Positions 1 through 64,000 of a stretch of 64,000 nt of DNA are shown here, in pieces. Origin of the DNA: an uncultured Candidatus Rokubacteria bacterium (GTDB lineage: Bacteria; Methylomirabilota; Methylomirabilia; Rokubacteriales; CSP1-6). The position numbers were made by a program, and so were the translations under genes. The notes under the pieces were generated by a model, which was not told where the DNA came from, did no database searches, and was given only the letters and a program-made list of their open reading frames with translations. Position 1 is the first letter of the stretch. Every line of letters begins with the position of its first letter. The stretch spans positions 35,422 to 99,421 of the forward strand of contig CAWBMV010000016.1 of assembly GCA_963789955.1 (NCBI GenBank), in the 5' to 3' direction.

Positions 1-203
1 TTGAGGATCGGAGTGACCGACTCGACGCACTCGAGCGACTCGAGGCTCCGCAGCGCGTCCTTGCCGCGATCGTCGCCGACCGCGCCGATCACCGTGCGCA
101 GCGCGCCGCGGATCGTGTGCGGGCTGTAGCCCATGGCGGTGATGCGATGACAAACGTCCTCGACCTGCGCGTCCGAGGCTCCCGACTTCAGCACGATGAT
201 CAT
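1..203 (-). CDS. aroF: 3-deoxy-7-phosphoheptulonate (DAHP) synthase, type I-beta, N-terminal regulatory domain only (gene continues past the left edge)
   Basis: Reverse translation from ATG (203-201) gives MIIVLKSGASDAQVEDVCHRITAMGYSPHTIRGALRTVIGAVGDDRGKDALRSLESLECVESVTPIL. This matches the ferredoxin-like N-terminal domain of Thermotoga-type DAHP synthase (MIVVLK..ERTVIGIIGDDR..ESLDCVESV). It is absent from the ORF track because the window edge truncates it. Confidence 0.85.
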   Translation of the reverse strand, partial: MIIVLKSGASDAQVEDVCHRITAMGYSPHTIRGALRTVIGAVGDDRGKDALRSLESLECVESVTPIL

Positions 204-207
204 GGCT

Positions 208-393
208 GTTGTTGTAGCGGGGACCGTGAGGCCGGCTCACACCGAGGGTGGCCTGAGATAGGCGCGACCCGGCTCCGTTTTGCCCGCTCCTTTCCGTGCC
301 GTTCATGACGGCACTCTGGTTTCGTTGTTGTAGCGGGGACCGTGAGATCGGCTCACACCGAGGGTGGCCTGAGATAGGCGCGACCCGGCTCCG
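208..393. repeat. Tandem direct repeat, two 70-nt copies (208-277 and 324-393, period 116 nt) in the aroF 5-prime leader; candidate cis-regulatory RNA
   Basis: The copies are identical at 68 of 70 positions; the only differences are 231-232 GC versus 347-348 AT. On the aroF-sense (minus) strand each copy contains the hairpin GUGAG-N5-CUCAC and ends in GCUACAACAAC. Confidence 0.9.
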
Positions 394-442
394 CTCGCCC
401 GTTCTCTGCCGTTGTTGCGCCGTCTCGCCTCCCCCGTCGTCT

Positions 443-477
443 GAAAAAACAAAAGGCCGCGGGGAGAGCCCGCGGCC
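443..477 (-). terminator. Rho-independent terminator downstream of the DedA-like gene
   Basis: The minus strand reads GGCCGCGGG-CUCUC-CCCGCGGCC followed by UUUUGUUUUUUC. This is a 9-bp GC stem (455-463 / 469-477) plus a U tract (443-454). A second 9-bp GC hairpin lies at 490-519. Confidence 0.6.
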
Positions 478-620
478 TGGAGTGGATCGGCGCCGCGGGC
501 TTTCGGTCCGCCCGCGGCCCCTGCTTATCTCAAGTCAGAGCGCCTGGGCGGACCTCGCCGAAGAAGTAAAAGTAAAAGCCGAAGTACCGAGATCGAGGTG
601 CTCATGGCGTGTCGGAAAGT

Positions 621-1361
621 CTAGCGGGGCGTCCCGGGGCCGTCAAGCGCTTTCTCGGCGCCGCCCTTGTCGCCGCGCGGCTTGTGAAACCGCTTGATCA
701 GGCTCGCGCGGTAGTAGTAGAGCGGCAGGCAGAGCGCCACGACGATCGCCATGAACGCGATGGCGTAGATGTATTGCTGCTCGGCCACGTGCGCGCCGAA
801 GTACGACGAGACCCACGTGCCGGGAATTCGCGCGACGGTCGAGACGACCGCGAACAGCCAGAAGGGCATCGGACTGATGCCGAACAGGTACGAGACGATG
901 TCCTTCGGGAAGCCCGGGATCAGATACAAGATGAAGCAGATGATCGCGCCCTCGGCTTCGAGGACGAAGTTCATCTGATTCCAGTGGTGCTCGCTGAGCC
1001 ATGGGCGCACGAGCGGCTCGCCCCATCTGCGCCCTACCCAGAAGCAGAAGAGCGTGCCGACCGTCAGGCCGATCGTCGAGTAGAGGAGCCCGAGCCACGT
1101 GCCGAAGAGCGCGCCGCCGACCGGTCCGGTGATCTCGCCGGGGATCGGCGAGATGATCACCTGGAGCGCCTGGATGGCGATGAAGACGAGGGGCGCCATC
1201 CAGCCCCACGAGCGCACCGTGTCCTTGAGGAACTTCTTGTCCTGGTAGAGGCGGACCGTGAACCGGATGATCGCGGCGTCGGCGGCGACGAGCCAGATGA
1301 TGATCGCGAGCAGCAGCAGGAGCACCGCCGTGACCAGCGCCCACCGAGCGCGGTCAGTCAT
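621..1361 (-). CDS. DedA / TVP38-TMEM64 family membrane protein
   Basis: 246-aa multi-TM ORF. It carries the family-typical VIISPIPGEITGPVGGALFG..GLLYSTIGLTVGTLFCFWVGRRWG segment. Confidence 0.8.
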   Translation of the reverse strand: MTDRARWALVTAVLLLLLAIIIWLVAADAAIIRFTVRLYQDKKFLKDTVRSWGWMAPLVFIAIQALQVIISPIPGEITGPVGGALFGTWLGLLYSTIGLTVGTLFCFWVGRRWGEPLVRPWLSEHHWNQMNFVLEAEGAIICFILYLIPGFPKDIVSYLFGISPMPFWLFAVVSTVARIPGTWVSSYFGAHVAEQQYIYAIAFMAIVVALCLPLYYYRASLIKRFHKPRGDKGGAEKALDGPGTPR

Positions 1362-1379
1362 CGGGAGCGGTGCGCGGCC

Positions 1380-2798
1380 TCACAGGGCCGGACGACGATC
1401 TCTCCAGGGCGAAGCGGTTTCGAAAGCGGCCGACGCCGCCAGCACGGTGCCGTCGGCATGGCGACGCCCGACGATCTGCAGGCCGACCGGAAGGCCCTCG
1501 TCGGTCCATCCGGCCGGCACGCTCGCCGCGGGCTGGCCCGTCAGGTTGAACGGGTACGTGAACGGCATCCATCCGAGCACCGAGACGTCCTGCCCGGCGA
1601 TCTCGCGCGGCGGATGCGCGCCCGCCGCGAACGGCAAGGTCGCCACCGTCGGCATGAGCAGCACGTCGAAGCGCTCGAGGAACGTCTGGGCCTCGCGCCA
1701 GTATTCTTCGACGCGCGCGACGGCGCGCAGGTAGTCGCGGGTCGCCACGGCGCCACCGCGCCGGATGAATCGCACGAGCGAGGCATCCATGTGCGGCTCG
1801 GCATCCGGAAGGCGATCGGACCAGGCGGCGTAGAACTGCGCGGCGATGATCGTCGCGAAGATCTCCTCGGGATTCTCCCACCCGGGATTGACGACCTCGA
1901 CGTGACAGCCGAGCGTCTCGAACACGCCCGCCGCGTTCTCGCACGCCGCCAGCACCTTGGGGTCGACCGCCGCGTAGCCGAGATCCGGTGTCCACGCGAC
2001 GTTGAGTCCCCTCACGTCGCCGTCGCACATCGTCAGAAATGAGCGGAGCTCGCGCGGCAGGGAGCTGCGGTCGCGGTCGTCGCCGCCGGCCACCACGTCG
2101 AGCACGGCCGCCGCGTCGCGCACGGTGCGGGTGATCGGGCCGACGTGATTGACGCGCTCGAAGCCGCCGAACAGCGCGCGGTCCGGCACGCGCCCGAAGG
2201 AGGGCTTGAAGCCGTAGAGCCCGCAGAACGCCGCCGGGATCCGGACCGAGCCGCCGCCGTCGGTCCCGAGCGCGATCGGGCCCACGCCGCTCGCCACCGC
2301 GGCGGCGGCGCCGCCGCTCGAGCCTCCGGGCGTGAGCGTCGTGTCCCAAGGATTGCGCGTGATGCCGAAGAGCGGGTTCTCGGTGAACGCCTTGTGGCCG
2401 AACTCCGACGTGTTGGTCTTCCCGAGCAGCACGGCGCCGGCGGCCTTGAGCCGGCCGAACGAGAGCGCGTCTTCCTCGGGGACGAAATCGGCGAAGAGCC
2501 GAGAGCCGCCGGTCGTCGTCAGCCCGCGCGTCGGCAGGACATCCTTGACCGAGAACGGCACGCCGTGGAGAGGACCGAGCGGCTCGCCTTTCATCACCGC
2601 GATCTCCGCCTCGCGGGCGGCGACGCGGGCGACGTCGGCGGTCACGAGACAGAACGCGTTGAGGGTCGGGTTGACCGCTTCGAGTCTGGCGAGAATCGCG
2701 TCGAGTACCTCGAGCGGCTTGACCTCTTTACGCCGGACGAGATCGGCGATCTCGAGCGCGGAGAGCCAAGTCTCCATTGACGGGCCGCATTGTATCAT
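1380..2798 (-). CDS. Amidase (amidase-signature family, GatA-like)
   Basis: Intact 472-aa ORF with the amidase signature GGSSGGAAAAVASG and a KDV..TTGGS region. Confidence 0.85.
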   Translation of the reverse strand: MIQCGPSMETWLSALEIADLVRRKEVKPLEVLDAILARLEAVNPTLNAFCLVTADVARVAAREAEIAVMKGEPLGPLHGVPFSVKDVLPTRGLTTTGGSRLFADFVPEEDALSFGRLKAAGAVLLGKTNTSEFGHKAFTENPLFGITRNPWDTTLTPGGSSGGAAAAVASGVGPIALGTDGGGSVRIPAAFCGLYGFKPSFGRVPDRALFGGFERVNHVGPITRTVRDAAAVLDVVAGGDDRDRSSLPRELRSFLTMCDGDVRGLNVAWTPDLGYAAVDPKVLAACENAAGVFETLGCHVEVVNPGWENPEEIFATIIAAQFYAAWSDRLPDAEPHMDASLVRFIRRGGAVATRDYLRAVARVEEYWREAQTFLERFDVLLMPTVATLPFAAGAHPPREIAGQDVSVLGWMPFTYPFNLTGQPAASVPAGWTDEGLPVGLQIVGRRHADGTVLAASAAFETASPWRDRRPAL

Positions 2799-3987
2799 TG
2801 CGCTTCGTGCAGATCGTGGATCGCCGGGGGACGCTCGTCACCGTCCTGCGCCCGACGGCCACCGGGTCGATCGAGAGCGCGTGGGTTCGCATTCCGGACG
2901 GCTCCTGGCTCGGCATCGAACCGCGCGCAACGCGCGACGCGCCGTGGGGCTGGTCCGACCGGCTCTGGCACGCCGCGGAGCCGCCCGCCAACGGCTGGCA
3001 CGGAGCGCGGCTCACCCTCTTCGAGTCGCTCGACTGGGCGCGCATCGATCGCATTCCAGTCCTCGCGGAGCCCGCGCGATTGCCGCCCGGCGGCGGGACC
3101 GCGGTGTTGAACTTCATCGCCGCGCGCGCGGCCGAGCAGGGCGCCGGCCCCCTCGCGTATCGCGGCCCCTATCCGACCGAGCAGCTCTTTCTGGCGCTCC
3201 TCGAGTCGTTCCGTTACGAGCCCCACGCGGCCGACCCGCTCGCGGACTTCATGGCCGGAGGCCTCACCTGGCGGCCGGCGCCCTCCGAGCATCTGTTCGT
3301 CGGCGACGACCTCTACGTGCAAGGTCGTGACCGGATCGAGAAGGTCGTGTGGCGCGGCATCACCTACTACCGGCCGGAGTGGCAGGACGTCGTGCGCCAC
3401 ACGCCGCGCCGGATCGTCGACGCGCCCGACGGGGTGCGGTGCGGGCTCTGGGCTCTCTCACAACGGCTCGAGGACGCGCTCCTGCTCCGCCCCGACGGTG
3501 ATCTCGCGGCGATCCTCGCGGTCGAGCCGACACCCGCGGCGAGCCGGCCCCTCCCGGACCGCGTGTGGGCCGGCGTCGCCGCGGTCGTCGCCGCGCGCGG
3601 CGCCGCGCCGCTGGCGTCCTTCGTGGAATCGGTTGCCGGAGCGTTCTCGCTCGAGTGGGGCCCGGTCGCGCGGGACCTGGTCCAGATCGGTCGAGGCCGC
3701 GTGCGAATCTCCGAGCGGCTCCGCGAGGCGCTCGCGGCCGGGCTGGCGGCGGCGCCCGACGCCGGCGACCGCGCCGCGCTCGGGCTGGCCGTGATCGCGG
3801 AGATGGCCGCGCTCGTGGGCGACGCGCTCCGAGGGCGCGCCCAGGCCGAGATCCTCGCGCGCTCCGGCCCCGAGTCGGTCGCCGAGCTGGCCCGACCCCA
3901 GCGGCGCCCGGCGAGCGGGGCGGCGCCGAACGGGCTCGCGACATCACGGCGGGGGTCGAAGCGCTGCTGGCCGAGGCCGGCCGCTGA
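2777..3987 (+). CDS. Hypothetical protein (no recognisable domain)
   Basis: The 430-aa ORF has coding-like composition. The last ~30 codons probably continue in the frame of ORF 3565..3987, ending ..ITAGVEALLAEAGR at TGA 3985-3987. That end sits 3 nt from the corrected stop of the convergent gene. The start is uncertain because it overlaps the divergent amidase start. Confidence 0.4.
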
Positions 3988-3990
3988 GGG

Positions 3991-5713
3991 TCAGTGCGTG
4001 GCGCTGAAGATGATCCAGACGTTGAAGGCGATGAACGCGGCGACCGAGAGCGTCGAGAGCCCGACGTAGGCGATCCAGAGCAGCTCCTCCCGACCCTGCA
4101 CCATCCGCCCGCGCGCCCGTCAACAGGCCCTTCACGTACGCGATCGCGTCGCTCTTGAGCGTGGGCACGCCCAGCACGTCGACGAGCACGTGATAGCCGT
4201 CCATCTCGATGAAGCAGAAGGGATAGAGCGCGACCACCAGCGCCTGCCACTGGATGATGCCGGACGCGGCGGCGAAGGCCTGCGTGAAGCTGCCGGTCGG
4301 GGCCTTGGCGGCGACGATGAACGCGACCGCGCCGAGGACCAGATGGACGAGCGCACCCGTCACGGCGGTCACCACGCGGGCGCGGCGGCTCGCCATGAAG
4401 ATGTCGGTGACGTCGACGTAGAACGTCGGCACGAAGCCGTGCAGGAAGGTGAAGCCGAACTCGCGCACGCGACGCCGATAGTGGATGCAGGCCAGCCCGT
4501 GCACGAACTGGTGCAGCGCCACGCTGGCGAAGAACAGGAGCTTGACCATCAGGATGCCGCGCAGGGCGTGGCCGCCGAATCCCTCGAGCATGTCGTGCAC
4601 GTCGCGGAAGAGCATCAGCGCGGCGGCGGCGCCCACGACGGCGAGCACGCCACACGCGATCGCGGCGATCGGCGTGAAGACGAGGAACCCGCCGTATCGG
4701 TAGAGCGCCTGGAAGAACGGCTGGACGTTGTGGCTCGAGATCCGGATACGCTCGAGGCCGGTCAGCGCGAGCTCGAGCGCCTTCACGATCATGCGGCCGC
4801 GGTTGCGCGCCAGGGCCGCCCGCAGCCGCGACCGCGGCTCGAACGTCAGGAGCTGCGCCCGCTGGAGCTTGTGGAGCAAGCTCGGGATGATCTCGAAGTC
4901 GAACTCGCCGTACTTCAGCACGTAGGCGGTCGCGATCTCCTGCAACGAGGTGGCGCCGTCCATCTGATCCCACAGGAAGCCCTCCTGCGCGGAGAGCAGG
5001 AGGAAGCGGTCCGTGGTCTTGTTTTTCAGAATGAAGCCGGGCGCGACAGCCAGCCGCGAGCGCAGCTCGGAGATCTCGTACGACTCCTGATCGATCCGGC
5101 GCGGGCGCGAGTTGAGGTAGCCGATGACGCTCGCGACCTGGCGGAGCTCGAAGTCCTCCTCGTCGTCGCGCCGGACGAGCAGCTCGAACTTCGCGGGCGC
5201 CGGCCGCTGCATCAGCGCGCCTCGATGTCGAGACCCGGTGGCCTCGAGGCCCCAGCGGGTCGCCTCGGCGACCTGCTGCGTCGAGCGCCGCAGCCGATCC
5301 ATGAACACCGTGACCATCGCGTGGAAGAACGCGGCGGCGGCGTGAGGCGCGGTCTCGGTCATCGCCTGCAGGCTATCGCGTCCGAGGATGAGCAGCTCGA
5401 CGTCCGTCTCGGCCTGGGCGGTGGCGGAGCGGGGCGAGCCGTCGAAGAGGCTCATCTCGCCGAAGAAGTCGAAGGGCTCGACGCGCACCAGCACCTGCTC
5501 GACCTTGCCGGTCACCGCCTTCGAGATGAGCATGGTCCCGCGCCGCACGATGAACATCTCGTCGCCGCGATCGTCTTCACGAAAGAGAATCTGGCGCTTC
5601 CGTAGATCACGTTCGCGCAGCCGGTCCGCGACGACGGCGAGATCGGCATCGGAGAAGGATTCGAACACACGAACGTCGCGCAGGAACGCGAGGGTTTCGG
5701 CCGACGCCTGCAC
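3991..5713 (-). CDS. Cyclic nucleotide-binding domain / PqqD-like domain / peptidase M50 (site-2 protease)-like membrane protein, catalytic Glu replaced by Gln
   Basis: - The N-terminus has a CAP-type cNMP-binding fold (FGEMSLFDGSPRSATAQA).
- Residues ~222-290 resemble PqqD/RRE (FLLLSAQEGFLWDQMDGATSLQEIATAYVLKYG).
- The TM region has HQFVH (4499-4513) in place of HExxH, and a downstream EMDG motif (the LDG equivalent).
- The C-terminus is restored by a frame change near 4090, giving a TM helix ..WIAYVGLSTLSVAAFIAFNVWIIFSATH and a stop at 3991-3993. Confidence 0.7.
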
Positions 5714-5732
5714 GCGGGGAGTGGCGCGAGGC

Positions 5733-5999
5733 CTAGGTGGCCACGCGGCTGATGAGGCTACTGCGGAACGCGTGTCGCCGCTCGCTCGACGGCGTCTTCG
5801 CGAGCCGGATCAAGGCCTGCTGCACCGTCGCACGCTCGGCGTCGCTCAGCTCGTACTCGGCCAGGAGCGGCTCCGGTGTGCGCTGGAGCTCGGCGAGAAA
5901 TTCCGGATCGATCATCACTCGCCCCACCAGCTCACGCAGTCCTTGCGCCATCGAGCGAATCATACCAATTTCCTCGACCGTTTGATAGGCTCCCACCAT
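5733..5999 (-). CDS. Small helical hypothetical protein (76-88 aa) immediately upstream of the cNMP/M50-like gene
   Basis: ORF MVGAYQTVEEIGMIRSMAQGLRELVGRVMIDPEFLAELQRTPEPLLAEYELSDAE... A good GAGGAA Shine-Dalgarno lies 7 nt before the internal ATG at 5963, so the probable start is MIRSMAQ. The gap to the next gene is 19 nt. Confidence 0.5.
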   Translation of the reverse strand: MVGAYQTVEEIGMIRSMAQGLRELVGRVMIDPEFLAELQRTPEPLLAEYELSDAERATVQQALIRLAKTPSSERRHAFRSSLISRVAT

Positions 6000-6118
6000 G
6001 ATTCACGACTCGCGCGCGCCCGATACGAGCCGCGACGACTCGTCATCTCCGGAAACTTCGCGGTCGGTCCTGCCCACGTGGTCGTCGAGCCGGCGCGGCG
6101 TCGAGCGCGGGCGGCCGC

Positions 6119-7132
6119 GTGAGCGACGATCGCCCTGACGTGAGGCGCGCCACAGCGCGGCGGCTCGCGGCGGCCGCCGTCGTGCTGCTGGCGGTCGCGG
6201 CGGTCGTCGGGACAACGCGGGCGCCGGCGGCGCAGCCGGACACGCGCATTCCGTGGATCGGCTACCTCGCCAACGAGCCGACCCCCGATTCCGCGCCGAT
6301 CTTCCGCGACGCCCTTCGCGAGCGAGGCTGGGTGGAGGGCCAGTCGGTCAAGATCTGGTACCGCTACGCGCAGGGCAAGCCCGACTTCTACCCGCAGCAC
6401 GCCGACGACTTGGTGCGCCTGAACGTCAATGCCATCGTCGCCGTCGGCCCGGAGGCGATCGAGGCGGCGAGGCGCGCGACGAAGACGATCCCCGTCGTCA
6501 TGGTCTCGCTCGACGATCCGGCGGAGCTGGTCCGCGAGAGCGGCGGCCCCGCCAGCAATCTCACGGGGATCACCACCTTCGCGCCCGAGGCGCCAGCGCG
6601 GCGCGTCGAGCTCTTGCGCCAGGTGGTGCCGCGGCTCGCCCGCGCGGCGCTGCTGTGGAGCGCGGACAGCACGAGCGCGACCGCCGACCTGCAGGCGACC
6701 GAAGCCGCGGCGACCGCGCGCGGCGTGGAGCTGACCAAGGTCGAGATCACCGCCGAGACCGACGTGCGCGCGGCCTTGACGAAGATCGAGAAGCTGCACA
6801 CGCAGGGGTTGATCGTGCTCGCCGACGCGGTCACGCTCGCGCACCGCCAGCGGCTCGCCACCTTCGCGAGTCGTGCCAAGCTGCCGGCGGTGTTCCCGTC
6901 CCGCGACTTCGCCGACGCCGGCGGCCTGCTCGCCTATGGCGCGAACTGGACCGAAGTCTTCCGGCAGACCGCCGCGCTCGTCGATCAGATCCTGAGGGGC
7001 GTCAAGCCGGCGGACCTGGGCATACGGCGCGCGGCGCGGTTCGAGCTCGTGGTCAATCTGCGCGCCGCGCGCGCGATCCCGGTGGCGATCCCGTCGTCGT
7101 TGCTCCAGCGCGCGGACCGGGTCATCGAGTGA
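6119..7132 (+). CDS. ABC transporter substrate-binding protein (PF04392-like family), Tat/Sec signal
   Basis: 337-aa ORF with an N-terminal RRATARRLAAAAVVLLAVAA signal. It also carries the family-typical PWIGYL..FRDALRERGWVEGQ..IVAVGPEAIEAARRATKTIPVVMV pattern. Confidence 0.75.
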   Translation: MSDDRPDVRRATARRLAAAAVVLLAVAAVVGTTRAPAAQPDTRIPWIGYLANEPTPDSAPIFRDALRERGWVEGQSVKIWYRYAQGKPDFYPQHADDLVRLNVNAIVAVGPEAIEAARRATKTIPVVMVSLDDPAELVRESGGPASNLTGITTFAPEAPARRVELLRQVVPRLARAALLWSADSTSATADLQATEAAATARGVELTKVEITAETDVRAALTKIEKLHTQGLIVLADAVTLAHRQRLATFASRAKLPAVFPSRDFADAGGLLAYGANWTEVFRQTAALVDQILRGVKPADLGIRRAARFELVVNLRAARAIPVAIPSSLLQRADRVIE

Positions 7133-7371
7133 TGCGACGCGCCGCGACCCTGGTCTGCGTGGCGGCCTTGCTCGCGGGGTGCGCGACGAAGCAGTGGATC
7201 TACGACAAGAAGGGTGCGACGCCGGCGAAGCTCGACCACGACATGGCGCTGTGCCGAAAGGAATCGGCCGATCCCCAGATCGTCGTGCTCCCGGGCAGTC
7301 CGCGGTCGGACCGCGCGGTCTTCAACCGCTGCATGGAGCGTAAAGGCTACACGGTACGAACGGAGGGGTGA
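7132..7371 (+). CDS. Small lipoprotein, unknown function
   Basis: The ATG at 7132 overlaps the upstream stop (GTGATG). The product is MRRAATLVCVAALLAGCATKQ.. with a lipobox (LLAGC), 79 aa. Confidence 0.55.
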   Translation: MRRAATLVCVAALLAGCATKQWIYDKKGATPAKLDHDMALCRKESADPQIVVLPGSPRSDRAVFNRCMERKGYTVRTEG

Positions 7372-7386
7372 TGGGAACCGGTACCC

Positions 7387-7802
7387 ATGGTTCCGAGTTT
7401 CCGAGGCGGAGGTGCGCCGATGCGTGGAGCTCGTCTCGCTCTCGCGGTAGCGATGGTGGCATTGCTCGCGTCCAGCAATGCGGCAGCGGCAACCTACGCG
7501 CAGGAGAGCCTCGATCGATACTTCCGGTTCGAGTACGACGTGACGCCGAGCGCCACGCGACCGGTGGTCAGCGGGTACGTGTACAACATGAACCCGGGCG
7601 TCCCGGTCGAGCGCATGCAGGTCTCCGTCGACAGCCTGGACGGCTGCCGGCAACGTCGTCGGGACGACCTCGACCTGGGTGCTCGGCGGCGTCCCGCCCG
7701 GCAATCGCGCGCTATTTCAGTGTTCGCGCCGTGCCGGCCGCGTCGTATCGGGTCCAGGTGCTCTTCTTCGACTGGGGCAGCCGCGGCGGCTCGGGCACCT
7801 GA
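7387..7802 (+). CDS. Secreted hypothetical protein, apparent frameshifts
   Basis: It starts with the signal peptide MRGARLALAVAMVALLASSNAAAA. The sequence continues sensibly only by changing frame near 7650 (..SLDG / AGNVVGTTSTWVLGGVPPGNRA) and near 7712 (YFSVRAVPAASYRVQVLFFDWGS..stop 7802). Confidence 0.45.
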
Positions 7803-7843
7803 CAGGCGTGGACGGCGAGCGGCCGGCCAGGAGGGCGAGATCG

Positions 7844-8186
7844 GTGATCAAGAGCATCTCGCTGCTGACTCGCAAGACCGGAATGACCCACGCGCAGTTC
7901 GTCAGACACTGGGCCGACGTCCACGCGCCCCTGGCCCTGGCCGTCCCGGGCCTCCGCCGCTACGTGCAGTCGCACATCGTCGAGGAGCGCACGCGCCCGG
8001 ACATCCCGACGACCGACGTCGAGATCGACGGTATCGCCGAGCTCTGGTACGACGACCGCGAGGTGATGGCGCGGGCGCACGCCTCGCCGCAGGCCAAGGC
8101 GCTGTTCGACGACGGCGCGCTCTTCATCGGCCGGATCAAGACGTTCACCGTCGAGGAGCAAGCAGATCGTCCCGCCCTCCGCGTAG
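7844..8186 (+). CDS. EthD domain protein
   Basis: A GTG start at 7844 is preceded by GGAGGG. The product VIKSISLLTRKTGMTHAQFVRHWADVHAPLA..GRIKTFTVEEQ is typical EthD. One extra base near 8160 (caagcag) hides the natural end ..QIVPPSA-TAG (8184-8186). Confidence 0.7.
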
Positions 8187-8251
8187 GCGCTGCCGCACCC
8201 CGATTTGCGGTATGGTGGGACGTGCCTACACTTCCACGGAGGTCACACGTC

Positions 8252-8581
8252 ATGCGACGTATTGCTCTGATAGCTCTCGTTCTGGCGCTGGCGGGTCCGA
8301 GCGCGAGCTGGGCCAGCTCCGAGTCCACCGCCATTGAGGTCGGATCCTCGGCCGGAAGCGCCCTCGGAACGCTGGTCTACGTACCGTTCAAGGTGACGTT
8401 CTGCATCCTCGGCGGCATCGGCAGCGGATTCACGGCGATCGCTTCGCCGCCGGCGGCCGGTCGGGTGGCGATGGCCACCTGCGGCGGCTCGTGGATCGTC
8501 ACGCCCGGTGTCGTCCGCGGGCATGAGACCTTGAAGTTCGTCGGGGACACATCGGCCAACCGGAGCACCGCCTCGCGTTAG
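8252..8581 (+). CDS. Small secreted/membrane protein, unknown function
   Basis: The ATG at 8252 is preceded by GGAGG. The product has the signal MRRIALIALVLALAGPSASWA followed by a Gly-rich hydrophobic segment. Confidence 0.45.
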   Translation: MRRIALIALVLALAGPSASWASSESTAIEVGSSAGSALGTLVYVPFKVTFCILGGIGSGFTAIASPPAAGRVAMATCGGSWIVTPGVVRGHETLKFVGDTSANRSTASR

Positions 8582-8610
8582 AGGTCGCGCCCTCGCGCGG
8601 CGAGACGGTC

Positions 8611-9031
8611 GTGCACGCTCTGTCTCGGCGGTATCGCGCGCTGGGACTCGGTCTCGCGGTCTGCGCGCTGGCGGCTGACGGGTTGCGCGTCGTCGAAATC
8701 GGCGCGCCCGGCGACCGCGCCGCCGGCACCCGGCACGCGCATCGTCGGATTCGCCTCCTGGTACGGGTCGCGCCATCAGGGCCACGCGACGGCGTCAGGC
8801 GAGGCCTTCGATATGAACAAGCTCACCGCCGCCCACCGCACGATGCCCTTCGGAACGCGCCTGCGCGTGACGAATGTCGAGAACGGACGAAGCGTCGTGG
8901 TGCGTGTGAACGACCGGGGCCCCTGGGTGAACGATCGCGTCCTCGACGTCAGCCTGGCCGCAGCGAAAGCCCTCGGCATGGTCGGCGACGGCGTGACCAA
9001 AGTCGAGGTCGTCGTCCTCGGCGCGCAGTGA
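8611..9031 (+). CDS. rlpA: RlpA-like lipoprotein (double-psi beta-barrel domain), apparent frameshift
   Basis: The C-terminal part reads RIVGFASWYGSRHQGHATASGEAFDMNKLTAAHRTMPFGTRLRVTNVENGRSVVVRVNDRGP. Removing one G near 8671 restores the signal plus lipobox ..LGLGLAVCALALTGCASS. Confidence 0.75.
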
Positions 9032-9033
9032 CC

Positions 9034-10341
9034 TCAGACCGCGGGCATGCCTCCGAGCACATCGCGGCTGAGTCCCGGATGCGCGACGCCGGCGCGGCGC
9101 AGCTCGCGCGTCGCCTCGATCCAGTCGGCGTCGCGCGGAATCACCGCGCCGCCCGACCGCACGGCATAGACGCTCGGATCGTCGACGCCGGGCGGGACCT
9201 TGCCGCTGTCGCGTAGCGCCTTCGCCGCGTCGATCAGCCGCTTGCGCGTCCGGATCACCATCGCGTCGCTGCTGCCCAGGCGCTCGTTCGTCCGGTCGTA
9301 GATCGGGCCCATGCTCTCGGTGACGGCCTGGTCCTGGAGGAAGATGGCGTCGATACCCGTGTAGCTGATCGTCTTCTGCGCCTGCCGGTCGATCTGGTAG
9401 TCGTTGGCGGCGTTGGCCACACATCGAAAGCGCGCGTACCAGTCGGTCGTGTTGGGGAGCGTTCGCGGCGGATTCACGACCTGGCGACCGGCCTTTCGGG
9501 TGCCCTGCGCACCGCGCGAGACCGTGATGGCCAAGGTGTGCTCGTCGTCCATCGGCACCCACGCGCGCACGCGAATCTCGAGCCCGAGCACGCCCGTCGG
9601 CACCATCGCGTAGAACGGGAACAGGAAGTTGGCGATGCGCCAGTAGTTCGTGTCGGCCTCGGCCGGCCGGTACGCGCCGTACATGACGCCGAAGTCCATG
9701 TCGCGCACCTGGTACCGAGGCGCCCGATCGGCCAGCGCGTGGCGGGCCCAGGTGCCGGCCGGCACTTCGTCGGCGCTCACCTTGCCGAGATGCAGGAACA
9801 CGGTGTGGCAGGTGTCGATGTCGCCCTCGAGCGCCTGCATCCAGTTGCACTCGCGCTGGTAGATCTGGATGCTGCTGTCCGCCAGCAACGTGGGCTCGAG
9901 ATCGGGCAACGGCGGCGGCGTCTCCCGCGGGCCGAGATAGGCCCAGATGAGGCCGGCCCGCTCCACGCAGGGATAGGCGACGGCTCTCGCCTTCTGCTTG
10001 AAGCTGCTCTCTTCGGGCTCGTTGGGCATGTCGACGCACCGGCCGCCGACGTCGAACTTCCAGCCGTGGTACACGCAGCGCAGGCCTTCGCCTTCGTTGC
10101 GGCCGTAGAACAGGCTTGCGCCACGGTGCGGACAGCTGTTCCGGACGAGCCCGACGGCGCCGGATGACGTCCGAAACGCGATCAGATCTTCGCCGAGCAA
10201 CCGCACGCGCAGCGGCGCGCCATCACGATCCGGGAGCTCGCTCGACAGGGCGGCCGGCATCCAGTACTGGCGCATCAGCTCGCCCATCGGAGTTCCGCGA
10301 CCGACCCGACACAGAAGCTCGTTGTCTTCGCGACTCAGCAT
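9034..10341 (-). CDS. Rieske [2Fe-2S] aromatic ring-hydroxylating oxygenase, catalytic subunit (phthalate-dioxygenase-like class)
   Basis: Intact 435-aa ORF with the Rieske motif CPHRGASL..x17..CVYHGWKF, followed by a mononuclear-iron catalytic domain. Confidence 0.85.
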   Translation of the reverse strand: MLSREDNELLCRVGRGTPMGELMRQYWMPAALSSELPDRDGAPLRVRLLGEDLIAFRTSSGAVGLVRNSCPHRGASLFYGRNEGEGLRCVYHGWKFDVGGRCVDMPNEPEESSFKQKARAVAYPCVERAGLIWAYLGPRETPPPLPDLEPTLLADSSIQIYQRECNWMQALEGDIDTCHTVFLHLGKVSADEVPAGTWARHALADRAPRYQVRDMDFGVMYGAYRPAEADTNYWRIANFLFPFYAMVPTGVLGLEIRVRAWVPMDDEHTLAITVSRGAQGTRKAGRQVVNPPRTLPNTTDWYARFRCVANAANDYQIDRQAQKTISYTGIDAIFLQDQAVTESMGPIYDRTNERLGSSDAMVIRTRKRLIDAAKALRDSGKVPPGVDDPSVYAVRSGGAVIPRDADWIEATRELRRAGVAHPGLSRDVLGGMPAV

Positions 10342-10436
10342 GTCGTGTTCCTCTCACCCGAAAGTCACAGCGCGACCCGCGCGCGTCGTCGTTTCGCGTA
10401 GACGTTAGCACATAATCCGGCGCAGCCACGGCGCCG

Positions 10437-10682
10437 CGGGACGGCCAAAGACGGCGTCGGAGGAGACCATCACCATGATGGCTCGACCGCGAACTTCGCG
10501 GCGGCGCCGCTCGCGAACCGCCACGGCTATCCGGTGCTGGCGCCTACGGCGCTCTCGATGAAGCTCGTGGACATGAAGCTCCCCTACTTCTTCTCGATGC
10601 TGCCCCAGCCGTACGTGCTGATGGCGGCGGCCGCCGACATGCTGGCCGCCAACGGCATCAAGACCGTGGCGGTCATCTACAC
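10437..10682 (+). pseudogene. Internal fragment of a LivK-type branched-chain amino acid substrate-binding protein gene
   Basis: The translation ..GSTANFAAAPLANRHGYPVLAPTALSMKLVDMKLPYFFSMLPQPYVLMAAAADMLAANGIKTVAVIY matches the middle of periplasmic Leu/Ile/Val-binding proteins. There is no N-terminus or signal peptide. The homology stops abruptly at about 10680. Confidence 0.55.
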
Positions 10683-11471
10683 CTCGATGGCCTCGATCTG
10701 GATCTGGCCGCGGGGCGGATCACGGCGATCGTCGGCTCGAACGGCGCCGGGAAGAGCACCTTGCTGAAGGCGCTGGCGGGTCTGCTGCCTCGCGACGGCC
10801 ACGCCGCGCTCGACGGCTACGTGCTGCCGCCGGGCTCGGCCACCGCGGCCGTGCGCGCCGGACTGATCCTGGTCGCCGAAGGGCGCCACCTGTTCCCGCG
10901 AATGACGGTGCTGGAAAATCTCCAGCTCGGCGGCTGGCTGCTCGCGAAGCGCGAGCGTGACGTCCGTCTCGAGCGAGCGCTCGCGCTGTTCCCGCGCCTC
11001 GGCGAGCGCCGTCACCAGCTCGCGGGCTCGATGAGCGGCGGCGAGCAGCAGATGGTGGCGCTCGCGCGCGCGCTCGTCGGACGGCCGCGCCTGCTGATGC
11101 TGGACGAGCCATCGCTCGGCCTGGCGCCGCGGCTCGTCGACGAAGTGATGGCCCTCGTGAGGCGCATCCGCGACGAGGACGTGACCGTCTTGCTCATCGA
11201 GCAGAACGTCGCCAAGGCGCTGGCGATCGCCGACGACGCGCACGTGCTCGAGCGCGGCCGCCTGGTGGCCAGCGGGCCGGCGGCGGAGCTGTTGAGATCA
11301 AGCCTTGTACGCACCGCCTACCTCGGCCGGCCAGGCCGCGTTCTGGCGGCGCAGGATCGTTCACTCGCGGCGGCAAGCACCGGCTGGCGTCGACGCGGGC
11401 TCTCTAGTACAGTCTGCGCGCTGAGCGTCGCTCAATCCCGCGGGAGTCTCGGAGGCCAGCATGGCGAGTGA
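10683..11471 (+). pseudogene. livF: LivF-type ABC transporter ATPase lacking its first ~20 codons and any start upstream of the Walker A motif
   Basis: The homology begins mid-domain (LDGLDLDLAAGRITAIVGSNGAGKSTLL..LSGGEQQMVALARAL..LLMLDEPSLGLAP..AYLG). It sits in a different frame from the adjoining SBP fragment. The first in-frame start candidate (10761) lies after Walker A. A 50-aa non-homologous tail runs into the next gene. Confidence 0.7.
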
Positions 11472-12297
11472 TGTGGTCCGCGTCGGCGATGTCGAGATCA
11501 TGATGCTGTCGGACGGGATGCTCGAGTTCGACCTGTGCAACTTCTTCCCGACGATCGCGGAAGACAACTGGAGTCCGTATGAGGCGCACCTGCACGAGCA
11601 CAAGGTGCGTTTCAATCTTGGCTCGTACCTGATCCGCGCGGGCGGGCGAACGGTCCTCATCGACACCGGCCTCGGCCCCAAGCCCGCCGAGACCCCGGAC
11701 GCCCCGTGGGGCCAGCTCATGAACGACTTCAAGGCCAAGGCCGTGCGCCCGGAAGAGATCGACATGGTCGTGATGACGCATCTGCATCGCGACCACGTGG
11801 GCTGGAATCTCAAGACCGAGGGCGGGAAATACGTGCCGACGTTTCCGCGGGCGCGCTACTGGATGCCGAAGCTCGATTGGGATTCATGCCACGATCCGGC
11901 ACTGCAGCCGACCCGGTGGGTCAACGCGCCGCAGTGCGTGTGGCCGCTGGCCGACCTCGGCCTCTGCGAGTTCATGCAGGGCGAGCAGAGCCTGACGCGC
12001 GAGCTCACCGCGGTGCCGACACCCGGCCACACGCCGGGGCACATGAGCATTCTCATCACCTCGAAGGGCGAGCGGGCGCTCGTGCTCGGCGATGCCGCCC
12101 ACAGCCCGGTGCAGGTGCTCGAGCCGGACTGGGTCTCGCGCGCCGACATGGATCCCGATCTGACCCGGCAAACGCGCAAAGCATTGATCGATCGCCTCGA
12201 GCGCGAGCAGATTCTCATCGCGGCGGGGCACTTCGAGGCTCCGGGCTACGGCAGGATCGTGCGCCTGGACGGGCGCCGCTACTGGAAGGGACTCTGA
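11461..12297 (+). CDS. MBL-fold metallo-hydrolase
   Basis: Intact 278-aa ORF with the HxHxDH motif (THLHRDHVGW) and downstream His/Asp ligands (TPGHTPGH, GDAAH). Confidence 0.8.
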   Translation: MASDVVRVGDVEIMMLSDGMLEFDLCNFFPTIAEDNWSPYEAHLHEHKVRFNLGSYLIRAGGRTVLIDTGLGPKPAETPDAPWGQLMNDFKAKAVRPEEIDMVVMTHLHRDHVGWNLKTEGGKYVPTFPRARYWMPKLDWDSCHDPALQPTRWVNAPQCVWPLADLGLCEFMQGEQSLTRELTAVPTPGHTPGHMSILITSKGERALVLGDAAHSPVQVLEPDWVSRADMDPDLTRQTRKALIDRLEREQILIAAGHFEAPGYGRIVRLDGRRYWKGL

Positions 12298-12307
12298 GCC
12301 GCTCGGG

Positions 12308-13939
<1,632 letters not shown>

Positions 13940-13943
<4 letters not shown>

Positions 13944-14246
13944 GAGTGCTCGACGAGGTCGAGCCCCTCCAGAACCCGCGCGGTGTTCGACATGTCGCCG
14001 ATGACACGGCGGGCCGGGAAGCGGGAGCTCCTTCACGCACGTCGGCGCCGCGATGATCTGCTCGGCGGACGCGCGCGCCGGTTGCTCGTAGAGGTTGACC
14101 ACCTCGAGCTCGTACGCGCCGGCGAAATGCTCTTCGCAGATCGCCCGGATGTTCTCGACGGCCCGCGTCGAGCGCGCGGTCATGCCGGCGACGAACAGTC
14201 GCAGCACGTACGCTCGCTGCGAACCCTGCGGGCCGTGGGATTCCAA
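13940..14246 (-). CDS. kaiB: KaiB paralog 2 (thioredoxin-like clock protein), one apparent frameshift
   Basis: The product is ..RAYVLRLFVAGMTARSTRAVENIRAICEEHFAGAYELEVVNLYEQPARASAEQIIAAPTCVKELPLP. Removing one G near 13990 continues it as ARRVIGDMSNTARVLEGLDLVEHS-TGA. Confidence 0.7.
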
Positions 14247-14249
14247 CGC

Positions 14250-14513
14250 TCAGCGCGCCGGTCGGACATCCAGCCCGACGAGGACACGGTCGGTATTCGA
14301 GAGATCTCCGATGATCTTGCGCACCGGCTCGGGCAGAAGCCGGACGAGCGTCGGCACCGCGAGGATCTGATCTCCCGCCGCCAGCTGCGGGTTCTGAATC
14401 AGGTCGATGACCTCGATCCGGTATCGGCCCTTGAGGTGCTCCTCGCAGATCCGCTTGAGATTGGCGAACGCCTTGACCGAGCGAGGCGTCTGCCCGGCGA
14501 TGTACAGCCGCAA
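14250..14513 (-). CDS. kaiB: KaiB
   Basis: The intact [86 protein letters not shown] shows the canonical KaiB pattern. It has a TTG start. A possible longer N-terminus from ATG 14581 would need one frame correction. Confidence 0.85.
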
Positions 14514-14722
14514 GATCTGCTCGATCGGACGGGCGCAGACGTCGGCGACGGTCCGCTCGGACGAATTTCCGTCATCTCCATGACTTCACCGTATACTTAC
14601 CGGTCCTCAGCTACGCCATCGTCGTCACGTTCGCGCCGCGTTCCCACACCGCGTTCGTCACTTTGGATCCGTTGTCGCTCATGTCGGCCGCCGGCTCTCG
14701 GCAATGTCCTGACGCTCGTCGC

Positions 14723-16366
14723 TCAAGCGCGTCGACCCGTGTTCATCTGCTCATCGATCCCGGTGGCCAGATCGGCCTGCTCCGCCTCGAACTTGGCCCG
14801 CATGGATGCCAGCTCCGCCTCGAACGCGGCTCGCAGCCGGGCGAGCGTCCGCTCTTTGCGCTCGATCTCCTGCTGCTGCGCGAGCTCGGCCGCTCGCTCC
14901 TGGGCTTCCTGACGTCAAGCGCGCGGAGCCCGTGAGCACGCCGCCGGCGCCGGCGTAGACGTCGACGAGCTCGATACCATGGTCGGTCAGGAGAAACTCG
15001 CGGATCTGATTGGAGTGACCCATCCCGCGCGACTTGAGCACGTAGAGGCCGCGATTTCTCTCGCCGCTCGACTCGAGCGTGACCAGCAGGAGCCAGGTGT
15101 CGACGATCGACGAGATCTCCGCGTCCGTCTGCTCGAGCTCGGTCTTCCCGTGGGAGAGGCTGGTCATGAGCGCGGTGATGCCCTGCGTCTTGAGGTGGTC
15201 CACGAGCCGGGTCAAGCGTCGACCGGACGTCTGCCGTCGCCGCCACCGACAGCAAGCTGCTCACCGGGTCGAGGATCACCACATCCGGATGGAATCGCTC
15301 GATCGCCCGGTACATCTGCGACAGGTGCATCTCGAGCCCGTGCAGCGCGGGACGAGACGCGTGGTACTCCAGAAGACCACGGTCGATCCACGGCTGCAGG
15401 TCGAGGCCGATCGACCGCATGTTACGGACCACCTGCTGCGGCGATTCCTCGAACAAGAACACCAGGCAGCGTTCTCCGCGCCGGCAGGCCGCGTCGACGA
15501 AGTGGGCGCCCAGGCTGCTCTTGCCGGCGCCGGCGGTGCCGGACACGAGGATCGTGCTGCCCCGGAAGTAGCCTCGGCCTCCGAGCATCGTGTCGAGCCG
15601 GGCGACACCGCTCGAGACGCGCTCGGACGACGCGGCATGACTGAGACCCATCGAGGTGATCGGCAGCACCGCCATCCCGTCCTCGTCGATGAGGAACGGG
15701 TACTCGTTGGTCCCGTGGGACGAGCCGCGGTACTTCACGATGCGAAGGCGCCGCGTGGAGACCTGCTCGGTCACCCGGTGGTCGAGCAGGATCACCGCGT
15801 CCGACACGTATTCTTCGAGGCCCTGTCGCGTGAGGGCGCCGTCGCCTCGCTCGCCGGTGATCACCGCCGTCACGCCCTTGTCCTTGAGCCAGCGGAACAG
15901 GCGGCGCAGCTCGGCCCGTAGAATCGACTCGTTGGCGAGGCCCGAGAAGAGCGATTCGACCGTGTCGAGCACGACGCGGCGGGCTCCGATGGAGTCGATG
16001 GCGAAGCCGAGCCGGACGAAGAGTCCCTCGAGATCGTAGTCACCGGTCTCCTCGATCTCGCTGCGCTCGACCCTGACGTGGTCGAGCACGATCTTCTTCT
16101 TCTCGATCAGCGCCGGAAGGTCGTAGCCGAGCGAGGCGACGTTCTTGGCGAGCTCGTCGTTGCTCTCCTCGAAGCTCATGAACACGCCGGGCTCGTCGAA
16201 CCTGGTCGCGCCGTTGACGAGGAAGCTCATGGCGAAGAGGGTTTTGCCGCAGCCGGCCGAGCCGCAGATCAGGGTGGGCCGGCCGGTCGGCAGGCCTCCT
16301 CCCGTGATCTGATCGAAGCCTTCGATACCGGTGGGCGATTTGGGTAGACGCGGTCACGATGCGCAA
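14723..16366 (-). CDS. kaiC: KaiC homolog (double RecA-like CI/CII ATPase) with a ~62-aa C-terminal coiled-coil-like extension; three apparent frameshifts
   Basis: - CI domain: LPKSPTGIEGFDQITGGGLPTGRPTLICGSAGCGKT .. VFMSFEES.
- CII domain: GYFRGSTILVSGTAGAGKS .. LVFLFEES .. AEISSIVDTWLLL .. LYVLKSRGMGHSNQIREF.
- Frame changes occur near 16340, 15219 and 14912.
- The corrected tail is QEAQERAAELAQQQEIERKERTLARLRAAFEAELASMRAKFEAEQADLATGIDEQMNTGRRA, ending at TGA 14723-14725. Confidence 0.85.
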
Positions 16367-16409
16367 ATCATGCCCAGAGGACTCTGTCAGACGCCATCAG
16401 GTGTTCACC

Positions 16410-17642
16410 TCATGAGCGGGCCTCCGCGATGACCTTCTGCGCCATCGGGGTGCCCTGCAGGTGGAAGAACGCGAGCATGTTGCCCGCCGCGATCTTGAAC
16501 GCTTCGCCGGCCGGCACACCCGCGAACAGCCGCTCGGCGAACGGCCGCGTGTTCGGCCAGTCGCATTCGATGTGCGGGAAGTCCGTGGCGAACATGATGC
16601 GGTCCACGCCCATGTGGTGACGCAGCTCGACGGCCACCCGCTCCACGTGCTGGACGCTGAAGAAGATGTGCTCGCGAACGTAGTCGCTCGGCCGCTGCTT
16701 GAGCGGCTTGAAGTTCAGCAGGCGCGCGGCCCAGTGGCGGTGCCGCTCGTACCAGTAGTCGGCTTCCTCCATCCAGAACGGCACCCAGCCCAGGCGTGTC
16801 TCGGCGAAGAAGATCTTGAGGTCGGGGAGGCGATCGAACACACCGGACAGGATGAGCTGGGCGAAGCTCATCGACGGCGCGATCCCGAGGAACGGCAGCG
16901 CCACCCACTCGACGAGCTTTCGCGGCCCGAGCTTGGCCAGCATCGCGGGATCGGCGCCGGGATACTCGAAGGTGGGCTGAGACGCGCGCGGTCCGAGACG
17001 GTCGAAGCCGACGTGGACCGTGAGCGGCATCTTCATGTCGATCGCCGCGGCCCAGAAGCGATCGTCCGCGGGAGTCGGATACGCCTTGCCGCTCGGGAAC
17101 ACGCCGAGGTTGACGCCTTTGAGGCCGAGCTTCGCGCAGTGCTCGAGCTCGGCGATGGCGTCGTCGACGTTGGTCCACGGGATCACGCCGAGCCCGATGA
17201 GGCGATCGCGCGACACCGCGCAGTACTCCTCGCCGAGCCAGTCGTTGTACGCGCGCACCGTCGCGCGATAGACGTCGTCGTCCGTCAGCGTGCGCCAGAG
17301 CCGCGGGCCCACCTGCATGTTGGGGAAGAGCACCTCGGCGTGCAGCGCGTCCATGTCCTGCTCGCGCAGGCGCTGCTCGGGCGGGCCGACGCCGGCCGTG
17401 TCGTCGACGGTCACGCCGATCGGCTCCCAGGTCTCGTTGGTCCGCCCGGCCCTGAGATCGAGGAACGGCGCGGGATAGGGCGGCTGGCCCTCGACGAGGA
17501 TCGCGTCGCCGCCGTCGGGGAGCTTGATCGTCCGCGGCGCCTTCTCACGAAGCTTCGCGGGCATGTGCGGCGTCCACCGCTCCGGGCGGACTTCCAGGTG
17601 ACCGTCGCTCGAGATCAGGGGCGGAAGACCGGAGGTGGTCAT
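16410..17642 (-). CDS. Amidohydrolase-2 (PF04909-like) family metal-dependent hydrolase/decarboxylase
   Basis: The ORF is intact. The best start is ATG 17642 (MTTSGLPPLISSDGHLEV), preceded by AAAGGAGAG. It has family-like segments GVIPWTNVDDAIAELEHCAKLGLKGVNL and FATDFPHIE. Confidence 0.7.
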   Translation of the reverse strand: MTTSGLPPLISSDGHLEVRPERWTPHMPAKLREKAPRTIKLPDGGDAILVEGQPPYPAPFLDLRAGRTNETWEPIGVTVDDTAGVGPPEQRLREQDMDALHAEVLFPNMQVGPRLWRTLTDDDVYRATVRAYNDWLGEEYCAVSRDRLIGLGVIPWTNVDDAIAELEHCAKLGLKGVNLGVFPSGKAYPTPADDRFWAAAIDMKMPLTVHVGFDRLGPRASQPTFEYPGADPAMLAKLGPRKLVEWVALPFLGIAPSMSFAQLILSGVFDRLPDLKIFFAETRLGWVPFWMEEADYWYERHRHWAARLLNFKPLKQRPSDYVREHIFFSVQHVERVAVELRHHMGVDRIMFATDFPHIECDWPNTRPFAERLFAGVPAGEAFKIAAGNMLAFFHLQGTPMAQKVIAEARS

Positions 17643-17710
17643 GGCGGCTCTCCTTTTCTCCGGGCGCGATGGTACCATCGGCCGCGGATACGATGTGAAG
17701 GGAGGCCGCT

Positions 17711-18776
17711 ATGGGCGCGATCCTGGGTCTCGGCGTCACCCACTACCCGCCACTCGCGCGGACAGGACGAGCACATGGCACGCATCCTCAAGCGCGTCAT
17801 GCAGGATCCCGATCTTCCCGAGCGCTACCGCCGCCCGAAGGCTGGCCGGAGCCGATGCGACAGCGAGTACGGCGCCGATCAGGGGCTGAGCGCGGCGCAA
17901 GCGCCACCGCGAGGCGCTCGTCGCCGGATTCCGCGACGCGCGACGGCGGCTCGACGAGTTCGCGCCGGACGTCGTCCTGGTCTGGGGCGACGACCAGTAC
18001 GAGAACTTCAAGGAAGACATCATCCCGCCCTTCTGCGTGCTGGCCTACGAGTCGATCGAGCACCGGCCGTGGGCGGAGGCACGCTGGCAGAAGGCGAAGA
18101 ACGCGTGGGACGAGTCGAGCGACGCGACGTTCGTCTACAAGGGGCATCGCGCCGCCGCCAAATCGCTCGTGACGGGGCTGCTCGACGCGGGTCTCGACGT
18201 GTCCTACGCGTACCGGCCGCTCCATCATCCGCTCGGCCACGCCTTCATGAACACGCTGCTGTATCTCGACTACGACCGGCAGGGCTTCCCCTACCCGGTC
18301 GTGCCGTTCTCGATCAACTGCTACGGCCGCAAGGTCATCTCGCAGCAGGGCGGCGTGTCGAGCTTCGCCGATCTGCCGACCGAGGCGCAGCTCGACCCGC
18401 CGTCGCCGGCGCCCTGGCGCTGCTTCGATCTCGGTCGCGCCACCGCGCGCGTGATGGCCGCAGAGCCCGTGGCGCGTGGCGCTGGTCGCGTCGTCGAGCT
18501 GGTCGCACGCGTTCCTGACGCCGAAGAACCACCTGCTCGTATCCGGACGTCGACGGCCGATCGCGCGCTCTACGAGACGCTGCGGTCCGGCGACTACGAG
18601 GCCTGGCGCAAGACGCCGCTGGCGAGCATCGAGGAGAGCGGCCAGCAGGAGATGCTGAACTGGATGTGCCTGGCCGGCGCGATGGCGGAGCTCGACCGGC
18701 GGCCCGACGCTCGACCAAGTTCATCGAGACCTACATCTTCAACTCGAGCAAGTGCTTCGCGTCGTTCCCGGCCTGA
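17711..18776 (+). pseudogene. LigB-type (class III) extradiol ring-cleavage dioxygenase, at least 6 frame changes
   Basis: The conserved sequence can be followed only by hopping frames: MGAILGLGVTHYPPLA / GQDEHMARILKRVMQDPDLPERYRRP / EGWPEPMRQ / EYGADQGLSAAQ / RHREALVAGFRDARRRLDEFAPDVVLVWGDDQYENFKEDIIPPFCVLAYES...RATARVMA / WRVALVASSSWSHAFLTPKNHLL / YPDVD / ADRALYETL...ELDRRPD / ..FIETYIFNSSKCFASFPA-TGA (18774-18776). Four of the changes fall within 17758-17900. Confidence 0.65.
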
Positions 18777-18795
18777 CGGCCGGGAACGCGCGCGA

Positions 18796-19961
18796 TCACT
18801 TGCGGGTCGCGAAGTGCGGCTTGACCTCTTTCGCGAACCAGGCGAGCTGCTCCAGCATCACGCTCTGCGGCGTGCCCATGCTGTTGCTCACGTGGACGTA
18901 CTCGAGGCCCGGGTACTTCTGCTCGAGCGATCTGAGGTGCGCCACGAACTCCTCGGGCGTTCCGGCGAACCACGCGCCGACCTTCGTGTAGTCCTCGACG
19001 GTCGGCACGCCGGCGGCGCCCCAGCCGCCGCGCTTCATCGCCACGCGCGTTCTGCTCGGCGGTCATGCCGGGCACGAAGCCGAGCGGACCGAACATCTTC
19101 ACGTGCTCCTCGTACCACGGGCGTGATCTCGCGCACCGCGCGCTCGCGCGACTCGGCCAGGTGGAAGAAGATGCCGAGGCTCAGCCCCTCGCCGAGCTTG
19201 TAGTTCGACGACCGGCGCGCTCCGACGCCTCCTGATAGGCGTGGATCGAGCTGCTCGGCCATCGTCGCGGCGCCGCCGCCGATCAGGCCCTTGATGCGGT
19301 GTTTCATCATGAAGTCGAGCCCGCGGGCGCTGGCGCTCACGACGGGCTGCCAGCACTCGACGGGCTGCCGCAGCGGGCGCGGCACGAGCGTCAGATCGCG
19401 GAGCTCGTACCCGCGGTACGGGACGGCCGGCGGCAGCGTGTAGTGCTGGCCCCGATGCGTGAACCGCTCGGAGTGGAACGACTTCATGAGGATGTCGACC
19501 TGCTCCTCGAAGAGCGCGCGGTTCGCCTCGGCGTCGAGCATCGGGCTGCCGAACGTCTCGACCTCCCGGCTGTGATACCCGCGGCCCACGCCGAACACCA
19601 CGCGGCCGCCCGTGAGGATATCCGCGGTCGCGAAGTCCTCCGCGAGCCGCAGCGGATGCCACATCGGCGTGATGTTGAAGCCGCAGCCGATGCGAAGCCG
19701 CGTCGTGAGATGCGCCAGGTGGACGGCCACCATCATGATGTTCGGGATGCACTCGTAGCCCTCGTGCTGGAAGTGGTGCTCGGCCAGCCAGAGGATGCTG
19801 TATTCGTGCTCGTCCATGCACCGCGCGATGGCCTCGGTCTTGTCGAACACCGACGCCAGATGCTCGTTCGAGTACCGCCGCTCGTTGGCCGGCGTGGCCA
19901 TCTGGCCCATGTCCCCCAGATCCACGTGCCCGGCATACACCGTCGAGAACTTGCTGATCAT
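18796..19961 (-). CDS. LLM-class (luciferase-like) flavin-dependent oxidoreductase, apparent frameshifts
   Basis: The N-terminal 240 aa are in ORF 19035..19961 (..ILWLAEHHFQHEGYECIPN..GRVVFGVGRGYHSREVETFG..). The C-terminus is in ORFs 18731..19102 (..VKMFGPLGFVPGMTAEQNA) and 18796..19044 (..TPEEFVAHLRSLEQKYPGLEYVHVSNSMG..). There are at least three frame changes between about 19030 and 19270. Confidence 0.75.
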
Positions 19962-20024
19962 CTCTCCCCCTCCGCGCGCGAGCCTATCAGCGGCGTCATT
20001 CCAACGTCAAACCCGGCGCCGTCA

Positions 20025-20190
20025 TTCCGGCGGGAGGCGGGTGGGGTGGCGGTGGGGGTCGTGCGACCACGCGGCACGCGTTCGCTGCTCCGGGGCGGCT
20101 GGGCTCCATCCCGGCGCGCCACTTCCGCCGCCGCTTGGAGGGAACGAGTCGCACGACCCCCGCCGCCACCCCACCCGCCTCCCGCCGGAA
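20025..20190. repeat. 166-nt hairpin element, copy 1 (43-nt G-rich arm, 80-nt core, 43-nt C-rich arm)
   Basis: Arm 20025-20067 (TTCCGGCGGGAGGCGGGTGGGGTGGCGGTGGGGGTCGTGCGAC) is the reverse complement of 20148-20190 at 42 of 43 positions. The one exception is a T opposite G. Confidence 0.9.
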
Positions 20191-20306
20191 CGTCTGCATC
20201 AGGCAGGACGCGTGAACCGCGATCATCCCTGCGCACCGAGGCCGAGCAGTGGTCGAGCTGGTCCTAGGCTCGGGCGCGATGCTCGCGCACATCCTGACCG
20301 CTGAGG

Positions 20307-20472
20307 CGCCGGGCGGGTGGCGGAGGTGGCGGGTGGGGGTCTCGGGACCCGTTCCCTCCAGGGGGGCAACGGACACTGCCGCGCCCAGATGGAGCCCAGC
20401 CGCACAGGCCACGCGAACGCGTGCCGCGTGGTCCCGAGACCCCCACCCGCCACCTCCGCCACCCGCCCGGCG
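20307..20472. repeat. 166-nt hairpin element, copy 2, inverted relative to copy 1
   Basis: Arm 20307-20349 is a perfect 43-nt reverse complement of 20430-20472. The 80-nt core (20350-20429) is the reverse complement of the copy-1 core, sharing blocks such as ACGCGGCACGCGTTCGC, CGGCTGGGCTCCATC and TGGAGGGAACG. Confidence 0.9.
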
Positions 20473-20488
20473 TCGCAAAGCGAGTAGG

Positions 20489-21709
20489 ATGGGCGCAGTG
20501 CGCCTAACGTCCCGGCCGATGATGAAGCTGTGGCGACATCACGGCGTACGCTGTCTCGGCTTCTGCGTCTTCTTCCATTCGATCGGCATGGTCGGCGAGC
20601 AGGTCGTCCTCGGCTGGTACATCCTCGAGATCACCGACTCGGCGTTCATGGTGGGCCTGGCGCTGGGCGTGCGGAACTTGCCGCTGCTGTTCGCCGGCAT
20701 TCCGGCGGGTGTCGTCGCCGATCGCGGCGACCGGGTGAAACTGCTCCAGATCTCCGGCGTCACGATGGCGGCGGGTTCCGCGCTGATGGGCGCGCTCGTC
20801 GCGGCGAAGCTCGGCGGAGTCGGGCCGGCGTTGATGCTGACCTTCGCCACGGGGTGTGCGCGCGCCCTTCATCAGACCGCGCGCCAGGGCTATGCGCACG
20901 ATACCGCCGGGGGCGGCGGCGTGGTCCACGCGCTCGCGCTCGTCGCCCTCACCTCGCGGCTGGGCGGCCTGCTCGGCTCGCTCATGGCGGGTGTCATGAT
21001 CGCGCGCCTCGGCTCCGCGACGGCCTTCCTGATGGTCGCGGCCAGCTATCTCGTGAGCGCTCTCGCCATGCTGCCGGCGCGATCGAGCGGCCGCCCGAGC
21101 GAGGCCGCCGAGAGCTCGGTGCGCGACGACGTGTTCGGCTTTCTCGGGACGATCCGGCACGATCGCGTGCTCCTGCACCTCATGAGCCTGACGGCGATCG
21201 CGGAGGTGCTGGGCTTCTCGCATCAAGCGCTGCTGCCGAGTCTCGCCCGCGACGTGCTCCAGGTGGGACCGGAAGGGCTCGGCGTGATGACGGCCGCGCG
21301 GCAGGTCGGCGGGCTGGCCGGGATCGCGTTCACCTCCGGGCTCGGCGGTGCGCGCTACGGGCCGCTCTTCCTCTCGGTGATCGTCGGCTTCGGCGCCTCG
21401 CTCGTGGCGCTCGGGTTCGCGCCGAGCTTCACGGTGGTCTTGCTGATCCTGGTCGGCGCCAACGCGCTCGGCGCGGTGACGGACGTGCTGGCGCAGACGT
21501 TGATCCAGCTCGCGGTGCCGAGCGGGCTTCGCGGCCGCGCGGGCGGGGCATGGGTGGTGTCGATCGGGATGGCGCCGCTCGGGCAGTTCCAGGTGGGAGC
21601 ACTCGCGTCGCTCTTCGGCGTCAGCGCCGCGCTCGGGGTGAACGGCGTCGCGCTGATGGCGGTCGGTGCCGCCGCGGCGCTGCTGGTGCCGAGGCTTCGC
21701 CGACTCTGA
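20489..21709 (+). CDS. MFS transporter (EntS/MFS_3-like)
   Basis: A multi-TM protein, with the first plausible start at ATG 20489 (MGAVRLTSRPMMKLW..). The upstream part of ORF 20249..21709 translates the hairpin element. It has the MFS loop motif GIPAGVVADRGDR. Confidence 0.75.
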   Translation: MGAVRLTSRPMMKLWRHHGVRCLGFCVFFHSIGMVGEQVVLGWYILEITDSAFMVGLALGVRNLPLLFAGIPAGVVADRGDRVKLLQISGVTMAAGSALMGALVAAKLGGVGPALMLTFATGCARALHQTARQGYAHDTAGGGGVVHALALVALTSRLGGLLGSLMAGVMIARLGSATAFLMVAASYLVSALAMLPARSSGRPSEAAESSVRDDVFGFLGTIRHDRVLLHLMSLTAIAEVLGFSHQALLPSLARDVLQVGPEGLGVMTAARQVGGLAGIAFTSGLGGARYGPLFLSVIVGFGASLVALGFAPSFTVVLLILVGANALGAVTDVLAQTLIQLAVPSGLRGRAGGAWVVSIGMAPLGQFQVGALASLFGVSAALGVNGVALMAVGAAAALLVPRLRRL

Positions 21710-22497
21710 TGGCGGCGTCTCTCGAGCGCCGGGTGGCGATCGACGCCGCGCGCGCCGCCGGCGACATCTTAAAGATGCAGTTTCGCGCGGCGCATCGCAT
21801 CGCGTTCAAGGGCCAGACGATCAATCTCGTCACCGAGATGGACGAGCGCGCCGAGGAGCTGATCGTCGGCCGGCTCGCGTCGGCGTTTCCCGACGACGCG
21901 ATCCTCGCCGAGGAGCGCGGCGCGGCGCGCGGACGCTCGGGGCGGCGCTGGATCGTCGATCCGCTCGACGGCACGACGAACTACGCGCACGGGCTGCCGG
22001 TCTACGCGGTGTCGATCGCGCTCGAGGTCGATCGGCGGATCGCGCTCGGCGTCGCCTACGATCCGAGCGCCGACGAGCTCTACGTCGCCGAGCGCGGGCG
22101 CGGCGCGACCGTGAACGATGCGCCGCTCGCGGTATCGACGACGCCGACCCTCGAGGCGAGTCTGCTGACGACGGGCTTTCCCTACAACATTCGCGAGACG
22201 CCGGACACGAACCTGAAGGAATACGCCGCGTTCGCGCTCCGCTGTCGCGGCGTGCGCAGACTCGGCTCCGCCGTCCTCGACCTCGCGTGGGTCGCCGCCG
22301 GCCGGCTCGACGGCTTCTGGGAGCTCCGCCTCGGGCCGTGGGACGTGGCCGCGGCCAGCCTCTTCGTCGAAGAGGCCGGCGGGCGAATCACGAATCTGGT
22401 GGGAGGAGCTGTCGACGTCGACGCGCCCGCGGTGGTCGCGAGCAACGGGCGCATCCAGGACGAGATGCTGGCGGTGCTGAGAGGGGTCCGAGCCTAG
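21709..22497 (+). CDS. suhB: Inositol monophosphatase family protein (SuhB-like)
   Basis: The ATG overlaps the MFS stop (TGATG). Motifs present: EMDERAEELI, WIVDPLDGTTNYAHG and GPWDVAAASLFVEEAGG. Confidence 0.85.
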   Translation: MAASLERRVAIDAARAAGDILKMQFRAAHRIAFKGQTINLVTEMDERAEELIVGRLASAFPDDAILAEERGAARGRSGRRWIVDPLDGTTNYAHGLPVYAVSIALEVDRRIALGVAYDPSADELYVAERGRGATVNDAPLAVSTTPTLEASLLTTGFPYNIRETPDTNLKEYAAFALRCRGVRRLGSAVLDLAWVAAGRLDGFWELRLGPWDVAAASLFVEEAGGRITNLVGGAVDVDAPAVVASNGRIQDEMLAVLRGVRA

Positions 22498-22685
22498 TCG
22501 GTGACGCGGGGGCGAATCTCCAGACCGCCCAGCGGACCCGGCAGGCCGCGCAGGGTGATCTGCACCGAAGACCGTGAGTCCGGCTGGCCCTCGACGATCA
22601 CGTCGACGTCGACGGCTTCGGCCGCGCTCAGGACTTCTCCGAGCCACGCCAACAGCTGGTCAGACCCGAACGGTGTGCGTGTCAT
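22494..22685 (-). CDS. Small hypothetical protein (63 aa)
   Basis: The ATG at 22685 is preceded by GGGGGAGAG. The product is MTRTPFGSDQLLAWLGEVLSAAEAVDVDVIVEGQPDSRSSVQITLRGLPGPLGGLEIRPRVTD. No family is recognised. Confidence 0.4.
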   Translation of the reverse strand: MTRTPFGSDQLLAWLGEVLSAAEAVDVDVIVEGQPDSRSSVQITLRGLPGPLGGLEIRPRVTD

Positions 22686-22723
22686 GCTCTCCCCCGATTT
22701 TCTGTGAACGGCGGGAACTGTCA

Positions 22724-22729
22724 TATAAT
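22724..22729 (+). promoter_or_regulatory. Candidate -10 box (TATAAT) for the NusG-paralog gene
   Basis: A perfect TATAAT hexamer in an otherwise very GC-rich region, 19 nt upstream of ATG 22748. No good -35 and no Shine-Dalgarno are visible, so the mRNA would be nearly leaderless. Confidence 0.3.
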
Positions 22730-22747
22730 GCCGCCGGTTGCACTGCC

Positions 22748-23302
22748 ATGAAGTCCGCGTCTTCTGACTCGGCGCTCGAGCATCAAGGCCACGACGAGAG
22801 GTTCGCGCCGCTCTGGTACGTGCTGCGGACGCGCTCGCGTCACGAAAAGACGGTGCGCGATCAGCTCGTGCGCCGAGAGGTCGAGACTTTTCTGCCCATC
22901 GCCGAGCGCTGGAGCCGCTGGAAGGATCGGCGCAAGAAAGTCGCCTTCCCACTTTTTCCCGGCTACTGCTTCGCGCGTTTCTCGCTCGTCGACCGCCTCC
23001 GGGTCCTGAACGTCGTCGGGGTCGCCGATCTCGTCGGGATCAGCGGCCGGCCCGAGCCCGTCCCGGACGCCGAGATCGAAGCGATTCAACGTCTGGCGAG
23101 CACGACCTTGCAGTACGATCCGCACCCGTTCCTGGCCGAAGGCATGGACGTCGAGGTCGTGCGCGGCCCCCTCGCCGGCGTCCGCGGCAAGCTCCTGCGC
23201 AAGGACCGTGTGACGCGGCTGGTGCTCTCCGTCACGCTCATCCGCCAGGCCGCGGTCGTCGAAATCCATCCGGCTGACGTCGTTCACGTAAGCGGCCCCT
23301 AG
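22748..23302 (+). CDS. Specialised NusG paralog (RfaH/UpxY-like transcription antiterminator; NGN + KOW)
   Basis: 184-aa ORF. The NGN domain reads WYVLRTRSRHEKTVRDQL..FLPI..KKVAFPLFPGYCFARF. The KOW domain reads GMDVEVVRGPLAGVRGKLLRKD. Confidence 0.8.
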   Translation: MKSASSDSALEHQGHDERFAPLWYVLRTRSRHEKTVRDQLVRREVETFLPIAERWSRWKDRRKKVAFPLFPGYCFARFSLVDRLRVLNVVGVADLVGISGRPEPVPDAEIEAIQRLASTTLQYDPHPFLAEGMDVEVVRGPLAGVRGKLLRKDRVTRLVLSVTLIRQAAVVEIHPADVVHVSGP

Positions 23303-24081
23303 TTCCGGAGCAACGCTCGCGCCTGGCGGGCCGCGGCACTCTGGGGATGCTCGCGGACCACTCGCTCCCACGATCGCTTCGCTCGCGCGCCGTCACCCAG
23401 GTCCTTCTGACATAGACCGATCTTCAGCAGCGCGTCGGGCACTTTCTCGCCGCGCGGCACCGCGGCGACGAGCGCCTCGAACTCGGCCAGCGCGCCGCGC
23501 CAGTCCTTCTGCTTGTAGTAGATGTCGGCCACCAGGAACTGCGCGCTCTCGCGCAGCGGGCTGTCCGGATACGTCGCGATGAGGTCGTAGAACGTGAGGA
23601 TCGCCGCGTCGTCGGCCTTGGCGCGCAGCTGATCGACCCCTCGCCGGTAGAGGTCGGCCGCCGGCGTCGTGGTCGCCGAGCCGAGCAGCGGCGGCGCTGC
23701 GGGCGGCGCCGGGGCGGTGCGGCGCGCTCGGCGCGAACCCGCTCGGCGCGGCCGGCAGGCGACCGCGATTCGGCGACTCCGAGCTCTTCCACGCGACGAC
23801 GCAAGTACGTCAGCTGATCATCCTGCTGTCGCGAGGCCGCGATGAGCTTGGCGACGGCGTTCTGGAGCTCGGCGAGCTCGCTGGCGATGCGCGCGACCTG
23901 CTCGTTGGAGCGATTCGGGTCGGCGGCGGCTCCCGACGGCTGGTTCGCGCCGGCGGCGGGTCGCGGCGAGTCGGCCGTCGCCGGCTGCTTGCCCACCTCG
24001 GCGCAGCCGGCAAGCATGAGCGCGACCATCGCGGCACCGAGAAGCGTGCCGAAGCGGAGCGCCGGGGTCGCGGTAGTCACG
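23299..24081 (-). CDS. YbgF/CpoB-like coiled-coil + TPR periplasmic lipoprotein, apparent frameshift(s)
   Basis: It has a GTG start at 24081 and the lipobox MLAGCAE. The coiled coil is VARIASELAELQNAVAKLIAASRQQDDQLTYLRRRVEEL. The TPR end is ADIYYKQKDWRGALAEFEALVAAVPRGEKVPDALLKIGLC (ORF 23299..23532). The middle (..ADLYRRGVDQLRAKADDAAILTFYDLIATYPDSPLRESAQFLV) lies in another frame. Confidence 0.65.
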
Positions 24082-24610
24082 GGCTGTTCGCCGTCGTCAC
24101 GGACACGAACGCGAGCGGCCATTGAGCGTGCGCCCGCACCTGGAGCGTCACGGTCGTCTCGCGGCTCAGCGGCACGTCGACGAGCCAGAGCCAGCCCTCC
24201 GGCACGTTCAACGACGGATAGCTCCGCACGATCTCGCCGCGCGCGAACACATACTGGGCCTGCCCGGCGGCGCGCGTGTGCACGCGCTCCCCGAGGACCA
24301 GGGTCCCTCCGTTCGTGACGCAGAAGAGATAGTCGATCTCCTCTGCCGGAGAAGTCCGGATCACCCGAACGGGCGCCGTGCGTCGCGTGGACTTTCCGGC
24401 GATGCTCGTGGAGATCTGCTCGAGCGTCGAATACGCGACGGGCGCCTCGCGCATGGCGAAGAGCTCGTTGCCCTGGCTCTGGACGCGGATCATCGATTGA
24501 TCCAGGGCCGCCACCGGCCGCGACTGAGGCTCTACGCGCGCGGCGACGATCAGGAGCGAGGCGACGGCGGCGAGCGTCACCACGGCCTGGAGCGCGGACC
24601 CGCGCGTCAT
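24077..24610 (-). CDS. Membrane-anchored hypothetical protein (177 aa)
   Basis: Intact ORF with one N-terminal TM helix (ALQAVVTLAAVASLLIVAA). Its ATG overlaps the arnD-like stop (ATGA). No family is recognised. Confidence 0.45.
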   Translation of the reverse strand: MTRGSALQAVVTLAAVASLLIVAARVEPQSRPVAALDQSMIRVQSQGNELFAMREAPVAYSTLEQISTSIAGKSTRRTAPVRVIRTSPAEEIDYLFCVTNGGTLVLGERVHTRAAGQAQYVFARGEIVRSYPSLNVPEGWLWLVDVPLSRETTVTLQVRAHAQWPLAFVSVTTANSP

Positions 24611-25515
24611 CCCGGCGCCGCCCGGCCCTGGAGCGCGATCCAGTCGCTCCGGCCGCCGATCCAGCCGCGCACCACTCTGGCGATGGGCAGCTCGTCACCC
24701 GCGGTGATCGCGCGCGCCGCGAGCTCGTCGAGTCGCGTGAGCCGCGCGCGCACCGCCGCGAGCTCCGCCAGGAATGCCGCGAACGTCGCGAGCAGCGCGC
24801 CGCCTTCCACCTCGGCGTGGAGCGTGAACACGTTGATGCCCGGCCGCACCGCCTGCGCGAGCGCCTGCGGGACGTTCGCGACGCGGCCCATGACCTCGTC
24901 CATCGTCGGCATCGTCGTCGGCAGCTGGATGGTCTCGAGCGCGCCGTCGCCGACGCTCGGCCGGAACGGCGTGTCGCCACGCGTGTCGCTCGCGTAGCGG
25001 AAGCCGCGGCCGTCCTGGACCGTGAGCGCCAGCGGCGAAGTCCGCCACCCGGGCGCCGCGCTCGCGGATGGCGCGACGCCGACCGCGGCCAGGAACGACC
25101 GCGCGGCCAGATCCAGATCGGCGCGGATCGCCACGTGGTCCAGTCGATGGATGCGATCCTGCCAGCCGACGTGGTCCCAGCCGTGCGGCGCGACCTCGTG
25201 CCCTTCATCGGCGATCTGACGGAGCATCGCCGGCGCGCCGGCGCCGACCAGCCTCGCGGGCACGAGCGTGCCGGACAGCAACGTGCGGAGCCCGTAGAGC
25301 TTGAACGGGTTCGTGCGCCACATCTTGGCGAGAAAGCTCGGGCGCAGCGCGCGGCGGATCGCCCGCCCGGAGTGGTCCGGCCCCATGGTCACGAAGAAGG
25401 ACGCGCGGACTCCGAGGCGCCGGAAGAGCTCGAGCAAGCGCGGGACCCCTTCGTCCAGACCACGGCGCGTGTCGACGTCCACGCGCAGGCCGACCGTCGC
25501 GCGATCGGTCAGCAT
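24607..25515 (-). CDS. arnD: ArnD-like 4-deoxy-4-formamido-L-arabinose-phosphoundecaprenol deformylase (polysaccharide deacetylase fold)
   Basis: Intact 302-aa ORF from ATG 25515. It is collinear with E. coli ArnD: VGLRVDVDTRRGLDEGVPRLLELF..ASFFVTMGPD..HEVAPHGWDH..AAPGWR..FRYASDTRG..IQLPTTMPTMDEV..FTLHAEVEG..VVRGWIGGRSDW. Confidence 0.85.
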   Translation of the reverse strand: MLTDRATVGLRVDVDTRRGLDEGVPRLLELFRRLGVRASFFVTMGPDHSGRAIRRALRPSFLAKMWRTNPFKLYGLRTLLSGTLVPARLVGAGAPAMLRQIADEGHEVAPHGWDHVGWQDRIHRLDHVAIRADLDLAARSFLAAVGVAPSASAAPGWRTSPLALTVQDGRGFRYASDTRGDTPFRPSVGDGALETIQLPTTMPTMDEVMGRVANVPQALAQAVRPGINVFTLHAEVEGGALLATFAAFLAELAAVRARLTRLDELAARAITAGDELPIARVVRGWIGGRSDWIALQGRAAPG

Positions 25516-26446
25516 CAGAGACGCGTCCCCGGGCGCACAGCCCGGCGCGCCGCCCAGCGGTCGGCAGGCTCGGCGACGCCGCCGGCGCTTTGCACGCGCG
25601 TGATCAGGAGCATGCCCCGGCCCGTCGCCACGGCGATGCCGCGCGCCGGAACGATCTCGACCACGGTCCCCGGCGCGGCGTCGCTCGCCGAATCCTCGTG
25701 GATCGACGCGGCCCACAGGTGGACACGCGCCGGGCCGTCGCCGACGAACGCGCCGGGATAGGGCTCGGCGACCGCGCGAATCATGTTGAAGATCCGGGCG
25801 GCCGGCCAGGTCCATTCGATCCGGCCGTCCTCGGGACGTCGCCGCGGCATGGTCGTCGCCAGCCTCGGATCCTGTGGGATCCGCGGCGCCCGGTCGGCGA
25901 GCACCGCCGGGTAGGACTCGAGCAGCAGCTCCACGCCGATCTTCGTCATGCGCTCGTACACGGTGAAGGCGGTGTCGTCCGGCTCGATGTCGATCGGCCG
26001 CTGGGCCACGATGTCGCCCGCGTCGGCGGTCGCGGTCATGTGATGGAGGGTGATGCCGGTGCGCGACTCGCCGTGCACGATCGCCCAGTTGAGCGGCGCA
26101 CGGCCGCGGTACGCCGGCAGCAGCGAGCCGTGCAAATTCAACGCCGCGATTCGCGGCAGCGCCAGAAGCGCGGGCCCCAGGAGCCGGCGATACCACACGG
26201 AGAGCATGAGTCGGGCGCGAGCTCGCGAACGTCTCGACGGTCGCGGGGCGATTCGGCGAAGGCGGCGTGAGACAGGGAATCCGATAGATGCGCGCGACGT
26301 CGGCGACCGACTCGAACCAGCTCCGTTCACCGGGATCGTCGGCGTGGGTCACCACGGCCGCGACGTGCTCGCCTCGTGACGAGCGCCTCGAGCACGCGCG
26401 CGCCGATCGTGTGATAGGCGAAGACGGCCCACCGCGCGCGCGTCAC
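25515..26446 (-). CDS. Stand-alone ArnA-type N-terminal formyltransferase domain protein, apparent frameshifts
   Basis: The GTG at 26446 overlaps the arnC-like stop (GTGA). The N-terminus reads WAVFAYHTIGARVLEALVTRGEHVAAVVTHADDPGERSWFESVADVARIYRIP. In ORF 25515..26330 the sequence continues NLHGSLLPAYRGRAPLNWAIVHGESRTGITLHHM..DAGDIVAQ..MIRAVAEPYPGAF, matching the E. coli ArnA formyltransferase domain. No C-terminal dehydrogenase domain is present. There are at least two frame changes near 26230-26350. Confidence 0.75.
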
Positions 26447-27213
26447 TCGAGCACCTCGGCGATCACGTAGCGCGGCCCGCGCCGCGCTTCCTGATAGATC
26501 CGGCTCACGCGCGCGCCGATCGGCCGGAGTGCGAGCACCTGGACCGAGAGGTCGAAGGCCAGGCCGAGGAGCCGCAGCGGCCCGTACCGGGAGCGTCCGT
26601 GCTCGCGGGCGCGGTGGTCGACGGGAATCTCGGTCATCGAGGACGCGAAGGCCGCGGCGAGCACCGGAAGGTAGCGCCGGGTGCCCCGGAACGCGAGGAT
26701 CCGGTCGATCACCGATCGCCGGTACGCGCGCAGCATGCATCCGTAGTCGCGAAGCCGTACGCCGATCGCGGCCGACGTCACGTGATTGACGAGCCAGGAC
26801 GCGGCCCGCCGGCCCCAGGGATCGCGCCGGCTCACGCGCCGCCCGCCGACGACGTCCGCGCCGGTTTCGAGCGCCGCGAGCAGCCGCGGAATCTCCTCGG
26901 GCGGATTCTGCAGATCGGCGTCGAGCGTCACGACGATCTCGCCGCGGGCGCGCTCCATGCCGGCGAACAGCGCGGCGTGCTGCCCGTAGTTGCGATTGAA
27001 CCGGATCATCCGCACGGCCGCGTCGCGGGCGCGGAGCGCGCGAAGGACGTCCGCCGAGTCGTCGCGGCTCCCGTCGTCCACGAAGATGATCTCGTGCGGG
27101 CGGCCGATCTTCTCGAGCGTGCGCGCGAGCCGCTGATGGAGCGCGACGAGACTCGGCGCCTCGTTGAACACGGGGATCACGATCGACAGCGCCGGCCGCG
27201 CGCCGTCGCTCAT
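26443..27213 (-). CDS. arnC: ArnC-like undecaprenyl-phosphate aminosugar transferase (GT2) lacking the C-terminal TM hairpin
   Basis: The ATG is at 27213. The product LSIVIPVFNE..IIFVDDGS..RNYGQHAALFAG..VTLDADLQNPPEEIPRLL..DYGCMLRAYRR..IPVDHRAREHGRSRY is collinear with E. coli ArnC. After DLSVQVLALRP it jumps straight to IGARVSRIYQEARRGPRYVI, so about 55 residues (two TM helices) are missing. Confidence 0.8.
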   Translation of the reverse strand: MSDGARPALSIVIPVFNEAPSLVALHQRLARTLEKIGRPHEIIFVDDGSRDDSADVLRALRARDAAVRMIRFNRNYGQHAALFAGMERARGEIVVTLDADLQNPPEEIPRLLAALETGADVVGGRRVSRRDPWGRRAASWLVNHVTSAAIGVRLRDYGCMLRAYRRSVIDRILAFRGTRRYLPVLAAAFASSMTEIPVDHRAREHGRSRYGPLRLLGLAFDLSVQVLALRPIGARVSRIYQEARRGPRYVIAEVLE

Positions 27214-28526
27214 CGCCCGGCCTCCCGGACCAGCAGGCAGTCGTTGTGGCCGCCGAAGCCGAACGAGTTCGAGATGGCGGCGCGGATGCGGGCGGGCACG
27301 GCGGTGTTGGGCACGTAGTTGAGGTCGCATTCGGGATCCGGCACGCGGTAGTTGATCGTCGGCGGGGCGATCTGGTCGCGCACCGCCAGCACCGTGGTCG
27401 CGAGCTCGATCGCGCCCGCGGCCGAGATCGTGTGGCCGATCATGGATTTGGTCGAGCTCACCAGGAGCCGCGGGGCCTCGGCGCCGAACACGGTCTTGAT
27501 CGCGGCGGTCTCCACACGGTCGTTCATCGGCGTCGAGGTTCCGTGCGCGTTGACGTAGTCGACGTCGGGCGGGCTCAGCTCGGCGTCGGCCAGTGCCAGG
27601 CGCATCGCGCCGATGGCACCCCGCCCGTCCGGCGCCTCGTCGGTGACGCGATAGGCATCGCAGGTGGTCCCGTAGCCCGCGATCTCCGCGAGCGCCGGAG
27701 CCCCGCGACGACGCGCATGGTCGGCCGCCTCGAGGACGAGAAAGCCGGCGCCTTCGCCGATCACGAAGCCGTCGCGCCGAGCGTCGAAGGGCCGGCTCGC
27801 GGTCTCCGGCGTTCCGTTCTGGCGCGACATGACCCCGAGCAGGCAGAAGAGCTGCACCTCGATGGGCGCGACGATGCACTCGGCGCCGCCGGCCAGCGCC
27901 ACGTCGATCGTGCCGCGGCGGATCGCGCGGTACGCCTCGCCGATCGCCTGTGCCGACGACGTGCACGCGGTCTGGATCGTCGCCGTCGGTCCCTCGACCG
28001 CGAAGTGCCCGGCGAGCCGCGCGGCCAGGTACTGCGGCCACGTCCGGTAGGCCGCCCGGGCGGCGGCCCGGCGCGCGAACTCGCCGACGAATCCGGCGCG
28101 GGTCACGCCGCCGCCGGCATCGCGGCTCGCGTACGCGATGGCGCCGAGATCGCGCAGATCCTGGCGCTCGCCGCTGGTACCGACGAAGACGCCGGCGCGC
28201 CGCGACGCGAGCACCGCACGGGCGCCGGCCGCCGCGACGGCGCCGCGGGCGGCGCGCACACCCACCACGACGCCGCGGGGCTCCCGCGCATCGAGCGCTG
28301 CCTCGGCCCGGAGCTCGTCGATCAGCGCCCGATCGTCGAGCGAGGCGGCGATCTGGGTCGGAAGCCCTTCGGGATCGAAGTGGGAGATGCGCTTGACGCC
28401 CGACACGCCGGCGAGCGCGGCCTTCCAGAAGGTGTCCGCCTCGGCGCCGATCGGCGTCACCAGGTCGAGCCCGGTCACGACGACCCGCCGGCGCGCGCCC
28501 GCGTCAGGCGAGGAGCGAGTACCCAC
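27210..28526 (-). CDS. Beta-ketoacyl-ACP synthase (KAS I/II type, FabF-like)
   Basis: Intact 438-aa ORF with a complete Cys-His-His triad context: IQTACTSSAQAIGEA, VNAHGTSTPMND and STKSMIGHTISAAG. Confidence 0.85.
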   Translation of the reverse strand: MGTRSSPDAGARRRVVVTGLDLVTPIGAEADTFWKAALAGVSGVKRISHFDPEGLPTQIAASLDDRALIDELRAEAALDAREPRGVVVGVRAARGAVAAAGARAVLASRRAGVFVGTSGERQDLRDLGAIAYASRDAGGGVTRAGFVGEFARRAAARAAYRTWPQYLAARLAGHFAVEGPTATIQTACTSSAQAIGEAYRAIRRGTIDVALAGGAECIVAPIEVQLFCLLGVMSRQNGTPETASRPFDARRDGFVIGEGAGFLVLEAADHARRRGAPALAEIAGYGTTCDAYRVTDEAPDGRGAIGAMRLALADAELSPPDVDYVNAHGTSTPMNDRVETAAIKTVFGAEAPRLLVSSTKSMIGHTISAAGAIELATTVLAVRDQIAPPTINYRVPDPECDLNYVPNTAVPARIRAAISNSFGFGGHNDCLLVREAGR

Positions 28527-29256
28527 CGTCCACCGTCAGGACCTGCCCCTGGATCGCCTGCGCCGCCGGGCTCGCGAGAAAGTAGACGACGCCGGCGACT
28601 TCGTCCGCCGTCACGAGTGCCCGGCCCGGCGTGCGCTCGCGGATCGCCGCGAGCGCCGCCGTGCCGTCGGGCATCGCCTGCCACACGTCCGTCTCCACGG
28701 CCCCGGCCGACACCGTGTTCACGGTGATGCCCTTCGCGCCGAGCTCGACGGCGAGGTAGCGCGTGAGTCCCTCGAGCGCGGCCTTCGACACGCCGATCGA
28801 CGCATAGCCCGGAATGACACGCTGGCTGCCGAGGCTCGACAGCGCGATGATCCGGCCGCCCGGCGTCATGATCCGCGAGGCTTCCTGGGCCAGGATCAGC
28901 AGCGCGCGCGCGTTGGTCGCCATGACCCAATCCCACTGCTTGGGCGAGAGATCGAGCCCGTCCCGCAGCACGCCGGATGCGGCGTTGCTCACCACGACGT
29001 CGAGACGACCCGCGCGGTTCTTGATCTCGGCCACCAGCCGCTTGATCTCCGCCGGCTCCTTGAGGTCGGCCTGCAGCAGGTGCGGCACGCCGCCGCGCAG
29101 CTCCACGTCGTGCGCCGTCTTTTCCGCGGCCTCGCGATTCACGAAGAAGTTCACGAAGACCAGGGCGCCGGCCTCGGCGAAGCGCAGCGCGATCGCGCGC
29201 CCGATGCCGCGGCCGCCGCCGGTCACCAGCACGCTGCGCGGTGTCGCGTCACTCAT
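28504..29256 (-). CDS. SDR-family enoyl-ACP reductase, FabL-like
   Basis: Intact 250-aa ORF with TGGGRGIGRAIA. The segment LSSLGSQRVIPGYASIGVSKAALEGLTRYLAVELGAKGITVNTVSAGAVETD closely parallels B. subtilis FabL (SSLGS..Y..VGVSKAALEALTRYLAVEL). Confidence 0.75.
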   Translation of the reverse strand: MSDATPRSVLVTGGGRGIGRAIALRFAEAGALVFVNFFVNREAAEKTAHDVELRGGVPHLLQADLKEPAEIKRLVAEIKNRAGRLDVVVSNAASGVLRDGLDLSPKQWDWVMATNARALLILAQEASRIMTPGGRIIALSSLGSQRVIPGYASIGVSKAALEGLTRYLAVELGAKGITVNTVSAGAVETDVWQAMPDGTAALAAIRERTPGRALVTADEVAGVVYFLASPAAQAIQGQVLTVDGGYSLLA

Positions 29257-29259
29257 GCG

Positions 29260-29739
29260 TCACGCGCCGCCGTCTCGCGGCGCGAGACCGGCGGGCACCG
29301 GCGTGAGCTCGCGCGCGAGCGCGCCGAGCCGCGCGGCATGGCGTTCCGCGTCGGTCCCGGGGGCCGCCGGCTCGAGCTCGTACTCGAGGGTCGCCGCCGC
29401 GACCCGGCGCGACTCGACCATCGCCGTCGCGTCGAGCACCCAGCCGTCGTCGCTTCGCCGCTCGCACCGGATCGCGAGCTGATCGCCGGGACGCACGGGA
29501 TGCCGGAATGCGACGCGTGAGAGCCGGCGCAGCCGCCCGACCTCGGCGAACTCCCGGCTCAGCGCGATCAGGAGCTGGCACGCCTGCGCGAACGCCTCGA
29601 CGACGAGCGCGCCCGGCAAGACCGGGTAGCCGGGAAAGTGGTCGGCGAACACGTCGTCGAGCCCGCTCACGTGCTTCGAGGTCTCGATCCGGCGAGGGAC
29701 GTCGAGCTTCACGATGCGGTCCACGAACACGAAGCGCAT
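29260..29739 (-). CDS. Hotdog-fold 3-hydroxyacyl-ACP dehydratase (FabZ/FabA-like)
   Basis: The ATG is at 29739. The product is MRFVFVDRIVKLD..HVSGLDDVFADHFPGYPVLPGALVVEAFAQ, which contains the His-containing dehydratase motif. 159 aa. Confidence 0.65.
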   Translation of the reverse strand: MRFVFVDRIVKLDVPRRIETSKHVSGLDDVFADHFPGYPVLPGALVVEAFAQACQLLIALSREFAEVGRLRRLSRVAFRHPVRPGDQLAIRCERRSDDGWVLDATAMVESRRVAAATLEYELEPAAPGTDAERHAARLGALARELTPVPAGLAPRDGGA

Positions 29740-29771
29740 CCTGGTGGACGGCGCGCGGCGCCGTCGTCTCC

Positions 29772-30380
29772 TCAGGCTCCGGCGGCGAGCCGCCCGGCGG
29801 CCGCGAGCTGGCCCACGAGGTACTCGGTGACGGCGTGAACGGTCAGCCGGCTCATGACGGCCTCGACCGCGTCCGGCGAGTGCAGGTTCTTCTCGAGATA
29901 GCCGGCGAGCTGGTCGACCTCGAGGCCCGACAGGTCGAGCGGGGTCAGCGCGAGATCGTCGAGCATGCGGGTGACGAGCACCGTGACGACCTCGCGCGCG
30001 TCGCCGGAGACTCGGGCGATACCGTGCTTGGCGGCCATGTGCTCGAGCACCGCGCCGACCGTCGCCGGCGACACCATGCGCAGCTCCTCGGCCGCCACCG
30101 CGACGCGATACCGCGCCTCGAGCACGCGGGCCAGCACGCTCAGGTCGCGCCACTCGATCCGGCGCTCCTGGATCAGTCGCATCGGCAGGTCGACGCCGAA
30201 GGTCTGCTGACACTTGAAGCTCAGGTCGAGAAAGTCGATCGACTCGGCGCCGAGATCCGCGATCAGCGCGGCCTCCGCCGTCACGTTCCCCTCGTCGACG
30301 CCGAGTGATTCGACGATGAGCTTGCCCACGCTCACGCGAACTTCGGGTCGAGTCCAGATCTTCCTGGTATCGGGCTCCAT
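29772..30380 (-). CDS. Acyl carrier protein domain protein with a C-terminal extension (202 aa)
   Basis: The N-terminal ~80 aa look like an ACP, with the phosphopantetheine-site context ADLGAESIDFLDL. The remaining ~120 aa are helical with no obvious second DSL-type serine. Confidence 0.6.
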   Translation of the reverse strand: MEPDTRKIWTRPEVRVSVGKLIVESLGVDEGNVTAEAALIADLGAESIDFLDLSFKCQQTFGVDLPMRLIQERRIEWRDLSVLARVLEARYRVAVAAEELRMVSPATVGAVLEHMAAKHGIARVSGDAREVVTVLVTRMLDDLALTPLDLSGLEVDQLAGYLEKNLHSPDAVEAVMSRLTVHAVTEYLVGQLAAAGRLAAGA

Positions 30381-30396
30381 GCGCTCCCCGGCCTCC

Positions 30397-31143
30397 TCAG
30401 CCGATTCCGCCGTCGACGGCGATGACCTGGCCCGTGATGTAGCTCGCCTCCTCCGAGGCGAGGAACACGGCCAGCGCGGCCACCTCTTCGGGGCGACCCA
30501 CGCGCCGCATCGGGATCCACTCCCGAATCTTCGGCGCGGCCATGCCGATGAACGGACGGCTCATGTCGGTCTCGATCAATCCCGGCGCGATCGCGTTCAC
30601 CGTGACGCCCCGGGCGCCGAGCTCCCGCGCCAGGGCCACGGTGAAGGCGTTGACGCCGCCCTTCGACGCCGCGTAGCCGACCTGGCCGCGGCCGGCCCGC
30701 GACGCCAGCACCGAGCTCACGTTGATGATGCGGCCCCAGCCCTGGCGGAGCATGTGCCCGGCGCCCAGACGCGCACAGCGAAAGACGGCGTCCAGGTTGG
30801 TCTCGAGCACCGACGCCCACTCGTCGTCCGGCGTCTCGACGAACAATCCCTCGCGGCTGATCCCCGCGTTGTTCACCAGGACGTCGAGCCGGCCCGCGCG
30901 CTCGACGACCGCACCGATCAGCGCCTCGGTCTGGGCCCGGTCGCTCACGTCGGCCTGGTACACGAAGCCGTGTCCGCCGGCCGCCTCGATCGCCCCCAAG
31001 GTTTCCTTGGCGCGCTCGTGCTGCTGGCGATAGTTGATGCACACCGTCGCGCCCGCCCGCGCCAGCGCGATGGCGATGGCGCGTCCGATACCGCGCGAGG
31101 CGCCGGTGACGAGCGCGGCGCGGCCGGTCAACGCGATCTGCAT
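30397..31143 (-). CDS. fabG: 3-oxoacyl-ACP reductase
   Basis: Intact 248-aa classical SDR. Motifs present: VTGASRGIGRAIA, NNAGI, and SS..Y..SKGGV..ELGARGVTVNAIAPGLIETDM. Confidence 0.85.
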   Translation of the reverse strand: MQIALTGRAALVTGASRGIGRAIAIALARAGATVCINYRQQHERAKETLGAIEAAGGHGFVYQADVSDRAQTEALIGAVVERAGRLDVLVNNAGISREGLFVETPDDEWASVLETNLDAVFRCARLGAGHMLRQGWGRIINVSSVLASRAGRGQVGYAASKGGVNAFTVALARELGARGVTVNAIAPGLIETDMSRPFIGMAAPKIREWIPMRRVGRPEEVAALAVFLASEEASYITGQVIAVDGGIG

Positions 31144-31150
31144 GCCGGCG

Positions 31151-32408
31151 CTAGCTCCGCATCATGAGCGCCGAGCACTCGCCGAAGAGCCCGAGCGTGA
31201 GCACCAGCACGGAGCGTAGCACCGGAGTCGTCGCGGGGCTGGGGCCCCGCCGGCCGAGGCGCGATTCTGGATCATGGTCCGACACGTCGGGCGGCACGGT
31301 CGCGTGGCGGAGCGCCGACGAGCACGCCAGGAGCTCGACGGGGCTCGCGGCGGCGCCGAGGTCGGCGTGAGCCGCCTTCAGCTTGAGCCGTGGCGCCGAC
31401 GGCGTCACCGCGCCGAGCGTGCGCGCGAGCGCTGCATCTTCGGCCCGATCGTGGGCCGGGATGCCGTCGCCGTGCAAGCTCACCAGATCGGGAGCGGTCT
31501 TCGCTTCCTCGAGCACCGTGTCGATCACTCGAGTGAGCCGGTCCGCCAGCCGCTGCGGATCGTCGCCGCCTCCGAGGCGGCCATCCCCGGCCGCCGAGGC
31601 GAAGCCGACCATCTCGCCGTGCACGCGCGCACCCCGTGCGATCGCGTGCTCGGCTTCTTCCAGCACGAGCAGGCCGCTGCCTTCACCCGGGACGAGGCCG
31701 GGCCGTCCATCGTCGCCGGCGATCACGCCGCCGCCCCAGTGCGTCGCGAAGAACAGCTCCTCGAGCTGGTCGTCGGCGCCGCCGCAGAGGGCGACGTCGA
31801 GATCGCCCTCGCTCGATGAGCCGCACGGCATCCCCCACCGCGCGCGCGCCGCCGACATGGCCCTCGGTCAGGGCCCGGCAGAATCCCTGCGCGTCATTCG
31901 CGATGGCCAGATGACCGGCGATCAGGTTCGGCAAAGTCTTCAGCGAGAAGTCGAGCGGGTTGATCGAGCGCATGCAGAAGGCGCTCGCGCGCGCCACGTC
32001 GAGCGTGCCCGGGGAGACCGTCGACTCCGACGCCGCGAGGTACTCCAGCATCGAGCCGAGATCCCAGGCGAGCATGTTCACCCCGAGCAGCACGCCGAAG
32101 CGCCGCGGATCACCGGCGCCCGCGACGAGCCCCGCGTCTTCCATCGCGAGCGCGCCGCCGAGCATCGCCAGGAGCGTCGCGCGGTTCCAGAGCTTCTGCT
32201 GCTTGCGCGGCAGGCGCGCGAGATGAGGCTGAATGGCGTCCGGCGCCACCTCGGCCCCGCGCGACGCCGGCAGCCCGAGCGCGGCGAGCCGATCCCGGCG
32301 GCCGACGGCCGAGCGCCCCGCGCAGAGCGCCTGCCAGTGCGGCTCGATCCCGACGCCGAGCGGCGAGACGACGCCGCGCCCGGTCAGCACGACGCCGCGC
32401 CCCCTCAT
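31151..32408 (-). CDS. Ketosynthase-like protein without the active-site Cys (chain-length-factor-like partner), one apparent frameshift
   Basis: The N-terminal half lies in the frame of ORF 31683..33392 (MRGRGVVLTGRGVVSPLGVG..NLIAGHLAIANDAQGFCRALTEGHVGGARAVGDAVRLIERG). The C-terminal half is in ORF 31151..31858 (DLDVALCGGADDQ..PGEGSGLLVLEE..LHGDGIPAHDRAE..LKAAHADLGAAA). Where KS enzymes have xACxS, this protein reads TEGHVGG. Confidence 0.65.
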
Positions 32409-32690
32409 GCGCGGGCACCTCGCGCCGGGTCGCCGGCCGGCGGCTCGACGCACACGAACATGAGCGTCGCCCGCGCGATCGGCGTGCGCTCGACGTACAC
32501 CTCGCTCTCCGTCTCGGCGACGCTCGTCCCGTCGGCCACCGACGTGAGCCCGCGGAGCGTGGCACGAGCGCAGCCGGTCGCCCGCGGCAGCGACGCCCGC
32601 GAGACGGCAGTCGGGCACCTTGAGGAGCAGCGGCAAGCGGCTCCGGCCGAGGTGACGGAAGACGATCTCGTCGACGAATTGGTAGCGCAT
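32405..32690 (-). CDS. Small hotdog-like protein (possible second dehydratase subunit), one apparent frameshift
   Basis: The ATG is at 32690. The product starts MRYQFVDEIVFRHLGRSRLPLLLKVPDC.. and, after a frame change, continues ..ATLRGLTSVADGTSVAETESEVYVERTPIARATLMFVCVEPP. Its stop overlaps the KS-like ATG (ATGA). The N-terminus parallels the MRFVFVDRIV start of the 29739 dehydratase. Confidence 0.4.
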
Positions 32691-32728
32691 GCAGAGACGG
32701 GTCGAGCGACCGGAGACGAGTGGTGGCG

Positions 32729-35338
32729 CTAGAACAGCACGGCCAGCGCCGCGATGCCCAGGAGCGCCGCGCCGATGGTCTGCGCGATATCGCGAACCGT
32801 CGGCAGGGTGCGGATCTTTTCCTCTTCCTTCGGTGGCACGATGACGGTGTCGCCGGCCTCGACAGTACGGATGTTCGTGAAGCTGGCGATGGCCGAGCCG
32901 TCGGCCTTCACGATGTGGGCTTCCTTCTTGTCCGCCTCTTTCGAGTAGCCGCCGACACGATTGATGTAGTAGTCGACGCCGGCGCCGTCCTTGTGCTGGA
33001 CCGAGGTCGACGTGCGCACCGCACCGATGACCAGCACCGAGTCGGGCGGCTCCGGCACGCTCAGCGTGTCGCCGTCGACCAGGGTGACGTCGTTCTCCGT
33101 ACCCTTGAGCTTGTCGGGCTGGTCGAGGCGCACGACCATGCGGCCCACCACGACCTTCGCTGGCCAGGAGCCGCAGCGCCTCGCGGCGCGCCTGCAGCGC
33201 TTGCTGCTGGGCGGCGACTTCTTCCTTCTCGGCGCCGACGATCACCGTCGAGGCCGACGCGAGCATGCGCTGCTCCTGGGTCTTCATGAAGGCGTCGAGC
33301 TGCTCCTGCTCGATCCGCCGGAGCGAGGCGCGGGTGAACGCCGCACCCTTGAGGAACGCGCGGTCGGTGAAACCGCCGGCGCGCTGGAGCACCGAGGAGA
33401 GCTTCTCCCCTGTCGGCGATCGTATAGATGCCCGGTCGCAGGACCTGCCCGCCCAGCACGATCGTCCGGGCGGCCTTGAGCTCGGTGCGCACCGTCACCT
33501 CGTCGAGCGGCCTCAGCAGCAGATCCTGGTTCAGGTCGCCGCCCCACGCCTTCTTCAGATCGACGGACAGCACTTCCATCGTCAGATCCGGACGCCGGCG
33601 CGCCACCTCGACGCGCTCGGTGTAGGCCTCGGGCAGGAGCTTGTCGGCCGGCAGGAGCTGGCTGATCCGCATCAACGGCTTGAGCTCGTACGCGCCGGGA
33701 TACCGCACCGCGCCATCGACCTTCACGATGTTGTACACACGCGGGTCGGCCGGGTGAATGAGCACGAGATCACCCGCGTTGACGAGCGGGTTGCTCGCCT
33801 CGTCGCCCTTCAGGTAATGCGCCGTCAGATCGACGTCGAGCGTCGCGCGCTCGGCGTTCGGCAGCGCGCGGACGATCTGGACCCGCTTGAGATAGCTGGT
33901 CGGAGTGACGCCGCCCGCGAGGGTGACGACGTCGGCCAGACGGGTCCCCGTCTGGACTTCGTAGATCGCCGGCCGCTTGACCTCGCCCGCCACCGCGACC
34001 ACGTCGCCGACCGTCGGCACGAAGATCGTATCGCCGGACTCGAGCCGGTAGTCGCGCGCCCGGTCGCCGCGCTGCAGGAAGTCGTAGAGGTCGATGCGCG
34101 CGACCTGAACGTTGCTGCGCAGCAGCCGCACCTCGCGGAGCGAGCCGAGCTTGGTCGGCCCGCCGGCGCTGTAGAGCGCGTTCGTCACGGTGGCGAGCGA
34201 GCTCAAGGTGTAGACGCCGGGCTGGCAGACCTCGCCGACGACGTGAACGCTGACGGTGCGCAGCCGCCCCATGGTCACGCTGGTCTGGAAGCCGCGGAAG
34301 AACCGGGAGAGCTCGTCCCGGATCAGACGATCGGCCTGGGAGAACGTGAGCCCCCAGATCCGGAGGTCACCAACTTTCGGAAGCACGATCCGCCCGTTGC
34401 GATCGACCGTGCGGATCAGGGTGCTATCGACCGCTCCCCAGACGTTGATCGTGAGATCGTCGCCGGGACCGAGCACGTAGTCGGGTCCGACCGGAATGTC
34501 GTCGACGGGCGCGAACGTCGAGACGTTCGCGGCGAACATCGCGTAGCCGTACTGCCGCAGCGGCGAGCCGAACGGCCCGAGGTAGGCCTGCGACGGCTGA
34601 TCTTGATTGCTCGGCCGCTGCGATTGCGGGAGCTGTTGCAGGAGCGCGGCCTGCTGCGCCTGCTGCGACGATTGCGGCTGCTGCATCGCGAATTGCGCCT
34701 GGGTCTGCTGGAAGCTTCCGATCTGCTGGACGCGCACCGAATCCAGATTGAAGCCGGCCTCGATTCTCGAGAACTCGTCGACGTCGGACGCCGTCGACGG
34801 CACGCCCGCGTTGGACGTCCGCGGGTCGGCGAACTGCTGCGGCTGTTGTTGCTGCGGCGGCTGTTGTTGCGTGAGCGGGCTGACCCGGAGCGCCGAGGGC
34901 TCCCGGCGCGCTTTGCGTCACGGTGACCTGCGTCACCGTCCCACCCTGGGCGACCTGCGGCCCTTGCTGGTACGGGAGCTGGTCCGCGGGCCGCGAGCGG
35001 GGAATCGAGACGGTCTGATACGGGCGGCCTCCGATACCGGGCTGGCAGATGTTCGGCCCCGCCGGCCCAGCCGGTCGCTGGATCATCTGGGGAGATTGCT
35101 GCATCTGGGGAAGCATTTGCGGCTGCTGCGGCACGCCGACGTAAGGAGCCGTCGTGCTCGGGCCTGGCAGCACACGGCCGTAGGCGCCGTCGCTTTGACC
35201 CAGGCTGGGCGTCATCTGGTACCCGTTGCCGTTGCCCGGGGTTGACGTCTGCGCGAGAGCAGGAGACACCGCGAGGACGAGGTCGGACCCGAGCAGGGCG
35301 ACCATGGTCATCGTGGCCAGGAGTTTCCTCGACCGCAT
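32729..35338 (-). CDS. Large outer-membrane polysaccharide export (OPX, Wza-like) protein with multiple SLBB domains, apparent frameshifts
   Basis: - Signal peptide MRSRKLLATMTMVALLGSDLVLAVSPALA, then a ~200-aa Q/P-rich region.
- Poly_export motif: PVGPDYVLGPGDDLTINVWG.
- Repeated SLBB-like units: VHVVGEVCQPGVY, VAVAGEVKRPAIYEV, VKVDGAVRYPGAYEL, IVLGGQVLRPGIYTI, VLVIGAVRTSTSV.
- C-terminal TM helix IGAALLGIAALAVLF.
- The pieces lie in ORFs 34424..35338, 33061..34803, 31683..33392 (its N-terminus) and 32729..33151. Confidence 0.8.
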
Positions 35339-35342
35339 GTTC

Positions 35343-36815
35343 CTATCCTCTCCCGAGGCGCTCGATTTTACGCGAACGTTCCTCGAACCGAATGATCCGA
35401 CTTCTGGCGATACTCGACGGACCGATATCCAACAGGTGGTAGACGCTCACGATCGTGGACGCATCGCCGGCGCCGACGCTCGTCACCCAGGCCGGCGGCC
35501 CGCTGAGGCGCTCATCGACGAGCCGAAGGAGCTTGCGGCCCGTGCGAAGGGTCCCCGGCGCGACGAACACGACTTCCAGGTCGATCAGGCGTTGGCAGTA
35601 GGCCGACCAGGCGTCGGGCCGCGTGCGCTGGAGCGCGCCGAGCATCGCCTGGACGGCCCGCTCGCGGGCCGCGGCATCGCCCTCGAGCTCGAGGCGGAAT
35701 TGCACGACGGTGGTGAGATCGCGCTCGTAGAGCCCGACCTGCCAGTCGTTCGGGAGCCGCGGCACCTCCGCGAGCAGCGGCTCGAAGAAGTCCGGGCGAA
35801 GATTGCCCCAGGCGCACGAGACCTGCTCGTCGAGCCTGCCCCGCAACGGCGAGAGCCGGCGGAACGGGAGCCCGCACGCGCAGGGCTCCGGAACCCAGCG
35901 CGCCACGTCGCCCGTGCGGTAGCGGATCAGCGGCATCACCCGCCGGCTCACCGTCGTCAGGACGATCTCTCCGTAGCCGTCGGAGTCCGCATCGGCGAGC
36001 TCGACGCAGAAGTCGAACTCGTTCACGTGATAGCCCGCACGCTGCGTGCATTCGAAGCCGAGGATGGTCGCGGCCTCGGTCGACGCGTACGTCATACACA
36101 CGAGCGCGCCCCAGAAGCTCTCGAGCTCGGCCCGCGTACGCGGCGTGATCCCCTCGCCGCCGCCGATCAGGACTTTCATCGGCCCGGGCCGTCCGCGCTC
36201 GCGCGCGATCTCGGTCAGCCGCGCCAGCCAGAAAGGATCGCCGACGATGACGTTGAAGCGGTACTCGGCGAGCCGCTCGTAGGCCTCGCGCGGATCGACG
36301 CGGCCCACGACCATCGAGAACATCGGCGTGTAGCGCATGAGGCGTTCGACGAGCAAGGAGCCGAGACCCCAGTCGAGCCCGAGCGTCGAGAGGAGCCGGT
36401 CTCCCCGCCCCAGGCCGTAGAGTCCGAGCATGAGGCCGCCCTGGCGGGCGTTGTACTCGAGCTCACGCCGGCTCAGGTAGACGCGCGTCACGTGGCCCGA
36501 GGTGCCGGAGCTCTCGATCGCGAGCTCGGCCGGCCCCGTCACGAGCGCCTCGGGGCGCGTCTTGAGGATCTCCGGGGTGAGGTAGAAGTCGCCGAGATCC
36601 TCGAGCCGGCGGAGGCCCCGCGCCTCGATGCGCGCGGCCGCGAAGGCGTCGCGATACCAGGGTGCGCGCGCGGCGATCCGGAACGTCTCGCGCAGCCCCG
36701 GCGCGCGCAGCGTTTCCAGCACCGGCAGCGGCAGCGCGCGCAGGAACGCCAGCGGAAGCCGCGGGTAACGGCGGCCGAGCGCGAAGAGGACCTCGGAGCC
36801 GGCTCGGAGGTTCAT
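35343..36815 (-). CDS. AMP-forming ligase of the phenylacetate-CoA ligase / coenzyme F390 synthetase (CapK-like) family
   Basis: Intact 490-aa ORF with the adenylation motif IESSGTSGHVTRVY and family-like architecture. Confidence 0.75.
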   Translation of the reverse strand: MNLRAGSEVLFALGRRYPRLPLAFLRALPLPVLETLRAPGLRETFRIAARAPWYRDAFAAARIEARGLRRLEDLGDFYLTPEILKTRPEALVTGPAELAIESSGTSGHVTRVYLSRRELEYNARQGGLMLGLYGLGRGDRLLSTLGLDWGLGSLLVERLMRYTPMFSMVVGRVDPREAYERLAEYRFNVIVGDPFWLARLTEIARERGRPGPMKVLIGGGEGITPRTRAELESFWGALVCMTYASTEAATILGFECTQRAGYHVNEFDFCVELADADSDGYGEIVLTTVSRRVMPLIRYRTGDVARWVPEPCACGLPFRRLSPLRGRLDEQVSCAWGNLRPDFFEPLLAEVPRLPNDWQVGLYERDLTTVVQFRLELEGDAAARERAVQAMLGALQRTRPDAWSAYCQRLIDLEVVFVAPGTLRTGRKLLRLVDERLSGPPAWVTSVGAGDASTIVSVYHLLDIGPSSIARSRIIRFEERSRKIERLGRG

Positions 36816-38013
36816 CGCGCGTAGTGAGCGAAGACCTTGTCGAGGGCGCGCAGGACGTCATCCTGGTCGGCGTCGGTCATCGCGGCGAAGAGGGGCAAGG
36901 TCACCAGCCGCGGCTCAACGGCGTCGGCCGTTGCGCACAGTCCCTTCCCGTAATGGACCCGCTTTCGATAGAACGGGTGATTGTAGACGAGCGGATAGTG
37001 AACGGTGGCCCCGATGTTCTCGGCGCGCAGCGCCTCGACGATCGTGTCGCGTTCCACCACGAGACGCTCGAGGCGAAGCAGGACGACGAAGAGATGCCAG
37101 CCGTGCCGCCCGCCCGGCGGGAGCGCCGGGAGCTCGACGAACGGTGAGCCCCCAGCCGCTCGCGGTAACGCCGGGCGAGGCGATCTCGCTGTGTCCAGAA
37201 GCGATCCAGCTTGGCGAGCTGGGACAACCCCAGCGCCGACTGGAAATCGGTAAGTCGATAGTTGTCGCCTGGCTCGTGAATCTCGTAGCGCCAGGGGCGC
37301 GGGCCGGCGGGCACGCGGATGCCGTGGTGGCGCGCCGCCCGCATCCGCTCGGCGAGGTCGTCGCGATCGGTCAGCACGGCTCCGCCTTCTCCGGTGGTGA
37401 CGATCTTCGCGGGATGGAAGGAGACGGTCGTCAGATCGGCCAGCGCGCCGACGGGTCGATCTCCGGAGGCGCCGCCGAACGAATGCGCTGCGTCCGCGAT
37501 CACGATCCAGCCGTGCTCGCGCGCGATCGCCAGCAATCGGTCGTACTCGCACGGAAGCCCGGCGAAGTCGACGGCCAGCACAGCGCGGGTCCGGGACGTC
37601 GCGACCCGCTTGACCGCGCCGGGAGCCAGATTCAGGGTCGAGCCGTCGATGTCGGCGAAGACCGGCAGCGCGCCGCGATCGACGATCGCGTTCGCGGTCG
37701 CCGCGAACGTGAGCGGCGCCGTGATCACCTCGTCGCCGGCGCCGAACCCCGCCGCCCGGCACGCGAGGTGAAGTGCCGCCGTGCCGCTCGCGACCGCGAC
37801 CGCGTGACGCACCCCCGCGCGCTCGGCCAGGGCCCGCTCGAAGCGGACGACCGCCGGGCCCTGCGTGATCCAGTCCGCGGCGAGGGCGGCGCTGACCGCG
37901 GCGATGTCGTCGGCCTCGATCGTCTGGCGTGCGTACGGCAGCGGTGTGGCCCGAACGCGAGAGCCACCGTGGAGCGCCAGCGTGTCGCTACGGCGTCGAG
38001 GGGGATGGCTCAC
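36812..38013 (-). CDS. DegT/DnrJ/EryC1/StrS-family sugar aminotransferase, one apparent frameshift
   Basis: ORF 36901..38013 carries the PLP-enzyme body (..ADAAHSFGG..VSFHPAKIVTTGEGG..). From about 37140 the conserved C-terminus (SPFVELPALPPGGRHGWHLFVVLL..ENIGATVHYPLVYNHPFY..) continues in ORF 36812..37762. Confidence 0.8.
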
Positions 38014-38017
38014 GGGC

Positions 38018-39177
38018 TCAGCGCTTTCCGAACCGGCGACGGGCGTTGTTCTCGAGCATCACGGCGAGCGACACACCGAGCACGAGCATGATCACGCCGG
38101 CGATCGCGCCGTTTCGCGTCGCCCGGGGGCGCGAGTACCGTGCGGCCGGGACCGCCCGGTCGAGCACCTGCACCACCGGGGTGTCTCGCGCCTCGGCGAT
38201 CCGCGCCTGCTCGAGCTGCTGGGTCAGCAAGGTCACGAGCACCTCTTGAATCTTCACCTCGCGTGCCAGCTTCACCAGCTCCAGCCCCAGCTCGGGGACG
38301 CGCGCGAACGGCACCATGAAGTCGCCCTTCTGGGCCCGACCGTCGGGGACGCTGCGCTCGCCGAATTGCATCTGCGCGTACTGCCGGTTCATCTCGTCGA
38401 TGCGCCGGCGCAGCGCGACGATCTCGGGATTGGCCTCCGTCGCGAAGTTCCGCATGACCTGCAGCTGCACCTCCGCGGCCATGATCTCGCCCTTCAGCCG
38501 CGCCGCGGCCTCGATCGCGCCCTTGGTCTGGTCTTGCAGCACGATCGCGCGGTTCTGCTCCTGAAACCGGCGCAGCGACTGCTCGGCGGAATCCAGGTCG
38601 ACCCGGGCTCGCGCGAGCTGGCCGGTCAGGAACATGCGCTGGCGCGAGGCCTCGCCGGTTCCGTAGCGCGCAATCTGCTGATCCAAGAGCTCGATGTAGT
38701 AGTTGGCGATCGCGGCAGCGGTCGCCGGATCTCGATCCTCGACCTTGACCGATATGACGCCCTCCCGCGAGGTGGCGATCGTGGTCAGGTCGCGCAGCTG
38801 CTTGACCGCGTCGTCGGGATAGCTGGCGCGGTAGCGAGCCTGAAGCCCGAAGCGCTCGACGATGGCCTGGGCGATCGTCCGGCTCTTGAGCACGCCGACC
38901 AGCAGATCGCGATTCGGCGTGAACGAGGGCAAGGTGGGCATGGCGACGCCTGGATTCTGCTGGAGCATACCGGACGCCAGCAGACCGCCGAGCACGCCGC
39001 CGCTTCCTTCTTTCGGCGTCACGAGGGTCGCCGTCGATTCGTACCACTTCGGCAGCAGCCTCGAGACACCGTAGGTGCCGACGCTGGCGACGACACACAG
39101 GGCGATGACGACCCACCGCTGTCGCCAGACCATCGACGTCAGATCGCCGAACGTCATCTCGCCGCCACGTTCTGACG
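38018..39177 (-). CDS. Polysaccharide co-polymerase / chain-length determinant (Wzz/GumC-like), no kinase domain
   Basis: The probable start is the ATGATG at 39177. The N-terminal TM helix plus Wzz motif read WRQRWVVIALCVVASVGTYGVSRLLPKWYESTATLV. It has a long coiled-coil periplasmic region and a C-terminal TM helix AIAGVIMLVLGVSLAVML. It ends without a Walker-type BY-kinase domain. Confidence 0.7.
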
Positions 39178-39183
39178 AGTCCA

Positions 39184-41055
39184 TCATTCGCTCGCTCTCC
39201 AGGGCCGGTACGTCGGCACCAGCTCCGCCAGCTTGGCGATCACGGCGGTGTCGTCTCCCGCGTCGGCGAGCCGCTCGAGCTCCGCGACCTGGCGCGTGAA
39301 CGTCTGCCACTCGGGCGCCGTGGACAGCTGCACCCGCAGGATGCCCTCCGCCGGCGTGAGGTCCGCGGTCTCGTCCTTGCCGATCAGCTCCTCGGACAGT
39401 TTTTCGCCGGGGCGCAAGCCCACGAAGGCGATGTCGATGTCCTCCTCGGGAACGAGCCCGGACAGGCGGATGAGGTTTCGTGCGAGGTCGAGGACCTTGA
39501 TCTGCTCGCCCATCTCCAGGACGAACGTGTCGCCGCCCTTCGCGAGCGTGGCCGCCTGCAGGACGAGGTGCACGGCCTCGGGAATCAGCATGAAGTAGCG
39601 GCGCATCTCGGGATGCGTCACGGTCACTGGGCCGCCAGCTTCGATCTGGGCGAGGAACTGGGGCACGACGCTGCCGTTGCTGGCCAGTACGTTGCCGAAG
39701 CGGACGGCCGAGTAGATCCCGGTCCCGTCGGCGCCCATGCTCTGGACGAGCAGCTCCGCCACTCGCTTGGTGGCGCCCATCACGCTCGACGCGTTCACCG
39801 CCTTGTCGGTGGAGATCAGGATGAACCGCTCGACGCCGAAGCGGAGCGCGGCCTCCATGATCGCGCGCGTGCCGCCGACGTTGTTGCGGACCGCCTCACA
39901 GGCGTTGCTCTCCATCAGCGGCACATGCTTGTGTGCCGCCGCGTGAAAGACGATCTCGGGTCGATGCGCGGCCAGCACGCCGGTCACGCGCGCCGCGTCG
40001 GAGACGTCCGCGACGACCGAGTGCGGGCGGCACCGTGTGTTCCGCCAGCACGGCTCGATCGTCAGCGAGTGCAGCCCGTTCTCGTATCGGTCCAGCAGAA
40101 CGACGGCCGCCGGTCCGAGCGCCGCGACCTGCCGCGCCAGCTCGGCGCCGATCGAGCCCCCGGCGCCGGTGATCATGACGCGCTTGCCCGCGATCAGGTG
40201 GCGGACCGGCTGGACGTCGAGCCCCAGCGGCGCTCGCTCGAGCAGATCCTCGACGGCCAGCGTGCGGATCTGGCTGACCGTCACCCGGCCATCGATCAGG
40301 TCGGGAAGGCTCGGCAACGTCTGGATCGGCACCGTGTAGGGCTCGAGCGCGCGGACGATCTCGCGGATCGCGGAGGGTCGCGCGCGGGGAATCGCCACGA
40401 CGACGGCATCGGGCTTCTGCCCCGCCATGATCTTCGGCAGCGCGGCGCGCGTGCCGAGCACCTTGACGCCGTGGATGCGGCGGCCCACCTTGGCCGGGTC
40501 GTCGTCGATGAAGCCCATCGGCTCGTAGCTGTAGAGCTCGTTTTGCCTCATGTCGCGCACGATCATCTCGCCGGCGTCGCCGGCGCCGTAGACGAGCACG
40601 CGCTTTTCCGGCACCAGGCGCGCCAGCTCCCGGTGCGTCCTTCGCACCAGGCGGATGCCGCCCATGAACGCGATGAGGAGCAGCGAGTCGAGCAGGTAGA
40701 CGGACGGCGGGTAGACCGCCGCATCGAACACCCACCGCAGCACGACGTAATATCCCCACGAGCTGAGCGACACCGCGGCCACGATGTTGAGGAGGTCACC
40801 GAGGCTCGTGTATCGCCACATCCCCTCGAAGAGCCGGAACGGGATGAATACGAGGATGCGGATGGCGACCAGCCACGGCAGCATCTCCAGATAGCGCGGA
40901 AAATCCAGGACCGACTGGGACGGCTTGAGATGCAAGAAGACCGCGAGGAAGTTCGACAGCAGGACCAGCGCCGCGTGCAAGATCACGATACTCGGGCGAC
41001 GGTAGCGATAGATGAACCGGGCCACCGCTCCCCGGTGCTCGAGCGGCTCGATCAC
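39184..41055 (-). CDS. CapD/PglF/WbpM-type membrane-anchored nucleotide-sugar 4,6-dehydratase
   Basis: Intact 623-aa ORF. It has four N-terminal TM helices, then two Rossmann regions (VLVYGAGDAGE; VMITGAGGSIGAEL) and AAAHKHVPLME..STDKAVNASSVMGATKR. Confidence 0.85.
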   Translation of the reverse strand: MIEPLEHRGAVARFIYRYRRPSIVILHAALVLLSNFLAVFLHLKPSQSVLDFPRYLEMLPWLVAIRILVFIPFRLFEGMWRYTSLGDLLNIVAAVSLSSWGYYVVLRWVFDAAVYPPSVYLLDSLLLIAFMGGIRLVRRTHRELARLVPEKRVLVYGAGDAGEMIVRDMRQNELYSYEPMGFIDDDPAKVGRRIHGVKVLGTRAALPKIMAGQKPDAVVVAIPRARPSAIREIVRALEPYTVPIQTLPSLPDLIDGRVTVSQIRTLAVEDLLERAPLGLDVQPVRHLIAGKRVMITGAGGSIGAELARQVAALGPAAVVLLDRYENGLHSLTIEPCWRNTRCRPHSVVADVSDAARVTGVLAAHRPEIVFHAAAHKHVPLMESNACEAVRNNVGGTRAIMEAALRFGVERFILISTDKAVNASSVMGATKRVAELLVQSMGADGTGIYSAVRFGNVLASNGSVVPQFLAQIEAGGPVTVTHPEMRRYFMLIPEAVHLVLQAATLAKGGDTFVLEMGEQIKVLDLARNLIRLSGLVPEEDIDIAFVGLRPGEKLSEELIGKDETADLTPAEGILRVQLSTAPEWQTFTRQVAELERLADAGDDTAVIAKLAELVPTYRPWRASE

Positions 41056-42161
41056 GCGTCACCGAAGAACCGCCGGATCGCGGCGGTCGTGAATTCGACG
41101 TGCTCGGCTGTCGTCTCCGCGCTCATCGGGAGCGAGAGGACCTCGTCGCACAGACGGCTCGTCTCGGGCAGGCCGGGGTCGGACAGGCCGAGCCCCTTGT
41201 GCTCCCACATCGGTTTGGGCCAATGCAGGAGCGTCTCCACGCCCTCGGCCCGGAGAAACGCGCGGAGCGCGTCGCGCCGGCCGGTGCGGATCACGTAGTT
41301 CTGGAAGCTGTCGAAGTGCCGCGTATCGGGAAAATTCGGCAGCCGCAGGTCCCCCACCCCGTCGAGCGCCCGGCCGTAGAGCGCGGCGATGTGGCGCCGG
41401 TGGTCGATCCACGCCGGAAGGTGCCGGAGCTTCACGTCGAGCACCGCGGCGTTGACGTTGTCGAGCAGCGCGGTATAGCCGTGCAGGTGAAACTCGCCCG
41501 TCTCGCGATCCTCGCCGTTGAAGCGTAGGAGCGTCACCTTGCGGGCGATCTCCGGGTCGTTCGTGGTCACGGCGCCGCCGTCGCCCAGCCCTCCGAGCGC
41601 CTTGAGCGGATAGAAGCTGAAGCAGCCGGCAGCACCGAAGCCGCCGGCCATGCGCCCTTCGAATCGTGCGCCCAGGGCCTGCGCGGCGTCCTCGATGACG
41701 GCGAGCCCATGCGTCTGCGCCAGCGCCATGATGCGCCGCATGTCGCACATCCGGCCGTTCAGATGGACCGGCATGATCGCGCGCGTTCGGGGCGTGATCG
41801 CGCGCTCGAGCAGCGTCACGTCCATGTTGTGGTCCGATCCGACGTCGATGAGCACCGGAGTGGCACCGGCGTGGACGATCGCGGACACGCTGGCGACGAA
41901 CGTGTGTGCCACGGTGATGACCTCGTCGCCCGGACCGATCCCGGCCGCGAGCAAGGAGAAGTGCAGCGCGTGATAGCCGCTGTTCACTCCGACCGCGAAC
42001 GCGGTTCCCACGAACGCCGCCAGGTGACGCTCGAAGCTCGCGAGCTGCTCGCGGAGCACGAGATCGCCCTTCGCCAGGGTCTCGGTGACCGCCGCGTCGA
42101 CCTCGGTCTTCAGGCGCCGGTAGTGCTCGCGCGGATCAACGAACGGGACGCGATACGCCAT
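41052..42161 (-). CDS. DegT/DnrJ/EryC1/StrS-family sugar aminotransferase
   Basis: Intact 369-aa ORF. Typical segments: FERHLAAFVG, VITVAHTFVASV, IMPVHLNGRMCDM, and FSFYPLKALGGLGDGGAV (PLP Lys context). Confidence 0.85.
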   Translation of the reverse strand: MAYRVPFVDPREHYRRLKTEVDAAVTETLAKGDLVLREQLASFERHLAAFVGTAFAVGVNSGYHALHFSLLAAGIGPGDEVITVAHTFVASVSAIVHAGATPVLIDVGSDHNMDVTLLERAITPRTRAIMPVHLNGRMCDMRRIMALAQTHGLAVIEDAAQALGARFEGRMAGGFGAAGCFSFYPLKALGGLGDGGAVTTNDPEIARKVTLLRFNGEDRETGEFHLHGYTALLDNVNAAVLDVKLRHLPAWIDHRRHIAALYGRALDGVGDLRLPNFPDTRHFDSFQNYVIRTGRRDALRAFLRAEGVETLLHWPKPMWEHKGLGLSDPGLPETSRLCDEVLSLPMSAETTAEHVEFTTAAIRRFFGDA

Positions 42162-42162
42162 G

Positions 42163-43147
42163 CTATCTCCTGTAGGAGCACACCTCGCGCGCCGCGGCCT
42201 CGATATCGTCGGCTCCCACGTAATACGCCGACTCGAGGGACGCGCTCATCGGCGCCGGAGCGTCTGGCAGGCAGACTCGCGCGACGGGCGCGACCAGGGT
42301 GTCGAAGCAATCGGCCGCGATCGTGGCGGCGATCTCCGCGGCCACGCCGCAGGTCCGCCAGGCTGCGTCGGCGACGACCAGACGGCGCGTCTTGCGCACG
42401 GACTCGACGACGCACGCGCGATCCCAGGGCTTGATCGACCGCAGGTCGATCACCTCCGCGTCGATCCCGTCCGCCTCGAGCGCGGTGGCCGCACGGGTCG
42501 CCTGGGGCGCCATGAACGAGGTCGCGACGATCGTGATCTGCCCTCCGGACCGGCGTATGGCCGCGGTGCCGATCTCGACCGCATACTCGACGGTCGGCAC
42601 GTCGCCGACCTCCTCGTAGAGCCAGCGATCGTCGATATAGAGGACCGGGTTTCCGTCGTTCACCGCCGCGACGAGGAGTCCCTTGGCGTCGTGTGGCGTG
42701 CTCGGCATGACGACCTTCAGGCCGGGCACGTGCGTGAACATCGCCTGCAGCGCCTGCGAATGCTGTGCGGCCTGCTCGCCGCCGCGGTTGATCACGGTCC
42801 GGATCACGATCGGCACGCTCGTCCGTCCGGCGAACATGTACGCCCAGTTCGCGGCCTGATTCACGATCGGGTCGACCGCGAGCAGCATGAAGTCCATCCG
42901 CGGGTGAAACACGATCGGGCGCATGCCGGCGAGGGCGGCACCGACGGCGGCGCCCGTCATCGCATTCTCGGAGACCGGCGAGTCCAGCACGCGATCGCGC
43001 CCGAACTCGCTTGTCGATGTCCTGAAGGCTAGCTCCCGCGTACCACGGGCTCCACAGGCCCTGCCCGATGACGAACACGCGCGGGTCCGAGGCCAACAGC
43101 TGCGCGAAGGCCTCGCGGATGGCCTGAGCGTAGGTCAGCGATCGCAT
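42163..43147 (-). CDS. TPP-dependent 2-oxoacid dehydrogenase E1 component, beta subunit-like, one apparent frameshift
   Basis: The N-terminus is MRSLTYAQAIREAFAQLLASDPRVFVIGQGLWSPW (ORF 42110..43225). The body is in ORF 42163..42990 (LDSPVSENAMTGAAVGAALAGMRPIV..MPSTPHDAKGLL..IDLRSIKPWD). The frame change is near 43000-43020. Confidence 0.8.
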
Positions 43148-43148
43148 C

Positions 43149-44134
43149 TCAGGGGGCATGCTTCGCGAGGCCGAACACGTGGGAAGCGACTCCTTTCGGG
43201 TCGGGGCGCGGCGACTCGCGAGCAAACTGCACCGAGCGCTCGATCTCTGTCGTGACGAGTGTCTTCTCGCGGGCGAGCTCCTCGTCGGGTATGCCGAGCG
43301 CGGCCAGCCGCCGGCCGAGCGACGCGATCGGGTCCTTGTCCAGCCACGCGTGCAGTTCGTCCTTCCGCTTCACACCGACGTCCTCGTCCCACGAGGGACC
43401 GACGTGCCCGCGCCACCGATACGTGTCGCAAACCAGCAAGGTCGGTCCCTGGCCGGCGCGGGCGCGCGCGACCGCCGCCACGGCGCCGTCGTACACGAGG
43501 TCAGCGGCATTGCCGTCGACGCGCCACGACGAAACGCCTTGAGCGTGACCGGCGCTGCTCGAGTCGGTCGATCGCTCGCCGCTCGAGCAACCCCATGTGG
43601 CTCGCGTAGAAGTTGTTCTCGCACACGAAGATAACTGGAAGGCGATAGAGCGCCGCCAGGTTGAGGGACTCGTGAAAGTGCCCTTCCTCCATCGCGCCGT
43701 CCCCGAAGAAGGAGACGGAGATCCGCGTGGTCCCGTCGGAGCTTCGACGCCAGCGCCGTCCCCACGGCGAGCGGGATCGTGGCGGCGACGAGTGGCACGG
43801 TGCCGAGGATGCCGACCTCCGGGGCGATCAGGTGCATGGACCCGCCGCGTCCGCCGGCGCAGCCGGTCTCCCTGCCGTACAGCTCGGCCATCAGCGCCGG
43901 AAGCTCGCCGCCCTTCGCGATGTAGTGCCCGTGAGACCGGTGCCCGCCCCAGACATAGTCCGTGGTCGCGAGCGCCGCGCACACGCCCGCCGCGATCGCC
44001 TCCTGACCGATGCACAGGTGGCAGGGACAGCGGATCTCGCCAGCTTCCATGAGCTCCGCGGCGCGCTCCTCGAAGAGGCGGATCCGAAGCATCGTCACAT
44101 AGAGACGACGCAGCACGGCGGCGTCAGCGGGCAT
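43149..44134 (-). CDS. TPP-dependent 2-oxoacid dehydrogenase E1 component, alpha subunit-like, apparent frameshifts
   Basis: The product is [49 protein letters not shown] (ORF 43370..44194), then [29 protein letters not shown] (ORF 43501..43692), then [12 protein letters not shown] (ORF 43149..44015). There are at least three frame changes. Confidence 0.8.
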
Positions 44135-44784
44135 GCGGCGGCGCTCCTTGCCGTTCCGGGATTCCGGCGTTCGCCACGAGACGCCGGACGACACGCGAGA
44201 TCACGTGGCGGAGCGTGGCGCCGAGGATGAGAAGATCCACCACGAGCGAGTGCCGGGAGACGTACTCGAGCTGAAGGCGCATCTTCTGCGGGCGAATTTC
44301 CTCGAGGTACACGCGTTCGGGATCGACGCGACCTCGGAGCAACGACTCCTTCATCTGGATTGCTGAGCGTCGCCCAGTCGGTGATGCCCGGTCGAACGTC
44401 GAGGATGCGGCGCTCCTCAGGCGAGAACATCCGGACGTACGCTTCCACCTCGGGCCGCGGCCCCACGAGACTCATGTGCCCGGCGACCACGTTGAAGAGC
44501 TGAGGAAGCTCGTCCAGCTTGTACCGGCGGAGCACGCCGCCGATGCGGGTGATACGCGGATCGTCGTCAGCCGTCGAAGAGCCTCCGAGCCGCTCGGCGT
44601 TCACGACCATCGTGCGAAATTTGCACATGCGGAACGGCCGGCCGTGCCGGCCGATCCTGACGCCCCGGTACAGCACGGGCCCATGATCCTCGCGCTTGAC
44701 CAGGACCGCGATCACGACGAGCAGCGGCGCCAGGACCAGAAGCCCGACGACCGCTGCGATGAGGTCCACGGTGCGCTTGACCAC
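44124..44784 (-). CDS. Small monotopic phosphoglycosyl transferase (bacterial sugar transferase, PglC/WbaP C-terminal type), one apparent frameshift
   Basis: It has a GTG start at 44784. The product is VVKRTVDLIAAVVGLLVLAPLLVVIAVLVK..GPVLY..RIGRHGRPFRMCKFRTM..DDPRITRIGGVLRRYKLDELPQLFNVVAGHMSLVGPRP. After GITDWATL the tail continues in ORF 44124..44354. Confidence 0.8.
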
Positions 44785-45668
44785 TACGCCAGCCCGCTCC
44801 CCGCGTTTCGCGCCGCGTGCAGCTGGTGCCCACCATTCAGGTCCTCGAGCACGGCCGAGACGTAACCGAGCTCCAGAACGCCATCGATGAAGGCCCCCAG
44901 GGCCGTGAGGTGGTGCGGCCCGAGGCCGCGTCGATGCCGTGTCGGGTTGTCCGCGGGGATCACCTGGTCCGCGCCGTCGACGAATTCCGCCGGATGCGCG
45001 TAGAAGACGAGGATCGAGCTTCGCGACCTGAGCCGATGGACGGCCCATCGGAGCGGAGCCAACCCCAGGACACGGAGCGCGCTCATGTTGAGTGGAAGCA
45101 GGAAGGCTGACGGCGGAACCTCGAGCACGGTGCTGGCGCCTCGGTCGTTCAGATCATCGAGAGATGGATGATATGGCTCGAGCGGCGCCCGGTAATATCG
45201 CGTCCGCCTCACCCCCGCCGGTCCGACCGAGAGCCGACGCGGCGACACCGACGAATCGTAGGAGTATCCGACGTCCTGCAGGACACGAACCGTCGTCTCG
45301 CTGACGAGGAGGTTCGGGGCCCGGAATGCCTTCGGCGACACGCCGGAGGCGTCTTCGACGGCGCGCGAGGCGTCCACCAGCCACGTCCGCTGTCGCTCCG
45401 CCGGCGCCAGACCGAAATTCTCGTCGTCGGTCGCGCTGAGCGAGCCGTGCTCCCACCCGTGGGTCCCGAGCGCGTGTCCGCGATGGGCAACCTCTCGGAC
45501 GACGTGCGGATAACGCTCGGCGAACCGGCCGGCCACGAAGAACGTGGCCCGGATGCCCAGGCGATCGCAGAAATCGCACAAGCGCAGGACTCCGGTCTCG
45601 GAGCCAACGACCCAATCGACGTCCACCGTGAACAAGAACCGCCGCGCGGGCAGGCCGGTCGGGTTCAT
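44784..45668 (-). CDS. Polysaccharide deacetylase family protein
   Basis: The ATG is at 45668. The product is MNPTGLPARRFLFTVDVDW..ATFFVAGRFAERYPHVVREVAHRGHALGTHGWEH, which is NodB-like. It is intact within ORF 44784..46163. Confidence 0.7.
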   Translation of the reverse strand: MNPTGLPARRFLFTVDVDWVVGSETGVLRLCDFCDRLGIRATFFVAGRFAERYPHVVREVAHRGHALGTHGWEHGSLSATDDENFGLAPAERQRTWLVDASRAVEDASGVSPKAFRAPNLLVSETTVRVLQDVGYSYDSSVSPRRLSVGPAGVRRTRYYRAPLEPYHPSLDDLNDRGASTVLEVPPSAFLLPLNMSALRVLGLAPLRWAVHRLRSRSSILVFYAHPAEFVDGADQVIPADNPTRHRRGLGPHHLTALGAFIDGVLELGYVSAVLEDLNGGHQLHAARNAGSGLA

Positions 45669-46213
45669 GGATGCTCGGCCGCGGCGGTGAGCGCGAAATA
45701 CCCGAGCGCGCGCACGCGCAGTCGATCCTTGCGAATGCCTTCGGCCACGAGCGACAGGCCGGCGCGCTTCGCGGCCCGGACCGATGCCACGTTGCTCTCT
45801 TCGGTCAGATACCAGAATCGACGGCCCGGGCGACCGAGCCGGCGGACGATCTCGCGGATCGCGAAGGTCGCCAGACCTCGTCCCCGATGCGTCTCGTCCG
45901 TCGCGGTATATCCGATCTGAAGGTCGCCCGGGCCCATGAACGGAAAGACGAAATAGGGTGGCAGCACCAGCGCGCGATGGGCGACGTGCCGGCCGGCGCG
46001 AATGATCAGCGCCCCGTACTCGCGGTTCCGGAAGCATTGCGTCTCGTGCATGAGCCAGCACACGTAGAGTCGCGCCGCGCGCTCGCCCGGCGGCACCGGA
46101 TGCGCCCACGAGGGCCGCCACAGCTCGACTCGGTATTCGCTCGGGAGCGGCGCCTCGGACCATGCCTCGCCGCTCTCGGCCGTGAACACCAGATAGCGTT
46201 CTAACGGGCGCAC
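45665..46213 (-). CDS. GNAT-family N-acetyltransferase
   Basis: Intact 182-aa ORF with the acetyl-CoA-binding-like segment THRGRGLATFAIREIVRRL and a ..ESNVASVRAAKRAGLSLV tail. Confidence 0.6.
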   Translation of the reverse strand: MRPLERYLVFTAESGEAWSEAPLPSEYRVELWRPSWAHPVPPGERAARLYVCWLMHETQCFRNREYGALIIRAGRHVAHRALVLPPYFVFPFMGPGDLQIGYTATDETHRGRGLATFAIREIVRRLGRPGRRFWYLTEESNVASVRAAKRAGLSLVAEGIRKDRLRVRALGYFALTAAAEHP

Positions 46214-46220
46214 GCCGCCC

Positions 46221-46910
46221 TCACGCGAATGCGGTCACGAAGTAGCACCCGCCTGTGTAGTCGAGATGCTTCACGTCGATCCTGGTGAACCCGGCTCGCG
46301 CCAGATAGTCGCGGGTCTCGGTCTCCGAGTGGTGGAAGACCTCACAGCGCCCCAGCAGCCGATACCGGATTCTGCGCATCGGCCAGCGCAGCGCGTCTTT
46401 GAACGGAACCGAGATGACCGCTGACCCGCGAATGTGCTTGCGCAGCGCCGCCAGGAACGCCACGGGCTCCGCGACATAGTCGAGGACGCCCATCACGATA
46501 GCGAAATCGAACGGCTCGTCGAGCTCGGCGACGCCGCGCACCGTCGGAAACGGCGAGCAGACGAAGCGGCACTGCTCGGCGAGACCCCGTCGGGCGGCTT
46601 CCTCACGCGCTCGCGCGATCATCGGCTCAGCGATGTCGAGCCCGACGATCTTCCGGGGACCCCACCGGGCCGCCTCGAAGCAATACACGCCCGATCCGCA
46701 GCCGATATCGAGCACCGACTTGCCATGCAGGAGAGGTCCGAGCGTCTTGAACGTGAGATCGTAGCGGTCGTAGATATCGCGCCGGAGCATCGCGTCGAGC
46801 GTACGCAACAGTCGAGTCCGCTTGCCGCCGTAGATCGAGTCCCACTGCTCCGAGAAGTCGGAAAAGAAGCGACGGACGTTCTCGCTCTGCGCCGGCGAGT
46901 GATGGCTCAT
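46221..46910 (-). CDS. Class I SAM-dependent methyltransferase
   Basis: Intact 229-aa ORF with motif I (VLDIGCGSGVY) and post-I (VGLDIAEPMI). Confidence 0.75.
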   Translation of the reverse strand: MSHHSPAQSENVRRFFSDFSEQWDSIYGGKRTRLLRTLDAMLRRDIYDRYDLTFKTLGPLLHGKSVLDIGCGSGVYCFEAARWGPRKIVGLDIAEPMIARAREEAARRGLAEQCRFVCSPFPTVRGVAELDEPFDFAIVMGVLDYVAEPVAFLAALRKHIRGSAVISVPFKDALRWPMRRIRYRLLGRCEVFHHSETETRDYLARAGFTRIDVKHLDYTGGCYFVTAFA

Positions 46911-48158
46911 CGGCGCGGGCCCGTGGTCTCGGCCACGCGCCGCAGCAACGCCTCGGTGAGTGGCGCACCGACCTCGAGCGACATTCGCTCGAGGTAGTAT
47001 GCGCGGCCGCGTGCGCCCATGGCGTCGAGCTCTTCGCGATCCGTCTCGAACAGCTTCCGCATCGCGTCGGCCAGCTCCGCGGGATCCTCGGGACCGCAGG
47101 TCGCCCCCGCGCCGGCGTCACGAACGATATCGGACGCGTCGCCGCGAACCGCCATCAGGATCGGGCGGGCGCTGGCCAGCGACACCTGCGTCTTGCTCGG
47201 GATCGTGCCCCGCAGGAACGGCAGGTCACGCAGGTGAACCAGCAGCACATCGGCGAGCGCGTTGATCCTGGGCATCTCCGAGTACTCGCGATGCCCGAGG
47301 AAGCGGACGTTGTCAGCCCCCAGCTCCCGGGCCAGCGACTTCAGCTGAGCCTCGCACTGCCCGGTCCCGCTTAGCACCACCTGGATTCTCGACTCGCCGC
47401 GGATCATGGCCGCCGCCCGGATGACGGTGTCGAGCCCCTGGAACGCGCCGAGGTTGCCCGCGTAGACGATATTGAACCGGCCCGTCAGACCCAGCGCGGC
47501 CGCCAGCGCGGGGTCGCGCTCGACGGGCTTGAATACCGTCTCGTCGGTCCAGTTGTAGATCACTTCCATCTTCTGGGACGGGACGCCGCGGGCGAGCAGC
47601 AGACGCTTGAAACCGGGAGAGAGAACCGACAGTGCGCCCGCCTGCCCGTAGGTCAGGCGGCACCAGCCCGCCAGGAGACGCTCGACGACGCGCCGCGCGG
47701 CGTTGTCGCCCAGCATTCCCGAGGCGACCACCGCTTCGGGCCACATGTCTGCGATGTGATACACGAACGGCATCCCGCGAAGCGCCTTCAACATGATCGC
47801 GGGCAGGCCAACGGTGGCCGGAGGGTGATAGACATACGCGACGTCGGCCTGCTCCACGAGCGCGGCGCCGAGTGTCGCCGCCGAGAGGGCGAATGTCGTG
47901 TAGTTCGCCACGCGGCCCAGCGCCGACGCATCGTGGCTCGGGTAGAGCGGCACGCGCAGTACCGGGATGCCGTCCATCACCTCGCGCTGCCAGAGCCGGA
48001 TGCGGTAGCCCGGGTAGACGCGGCCGCCCGGATAGTTCGGGACCCCTGTGAGCACGCTGGACCTCGTGCCCGCGCGCCGCGAGCCATCGCGCGAGCGGCA
48101 AGCCGCGGATGGCGCCCGGCTCGGGCTCGAACCATTGGGTCACGAAGAGGATCTTCAT
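46907..48158 (-). CDS. Glycosyltransferase family 4 (WcaI-like), one apparent frameshift near the N-terminus
   Basis: MKILFVTQWFEPEPGAIRGLPLARWLAARGHEVQ (frame of ORF 47313..48182) joins VLTGVPNYPGGRVYPGY.. (ORF 46907..48055). The C-terminal half carries a GT4 E-x7-E-like region. Confidence 0.8.
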
Positions 48159-49887
48159 CGCGCGGCATACCGGTTGAGCCACAGGTCGAGCATCAGCAGT
48201 CCGAAGACTTCGCGGGAGAACTTCGTCTCGGCGGTGAAGTTCACTCGCCGCAGGTCGTAGTGATCCCGGAAGCGCGAATCCATGATCCGCTCGCGGATCA
48301 GGTGCGAGGCGCGGTTCACGAACGTCCCGATCGGCGTCGTGAAGCCCATCTTGTCCTTCCGGTGCGTGATGGTCTTCGGCACGACGCCGGCCGAAATCTC
48401 TCGCAGCACGGGCTTGAGGTCGCCGTTCTGGAGAAACCGCGCCGAGCTCACTCTTTGCAGGTGACGCACGAGCCGCTGATGGAGGAGGCTCGGCCGGCTC
48501 TCGAGTGAGTGACGGCCGGCCATCTTGTCGTCGATGTTGAGGAGCCCCGGGAGAAAGTGACGGCGGTCGAACCGCAGCATCGTGTCGAGCTCGTCATCGC
48601 CGGCTCGGCAGGCCTCGTAGGCGGCTTCGAACGTCTTCTCGACATCGGGCTCATAGAAGCGGTAGAGCGACGGGTCGCCCTTGCGGTGGGTGAACTCGAA
48701 GCGGTCGGCGGCCGCGCGTCAGCTCCTGCATGCGCTGGTAGAGCGCGCGGTACGAATCCTGGTAGCACTCACCGAGCGCCAGCTGGTATCGCACGTAGCC
48801 CGCGAACAGCTCGTCGCCTCCGGTCCCGGTGAGCATCACCTTGTAGCGCCGCTTGACCTGAGCCAGCAGGTCGTCGAGCGGGAGGATGACCGAGCCGATC
48901 GTCAGCTCGTCGAAATCCTCGACGATGTCGGTGAGCCGCGCCACCAGATTGAACGACTCCTGAGCGTTCACCACGAACAGGCGCGTGGGGGTTCCCCGCA
49001 CCGCCTGCTGTGCGAAGAACGTCTCGTTGCACTCCGGGTCGGAGTAGTTGCAGTGATAGGCGACCTCGGGCCTGGCGATGCGCGTGATGAGGCTCGAGTC
49101 GAGCCCGCCGCTGCACAAGGTGGTGAACGACGTGTCGCCGATCGTGGACGCGAGCACGCACTCGGTCACCAGCTCCCGCGTCTTCTCGACCCACTCCGCG
49201 GTCAACGGCTGCGTCGACCCACCCGGCGTCGAAGATGTCCTCGTAGCACACCAGCCGTGATGGGCCGCCATCGAGATCGAGCTCGACGACATGGCCCGGC
49301 GGCACCTTCTGGATCTGCTTCACGAACGTCTTGTCGCCGAAGGTGAACTGGTAGCGGACGTACTCGGAGATCGCCTCGTAGTCGAGCTCGGGCGGCTCCG
49401 GCACCGCGTCGAGGATGGCCCCGATCAACGACGACACGCAGAGGACGTCCTTCGAGCGCCAGTAGTAGAGCGGCTTCACGCCGAACTGATCGCGGACCAG
49501 GAACAATCGACGCTGGGACTTGTCGTAGACGACGAAGGCCCAGAATCCGTCGAGGTCGGGAAGGATCCGGCTGCCCCAGCGGGTCCAGGCGTGGAGCAGC
49601 ACCTCGGCGTCGTTGGCGGCCGTCACCGCGACGCCCTCCGCCCTCAATCGCGCCGCGATCGCGTTGAAGTTGAAGATCTCGCCGTTGTAGGCGAGCACGT
49701 GGGTCGCGCTCTCGAGCGGCTCGGTTCCGCGATCGTCGAGCCCGATGATGGCCAGACGCGCGTGACCGATCTGCACCGTCCGATCCGACCAGAACCCGAT
49801 GTCGTCGGGTCCGCGCCGCCTCAAGGACCGGAGCAGGCGATGGTGAAACGGCCGATCGACGCCGGAGATCGCGAGGATGCCGCACAT
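48155..49887 (-). CDS. Asparagine synthase (glutamine-hydrolysing)-like amidotransferase 1, apparent frameshifts
   Basis: The N-terminus is MCGILAISG..GPDD..ARLAIIGLD..YNGEIFNF (ORF 48769..49929). The synthetase domain is LCSGGLDSSLI (ORF 48651..49292). The C-terminus is in ORF 48155..48580. There are at least three frame changes. Confidence 0.8.
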
Positions 49888-49897
49888 ATCGCGGGTG

Positions 49898-50930
49898 TTA
49901 CGCGCCCTGACCGAACGCCATGCGGACACCGTCCTTGAACGACAGGGGCTCGCGACCCAGGAGCGCGCGAAGGGCGGACGGGTCGCCTAAACAGTGTCGC
50001 ATGTCCCCCGCCCGATACCCGCCGACAACCTCAGGCGGGCAATCGACCCCGAGCGCCTCGGCGATCCGCTCGCAGGCCTCGCCGAGCCGGGTGGGGACAC
50101 CTGAGCAGACGTTGGTGACCGGCTGGCGCCGGTCGCGCCGCCCAAGCACGGCCAGGATGGCGGCCACGACGTCGCCGACGAAGACCCAATCGCGGATCTG
50201 CCGCCCGTCCTCGAAGAGCTTCGGCCGCTCACCCGCCCGCGCCCAGCCCGGCGATCCGCGCGATGATGGTGGCCTCCCCATCGTCCAGCCGCAGGCGGGA
50301 CCCGTACACGGACGAGAAGCGCAGAATCGAGACCGGGCACGCGGTAGAGCCCCTGAAGCAGAGCTCCTGCATGTACTTCGAGGCGCCGTACGTCTCGAGA
50401 GGATCCGGCGCGCGCCGTCTCCGTGATCGGCTGGATCTCCATGTCGGCGCCGCACTCGCGGCAGCGCACCTCGAAGCGCCCAGCGTCGAGGTCGGCCGGG
50501 CTTCGCGTCCCGTCGCCCTCGCGCGCGCACCGCGCGCACCGATACGTGTAGTTGGCCCCGTAGACGCTGAAGCTGGACGCCAGCACGACGCGGCGCAACC
50601 GGGTCCAGCGCCGCGCGGCCTCGACGAGCCGTCCCGTGCCGGCGCAATTCGCCTCCAGGATGTTGGCGGGCTCGCGCGCCGCGCGTGCGACGCCGCCGAG
50701 CGCCGCCAGATGCACGACGGCCTCGACGTCGTCGAAGCCGTGCGTCCGGCTCGAAGTCGGCGCAGGTCGACGATGCGATAGTCGACATCCGCGCGAAGGT
50801 AGGTCGGCCGCTCGCGATGGACGCCGGGATCGAGGCTGTCGACGCAGACGACGGCGGCGCCCGCCTCGCGGAGGGCATCCACGACGTGCGAGCCGATGAA
50901 ACCGGCGCCGCCCGTCACCAGGACTTTCAT
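49898..50930 (-). CDS. NAD-dependent epimerase/dehydratase (extended SDR) with an inserted CxxC..CxxC zinc-ribbon-like segment, apparent frameshifts
   Basis: The product is MKVLVTGGAGFIGSHVVDAL (ORF 50229..50930), then HLAALGGV..VLASSFSVYGANYTYRCARCAREGDGTRSPADLDAGRFEVRCRECGADMEIQPITE (ORF 49987..50715), then ETYGASKYMQE, and the C-terminus ..IRDWVFVGDVV..NVCSG.. (ORF 49898..50878). Confidence 0.75.
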
Positions 50931-51896
50931 GCGCGTGCGCTCAAGGTCGCGGCGATCCGCTCACGATGCTCGCGAAACCAGTCGACCGTTCGCTCGATGC
51001 CCTCGCGAACGCTCACCGCTGGCGCGAATCCCAGTGTGGCCCGCGCCTTGCCGATGTCCGCCTCGCGGTGGGTCGAGCGGTCCCAGGGCCGCCGCGGCGC
51101 GAACTGGATCGGGCTCGCGGAGCGGCACGCCTTGACGATCATCTCCGCCAGATCGATGACGCGGGTCTGAACACCGGTCCCGAGGTTGAACGCGTCGCCG
51201 CGGGCCGCGGGCATCTCGGCGCTCGCGAGCAGACCGTCCGACGAGATCGTCGACGAAGATGAAATCGCGCGTCTCTTCTCCGGTCCCGGTGATGACCAGC
51301 GGCTCGCCGTGCAGCGCGCGCCAGATGAAGTTCGGGATCACGTTTCGGTAGGCGCCGGGCACTTCGCCCGGACCATACGAGTTGAAGAAGCGGCAGCGCA
51401 CCGTGGTGCACGCGGGCATCGAAGTAATTGCAGTAGAGCTCGCCCAGCGCCTTCGTGATCTGGTAGGGCGTGTCGAGCGCGAGGCTCACCGGCATGTCCT
51501 CGCGAATCGGCCCGTCGACGCCGTGACCGGCGATCGAGCAGCCGGCCGACGCGTAGACGAAGCGTTCCGCCCGGCGCGCCTCGGCCCACATGAGCGCCGT
51601 GAGCGTGCCGAGACCGTTCGTGTGCAGATCGTCGCGCGGATGATCCACGCTGTTCTGATTCGCGAAGAAGGCGGCGAGGTGGAAGACCAGCGGGCCATCC
51701 GCCCGAGGCCCAGATCGAAGATCCGGCACACGTCGCCTCGCGTGAGTCGGACTCGCGGATCTGAGGGGAGCAGCCACTCATACCCCGACGACAGGTCGTC
51801 GACGACCTCCACGTGCGCGACGTCACGCTCCAGCAATCGCCGGACGAGCCAGGATCCGATCGCGCCCGCGCCTCCGGTGACGACGACGGTCTTCAT
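50927..51896 (-). CDS. NAD-dependent epimerase/dehydratase (extended SDR), apparent frameshifts
   Basis: The product runs MKTVVVTGGAGAIGSWLVRRLL; VFHLAAFFANQNSVDHP..TPYQITKALGE; RFFNSYGPGE..NVIPNFIWRAL..GEETRDFIFVDD; FNLGTGVQTRVIDLAE. These are spread over ORFs 51486..51968, 51139..51777, 50961..51419 and 50927..51214. Confidence 0.75.
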
Positions 51897-53002
51897 GCTC
51901 GTTCGACTGCGGGCGCGCGGCCGGCGCGCCACGCCGCTTCGTGGATCGCGCGCGCGTACCGCGGCCACACACGCTCGATGTCGCAGCGCTCGACCACCGT
52001 CTGGCGTCCGCGCCCACCGATCTCGCGCGCCCGATCGGGTCGTGAGAAGAGCTCGACGACGCGCTTCGTCATGCCGGCGACATCGCCCACCTCGACGAGG
52101 AATCCGTTATCTTCGTGACGAATCAAGTCCGGAAGGCCTCCCACTCCGGTCGCGACGACAGGCAGCCCGACGGCCATCGCCTCGATTACCGCGTTCGGAA
52201 GCCCCTCGGAATGGCTGGGAAAGAGAAACACGTCGCTCTCGCCGAGCACGCGTTGAACCTCGTGACGGCCGAGCCAGCCCGTGGTGCGCGCCGCGCCCGA
52301 CAATCCCGCGCTGGCGACGCTCTCGCGGAATGCGTCCAGATCGCGGCCGCCACCGACGATGGTGAGCGTCGCCGAGGGGTGAACCGTTCGAACGCCAGCA
52401 AGAACCTCGAGGGCCTCGAAGACCCCTTTCTCGCGCGTCACCCAGCCGACGAAGACGATGCGGCCCCCGGGAGCATGCGGGACGGCAGGGTCGCCGAGCC
52501 TCACACCATTCGAGACCTCGATGACCTTGTCGCCGCCCGCGAAACGACCGAAGTAGGTCGTCCAGTACCCGCTCTGCGTGCACACGCAGTGAGCGCTCCT
52601 GAGCACCAGCCGCAGCCAGGTGCGCAGCACCGGCCACCGGGCACACTGCTCGGGAACATTGCCGCCGCTGATTCGCAGCACCACCCCGCGACGAGCCAGG
52701 CGCGCGAGAATGCACATCCATCCCTTCTCGAGCAGGCTGACCGCGTCCGCCGCGAAGACGAGTACGACGTCGGCCGCCCAGAGGCGCCTGACGAACCGAG
52801 AGAGCCTGGCGACGGCCCTCGCGGCGCGTCGAGGCAGTGCCGGTGGCGGCACGGACGGCAGGGCCGTGGACAGCAATTCCAGCTCGACCGCGGAGGCCAG
52901 GCTGCTCTCGAAGAGCGCGTTGGCCGCGACAGCCTGGCCTCCGGTCGCGCCGCCCGCGCCCGCCGCGACCGAGGCGACGAAGAGGACGCGCAGCCGGCTC
53001 AC
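51893..53002 (-). CDS. Glycosyltransferase family 4
   Basis: The GTG at 53002 overlaps the upstream stop (GTGA). The product is VSRLRVLFVAS.. with a C-terminal GT4 signature: FLFPSHSEGLPNAVIEAMAVGLPVVATGVGGLPDLI. It is intact within ORF 51893..54520. Confidence 0.75.
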   Translation of the reverse strand: MSRLRVLFVASVAAGAGGATGGQAVAANALFESSLASAVELELLSTALPSVPPPALPRRAARAVARLSRFVRRLWAADVVLVFAADAVSLLEKGWMCILARLARRGVVLRISGGNVPEQCARWPVLRTWLRLVLRSAHCVCTQSGYWTTYFGRFAGGDKVIEVSNGVRLGDPAVPHAPGGRIVFVGWVTREKGVFEALEVLAGVRTVHPSATLTIVGGGRDLDAFRESVASAGLSGAARTTGWLGRHEVQRVLGESDVFLFPSHSEGLPNAVIEAMAVGLPVVATGVGGLPDLIRHEDNGFLVEVGDVAGMTKRVVELFSRPDRAREIGGRGRQTVVERCDIERVWPRYARAIHEAAWRAGRAPAVERA

Positions 53003-54914
53003 GTCGTGGACGGCGGTTCCACTCGACCGAGAATGCACCGCCGCCAGCGAAAGAACGTGTACAGCAGGAACGACCGATGAAGCGCTCGATAGCTGTCGTG
53101 GCGCCGGCACCGTTCCATGTCGGCGCGGACCTGTCGTTCCAGGGCGACGCGGTTGAGCTCCGCGTCCGGGTCGCGCGCGTAAGCATCCACCTCCCGGCGG
53201 AGCGCGGTCCAGAAGCGCTCGCCCAGCCATCGCGAAACCGGGAGCGTGAAGCCGCGCTTGGGCGCCGCCGAGGACGGGCTGAGGCAGACGGCCGGCCAGC
53301 GCCTCTCGAAGTACGCGCTTGCCGAGGCCTCCACGGACCTTGAGATGCCCAGGCAACGCGAGCGCGTACGCCGCCAGGCGGGAATCGAGGAACGGGGCGC
53401 GGACCTCGAGCGATTCGGCCATCGACATCCGATCGACCTTCGTGAGGATGTCTTGCGGCAGTGAGACGCGGAGCTCGTGAAGTGACATGGCGAGCAAGGG
53501 ATCCTTCACGCCCTGCCACAGCCGGCGCGACTCCTCCCGCATCACATCGATCTGCTCTCGCGCCTCGCACTCCCAGGGCGTCGCGCGAAAGAGCTCGAGC
53601 AGGGCGTCATCGCTAAAGAGCCCTTCCATCGAGTGCGGCAGCAAACCCGCTGGGACGGCGCCGTTGAGCTGAAAGGCCCTTTGAACTCCTTCCCACCGCC
53701 CGTGGTCTGGGAGCATGCGGGACAGGACTCCGGAGGTACACGCGCCCAACCAGCCTCCTCCCAGACGCCGGAGGCGGTCCGTCCGCAGGTGCGACAGGTA
53801 GCCGCCAAAGAGCTCGTCGCCGCCGTCACCCGACAGCACCACGCGGAAGTGACGCCGAGCCGCCCGCGACACCGACCTGGTCGGGATCGCGCTCGTGTCG
53901 TGGAACGGCTGCCCGAAATGCTGCAAGAGCTCGTCGACGACCACTTCCGAAAAGGAGGCCGTCTGAGCGCTCTCCTCGTGAAGCTCGATCCCGAGGCGGG
54001 CGGCCGTCTGCCGAGCGAGCGGGCGTTCGTCGTGCGCGGCGTCATCGAATCCGACTGTGACGGCGGCGATGCTCGATGTCGCTCGAACGGCGGAGGCGGC
54101 GATCGCGCTCGAGTCGATCCCGCCGCTCAGGAAGAGCCCGACGGGCACGTCGGCGACCAGCCGCTCGCGGACACTCGCGTCCAGCAAGGCCAGGATCTGC
54201 GAGCCGCACCGCTCGAGCCGAGCCACATTCCTCGTCGACGCGGTCGGGCAAGCACCAATAGTGCCCGGACTCCTCGGCTCCGGCGGACGATCGCCGCAGC
54301 CAGGTCCCGGGACGCAGCTCCGAGATGCCCTCGACGGCGCTGATCCCCGGCCAGGGGTAGCCGGCCCGAAGAATCGCGGCGAGCCCGCGAGCGGACGGCC
54401 GCCGGGCCGAGCGGGCCGTGAGCACGAGCGGCGCGAGCTCGCTGCAGAAGGCGAAGCCATCGCGCCGATCGACGTACAGCGGCTTCTCGCCGAATCGGTC
54501 ACGAGCCAGCCACAGATCACCGGCGGGGATGTCGACCGCGGCGAAGCTGAACATGCCCTCGGCCGACGCGAGCGCGCCGGGGACCCCGCGCTCGGCGATC
54601 AGCTCGAGCAGCACTTCCGTGTCGGAGGCGGTCCGGAACCGGACGCCTCGTGACGCCATCTCGGCGCGGAGCCGGACGAAGTTGTAGATCTCGCCATTCA
54701 GGACCAGACACCAGCGCCCATCGGCGCTCGTCATCGGCTGGAGTCCCCGCCGAGGGTCGATGATGGCGAGCCGAACCATGCCCAGGCGCCACGTCACGCC
54801 ACGCCATTCGCCCGAGTCGTCGGGGCCGCGATGCTGGAGCATCCCGAGCATCTTGGAGACGTCCGGGCCTCCTGCGTCCAGTGCTCGTCGATCGGTCCCG
54901 GCGATACCGCACAC
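52999..54914 (-). CDS. Asparagine synthase (glutamine-hydrolysing)-like amidotransferase 2, apparent frameshifts
   Basis: The N-terminus is MCGIAG..GPDD..RLAIIDP..LNGEIYNF (ORF 54042..54914). The synthetase domain is FLSGGIDSSAIAA..LSGDGGDELFGGY..KVDRMSMAESLEVRAPFLD (ORF 51893..54520). The tail is in ORF 52999..53334. Confidence 0.8.
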
Positions 54915-54918
54915 GGGC

Positions 54919-56400
54919 TCAGCGCTCCCCGCCGGTCATCGACTCGACGGTCGGCGACGGCAATCGCCGGCGACGACCGAGCCACGCCGCGACGAAGACC
55001 GCGGGGACCAGCGAGCCGACGATGCCCGCTTTCAGGAGCGAGGCGAAATCGCCCCGGATCATCATGATCGACAGCGACACGACGACGGCGTAGACGAGGA
55101 TGCGGCTCTTGCTGAACGGCGCGAGACGTCGATAGGTCACGGCGGCCCGGACCACGATCCCCTCGACGAAGGCCACGGCGGCCGCCCCCAGGATTCCGAA
55201 GTTCAGGTACCCCTCCGCCAGCAACGCGTAGCTGTATCCGCCTCCGGCGGCCGCGATCCCCGGATCGATCAGATTTACGAACCACTGGCTCGGCGCGATC
55301 GGTCGCTCCGGGTGCAGCGGCAGCGGAATCAGGATCTCGAAGGCGTCGACGAAGCTCCGGCCCAGCCAGAACGGCTCCTGCGCGGGAACTTGATAGATCG
55401 TCTCGGTCAGCGCGAGCAGGACCGTGACCGGCTCGGCCATCAGATTGACGAGTTCGTCGAGACCGAATTGCTCCACCAGACGCGTCAGGATGCCGCCGAA
55501 ACCTTCGGCGAGATAGGCGCGAGCGAGCCCCACCGCGGCGAACACCGGCAGCGCCAGGGCCGCGCCGATAACCAGCGTTCGTAGCCGGATCCGACGCGTG
55601 GAGAAGTGATGCGCAACCAGGAGCGCCAATATCGTCTCGAGCACCACGCGACGACGGCCGATGCGCAGCATGAGCAGGGCGAAGACCGAGAACAGGATCC
55701 ACGGAAGGATCGGCGTGCGGCGGCCCCATTCCGCCGTCGTCAGATACAGCACGACGAGTCCGGTTTGCGCCAGCATCACGCCCGCGGCCAGAACGCCGAG
55801 TCCCGCGATGGCCTCGTATCCTCGCGCGTATGCCGACTCGACCAGTGTCTCGACACCGACGGTCCCGACCAGGGTGCCGACCAGCGCGGTCCCGAGGATC
55901 AGGAGCCCCGACGAGATCGCGAGACCCTCGCCTCGCGTCCAGTCGCCTTCGGCCCGCGGCATGAGTCCGGCGAGCGCGGGTCCGGCGGGGCTCGAATAGC
56001 CGAACAAGAAGGCGAAGAGGGCGATGAGCGCGACACCGATGATGCCGGACTCGAGGTGGAGGACCAGGCCGATGAAGCGTGGCACCTCTCCGACCGCCAG
56101 CCAGAAGAACGCCACCACCGGAACCACCACGTAGATACCGAAGAAGACGAGGAACACCGTGTCCATCTCGACGAGGTCGCGGGGATGGGTGGCGCAGCGA
56201 TACCAGAGCGCCGCGAAATACGCGATGACCAGCACGGTCAACCAGATGTCGACCGGGCTCAGCACATCGGGCATCGCGAGCGCCACGATACCCGCCGAGA
56301 GCACGAGCACGTTCAGGACAGCGAGCGAGCTCAGCCACGGCGACGACAGCACGGCTCTCACGAGGTCGCCCACAGGCGGCGGCGCAAGGGGCGCGTCCAT
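54919..56400 (-). CDS. Polytopic membrane protein, probable oligosaccharide repeat-unit polymerase (Wzy-like)
   Basis: A protein of about 490 aa with more than 10 predicted TM helices, starting from ATG 56400 (MDAPLAPPPV..). The upstream part of ORF 54919..56814 overlaps the flippase gene. The assignment rests on topology and operon position, not on a strong motif. Confidence 0.6.
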   Translation of the reverse strand: MDAPLAPPPVGDLVRAVLSSPWLSSLAVLNVLVLSAGIVALAMPDVLSPVDIWLTVLVIAYFAALWYRCATHPRDLVEMDTVFLVFFGIYVVVPVVAFFWLAVGEVPRFIGLVLHLESGIIGVALIALFAFLFGYSSPAGPALAGLMPRAEGDWTRGEGLAISSGLLILGTALVGTLVGTVGVETLVESAYARGYEAIAGLGVLAAGVMLAQTGLVVLYLTTAEWGRRTPILPWILFSVFALLMLRIGRRRVVLETILALLVAHHFSTRRIRLRTLVIGAALALPVFAAVGLARAYLAEGFGGILTRLVEQFGLDELVNLMAEPVTVLLALTETIYQVPAQEPFWLGRSFVDAFEILIPLPLHPERPIAPSQWFVNLIDPGIAAAGGGYSYALLAEGYLNFGILGAAAVAFVEGIVVRAAVTYRRLAPFSKSRILVYAVVVSLSIMMIRGDFASLLKAGIVGSLVPAVFVAAWLGRRRRLPSPTVESMTGGER

Positions 56401-57839
56401 TCCATCCCGGTCGCCGTCATGCTCCCGATGAACGCGAGCGCCGCGAGCGGCACGTACACGATCATTTCGACGGCGCTGTACTGGGCCGGAAGCAGACTCC
56501 GCAGCGCAACGGCTCCGGCGCCGAGCAGCGCGCCCGACGCCAGCGCAGTCCAGGGGCGCAGGGCCGAAAAGCTCACGCGATAAGCATGAGCGACGTACCG
56601 CAAAGTCAGGACGGCCAGCGTGACGCGCGACAGCAGGTAGGCGAGGCCAAGGGCTGCCATCCCGGCCAGACGCAGCCAGCCCAGCAGTGCCGAGGCGACG
56701 CCGAAGACGAGGATGGCGGCACAGAGGTTGCGGGTATTCACCGCCCGCTCTGTCTCGCCGTCGATCAGACCTCTCAGACAGGCGAAGAGGAACGAGGGGG
56801 TCAACGAGAGGCACACCATCGCCGCGACCCCGGCCGCCGCGTCGTACTCGGGGCCGAGCCAGACCCGGATCAGCACGTCAGCCCAGATGACCATCTGGAA
56901 GGTCGCGAACGTGCCGCCGTGCAGCGCCCACTGGGCAACCTGGCGAGCCCGGGCTGCATGCGTATGGAAGTCTCCCCGTGCGATCGCGGCGGCCGACGCC
57001 GGGATCAGCACCTGGCTCAAGGCGCCGCTGATCGGATTGAGTGGCCTCATGAGCGCCAGGCCGATCGCCAGATAGCCCGCGCCGATCAGGCCCGCGCCTG
57101 ACACGACGGCGATCCACGGCAAAGTCAGATCGAGAGCCGGCTCGAGGGCGCTGGCCGGCACTCTGCGCAGGCCGTATCGCAGCAGGACGGCGGCTTCGCG
57201 GAACGGACTCGGCCCGACTTGACTCCAGATCCAGCGGGCGATTCGCAGCAGCGACGGCAGCGTCGTGACGCCAGTGGCCACCGCGGTCCACGTGATGACG
57301 GTCGAGAGGCTCGTATCACGGAGCAGCAGAACACACACCAGTGGCGACAGCCCGAGCGCGGCGACCGCCGTCCCCACCGACTCCAGCACATGCTCGCGCG
57401 CGAGCTGAATCAGGCTCACCATCGTAGTGAAGGCCTGAGCGTACGTGAGCCATATGAATGCCCGCCACAGATGTTCGGCTCCGGGATGATCGAGAAGCCG
57501 GGCGATCGGCTCCGCGAAGACCACGCTCACGGCGCACCCAGCGGCGAGGCTCGCTCCCGCGAGGACGAGACCAGTCAGCGCGGCACCGGCGGCACGATCC
57601 GGCTTCGAGCCGAGGTACGCGACGGTCCGCTGCAGCGCGATCGGCAGTCCGAGCGCCGCGCACGCGAGCAGCAGTGATCCGTACAGCCTGAACAGGAGCA
57701 CGGCCGAGAGGTCGAGGCCTCCATACCTTTGGGTATAGGCACGCGTGACCAGCAAGGTGAACCCGGCGATGAGCAGGCTGCCGGCACTGACGAGACAGGT
57801 CCGGCTGAGCAGTCGCTTCGAGGAGAAGGTCAATTTCAA
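56358..57839 (-). CDS. MOP-superfamily polysaccharide flippase (Wzx-like)
   Basis: Intact 493-aa ORF with 12-14 predicted TM helices and a TTG start. It is the first gene of the long minus-strand operon. Confidence 0.7.
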   Translation of the reverse strand: MKLTFSSKRLLSRTCLVSAGSLLIAGFTLLVTRAYTQRYGGLDLSAVLLFRLYGSLLLACAALGLPIALQRTVAYLGSKPDRAAGAALTGLVLAGASLAAGCAVSVVFAEPIARLLDHPGAEHLWRAFIWLTYAQAFTTMVSLIQLAREHVLESVGTAVAALGLSPLVCVLLLRDTSLSTVITWTAVATGVTTLPSLLRIARWIWSQVGPSPFREAAVLLRYGLRRVPASALEPALDLTLPWIAVVSGAGLIGAGYLAIGLALMRPLNPISGALSQVLIPASAAAIARGDFHTHAARARQVAQWALHGGTFATFQMVIWADVLIRVWLGPEYDAAAGVAAMVCLSLTPSFLFACLRGLIDGETERAVNTRNLCAAILVFGVASALLGWLRLAGMAALGLAYLLSRVTLAVLTLRYVAHAYRVSFSALRPWTALASGALLGAGAVALRSLLPAQYSAVEMIVYVPLAALAFIGSMTATGMEWTRPLRRRLWATS

Positions 57840-57946
57840 ATTGAAAAGGGCAGTAATCTGGCGAGGAGAAAGCTTCGCCCTCCCGGTCCCATTGAAGAGG
57901 GCGCCGCCTCAGATTGCATTCTAGTCCGGTCCCAGGAGGGTAAACA

Positions 57947-59365
57947 ATGTATTTCCGGGTTCGCAGAGACCGCACGCGAGACGGCAGCTGGAGGGCAAGC
58001 ATCGCGCCACGCCTACTCGCGGTCATCGTCGCCGTGGCGGCCGGCGTCACTGGCGACGTCTCGGGTCAACCGACCGCGCCATTTACCGGGGTCGCGAACG
58101 TCAGGGACTTCCGCGCGACGGGCGACGGGGTGACGGACGATACCGCGGCGGTCAAGCAGGCGCTGGCCGCCGCCCTCCGCGCGAAGGGCACGATCTACTT
58201 CCCGCCCGGCACCTATCTGATTAGCGACACCTTGATGGTGACGGATACGGTCGCCTTCGTCGGGAGCGGCTGGGGCTCGGTCATCGCGCTGAAGGACGGA
58301 GTGCGACGGATCATGATCCTCGTGCAGGGCGCATCGCCATCGGGCGAGACGATCGGATTCCAGGCGTCGAATCTCGTGCTCGACGGCAAACAAGGGGGGC
58401 AGCTGGATGGCGGCCTGCTCCAGATCAACAGCTCGGTGGGCTTCGTCGTCGACCATCTATGGGTTCGCAACGGCGGACGACCCGGCGAGTCGCGGACGCA
58501 GGGGGTTGACGGCATCGCCGTCGCCGTCAAGTCACCGACGAACCTGGTCGCGAGCCGCGGGGTCATCATGAACTCGATGATCGAGGCGACGACCAAGCCC
58601 GGGATCCTCTGGAGCACTCACGCCACCGACGGGCTGATCTCGGGGAACATCATCCGCGGTCTTCGCGGGAACTCGCAAACTCCGTGCCTCGCCGTCTCCG
58701 AGGGCCGGAACGTGACGGTGAGCGGCAACTCGGTCAGCGGCTGTGAAGCTTCTGGGATCTCGATCGCGAACGGGGGGAACAACGTCGCTCCCGTGCACGC
58801 CATCATCGCCAACAATCACGCATATGGAAACGGTACGGGGACGGTCGAGGGCAACGGCATCCAGGTCGTCAATGCCTTTCCTGATCGGCGCGTCTTCGTC
58901 GAGATCACCGGCAACGTGCTCTACGACAATCGCGGCGCCGCCGACGGGTACGGCATCCTGGTTCAGAACGTCGATCACGCGATCGTCAGCGGGAACATCG
59001 TCAGGAACAACAAGCGCAGCGGGATCGTTCTGTACAACGTCAGCGGCGCCCTGGTCGAGGGCAACTACATCCTCGGCAACAATGCACTGGGAACTCCGGA
59101 GCACTCGGGGATCATGCTCCATCAGGTCAGTCGGGTGCACGTGACCGGCAACTTCGCTTTCGACGACGGCCCGACGCCGACCCAGGCCTACGGTCTCTTC
59201 TTCAGCGGGACCAGGCCGAGCGATCGAATCTCCGTCACGAACAACGTGCTGTACCCGAACAAGCTCGGCCCCTGGCACGGCCACGCGCCGCCGACCAACA
59301 CCGTGTTCGTCGCGAATCGGACGGGCGACGATACTCATCTGGCCATCGGCTCGGGGACCCCCTGA
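57947..59365 (+). CDS. Secreted right-handed parallel beta-helix protein (pectate-lyase superfamily; possible glycan depolymerase/epimerase)
   Basis: Intact 472-aa ORF with a signal-like N-terminus. It has the pectate_lyase_3-type opening NVRDFRATGDGVTDDTAAVKQALAAA..GTIYFPPGTYLIS. It then has many NxxxGNxI-type beta-helix repeats (GNIIRG, VSGNSVSG, IANNHAYGN, ITGNVLYDN, VSGNIVRNN, VEGNYILGN, VTGNFAFDD). Confidence 0.75.
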   Translation: MYFRVRRDRTRDGSWRASIAPRLLAVIVAVAAGVTGDVSGQPTAPFTGVANVRDFRATGDGVTDDTAAVKQALAAALRAKGTIYFPPGTYLISDTLMVTDTVAFVGSGWGSVIALKDGVRRIMILVQGASPSGETIGFQASNLVLDGKQGGQLDGGLLQINSSVGFVVDHLWVRNGGRPGESRTQGVDGIAVAVKSPTNLVASRGVIMNSMIEATTKPGILWSTHATDGLISGNIIRGLRGNSQTPCLAVSEGRNVTVSGNSVSGCEASGISIANGGNNVAPVHAIIANNHAYGNGTGTVEGNGIQVVNAFPDRRVFVEITGNVLYDNRGAADGYGILVQNVDHAIVSGNIVRNNKRSGIVLYNVSGALVEGNYILGNNALGTPEHSGIMLHQVSRVHVTGNFAFDDGPTPTQAYGLFFSGTRPSDRISVTNNVLYPNKLGPWHGHAPPTNTVFVANRTGDDTHLAIGSGTP

Positions 59366-59496
59366 CGGTTCGCTGGAGCTGACGGCCAACGCCTCCGCTG
59401 CCGCGTCGGGGCCGGAGTCGCCACCGGCGCTGTATGTCGACGTCAAATACAAAGGGAGGATGTATCGACTTCCGCTCTACGCTCGGTGAGGAAAAA

Positions 59497-59529
59497 CGAT
59501 CGGCCCTCCGGTAGCTGGAGGGCCGATCG
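59497..59529. terminator. Bidirectional rho-independent terminator between convergent genes
   Basis: It has a 13-bp perfect stem CGATCGGCCCTCC / GGAGGGCCGATCG with a 7-nt loop. On the minus strand it is followed by TTTTTCC (59491-59496), serving the 59560..60351 gene. It lies 130 nt after the plus-strand beta-helix gene. Confidence 0.65.
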
Positions 59530-59559
59530 CCGTTTCGCTGATATCGCGTCGCGACGAGG

Positions 59560-60351
59560 CTATTGCAAGGTCAACAGCACCAGCACCTCGCCCTGGCCGT
59601 CGGCGAGCGACTCGAGCGCCTTGCCGATCAGCGTCCCGGGCTGATGAATCGCGGCGGTGCCGATCGTCACGGGCTCCGAACGCATCGCGTACCCCGGAGT
59701 CGCGCTCGTGACCAGCAGGTCACCGATCTGAACCGGGCCGTACTTTGCGTCCACCTTGACCTTCACCCGGCCGATGTGGGCGACCTTCACCTGATTGTCG
59801 CCGCCCTCGCCCAGGATCAGGCCTGGCTTGTCCGATACGACGCCGGCCACCCGCGTGTCGTACGCCTTCTGGCTCTCCATCACTTCGTTCGGCTTGATAC
59901 CCCCGAGGATCACCACGGTGCCAGGAGCGAGCTTGCTGGCTGCGGGCACCCACTCGGCCACGTCCTGGTACTTCGCCGCGATGTTGCCATCGACCTGGAC
60001 GTTGCCCGCCACGTGAAGCGTGGCGGCCGGCGTCGTCGTTCCGATCCCGACGTTTCCGCTCGGGAGGACGAGCAGCTGTGGCGCGCTGCTGTTCGTGTAC
60101 AGCCCGACCGGCATATTCGTCCGCGAGCCAAGGTGCAAACCCATGACGCCGCCGGAGCTACCGGTGAAGAACTCGCTGAAGTTCGAACTTTGCGACATCC
60201 GGATCCGTCCGTTCACGTCCAGCTCTGACCCGGGCGCGATCGTGCTGATCCCGACCCAGCCCGCGTTCTGGAGTAGATTCTGCGCCCAGGCCTGCGATGC
60301 GCTGAACGCGCCAACAACGACGAGCGCCACGACCAACCAGTTTTTCCTCAT
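59560..60351 (-). CDS. Secreted hypothetical protein with tail-fibre-like beta-rich N-terminal region
   Basis: The ATG is at 60351 and the signal is MRKNWLVVALVVVGAFSASQAWA. Motifs such as GNVGIGTTTPAATLHVAGNVQVDGNI recall phage/tail-fibre-type proteins. The C-terminal domain (DTRVAGVVSDKPGLILGE..GRVKVKVDA..GDLLVTSATPGYAM) has unknown function. Confidence 0.5.
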   Translation of the reverse strand: MRKNWLVVALVVVGAFSASQAWAQNLLQNAGWVGISTIAPGSELDVNGRIRMSQSSNFSEFFTGSSGGVMGLHLGSRTNMPVGLYTNSSAPQLLVLPSGNVGIGTTTPAATLHVAGNVQVDGNIAAKYQDVAEWVPAASKLAPGTVVILGGIKPNEVMESQKAYDTRVAGVVSDKPGLILGEGGDNQVKVAHIGRVKVKVDAKYGPVQIGDLLVTSATPGYAMRSEPVTIGTAAIHQPGTLIGKALESLADGQGEVLVLLTLQ

Positions 60352-60705
60352 CACCGGCCTCCCTCGGCTGTGACGGGGGCTCCAGGTGCCCCCAGTTGTA
60401 CCGCCCACATCGCAATCTCGCCTGAGAATTGGCGAATCTCTTTCAGAGTGTCCGCCCGACAACACTGACGTGTCCTTTTGGCTGCCGCGCGATCATTCAC
60501 GTACACTCCCTGAAGCGGCGTCGCCCCTCGAATCGCTCTGCTAGTCAGCGCCATTTCGTCGATAACTGCGCTTTCTCACCGGCGACTCATTCGAGGCCTC
60601 TCGCCTGTCGTGAGAAGTGAGCAGGACCCATGCCAATACTCACCACCCGCAGTTCGTGCTCTCTCGTCGGTGTGTCTCTCGCGGCGGGATGTTGATCTCT
60701 CGGAG

Positions 60706-61755
60706 CTATGCAGCGGATGACGGATTGGGTTTTCTCGCATGCTCTGCTATCCGAGAGGTCTCCCATATCCTCAGCCGAGTTACCAGAGCCAGCAGCGGGT
60801 AACAACTGAGCGCGATAACGAAATACCCGGATACCACGAAAAATACAAGCCGGTACCACTGCGCATGGCCCACGTACTCGGCGGCAAACGAATCCGCGAG
60901 AACGAGCAGATGCGGCTTGGTCGCTGATGCATACAGGAGCAGCTGACGTGCTTCCCACGGGAGAAAGGCCACGGACTCCGATCGACTGGCCTCGGTCAGC
61001 ACATTGTTGCCGTAGGTCAGCACGTACCGCTTGAATCGTGAGGCGTCCCCGTAGAGCGCGCGAAATCGCGGATCCTCTTCGGACTTGATCGTTGCATCCG
61101 CGGTGCCGAAAAACATGAAGCGCACGGGAAGTCCGGTCAACCGCCTCTGTCGGAGCTCCAGAGACGACAGATAGGTCCCTGCCTCGTCGGTCGCCAGGAT
61201 CCCGTATTGCGGATCGACGAATATCCACTTCGATCGCGTCCGCGAGAAGAAGTCGGCGAATCCATGCACGTCGTTCTGGACCTCTCGCGCGATCAGGCCG
61301 TTCACGGCCGAGAGGGCGAGGAAGATTTCGACGTAGTCGGAGCAGAACCCGCTACCCCGTTGCGTCTCGACAACTTTGTCCAGGAGAGCCATCCGATAGA
61401 TCGGACGGTTGTCCCCGCTTCGCGCGAAGCTGAGCGCGACCGCTTTGGCGCGATCGACCTCGTCGCGCAGGCTCGCAACGCCCGCCGTCGGTACCACCGC
61501 GCCCAGGCGAGGCCGCCACGCCGCGATCATCGCCGGCGAGTCGGTATAAAAATCGTGACTCAGCAGATCGTCCGGGGCCGAGCTGAACACCCGGGCATTC
61601 GAGGCTGACCGCATCATCAGGCTGTTGCGGAATTCGACGAGAAGTCCCCGGATGCGCGCTTGCGATTCGTGCAGACCGAACCCAATACCGCCGAGACAGA
61701 CCACGAGGCCCAGGTTCGCCCAGAAAACGAGCCGGCACCAGCGAAGCACGGTCAC
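60706..61755 (-). CDS. Membrane protein with transglutaminase-like Cys-His-Asp core
   Basis: Intact 349-aa ORF with N- and C-terminal TM helices. The core reads GSGFCSDYVEIFLALSAVNGLIAREV..VHGFADFF..KWIFVDPQYG (Cys, His, Asp in canonical order). It has visibly lower GC than its neighbours. Confidence 0.6.
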   Translation of the reverse strand: MTVLRWCRLVFWANLGLVVCLGGIGFGLHESQARIRGLLVEFRNSLMMRSASNARVFSSAPDDLLSHDFYTDSPAMIAAWRPRLGAVVPTAGVASLRDEVDRAKAVALSFARSGDNRPIYRMALLDKVVETQRGSGFCSDYVEIFLALSAVNGLIAREVQNDVHGFADFFSRTRSKWIFVDPQYGILATDEAGTYLSSLELRQRRLTGLPVRFMFFGTADATIKSEEDPRFRALYGDASRFKRYVLTYGNNVLTEASRSESVAFLPWEARQLLLYASATKPHLLVLADSFAAEYVGHAQWYRLVFFVVSGYFVIALSCYPLLALVTRLRIWETSRIAEHARKPNPSSAA

Positions 61756-61976
61756 GCCGGGAGCTCTCGAGGACTTGGCGGTCTACGGCGAACGCTGAAA
61801 TCGGCAGTCAAAAGCGAGGTCGGGCGACGAAGATCGATCCTGGGGGAACGGTGAAGGACGCTTCAGTGTGCGCATGAATACGCCGGCGCTTGAAACCCCG
61901 GACGAGGCTCAAGGGGCCAAGCTCATCGCTGAAGACGCTAATCTGGCGCCGGTCCACCTGTCAAGGATCCGTCAGC

Positions 61977-62348
61977 CTATTTCACTTCCTCGTATTGAGC
62001 GGACCTACCGTTGTCATCGCGGACGGCCTTCAAGGTCCGCTTGCCCTTGGAGTCGACGGCCACCGAGACGGCGCCCGCGCCGCCATCGGAGCTTCTGAAA
62101 CGGAACTTGCCGTCGACAATCTCCAATCTCCCCCTGGCGCTGCGCGGCGGCTGCGTATAGAGAACCGTCGAAAACGAGCCGTCCCGCTGCACCGTGATCT
62201 CGACGGGGGTGCTCTTTCCCCCTTCGGCCACGTATGTCCGCCACTTGCCGACGAATGGTTTGAGCTCCGCGGCATCCTGGCCGGGCGCTGCCGACGCGAA
62301 CAGAAGCACGCCTCCGAGAACGAGGATCGACGCGATACGCACTGTCAT
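61977..62348 (-). CDS. Small secreted hypothetical protein
   Basis: The probable start is ATG 62348 (MTVRIASILVLGGVLLFASAAPGQD..), 123 aa. No family is recognised. Confidence 0.45.
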   Translation of the reverse strand: MTVRIASILVLGGVLLFASAAPGQDAAELKPFVGKWRTYVAEGGKSTPVEITVQRDGSFSTVLYTQPPRSARGRLEIVDGKFRFRSSDGGAGAVSVAVDSKGKRTLKAVRDDNGRSAQYEEVK

Positions 62349-62482
62349 GCCGAGCCTCCCTGCACTAGAGCGACGACGGTAGAGTGAGCTGGGCAAACGT
62401 CCAGATCCCGTCAACTTTGAAACTATCACGGACCGCCCCCGACACGACAATAGCCAAGTCGCCGAGCCCGAGGGACCGAGCG

Positions 62483-64000
62483 CTACCGGAACGACGCCGT
62501 GAACTGCACTCGCAGGAGTTGGTCGATTCCATTGTCGCCGGCCCTGAAGTTTCGGTTCTTCACATCGCTGACCAGGTATTGCGCGAAGACCGAAAAGCGG
62601 TCCGCGAAGCGATAGGACACGTCCAGGCTCCCGCCGAGGCGCTCCTCCTGCGGACCGGAGAAATTGAACGTGGTGCTGCCGATGATGGCCCGGTCGAAAT
62701 TGACGCCAAACATCAAGTTCGGTGTGAGGCGCGCGCCGACGCGAGCGAAGTAGTCCCGGCCGTTCGTGCCGATGAAGTCGCCGATCACATGGCCCCGCGT
62801 CCAGTACCCGCTGGTGAACTGATCGTTGTTGTACGACTGGGGCGAGGTTCGGGCGTATTCGAACCGGAAATCCAGCCAGTCTTGCCCGAAGAGACCGAGC
62901 AGATGCATGCCGCCTACAGCGCCGACCGTGCTGCCCTTGGGCAGGAGGTTCGACGCCAGGAAGTGGCCGATTCCGCTACTCGGGCCGCATTCGCCGCAGG
63001 TGTCGTCCCAGTAGAACTCGCCGTAGAGTCGCAGATCCCGGCTCGGAAAGTAGTAGTGATCCACGTTTCGAAAGCGCAGATCGCCGTCGACGCTGAACAC
63101 ATTGTTGGTGCGGTTCTCCGGGTGTTGGTTCGCGTCGTCGCCGAACGACGGATTAAAGATCGCCGCCAGATATTTGTCCGCCGAAAGGTACGGTGAGCCC
63201 CCGTCGAACATGACCGCTCGGCTGGCCCCAAGCTCCAACCACGTGGCCGGCGTAAAGGTCAGACGCATGCCCGACACCTTGGTGTAGGGGTGATCCCGGC
63301 GCTCCTCGAGCTGCGCCAGGAAGATCAGCGCCTTCATGGGCCCGACCCACTCGCCGATCCACGGCAGCAGAAAGGGCTCCGCGGACCCGAGCCGGACCTG
63401 ATCCAGCGGCGCCGCGTTGTTCGAAAAGATCATGAAGTTACGGTATCCCGGCCCCCACTGGAGGCTGTCACGGCCGAACATGAGCTCGATGTTCCAGAAC
63501 GTGAGCTTCGCGTAGCCGGTGATGAGGCGCGCCGCCGTATAGTCCTGGTTCGCGAGCAGCTCGGGCTGGATATAGAAGGTCAGATAGTCCCAGAGCTGCG
63601 CACGGCTCTCGAACGTCAGCCCCATGTTGAACGTCCGCTTGACCGAGCTCCCCTGCTCGTTGACGAGTGAGAAGCCATGCGTCGCCAGACCGTTGAACGC
63701 CTGCGCGCGATCGATGGGGGTGAAGGAGAACGCGCCCGGTGGCGAGACTCCGTCGGGAACCTGGACGCCCAGCGAGGCCAGCTCGACCTTGAACTCGTCC
63801 ATCAAGCGGTCGAGCACCGGCTCGAGGTCGCGGCGCATGTTGAGGCCCTCGGGATCGTCCCGGCGGATCCGTTCGATTGCGCGGGCGACGACCCGCGCGG
63901 CCTCGATGCGGTTGAGCGGCTTCGTGTTCAGCAAGGTCCGGTCGGCGAGCCCAGCGGTGACCAGGCGCTCCAGATCGTCGTACGCCGCGTCGCGATACTC
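62483..64000 (-). CDS. wzi: Capsule assembly protein Wzi family outer-membrane protein (N-terminus beyond the right edge)
   Basis: The ORF is open to the window end. The sequence upstream of the listed Met continues in frame (..YDDLERLVTAGLADRTLLNTKPLNRIEAARVV..). The beta-barrel body includes ..TFWNIELMFGRDSLQWGPGYRNFMIFSNNAAPLDQVRL.. and ends with an aromatic residue pattern (..VQFTASFR). Confidence 0.75.
   Translation of the reverse strand, partial: EYRDAAYDDLERLVTAGLADRTLLNTKPLNRIEAARVVARAIERIRRDDPEGLNMRRDLEPVLDRLMDEFKVELASLGVQVPDGVSPPGAFSFTPIDRAQAFNGLATHGFSLVNEQGSSVKRTFNMGLTFESRAQLWDYLTFYIQPELLANQDYTAARLITGYAKLTFWNIELMFGRDSLQWGPGYRNFMIFSNNAAPLDQVRLGSAEPFLLPWIGEWVGPMKALIFLAQLEERRDHPYTKVSGMRLTFTPATWLELGASRAVMFDGGSPYLSADKYLAAIFNPSFGDDANQHPENRTNNVFSVDGDLRFRNVDHYYFPSRDLRLYGEFYWDDTCGECGPSSGIGHFLASNLLPKGSTVGAVGGMHLLGLFGQDWLDFRFEYARTSPQSYNNDQFTSGYWTRGHVIGDFIGTNGRDYFARVGARLTPNLMFGVNFDRAIIGSTTFNFSGPQEERLGGSLDVSYRFADRFSVFAQYLVSDVKNRNFRAGDNGIDQLLRVQFTASFR

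Follow-up and report, generated by a model that had tools for sequence, protein, structure and literature searches.

What does a set of fatty-acid elongation genes build when it lies within a cell-surface sugar operon? The window, a 64-kb stretch of DNA from an uncultured Rokubacterium, carries such a seven-gene cassette at 27210-32690 on the minus strand. It consists of genes for a ketosynthase (KS), a FabL-type enoyl reductase (ER), a FabZ-like dehydratase, an acyl carrier protein (ACP), FabG, a dead KS-like protein and a His-less hotdog protein (Table 1). By gene content, every activity of a saturating cycle is encoded, along with a carrier. The initial annotation called the set complete and private. 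The dedicated ACP bears out the second term; the first goes too far for the window, where two of the seven genes, those for the KS-like partner and the small hotdog protein, are disrupted. The flanks are as first described, with the OPX gene on one side and the GT2, formyltransferase and deacetylase genes on the other. A characterised homologous cluster was sought and none was found. Judged from sequence, the initial description is largely right, and the cassette is a type II elongation module that is dedicated and reduces its chain fully.

Table 1. Features of the cassette and its surroundings, in window coordinates (L002 is a Rokubacterial locus)
Feature	Position	Strand	Basis or remark
YbgF/CpoB-like TPR lipoprotein	23302..24076	-	tblastn in three frames; frame breaks
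Conserved secreted 170-aa protein	24077..24610	-	tblastn, 77% identity to L002
ArnD-like deformylase (Polysacc_deac_1)	24607..25521	-	tblastn, 80% identity to L002
ArnA-N-like sugar formyltransferase	25518..26446	-	tblastn; 2-3 frame breaks
ArnC-like GT2 without C-terminal transmembrane hairpin	26443..27213	-	start overlaps KS stop
FabF-like KS, catalytic Cys-His-His	27210..28526	-	Pfam ketoacyl-synt N and C domains
FabL-type enoyl-ACP reductase	28504..29256	-	top NCBIfam match FabL
FabZ-like 3-hydroxyacyl-ACP dehydratase, catalytic hotdog	29260..29739	-	Pfam FabA domain
Extended 202-aa ACP, core plus ~130-aa helical extension	29772..30380	-	PP-binding domain
FabG 3-oxoacyl-ACP reductase	30397..31143	-	Pfam adh_short_C2
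KS-like non-catalytic partner (CLF-like)	31151..32408	-	two ORF pieces in different frames
Remnant of His-less hotdog partner (143-144 aa in relatives)	32405..32690	-	HHalign
OPX outer-membrane polysaccharide export protein, ~870 aa	32729..35338	-	three frame breaks
PaaK/CapK-like adenylate-forming enzyme	35343..36815	-	NCBIfam and PDB
ArnB-like DegT aminotransferase	36812..38013	-	ORF pieces in two frames; break near 37153
Wzi outer-membrane capsule-assembly protein	62486..64000	-	Pfam Caps_assemb_Wzi, E 4e-64; runs off window

The KS has the intact triad claimed for it, with the Cys (TACTSS) and both His residues (AHGTS and GHTIS) seen in the alignment. It passes the NCBIfam beta-ketoacyl-ACP synthase II subfamily model (416 against 387) and fails the fabF equivalog (422 against 494). 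Its best PDB matches are to FabF (322 bits), KS-alpha (264) and the aryl-polyene (APE) KS (201). The KS-like partner, first described as Cys-less, is catalytically dead, and the residue at its active-site Cys position is not conserved, being H, P, W or C depending on the clade. It was wrongly taken for one ORF. A 1-nt insertion (+1) at 31812 breaks the reading frame, and an intact 407-aa orthologue spans both pieces when mapped. The insertion is missing from two contigs ~97% identical to the window (L089 and L090). Because it is private to the window, and one of ~35-40 frame breaks found throughout the 64 kb that are likewise private relative to such contigs, it most likely reflects an error in the sequence.

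Both reductases proved to be what had been proposed. The ER scores 286 bits against the NCBIfam FabL model (cutoff 328; next model 175), its best PDB match is Bacillus subtilis FabL (3OIC, 213 bits; next SDR 139), and it carries the Tyr-x6-Lys motif. Orthologues 53-90% identical occur in every related locus. FabG exceeds the threshold of its NCBIfam subfamily (247 against 222) and has the Tyr-x3-Lys motif. The dehydratase, also as annotated, matches FabZ models in NCBIfam and FabZ structures in the PDB; the His of its DHFPG motif and the Glu are invariant in the alignment (A5), and its orthologues have precomputed matches to the Pfam ApeI-like family. The second small protein is a hotdog as suggested, but only the remnant of a longer gene. 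It is paralogous to the dehydratase (p143 and DH families compared by HHalign, probability 99.2%, E 8e-20), with another residue in place of the catalytic His but the Glu retained. In the window its gene has a 147-nt in-frame deletion, common to an independent metagenome contig (L091), and an additional private 2-nt deletion near 32567. The 147-nt deletion is real, and loss of the His-less hotdog is truly under way in the window.

The ACP is confirmed by its PP-binding domain, which covers residues 20-71 only, and by an invariant Ser47 within an invariant DLGAESID motif. An AF2 model (pLDDT 92, pTM 0.84) forms one compact helical domain. In Foldseek searches this model matches only ACPs, over ~55-60 residues, with no match for the rest. 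The predicted architecture appears both compact and new.

The adenylating ligase placed just beyond the OPX gene is borne out as PaaK/CapK-like. Its NCBIfam matches are the DVU_1553-family AMP ligase (156 bits), FlxY (83) and PaaK (75), and its best PDB match is PaaK (4r1l, 106 bits). A 1-nt insertion at 35476 distorts its C-terminus (the 3' end of the ORF). The ligase accompanies the cassette in all loci with a recovered upstream flank (L005, L007, L010, L013, L086 and L087). PaaK-family ligases of the AjiA1 type load carrier proteins, which, with the FlxY-like similarity, provides a precedent for ACP loading. We propose the ligase as the putative loader of the cassette ACP; an amide-forming role would be just as conceivable.

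The surrounding genes resemble those of the Arn pathway for 4-amino-4-deoxy-L-arabinose (PmrHFIJKLM/Ugd), and the window has ArnB-, ArnC-, ArnA-N- and ArnD-like genes. The GT2 has ArnC as its top NCBIfam match (241 bits, profile positions 8-224 of 316) and measures 256 aa in Rokubacteria versus 312-325 aa in Binatia. An intact formyltransferase orthologue passes NF005414 (320 against 316) and scores 293 bits against the N-domain of ArnA. The deformylase is closest to ArnD (256 bits, cutoff 382), and the window DegT is 49% identical to the orthologue in the Binatia locus L087, whose top match is ArnB (441 bits). In contrast to the Arn pathway proper, only the formyltransferase reaches an equivalog cutoff, the Rokubacterial ArnC-like protein lacks its transmembrane hairpin, ArnE/F were not seen, and the operon also takes in a fatty-acid synthase. 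Homologues of ArnT, Ugd, AcpS and DUF1571 are absent from the 64-kb window. The intact OPX of L002 matches the window over three frames by tblastn, and the 1-nt insertions in this gene are private to the window; its relatives have Poly_export/SLBB domains, and NCBIfam EpsE/PEP-CTERM export models match the window gene. The window Wzi is 42% identical to the one heading the L087 operon. The TPR lipoprotein scores 88 bits against YbgF (cutoff 90) and 56 against BamD, while the secreted 170-aa protein, also present in L005, had no match in Pfam or NCBIfam. The Rokubacterial cassette is embedded in a capsule-type Wzx/Wzy/Wzz/OPX/Wzi locus, not beside lpx genes. A PglF-like dehydratase is encoded nearby, and in Rokubacteria the sugar may be a 4-amino-6-deoxyhexose.

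Cassette and ligase are syntenic in Rokubacteria, NC10/Methylomirabilia, Binatia and other MAGs. The seven genes occur in the same order in Rokubacteria (L001-L004) and in GWA2_69_24 (L005), where a DegT gene sits between those for the ACP and the dehydratase. All seven are kept in L010 and L013 of NC10/Methylomirabilia, and L007 has five, its contig running out before any FabG is seen. The order is kept in L087 and rearranged in L085/L086. The organisms bearing these relatives are all uncultured.

A lack of co-occurrence with glycan genes in other genomes would have spoken against the initial annotation; a link to glycan and Arn-like genes is in fact conserved across phyla, in its favour. Outer-membrane genes (OPX, Wzi, DUF1571) nearly always accompany the cassette. 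ArnB, ArnC, formyltransferase and ArnD genes, sometimes with ArnT, Ugd and AcpS, surround it in most lineages, where it seems to sit inside an Arn-type lipid-linked aminosugar pathway. The L087 operon begins with Wzi, ArnT-like, ligase, DUF1571 and AcpS genes, followed by the seven cassette genes and then SDR, ArnC, formyltransferase, ArnD, ArnB and Ugd. These assignments in relatives, including a separate ArnA-C-like dehydrogenase, are top NCBIfam matches. An ArnT-like GT-C, with ArnT as its only NCBIfam match, lies beside the cassette in Binatia, L013 and L007. The NC10 loci combine the cassette with OPX/Wzi/DUF1571 and the ligase, and have no Arn trio nearby; in L010 Wzi adjoins the cassette and a PAP2 lipid phosphatase adjoins Wzi.

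Based on these observations, we favour, at a probability of roughly 55%, a primer-loaded, fully reducing elongase that makes the acyl chain of an envelope glycolipid or lipoglycan bearing an aminosugar. The ligase would adenylate a carboxylic-acid primer and load it onto the holo-ACP, some relatives encoding their own AcpS. The KS and KS-like protein would then elongate the chain with malonyl units from the housekeeping FabD, and the ketoreductase, dehydratase pair and ER would reduce each round to give a long saturated acyl-ACP, a chain length and saturation suggested by gene content only. The product would end in the glycolipid or lipoglycan and be exported to the outer membrane. As the last transfer, the chain could N-acylate the amine that the ArnD-like deformylase sets free, or it could enter a lipid decorated by an ArnT-like GT-C. 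Mycobacterial FAS-II (KasA/B, MabA, HadAB/HadBC, InhA, AcpM, FadD32) is likewise an elongase for pre-formed primers, and shares a heterodimeric dehydratase in which a catalytic hotdog is joined by a non-catalytic one, a dedicated ketoreductase and ER, an adenylating enzyme in the pathway and an ACP extended beyond the four-helix core. However, homology at the subfamily level is absent: the cassette ER is FabL-type rather than InhA, the ligase PaaK-type rather than FAAL, a dead KS partner is present, and the context is one of glycan and Arn genes, not mycolate genes. Counting against the elongase, no malonyl transacylase, thioesterase or acyltransferase is conserved with the cassette, so that chain release and attachment have no assigned enzyme; this absence, noted at the outset for the cassette, holds for the relatives' loci as well. 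The sub-cutoff scores of all Arn-like proteins but the formyltransferase, the window's lack of ArnT, Ugd, AcpS and DUF1571 homologues and the missing adjacent trio in the NC10 loci also weigh against it.

The chemistry first suggested, in which deformylation is followed by amide linkage of the chain to the 4-amino sugar, so that undecaprenyl phosphate or the polymer would carry an N-acyl aminosugar, is possible though unlikely. It follows the logic of Nod factor acylation, where a private KS and ACP (NodE, NodF) also make a special chain and a NodB-family enzyme unmasks the sugar amine for NodA. In Rokubacteria, L005 and Binatia the KS gene runs by stop/start overlap directly into the ArnC-like, formyltransferase and ArnD-like genes, DegT lies within the cassette in L005, and the deformylase makes exactly the nucleophile required. 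However, none of the loci has a conserved N-acyltransferase of the NodA, LpxD, GNAT or LPLAT type, the complete L087 operon leaves no unassigned cytoplasmic enzyme to spare, and the NC10 loci lack the nearby trio. Unlike the free oligosaccharide of Nod factors, the sugar here would be linked to a lipid carrier, and canonical Arn deformylation exposes a free cationic amine, not one for acylation. In Binatia, the ArnT-like GT-C would fit just as well with a sugar that reaches a lipid acceptor with its amine free.

A further unlikely possibility is that the locus is an LPS-remodelling super-operon making a special, very long lipid A chain, with the Arn genes relying on the ArnT-like GT-C to place an aminosugar on lipid A phosphate. 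The rhizobial acpXL-fabZXL-fabF2XL-fabF1XL-lpxXL cluster likewise devotes a private ACP, a pair of KS genes and a dehydratase to a single acyl chain of an envelope glycolipid. The ArnT-like neighbours, the Ugd, ArnB, ArnC, ArnD and formyltransferase genes together in L087, the PAP2 phosphatase beside Wzi in L010 and the LolA/RseB-like DUF1571 protein of the relatives are all consistent with it. However, an LpxXL/LpxL-family acyltransferase is found in no locus, the Rokubacterial setting is capsule-type, and neither ACP nor KS is closest to the AcpXL-cluster models of NCBIfam. The cassette also differs in having its own ketoreductase, ER and loader ligase and an ACP twice as long.

The likeness to APE and other type II PKS loci pointed out in the initial annotation is sound, and would suggest a pigment lipid of the aryl-polyene or flexirubin type whose chain stays unsaturated. 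APE clusters (ApeO-ApeC KS-CLF, ApeI-ApeP dehydratase pair, ApeQ, ApeE/F, ApeH, ApeJ GT2) are highly reducing type II PKSs whose product is an acyl chain on an aminosugar-phosphate lipid. They too pair an active with a dead KS and a catalytic (ApeI-like) with a dead hotdog, and have a dedicated ketoreductase and ACP, an adenylating enzyme (compare the weak FlxY similarity of the ligase), a GT2 beside the KS and a periplasmic LolA-like carrier, the last found in relatives of the cassette. This reading is nevertheless very improbable, as a genuine FabL-type ER with Tyr-x6-Lys is conserved in every clade, both KS proteins score nearer FabF than APE KS in the PDB comparison, and homologues of ApeR, ApeK, ApeD and MMPL are absent from the loci examined. 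The lack of a thioesterase and LPLAT, the 200-aa ACP and the Arn-type sugar genes are further differences. That the block is the organism's housekeeping FAS II can practically be dismissed: the block does cover the four cycle activities and has an ACP 80-97% conserved among Rokubacteria, but FabD, FabH, PlsX and acc genes are missing from it, the ACP is 200 aa long, has ESID in place of DSLD and falls below every NCBIfam ACP cutoff, the KS is under the fabF equivalog cutoff, a dead KS and dead hotdog are foreign to housekeeping sets, and the neighbours conserved across phyla are glycan, Arn and export genes.

The primer-loaded elongase remains the favoured reading. The recurrence of the cassette with glycan genes in several uncultured phyla points to an unknown lipid-bearing envelope glycoconjugate.

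The window has a G+C content of ~70%, so that GC at the third codon position marks the coding frame, and nearly all coding from ~57.9 kb down to 23.3 kb lies on the minus strand. Within this stretch, the cassette was expected to carry every activity of a saturating elongation cycle plus a carrier, and this is borne out by the ketosynthase (KS) triad, ketoreductase, dehydratase, enoyl reductase and ACP serine. The Cys-His-His catalytic triad of the KS is complete. The SDR bears the Tyr-x6-Lys motif of enoyl reductases, and its nearest solved structure is Bacillus subtilis FabL (3OIC; 213 bits versus 139 for the next SDR). All five of the catalytic and carrier proteins miss the NCBIfam equivalog cutoffs for fabF, fabZ, acpP, fabG and fabL. 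The initial annotation also listed no malonyl-CoA:ACP transacylase, thioesterase or acyltransferase in the cassette, and none is present at any of the related loci examined either. The neighboring PaaK/CapK-like ligase is intact in its adenylation motifs; its best PDB match is PaaK, and its similarity to FlxY is weak. A promoter and terminator scan gave only background-level signals.

Features of the window and of related loci, with strand and supporting observations
Feature	Position	Strand	Observation
KaiC and KaiB-domain histidine kinase homologues, response regulator	12311-16353	minus	Upstream of the glycan locus
Inositol monophosphatase	21666-22577	plus	Cluster edge
NusG paralogue	22748-23302	plus	184 aa
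ArnC-like GT2	26443-27213		256 aa
KS	27210-28526	minus	KS II subfamily model passed (416 > 387); fabF equivalog failed (422 < 494) (Pfam/NCBIfam)
SDR	28504-29256	minus	Top family FabL; 286 < cutoff of 328
FabZ-like hotdog	29260-29739	minus	DHFPG histidine and glutamate; FabZ 84 < 113
ACP-domain protein	29772-30380	minus	202 aa; ACP model 43 < 71
FabG	30397-31143	minus	FabG equivalog 275 < 298
KS-like partner	31151-32408	minus	Two ORF pieces in different frames
Small hotdog	32405-32690	minus	No Pfam match
OPX Gln/Pro-rich region	34600-35130	minus	N-terminal, low complexity
PaaK/CapK-like ligase	35343-36815	minus	
E1 beta and frame-broken E1 alpha	42166-44200	minus	Pyruvate/acetoin-dehydrogenase type
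Region of lower G+C	60359-62472		~0.62; coding signal unclear
Sole long ORF of that region	60709-61782		No Pfam match
myo-Inositol-1-phosphate synthase, L005	6-998		Cluster edge
B12-binding radical-SAM, L005	1845-4007		DUF4070; adjoins cassette
B12-binding radical-SAM, L085/L086	7321-8910		DUF4070; adjoins cassette
Wzi and PAP2, L010	1994-4570		Single 859-aa ORF beside cassette

The kinds of genes listed in the initial annotation are correct. Their intactness in the window was overstated, as the KS-like gene is split and the small hotdog gene carries a deletion. The KS-like gene is broken by a 1-nt insertion at 31812, and intact 407-aa orthologues align over both pieces. Where the KS has its cysteine, these orthologues carry His, Pro, Trp or Cys according to clade, and both histidines vary as well. 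By these residues, the protein is a predicted CLF-like, non-catalytic partner. Similarity to solved structures places both KS and KS-like proteins nearest to FabF, not to the APE (aryl polyene) or actinorhodin KS/CLF proteins. The PDB entries 9s5h/9s3l, a KS pair and a PaaK-like ligase, were considered as a possible characterized relative and rejected, as they score below FabF and PaaK and no paper on them was found.

At the position of the small hotdog gene, relatives encode a protein of 143–144 aa. Measured against the full-length allele, 147 nt (49 codons) are missing from the window, as are 2 nt near 32567. A sequence search found no PDB match, and profile-profile comparison (HHalign) shows the family to be paralogous to the catalytic dehydratase (probability 99.2%, E 8e-20), a paralogue in which the catalytic His is gone and the Glu is retained. 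This relationship suggests a non-catalytic partner, like those in ApeI/ApeP or HadAB. The species-level population to which the window belongs contains a full-length 144-aa allele (contig L140) and at least four distinct alleles with internal deletions (95, 54, 45 and 33 aa); the 147-nt deletion is common to the window and L091, and other deletions occur in L137, L089 and L090. In every deletion allele the frame is kept up to the stop codon, and this codon overlaps the KS-like start. The small hotdog thus seems dispensable in this lineage, with translational coupling to the next gene kept.

The ACP-domain protein has more than 1000 relatives, the best 120 of which are 79–97% identical and all labelled Candidatus Rokuibacteriota. 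After clustering at 50%, only 36 clusters have E < 1e-10, and full-length relatives are 24–46% identical. The Binatia hold a second large clade. An AlphaFold2 model based on the Rokubacterial sequences alone (pLDDT 54) was discarded; with Binatia sequences added, so that both clades were aligned, the model shows a single compact helical domain (pLDDT 92, pTM 0.84). Foldseek searches with this model return ordinary ACPs only, over ~55–60 residues, and the remaining ~130 residues have no PDB match. As modelled, the protein is a new architecture without structural precedent. ACPs are able to dock on membrane machinery of the envelope, as seen in structures of GT-C and MmpL proteins in complex with AcpM, which also appear among the fold matches; this is only a lead as to what the extended ACP may do.

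Segmentation by a GC3 hidden-Markov model finds ~35–40 places in the 64 kb where the frame switches with no stop codon. These also affect KaiC, an ABC ATPase and a luciferase-like gene, all distant from the cluster; examples outside the cluster lie at 14741-16294, 10488-10705 and 19046-19114. A protein-seeded metagenome scan recovered two independent contigs, L089 and L090, which are ~97% identical to the window; an exact-pattern metagenome scan for the KS-like frameshift site gave no match. At the frame-breaking single-base indels (31812, 33410, 33158, 34871, 35476, 37153 and 26375/26230/26210) the two contigs agree with each other, both against the window. Cluster-specific pseudogenization is ruled out as the cause, because the breaks are window-wide and those that could be checked are private to the window sequence. 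On this comparison, the single-base breaks are judged to be sequence errors or mutations private to the window, rather than signs of a decaying cluster; the small hotdog gene is a genuine exception. The window probably represents an error-prone consensus of the long-read type, and its ORF calls and gene models are therefore unreliable. In the OPX low-complexity region, in-frame indels of 24, 12 and 3 nt separate close strains.

The initial annotation looked to co-occurrence of the cassette with glycan genes in other genomes, and synteny with Arn-like and export genes is found across phyla. At the Rokubacterial loci L001–L004 the order is PglF-like, Wzz, DegT, ligase, OPX, small hotdog, KS-like, FabG and ACP, followed by DH, FabL-like, KS, GT2, formyltransferase, deacetylase, a conserved secreted 170-aa protein and a TPR lipoprotein. 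GWA2_69_24 (L005) has the seven genes in order with DegT between ACP and DH, together with an ArnA-C-like epimerase, a B12 radical-SAM enzyme and DUF1571. On the NC10 chromosome (L010), OPX, Wzi (with PAP2), ligase and DUF1571 precede the seven-gene cassette, and in L013 the cassette is adjoined by an ArnT-like GT-C and a ligase. Several 'unknown' L013 ORFs turned out to be GC-rich DNA translated out of frame or in antisense. Locus L007 carries an ArnT-like GT-C, a ligase, its own AcpS and five cassette genes, with FabG not found before the contig end. The Binatia locus L087 reads Wzi, ArnT-like, ligase, DUF1571, AcpS, hotdog, KS-like, FabG and ACP, then DH, FabL-like, KS, SDR, ArnC-like, formyltransferase, ArnD-like, ArnB-like and Ugd. 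In other Binatia (L085/L086; 6.17-Mb contig) the cassette genes are reordered and accompanied by a radical-SAM enzyme, GT2, epimerase, deacetylase and Ugd, with AcpS, GT-C and ligase upstream. As the genome-collection scan gives a lower bound, the cassette occurs in at least these lineages. Literature searches found no description of the cassette–Arn cluster, nor any characterized homologous cluster.

The radical-SAM neighbor suggests methylation of the chain, or another radical modification, in GWA2_69_24 and those Binatia; those parts of the window that were examined showed no B12-binding radical-SAM/DUF4070 gene. The Wzi–PAP2 ORF of the NC10 chromosome, which joins a lipid phosphatase to Wzi, could be a genuine fusion, or else an artefact of a frameshift in that assembly. 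The inositol genes at the cluster edges (in L005, in the window and in other Rokubacteria) may be there by chance or may hint at a lipid that contains inositol. The NusG paralogue lies tail-to-tail with the last cluster gene, occupies the same position in other Rokubacteria (89% identity) and L005 (80%), and is possibly an operon-specific antiterminator of the RfaH/LoaP type. The E1 pair sits within the glycan locus, with a second DegT aminotransferase on one side and the initiating phosphoglycosyl transferase on the other; it may produce an unusual substituent of the sugar. The Kai homologues are unrelated to the cassette. The region of lower G+C falls between a secreted-protein gene and Wzi.

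The sugar genes are nearest to ArnB, ArnC, ArnA-N, ArnD and ArnT (NCBIfam), with only the formyltransferase reaching its curated cutoff (NF005414, 320 > 316; ArnA N-domain 293 bits; window copy frame-broken). The top matches for ArnB (441 < 631), ArnC (353 < 529; window copy 241) and ArnD (256 < 382) fall under theirs. The Rokubacterial ArnC-like GT2 is without the two C-terminal transmembrane helices of ArnC/GtrB and retains the final RIYxxxRxxPRY-type segment; Binatia orthologues are full length (312–325 aa). The 64-kb window encodes Wzi, Wzx, Wzy, Wzz and OPX, and has no homologue of ArnT, Ugd, the ArnA-C decarboxylase, AcpS or DUF1571. An ArnT-like GT-C is found in L087 (150 < 567), with more GT-C homologues in L013 and L007, and Ugd is present in all three Binatia loci (L085–L087). 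A separate gene of the epimerase/dehydratase family in L005 and L085/L086 may stand in for ArnA-C.

Dedicated cassettes resembling FAS II are known for a few envelope lipids, namely mycolates, aryl polyenes and the very-long-chain fatty acid found in rhizobial lipid A. In its working the present cassette is most like the mycobacterial FAS-II and rhizobial acpXL systems, and it has its paired-subunit architecture in common with the APE synthases. Taken together, gene content, catalytic motifs and cross-phylum synteny lead us to infer an elongase that is dedicated and fully reducing. The finding is real, and it is conserved, a variant of the known dedicated-FAS systems without a described counterpart. 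The favored reading, which these genomic data support at a probability of roughly 0.55, is that the elongase supplies an acyl chain to an aminosugar-bearing envelope glycolipid or lipoglycan, the mode of attachment being left general. The close association in operons with Arn-like genes, OPX, Wzi and DUF1571 speaks for a product located in the envelope or at the surface; a 4-amino sugar is probably part of this product or goes along with it. Most economically, the ligase would load a primer onto the ACP, and malonyl units would have to come from the housekeeping FabD. No conserved gene accounts for release of the chain from the ACP.

The nearest chemical precedent is the APE lipid, with its acyl chain on a GalNAc-phosphate-glycerol lipid. 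The N-acylation chemistry put forward in the initial annotation is one option among several and, taken by itself, an unlikely one. Remodelling of the lipid A type, to which the likeness to acpXL could point, is somewhat less probable still, and no acyltransferase domain of the LpxXL type, as in the acpXL/lpxXL cluster, occurs at any locus. A polyene product is disfavored. The cassette, like APE and type II PKS loci, is predicted to pair KS with a partner generally without the active-site Cys, and it has an ApeI/ApeP-like dehydratase pair, with orthologues of the catalytic member matching the Pfam ApeI-like family (the His-less partner is truncated in the window). However, the polyene route has no enoyl reductase, whereas the FabL-type enzyme is kept in all clades, in agreement with the earlier view that the enoyl reductase predicts a saturated or partly reduced chain; no locus has the ApeR KS, ApeK thioesterase, ApeD LPLAT or ApeM MMPL in its Pfam list. 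Housekeeping FAS II shares the KS triad, ketoreductase, dehydratase, enoyl reductase and ACP serine but is disfavored by genomic context and the atypical parts, and FabD and FabH (plsX-fabHDG-acpP-fabF context) are absent from the window and 15 related loci.

Beyond the favored reading of an acyl supply to an envelope glycolipid or lipoglycan, a more specific proposal, which is speculative and improbable as a whole, is that in Rokubacteria, NC10 and Binatia the Arn-plus-FAS unit would make an outer-membrane glycolipid or lipid anchor of a class not known before. A long saturated chain, possibly omega-substituted or methylated, would be primed by the PaaK-like ligase and built on the structurally new 200-residue ACP. 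It would then be joined to a 4-amino sugar on polyprenyl phosphate, and the ArnT-like GT-C with DUF1571, Wzi and OPX would bring the product to the cell surface. If so, a capsule or envelope polymer would be lipidated independently of lipid A, with acyl transfer by a type of enzyme so far unrecognized. The compact L087 operon of the Binatia is ready-made for heterologous expression. What is new is the fusion, at the operon level, of the cassette with an Arn-type lipid-linked aminosugar pathway and outer-membrane export genes. Conserved in at least three uncultured, soil-dominant phylum-level lineages, the cassette predicts a lipidated surface glycoconjugate of a new kind, together with a missing chemistry of acyl transfer.
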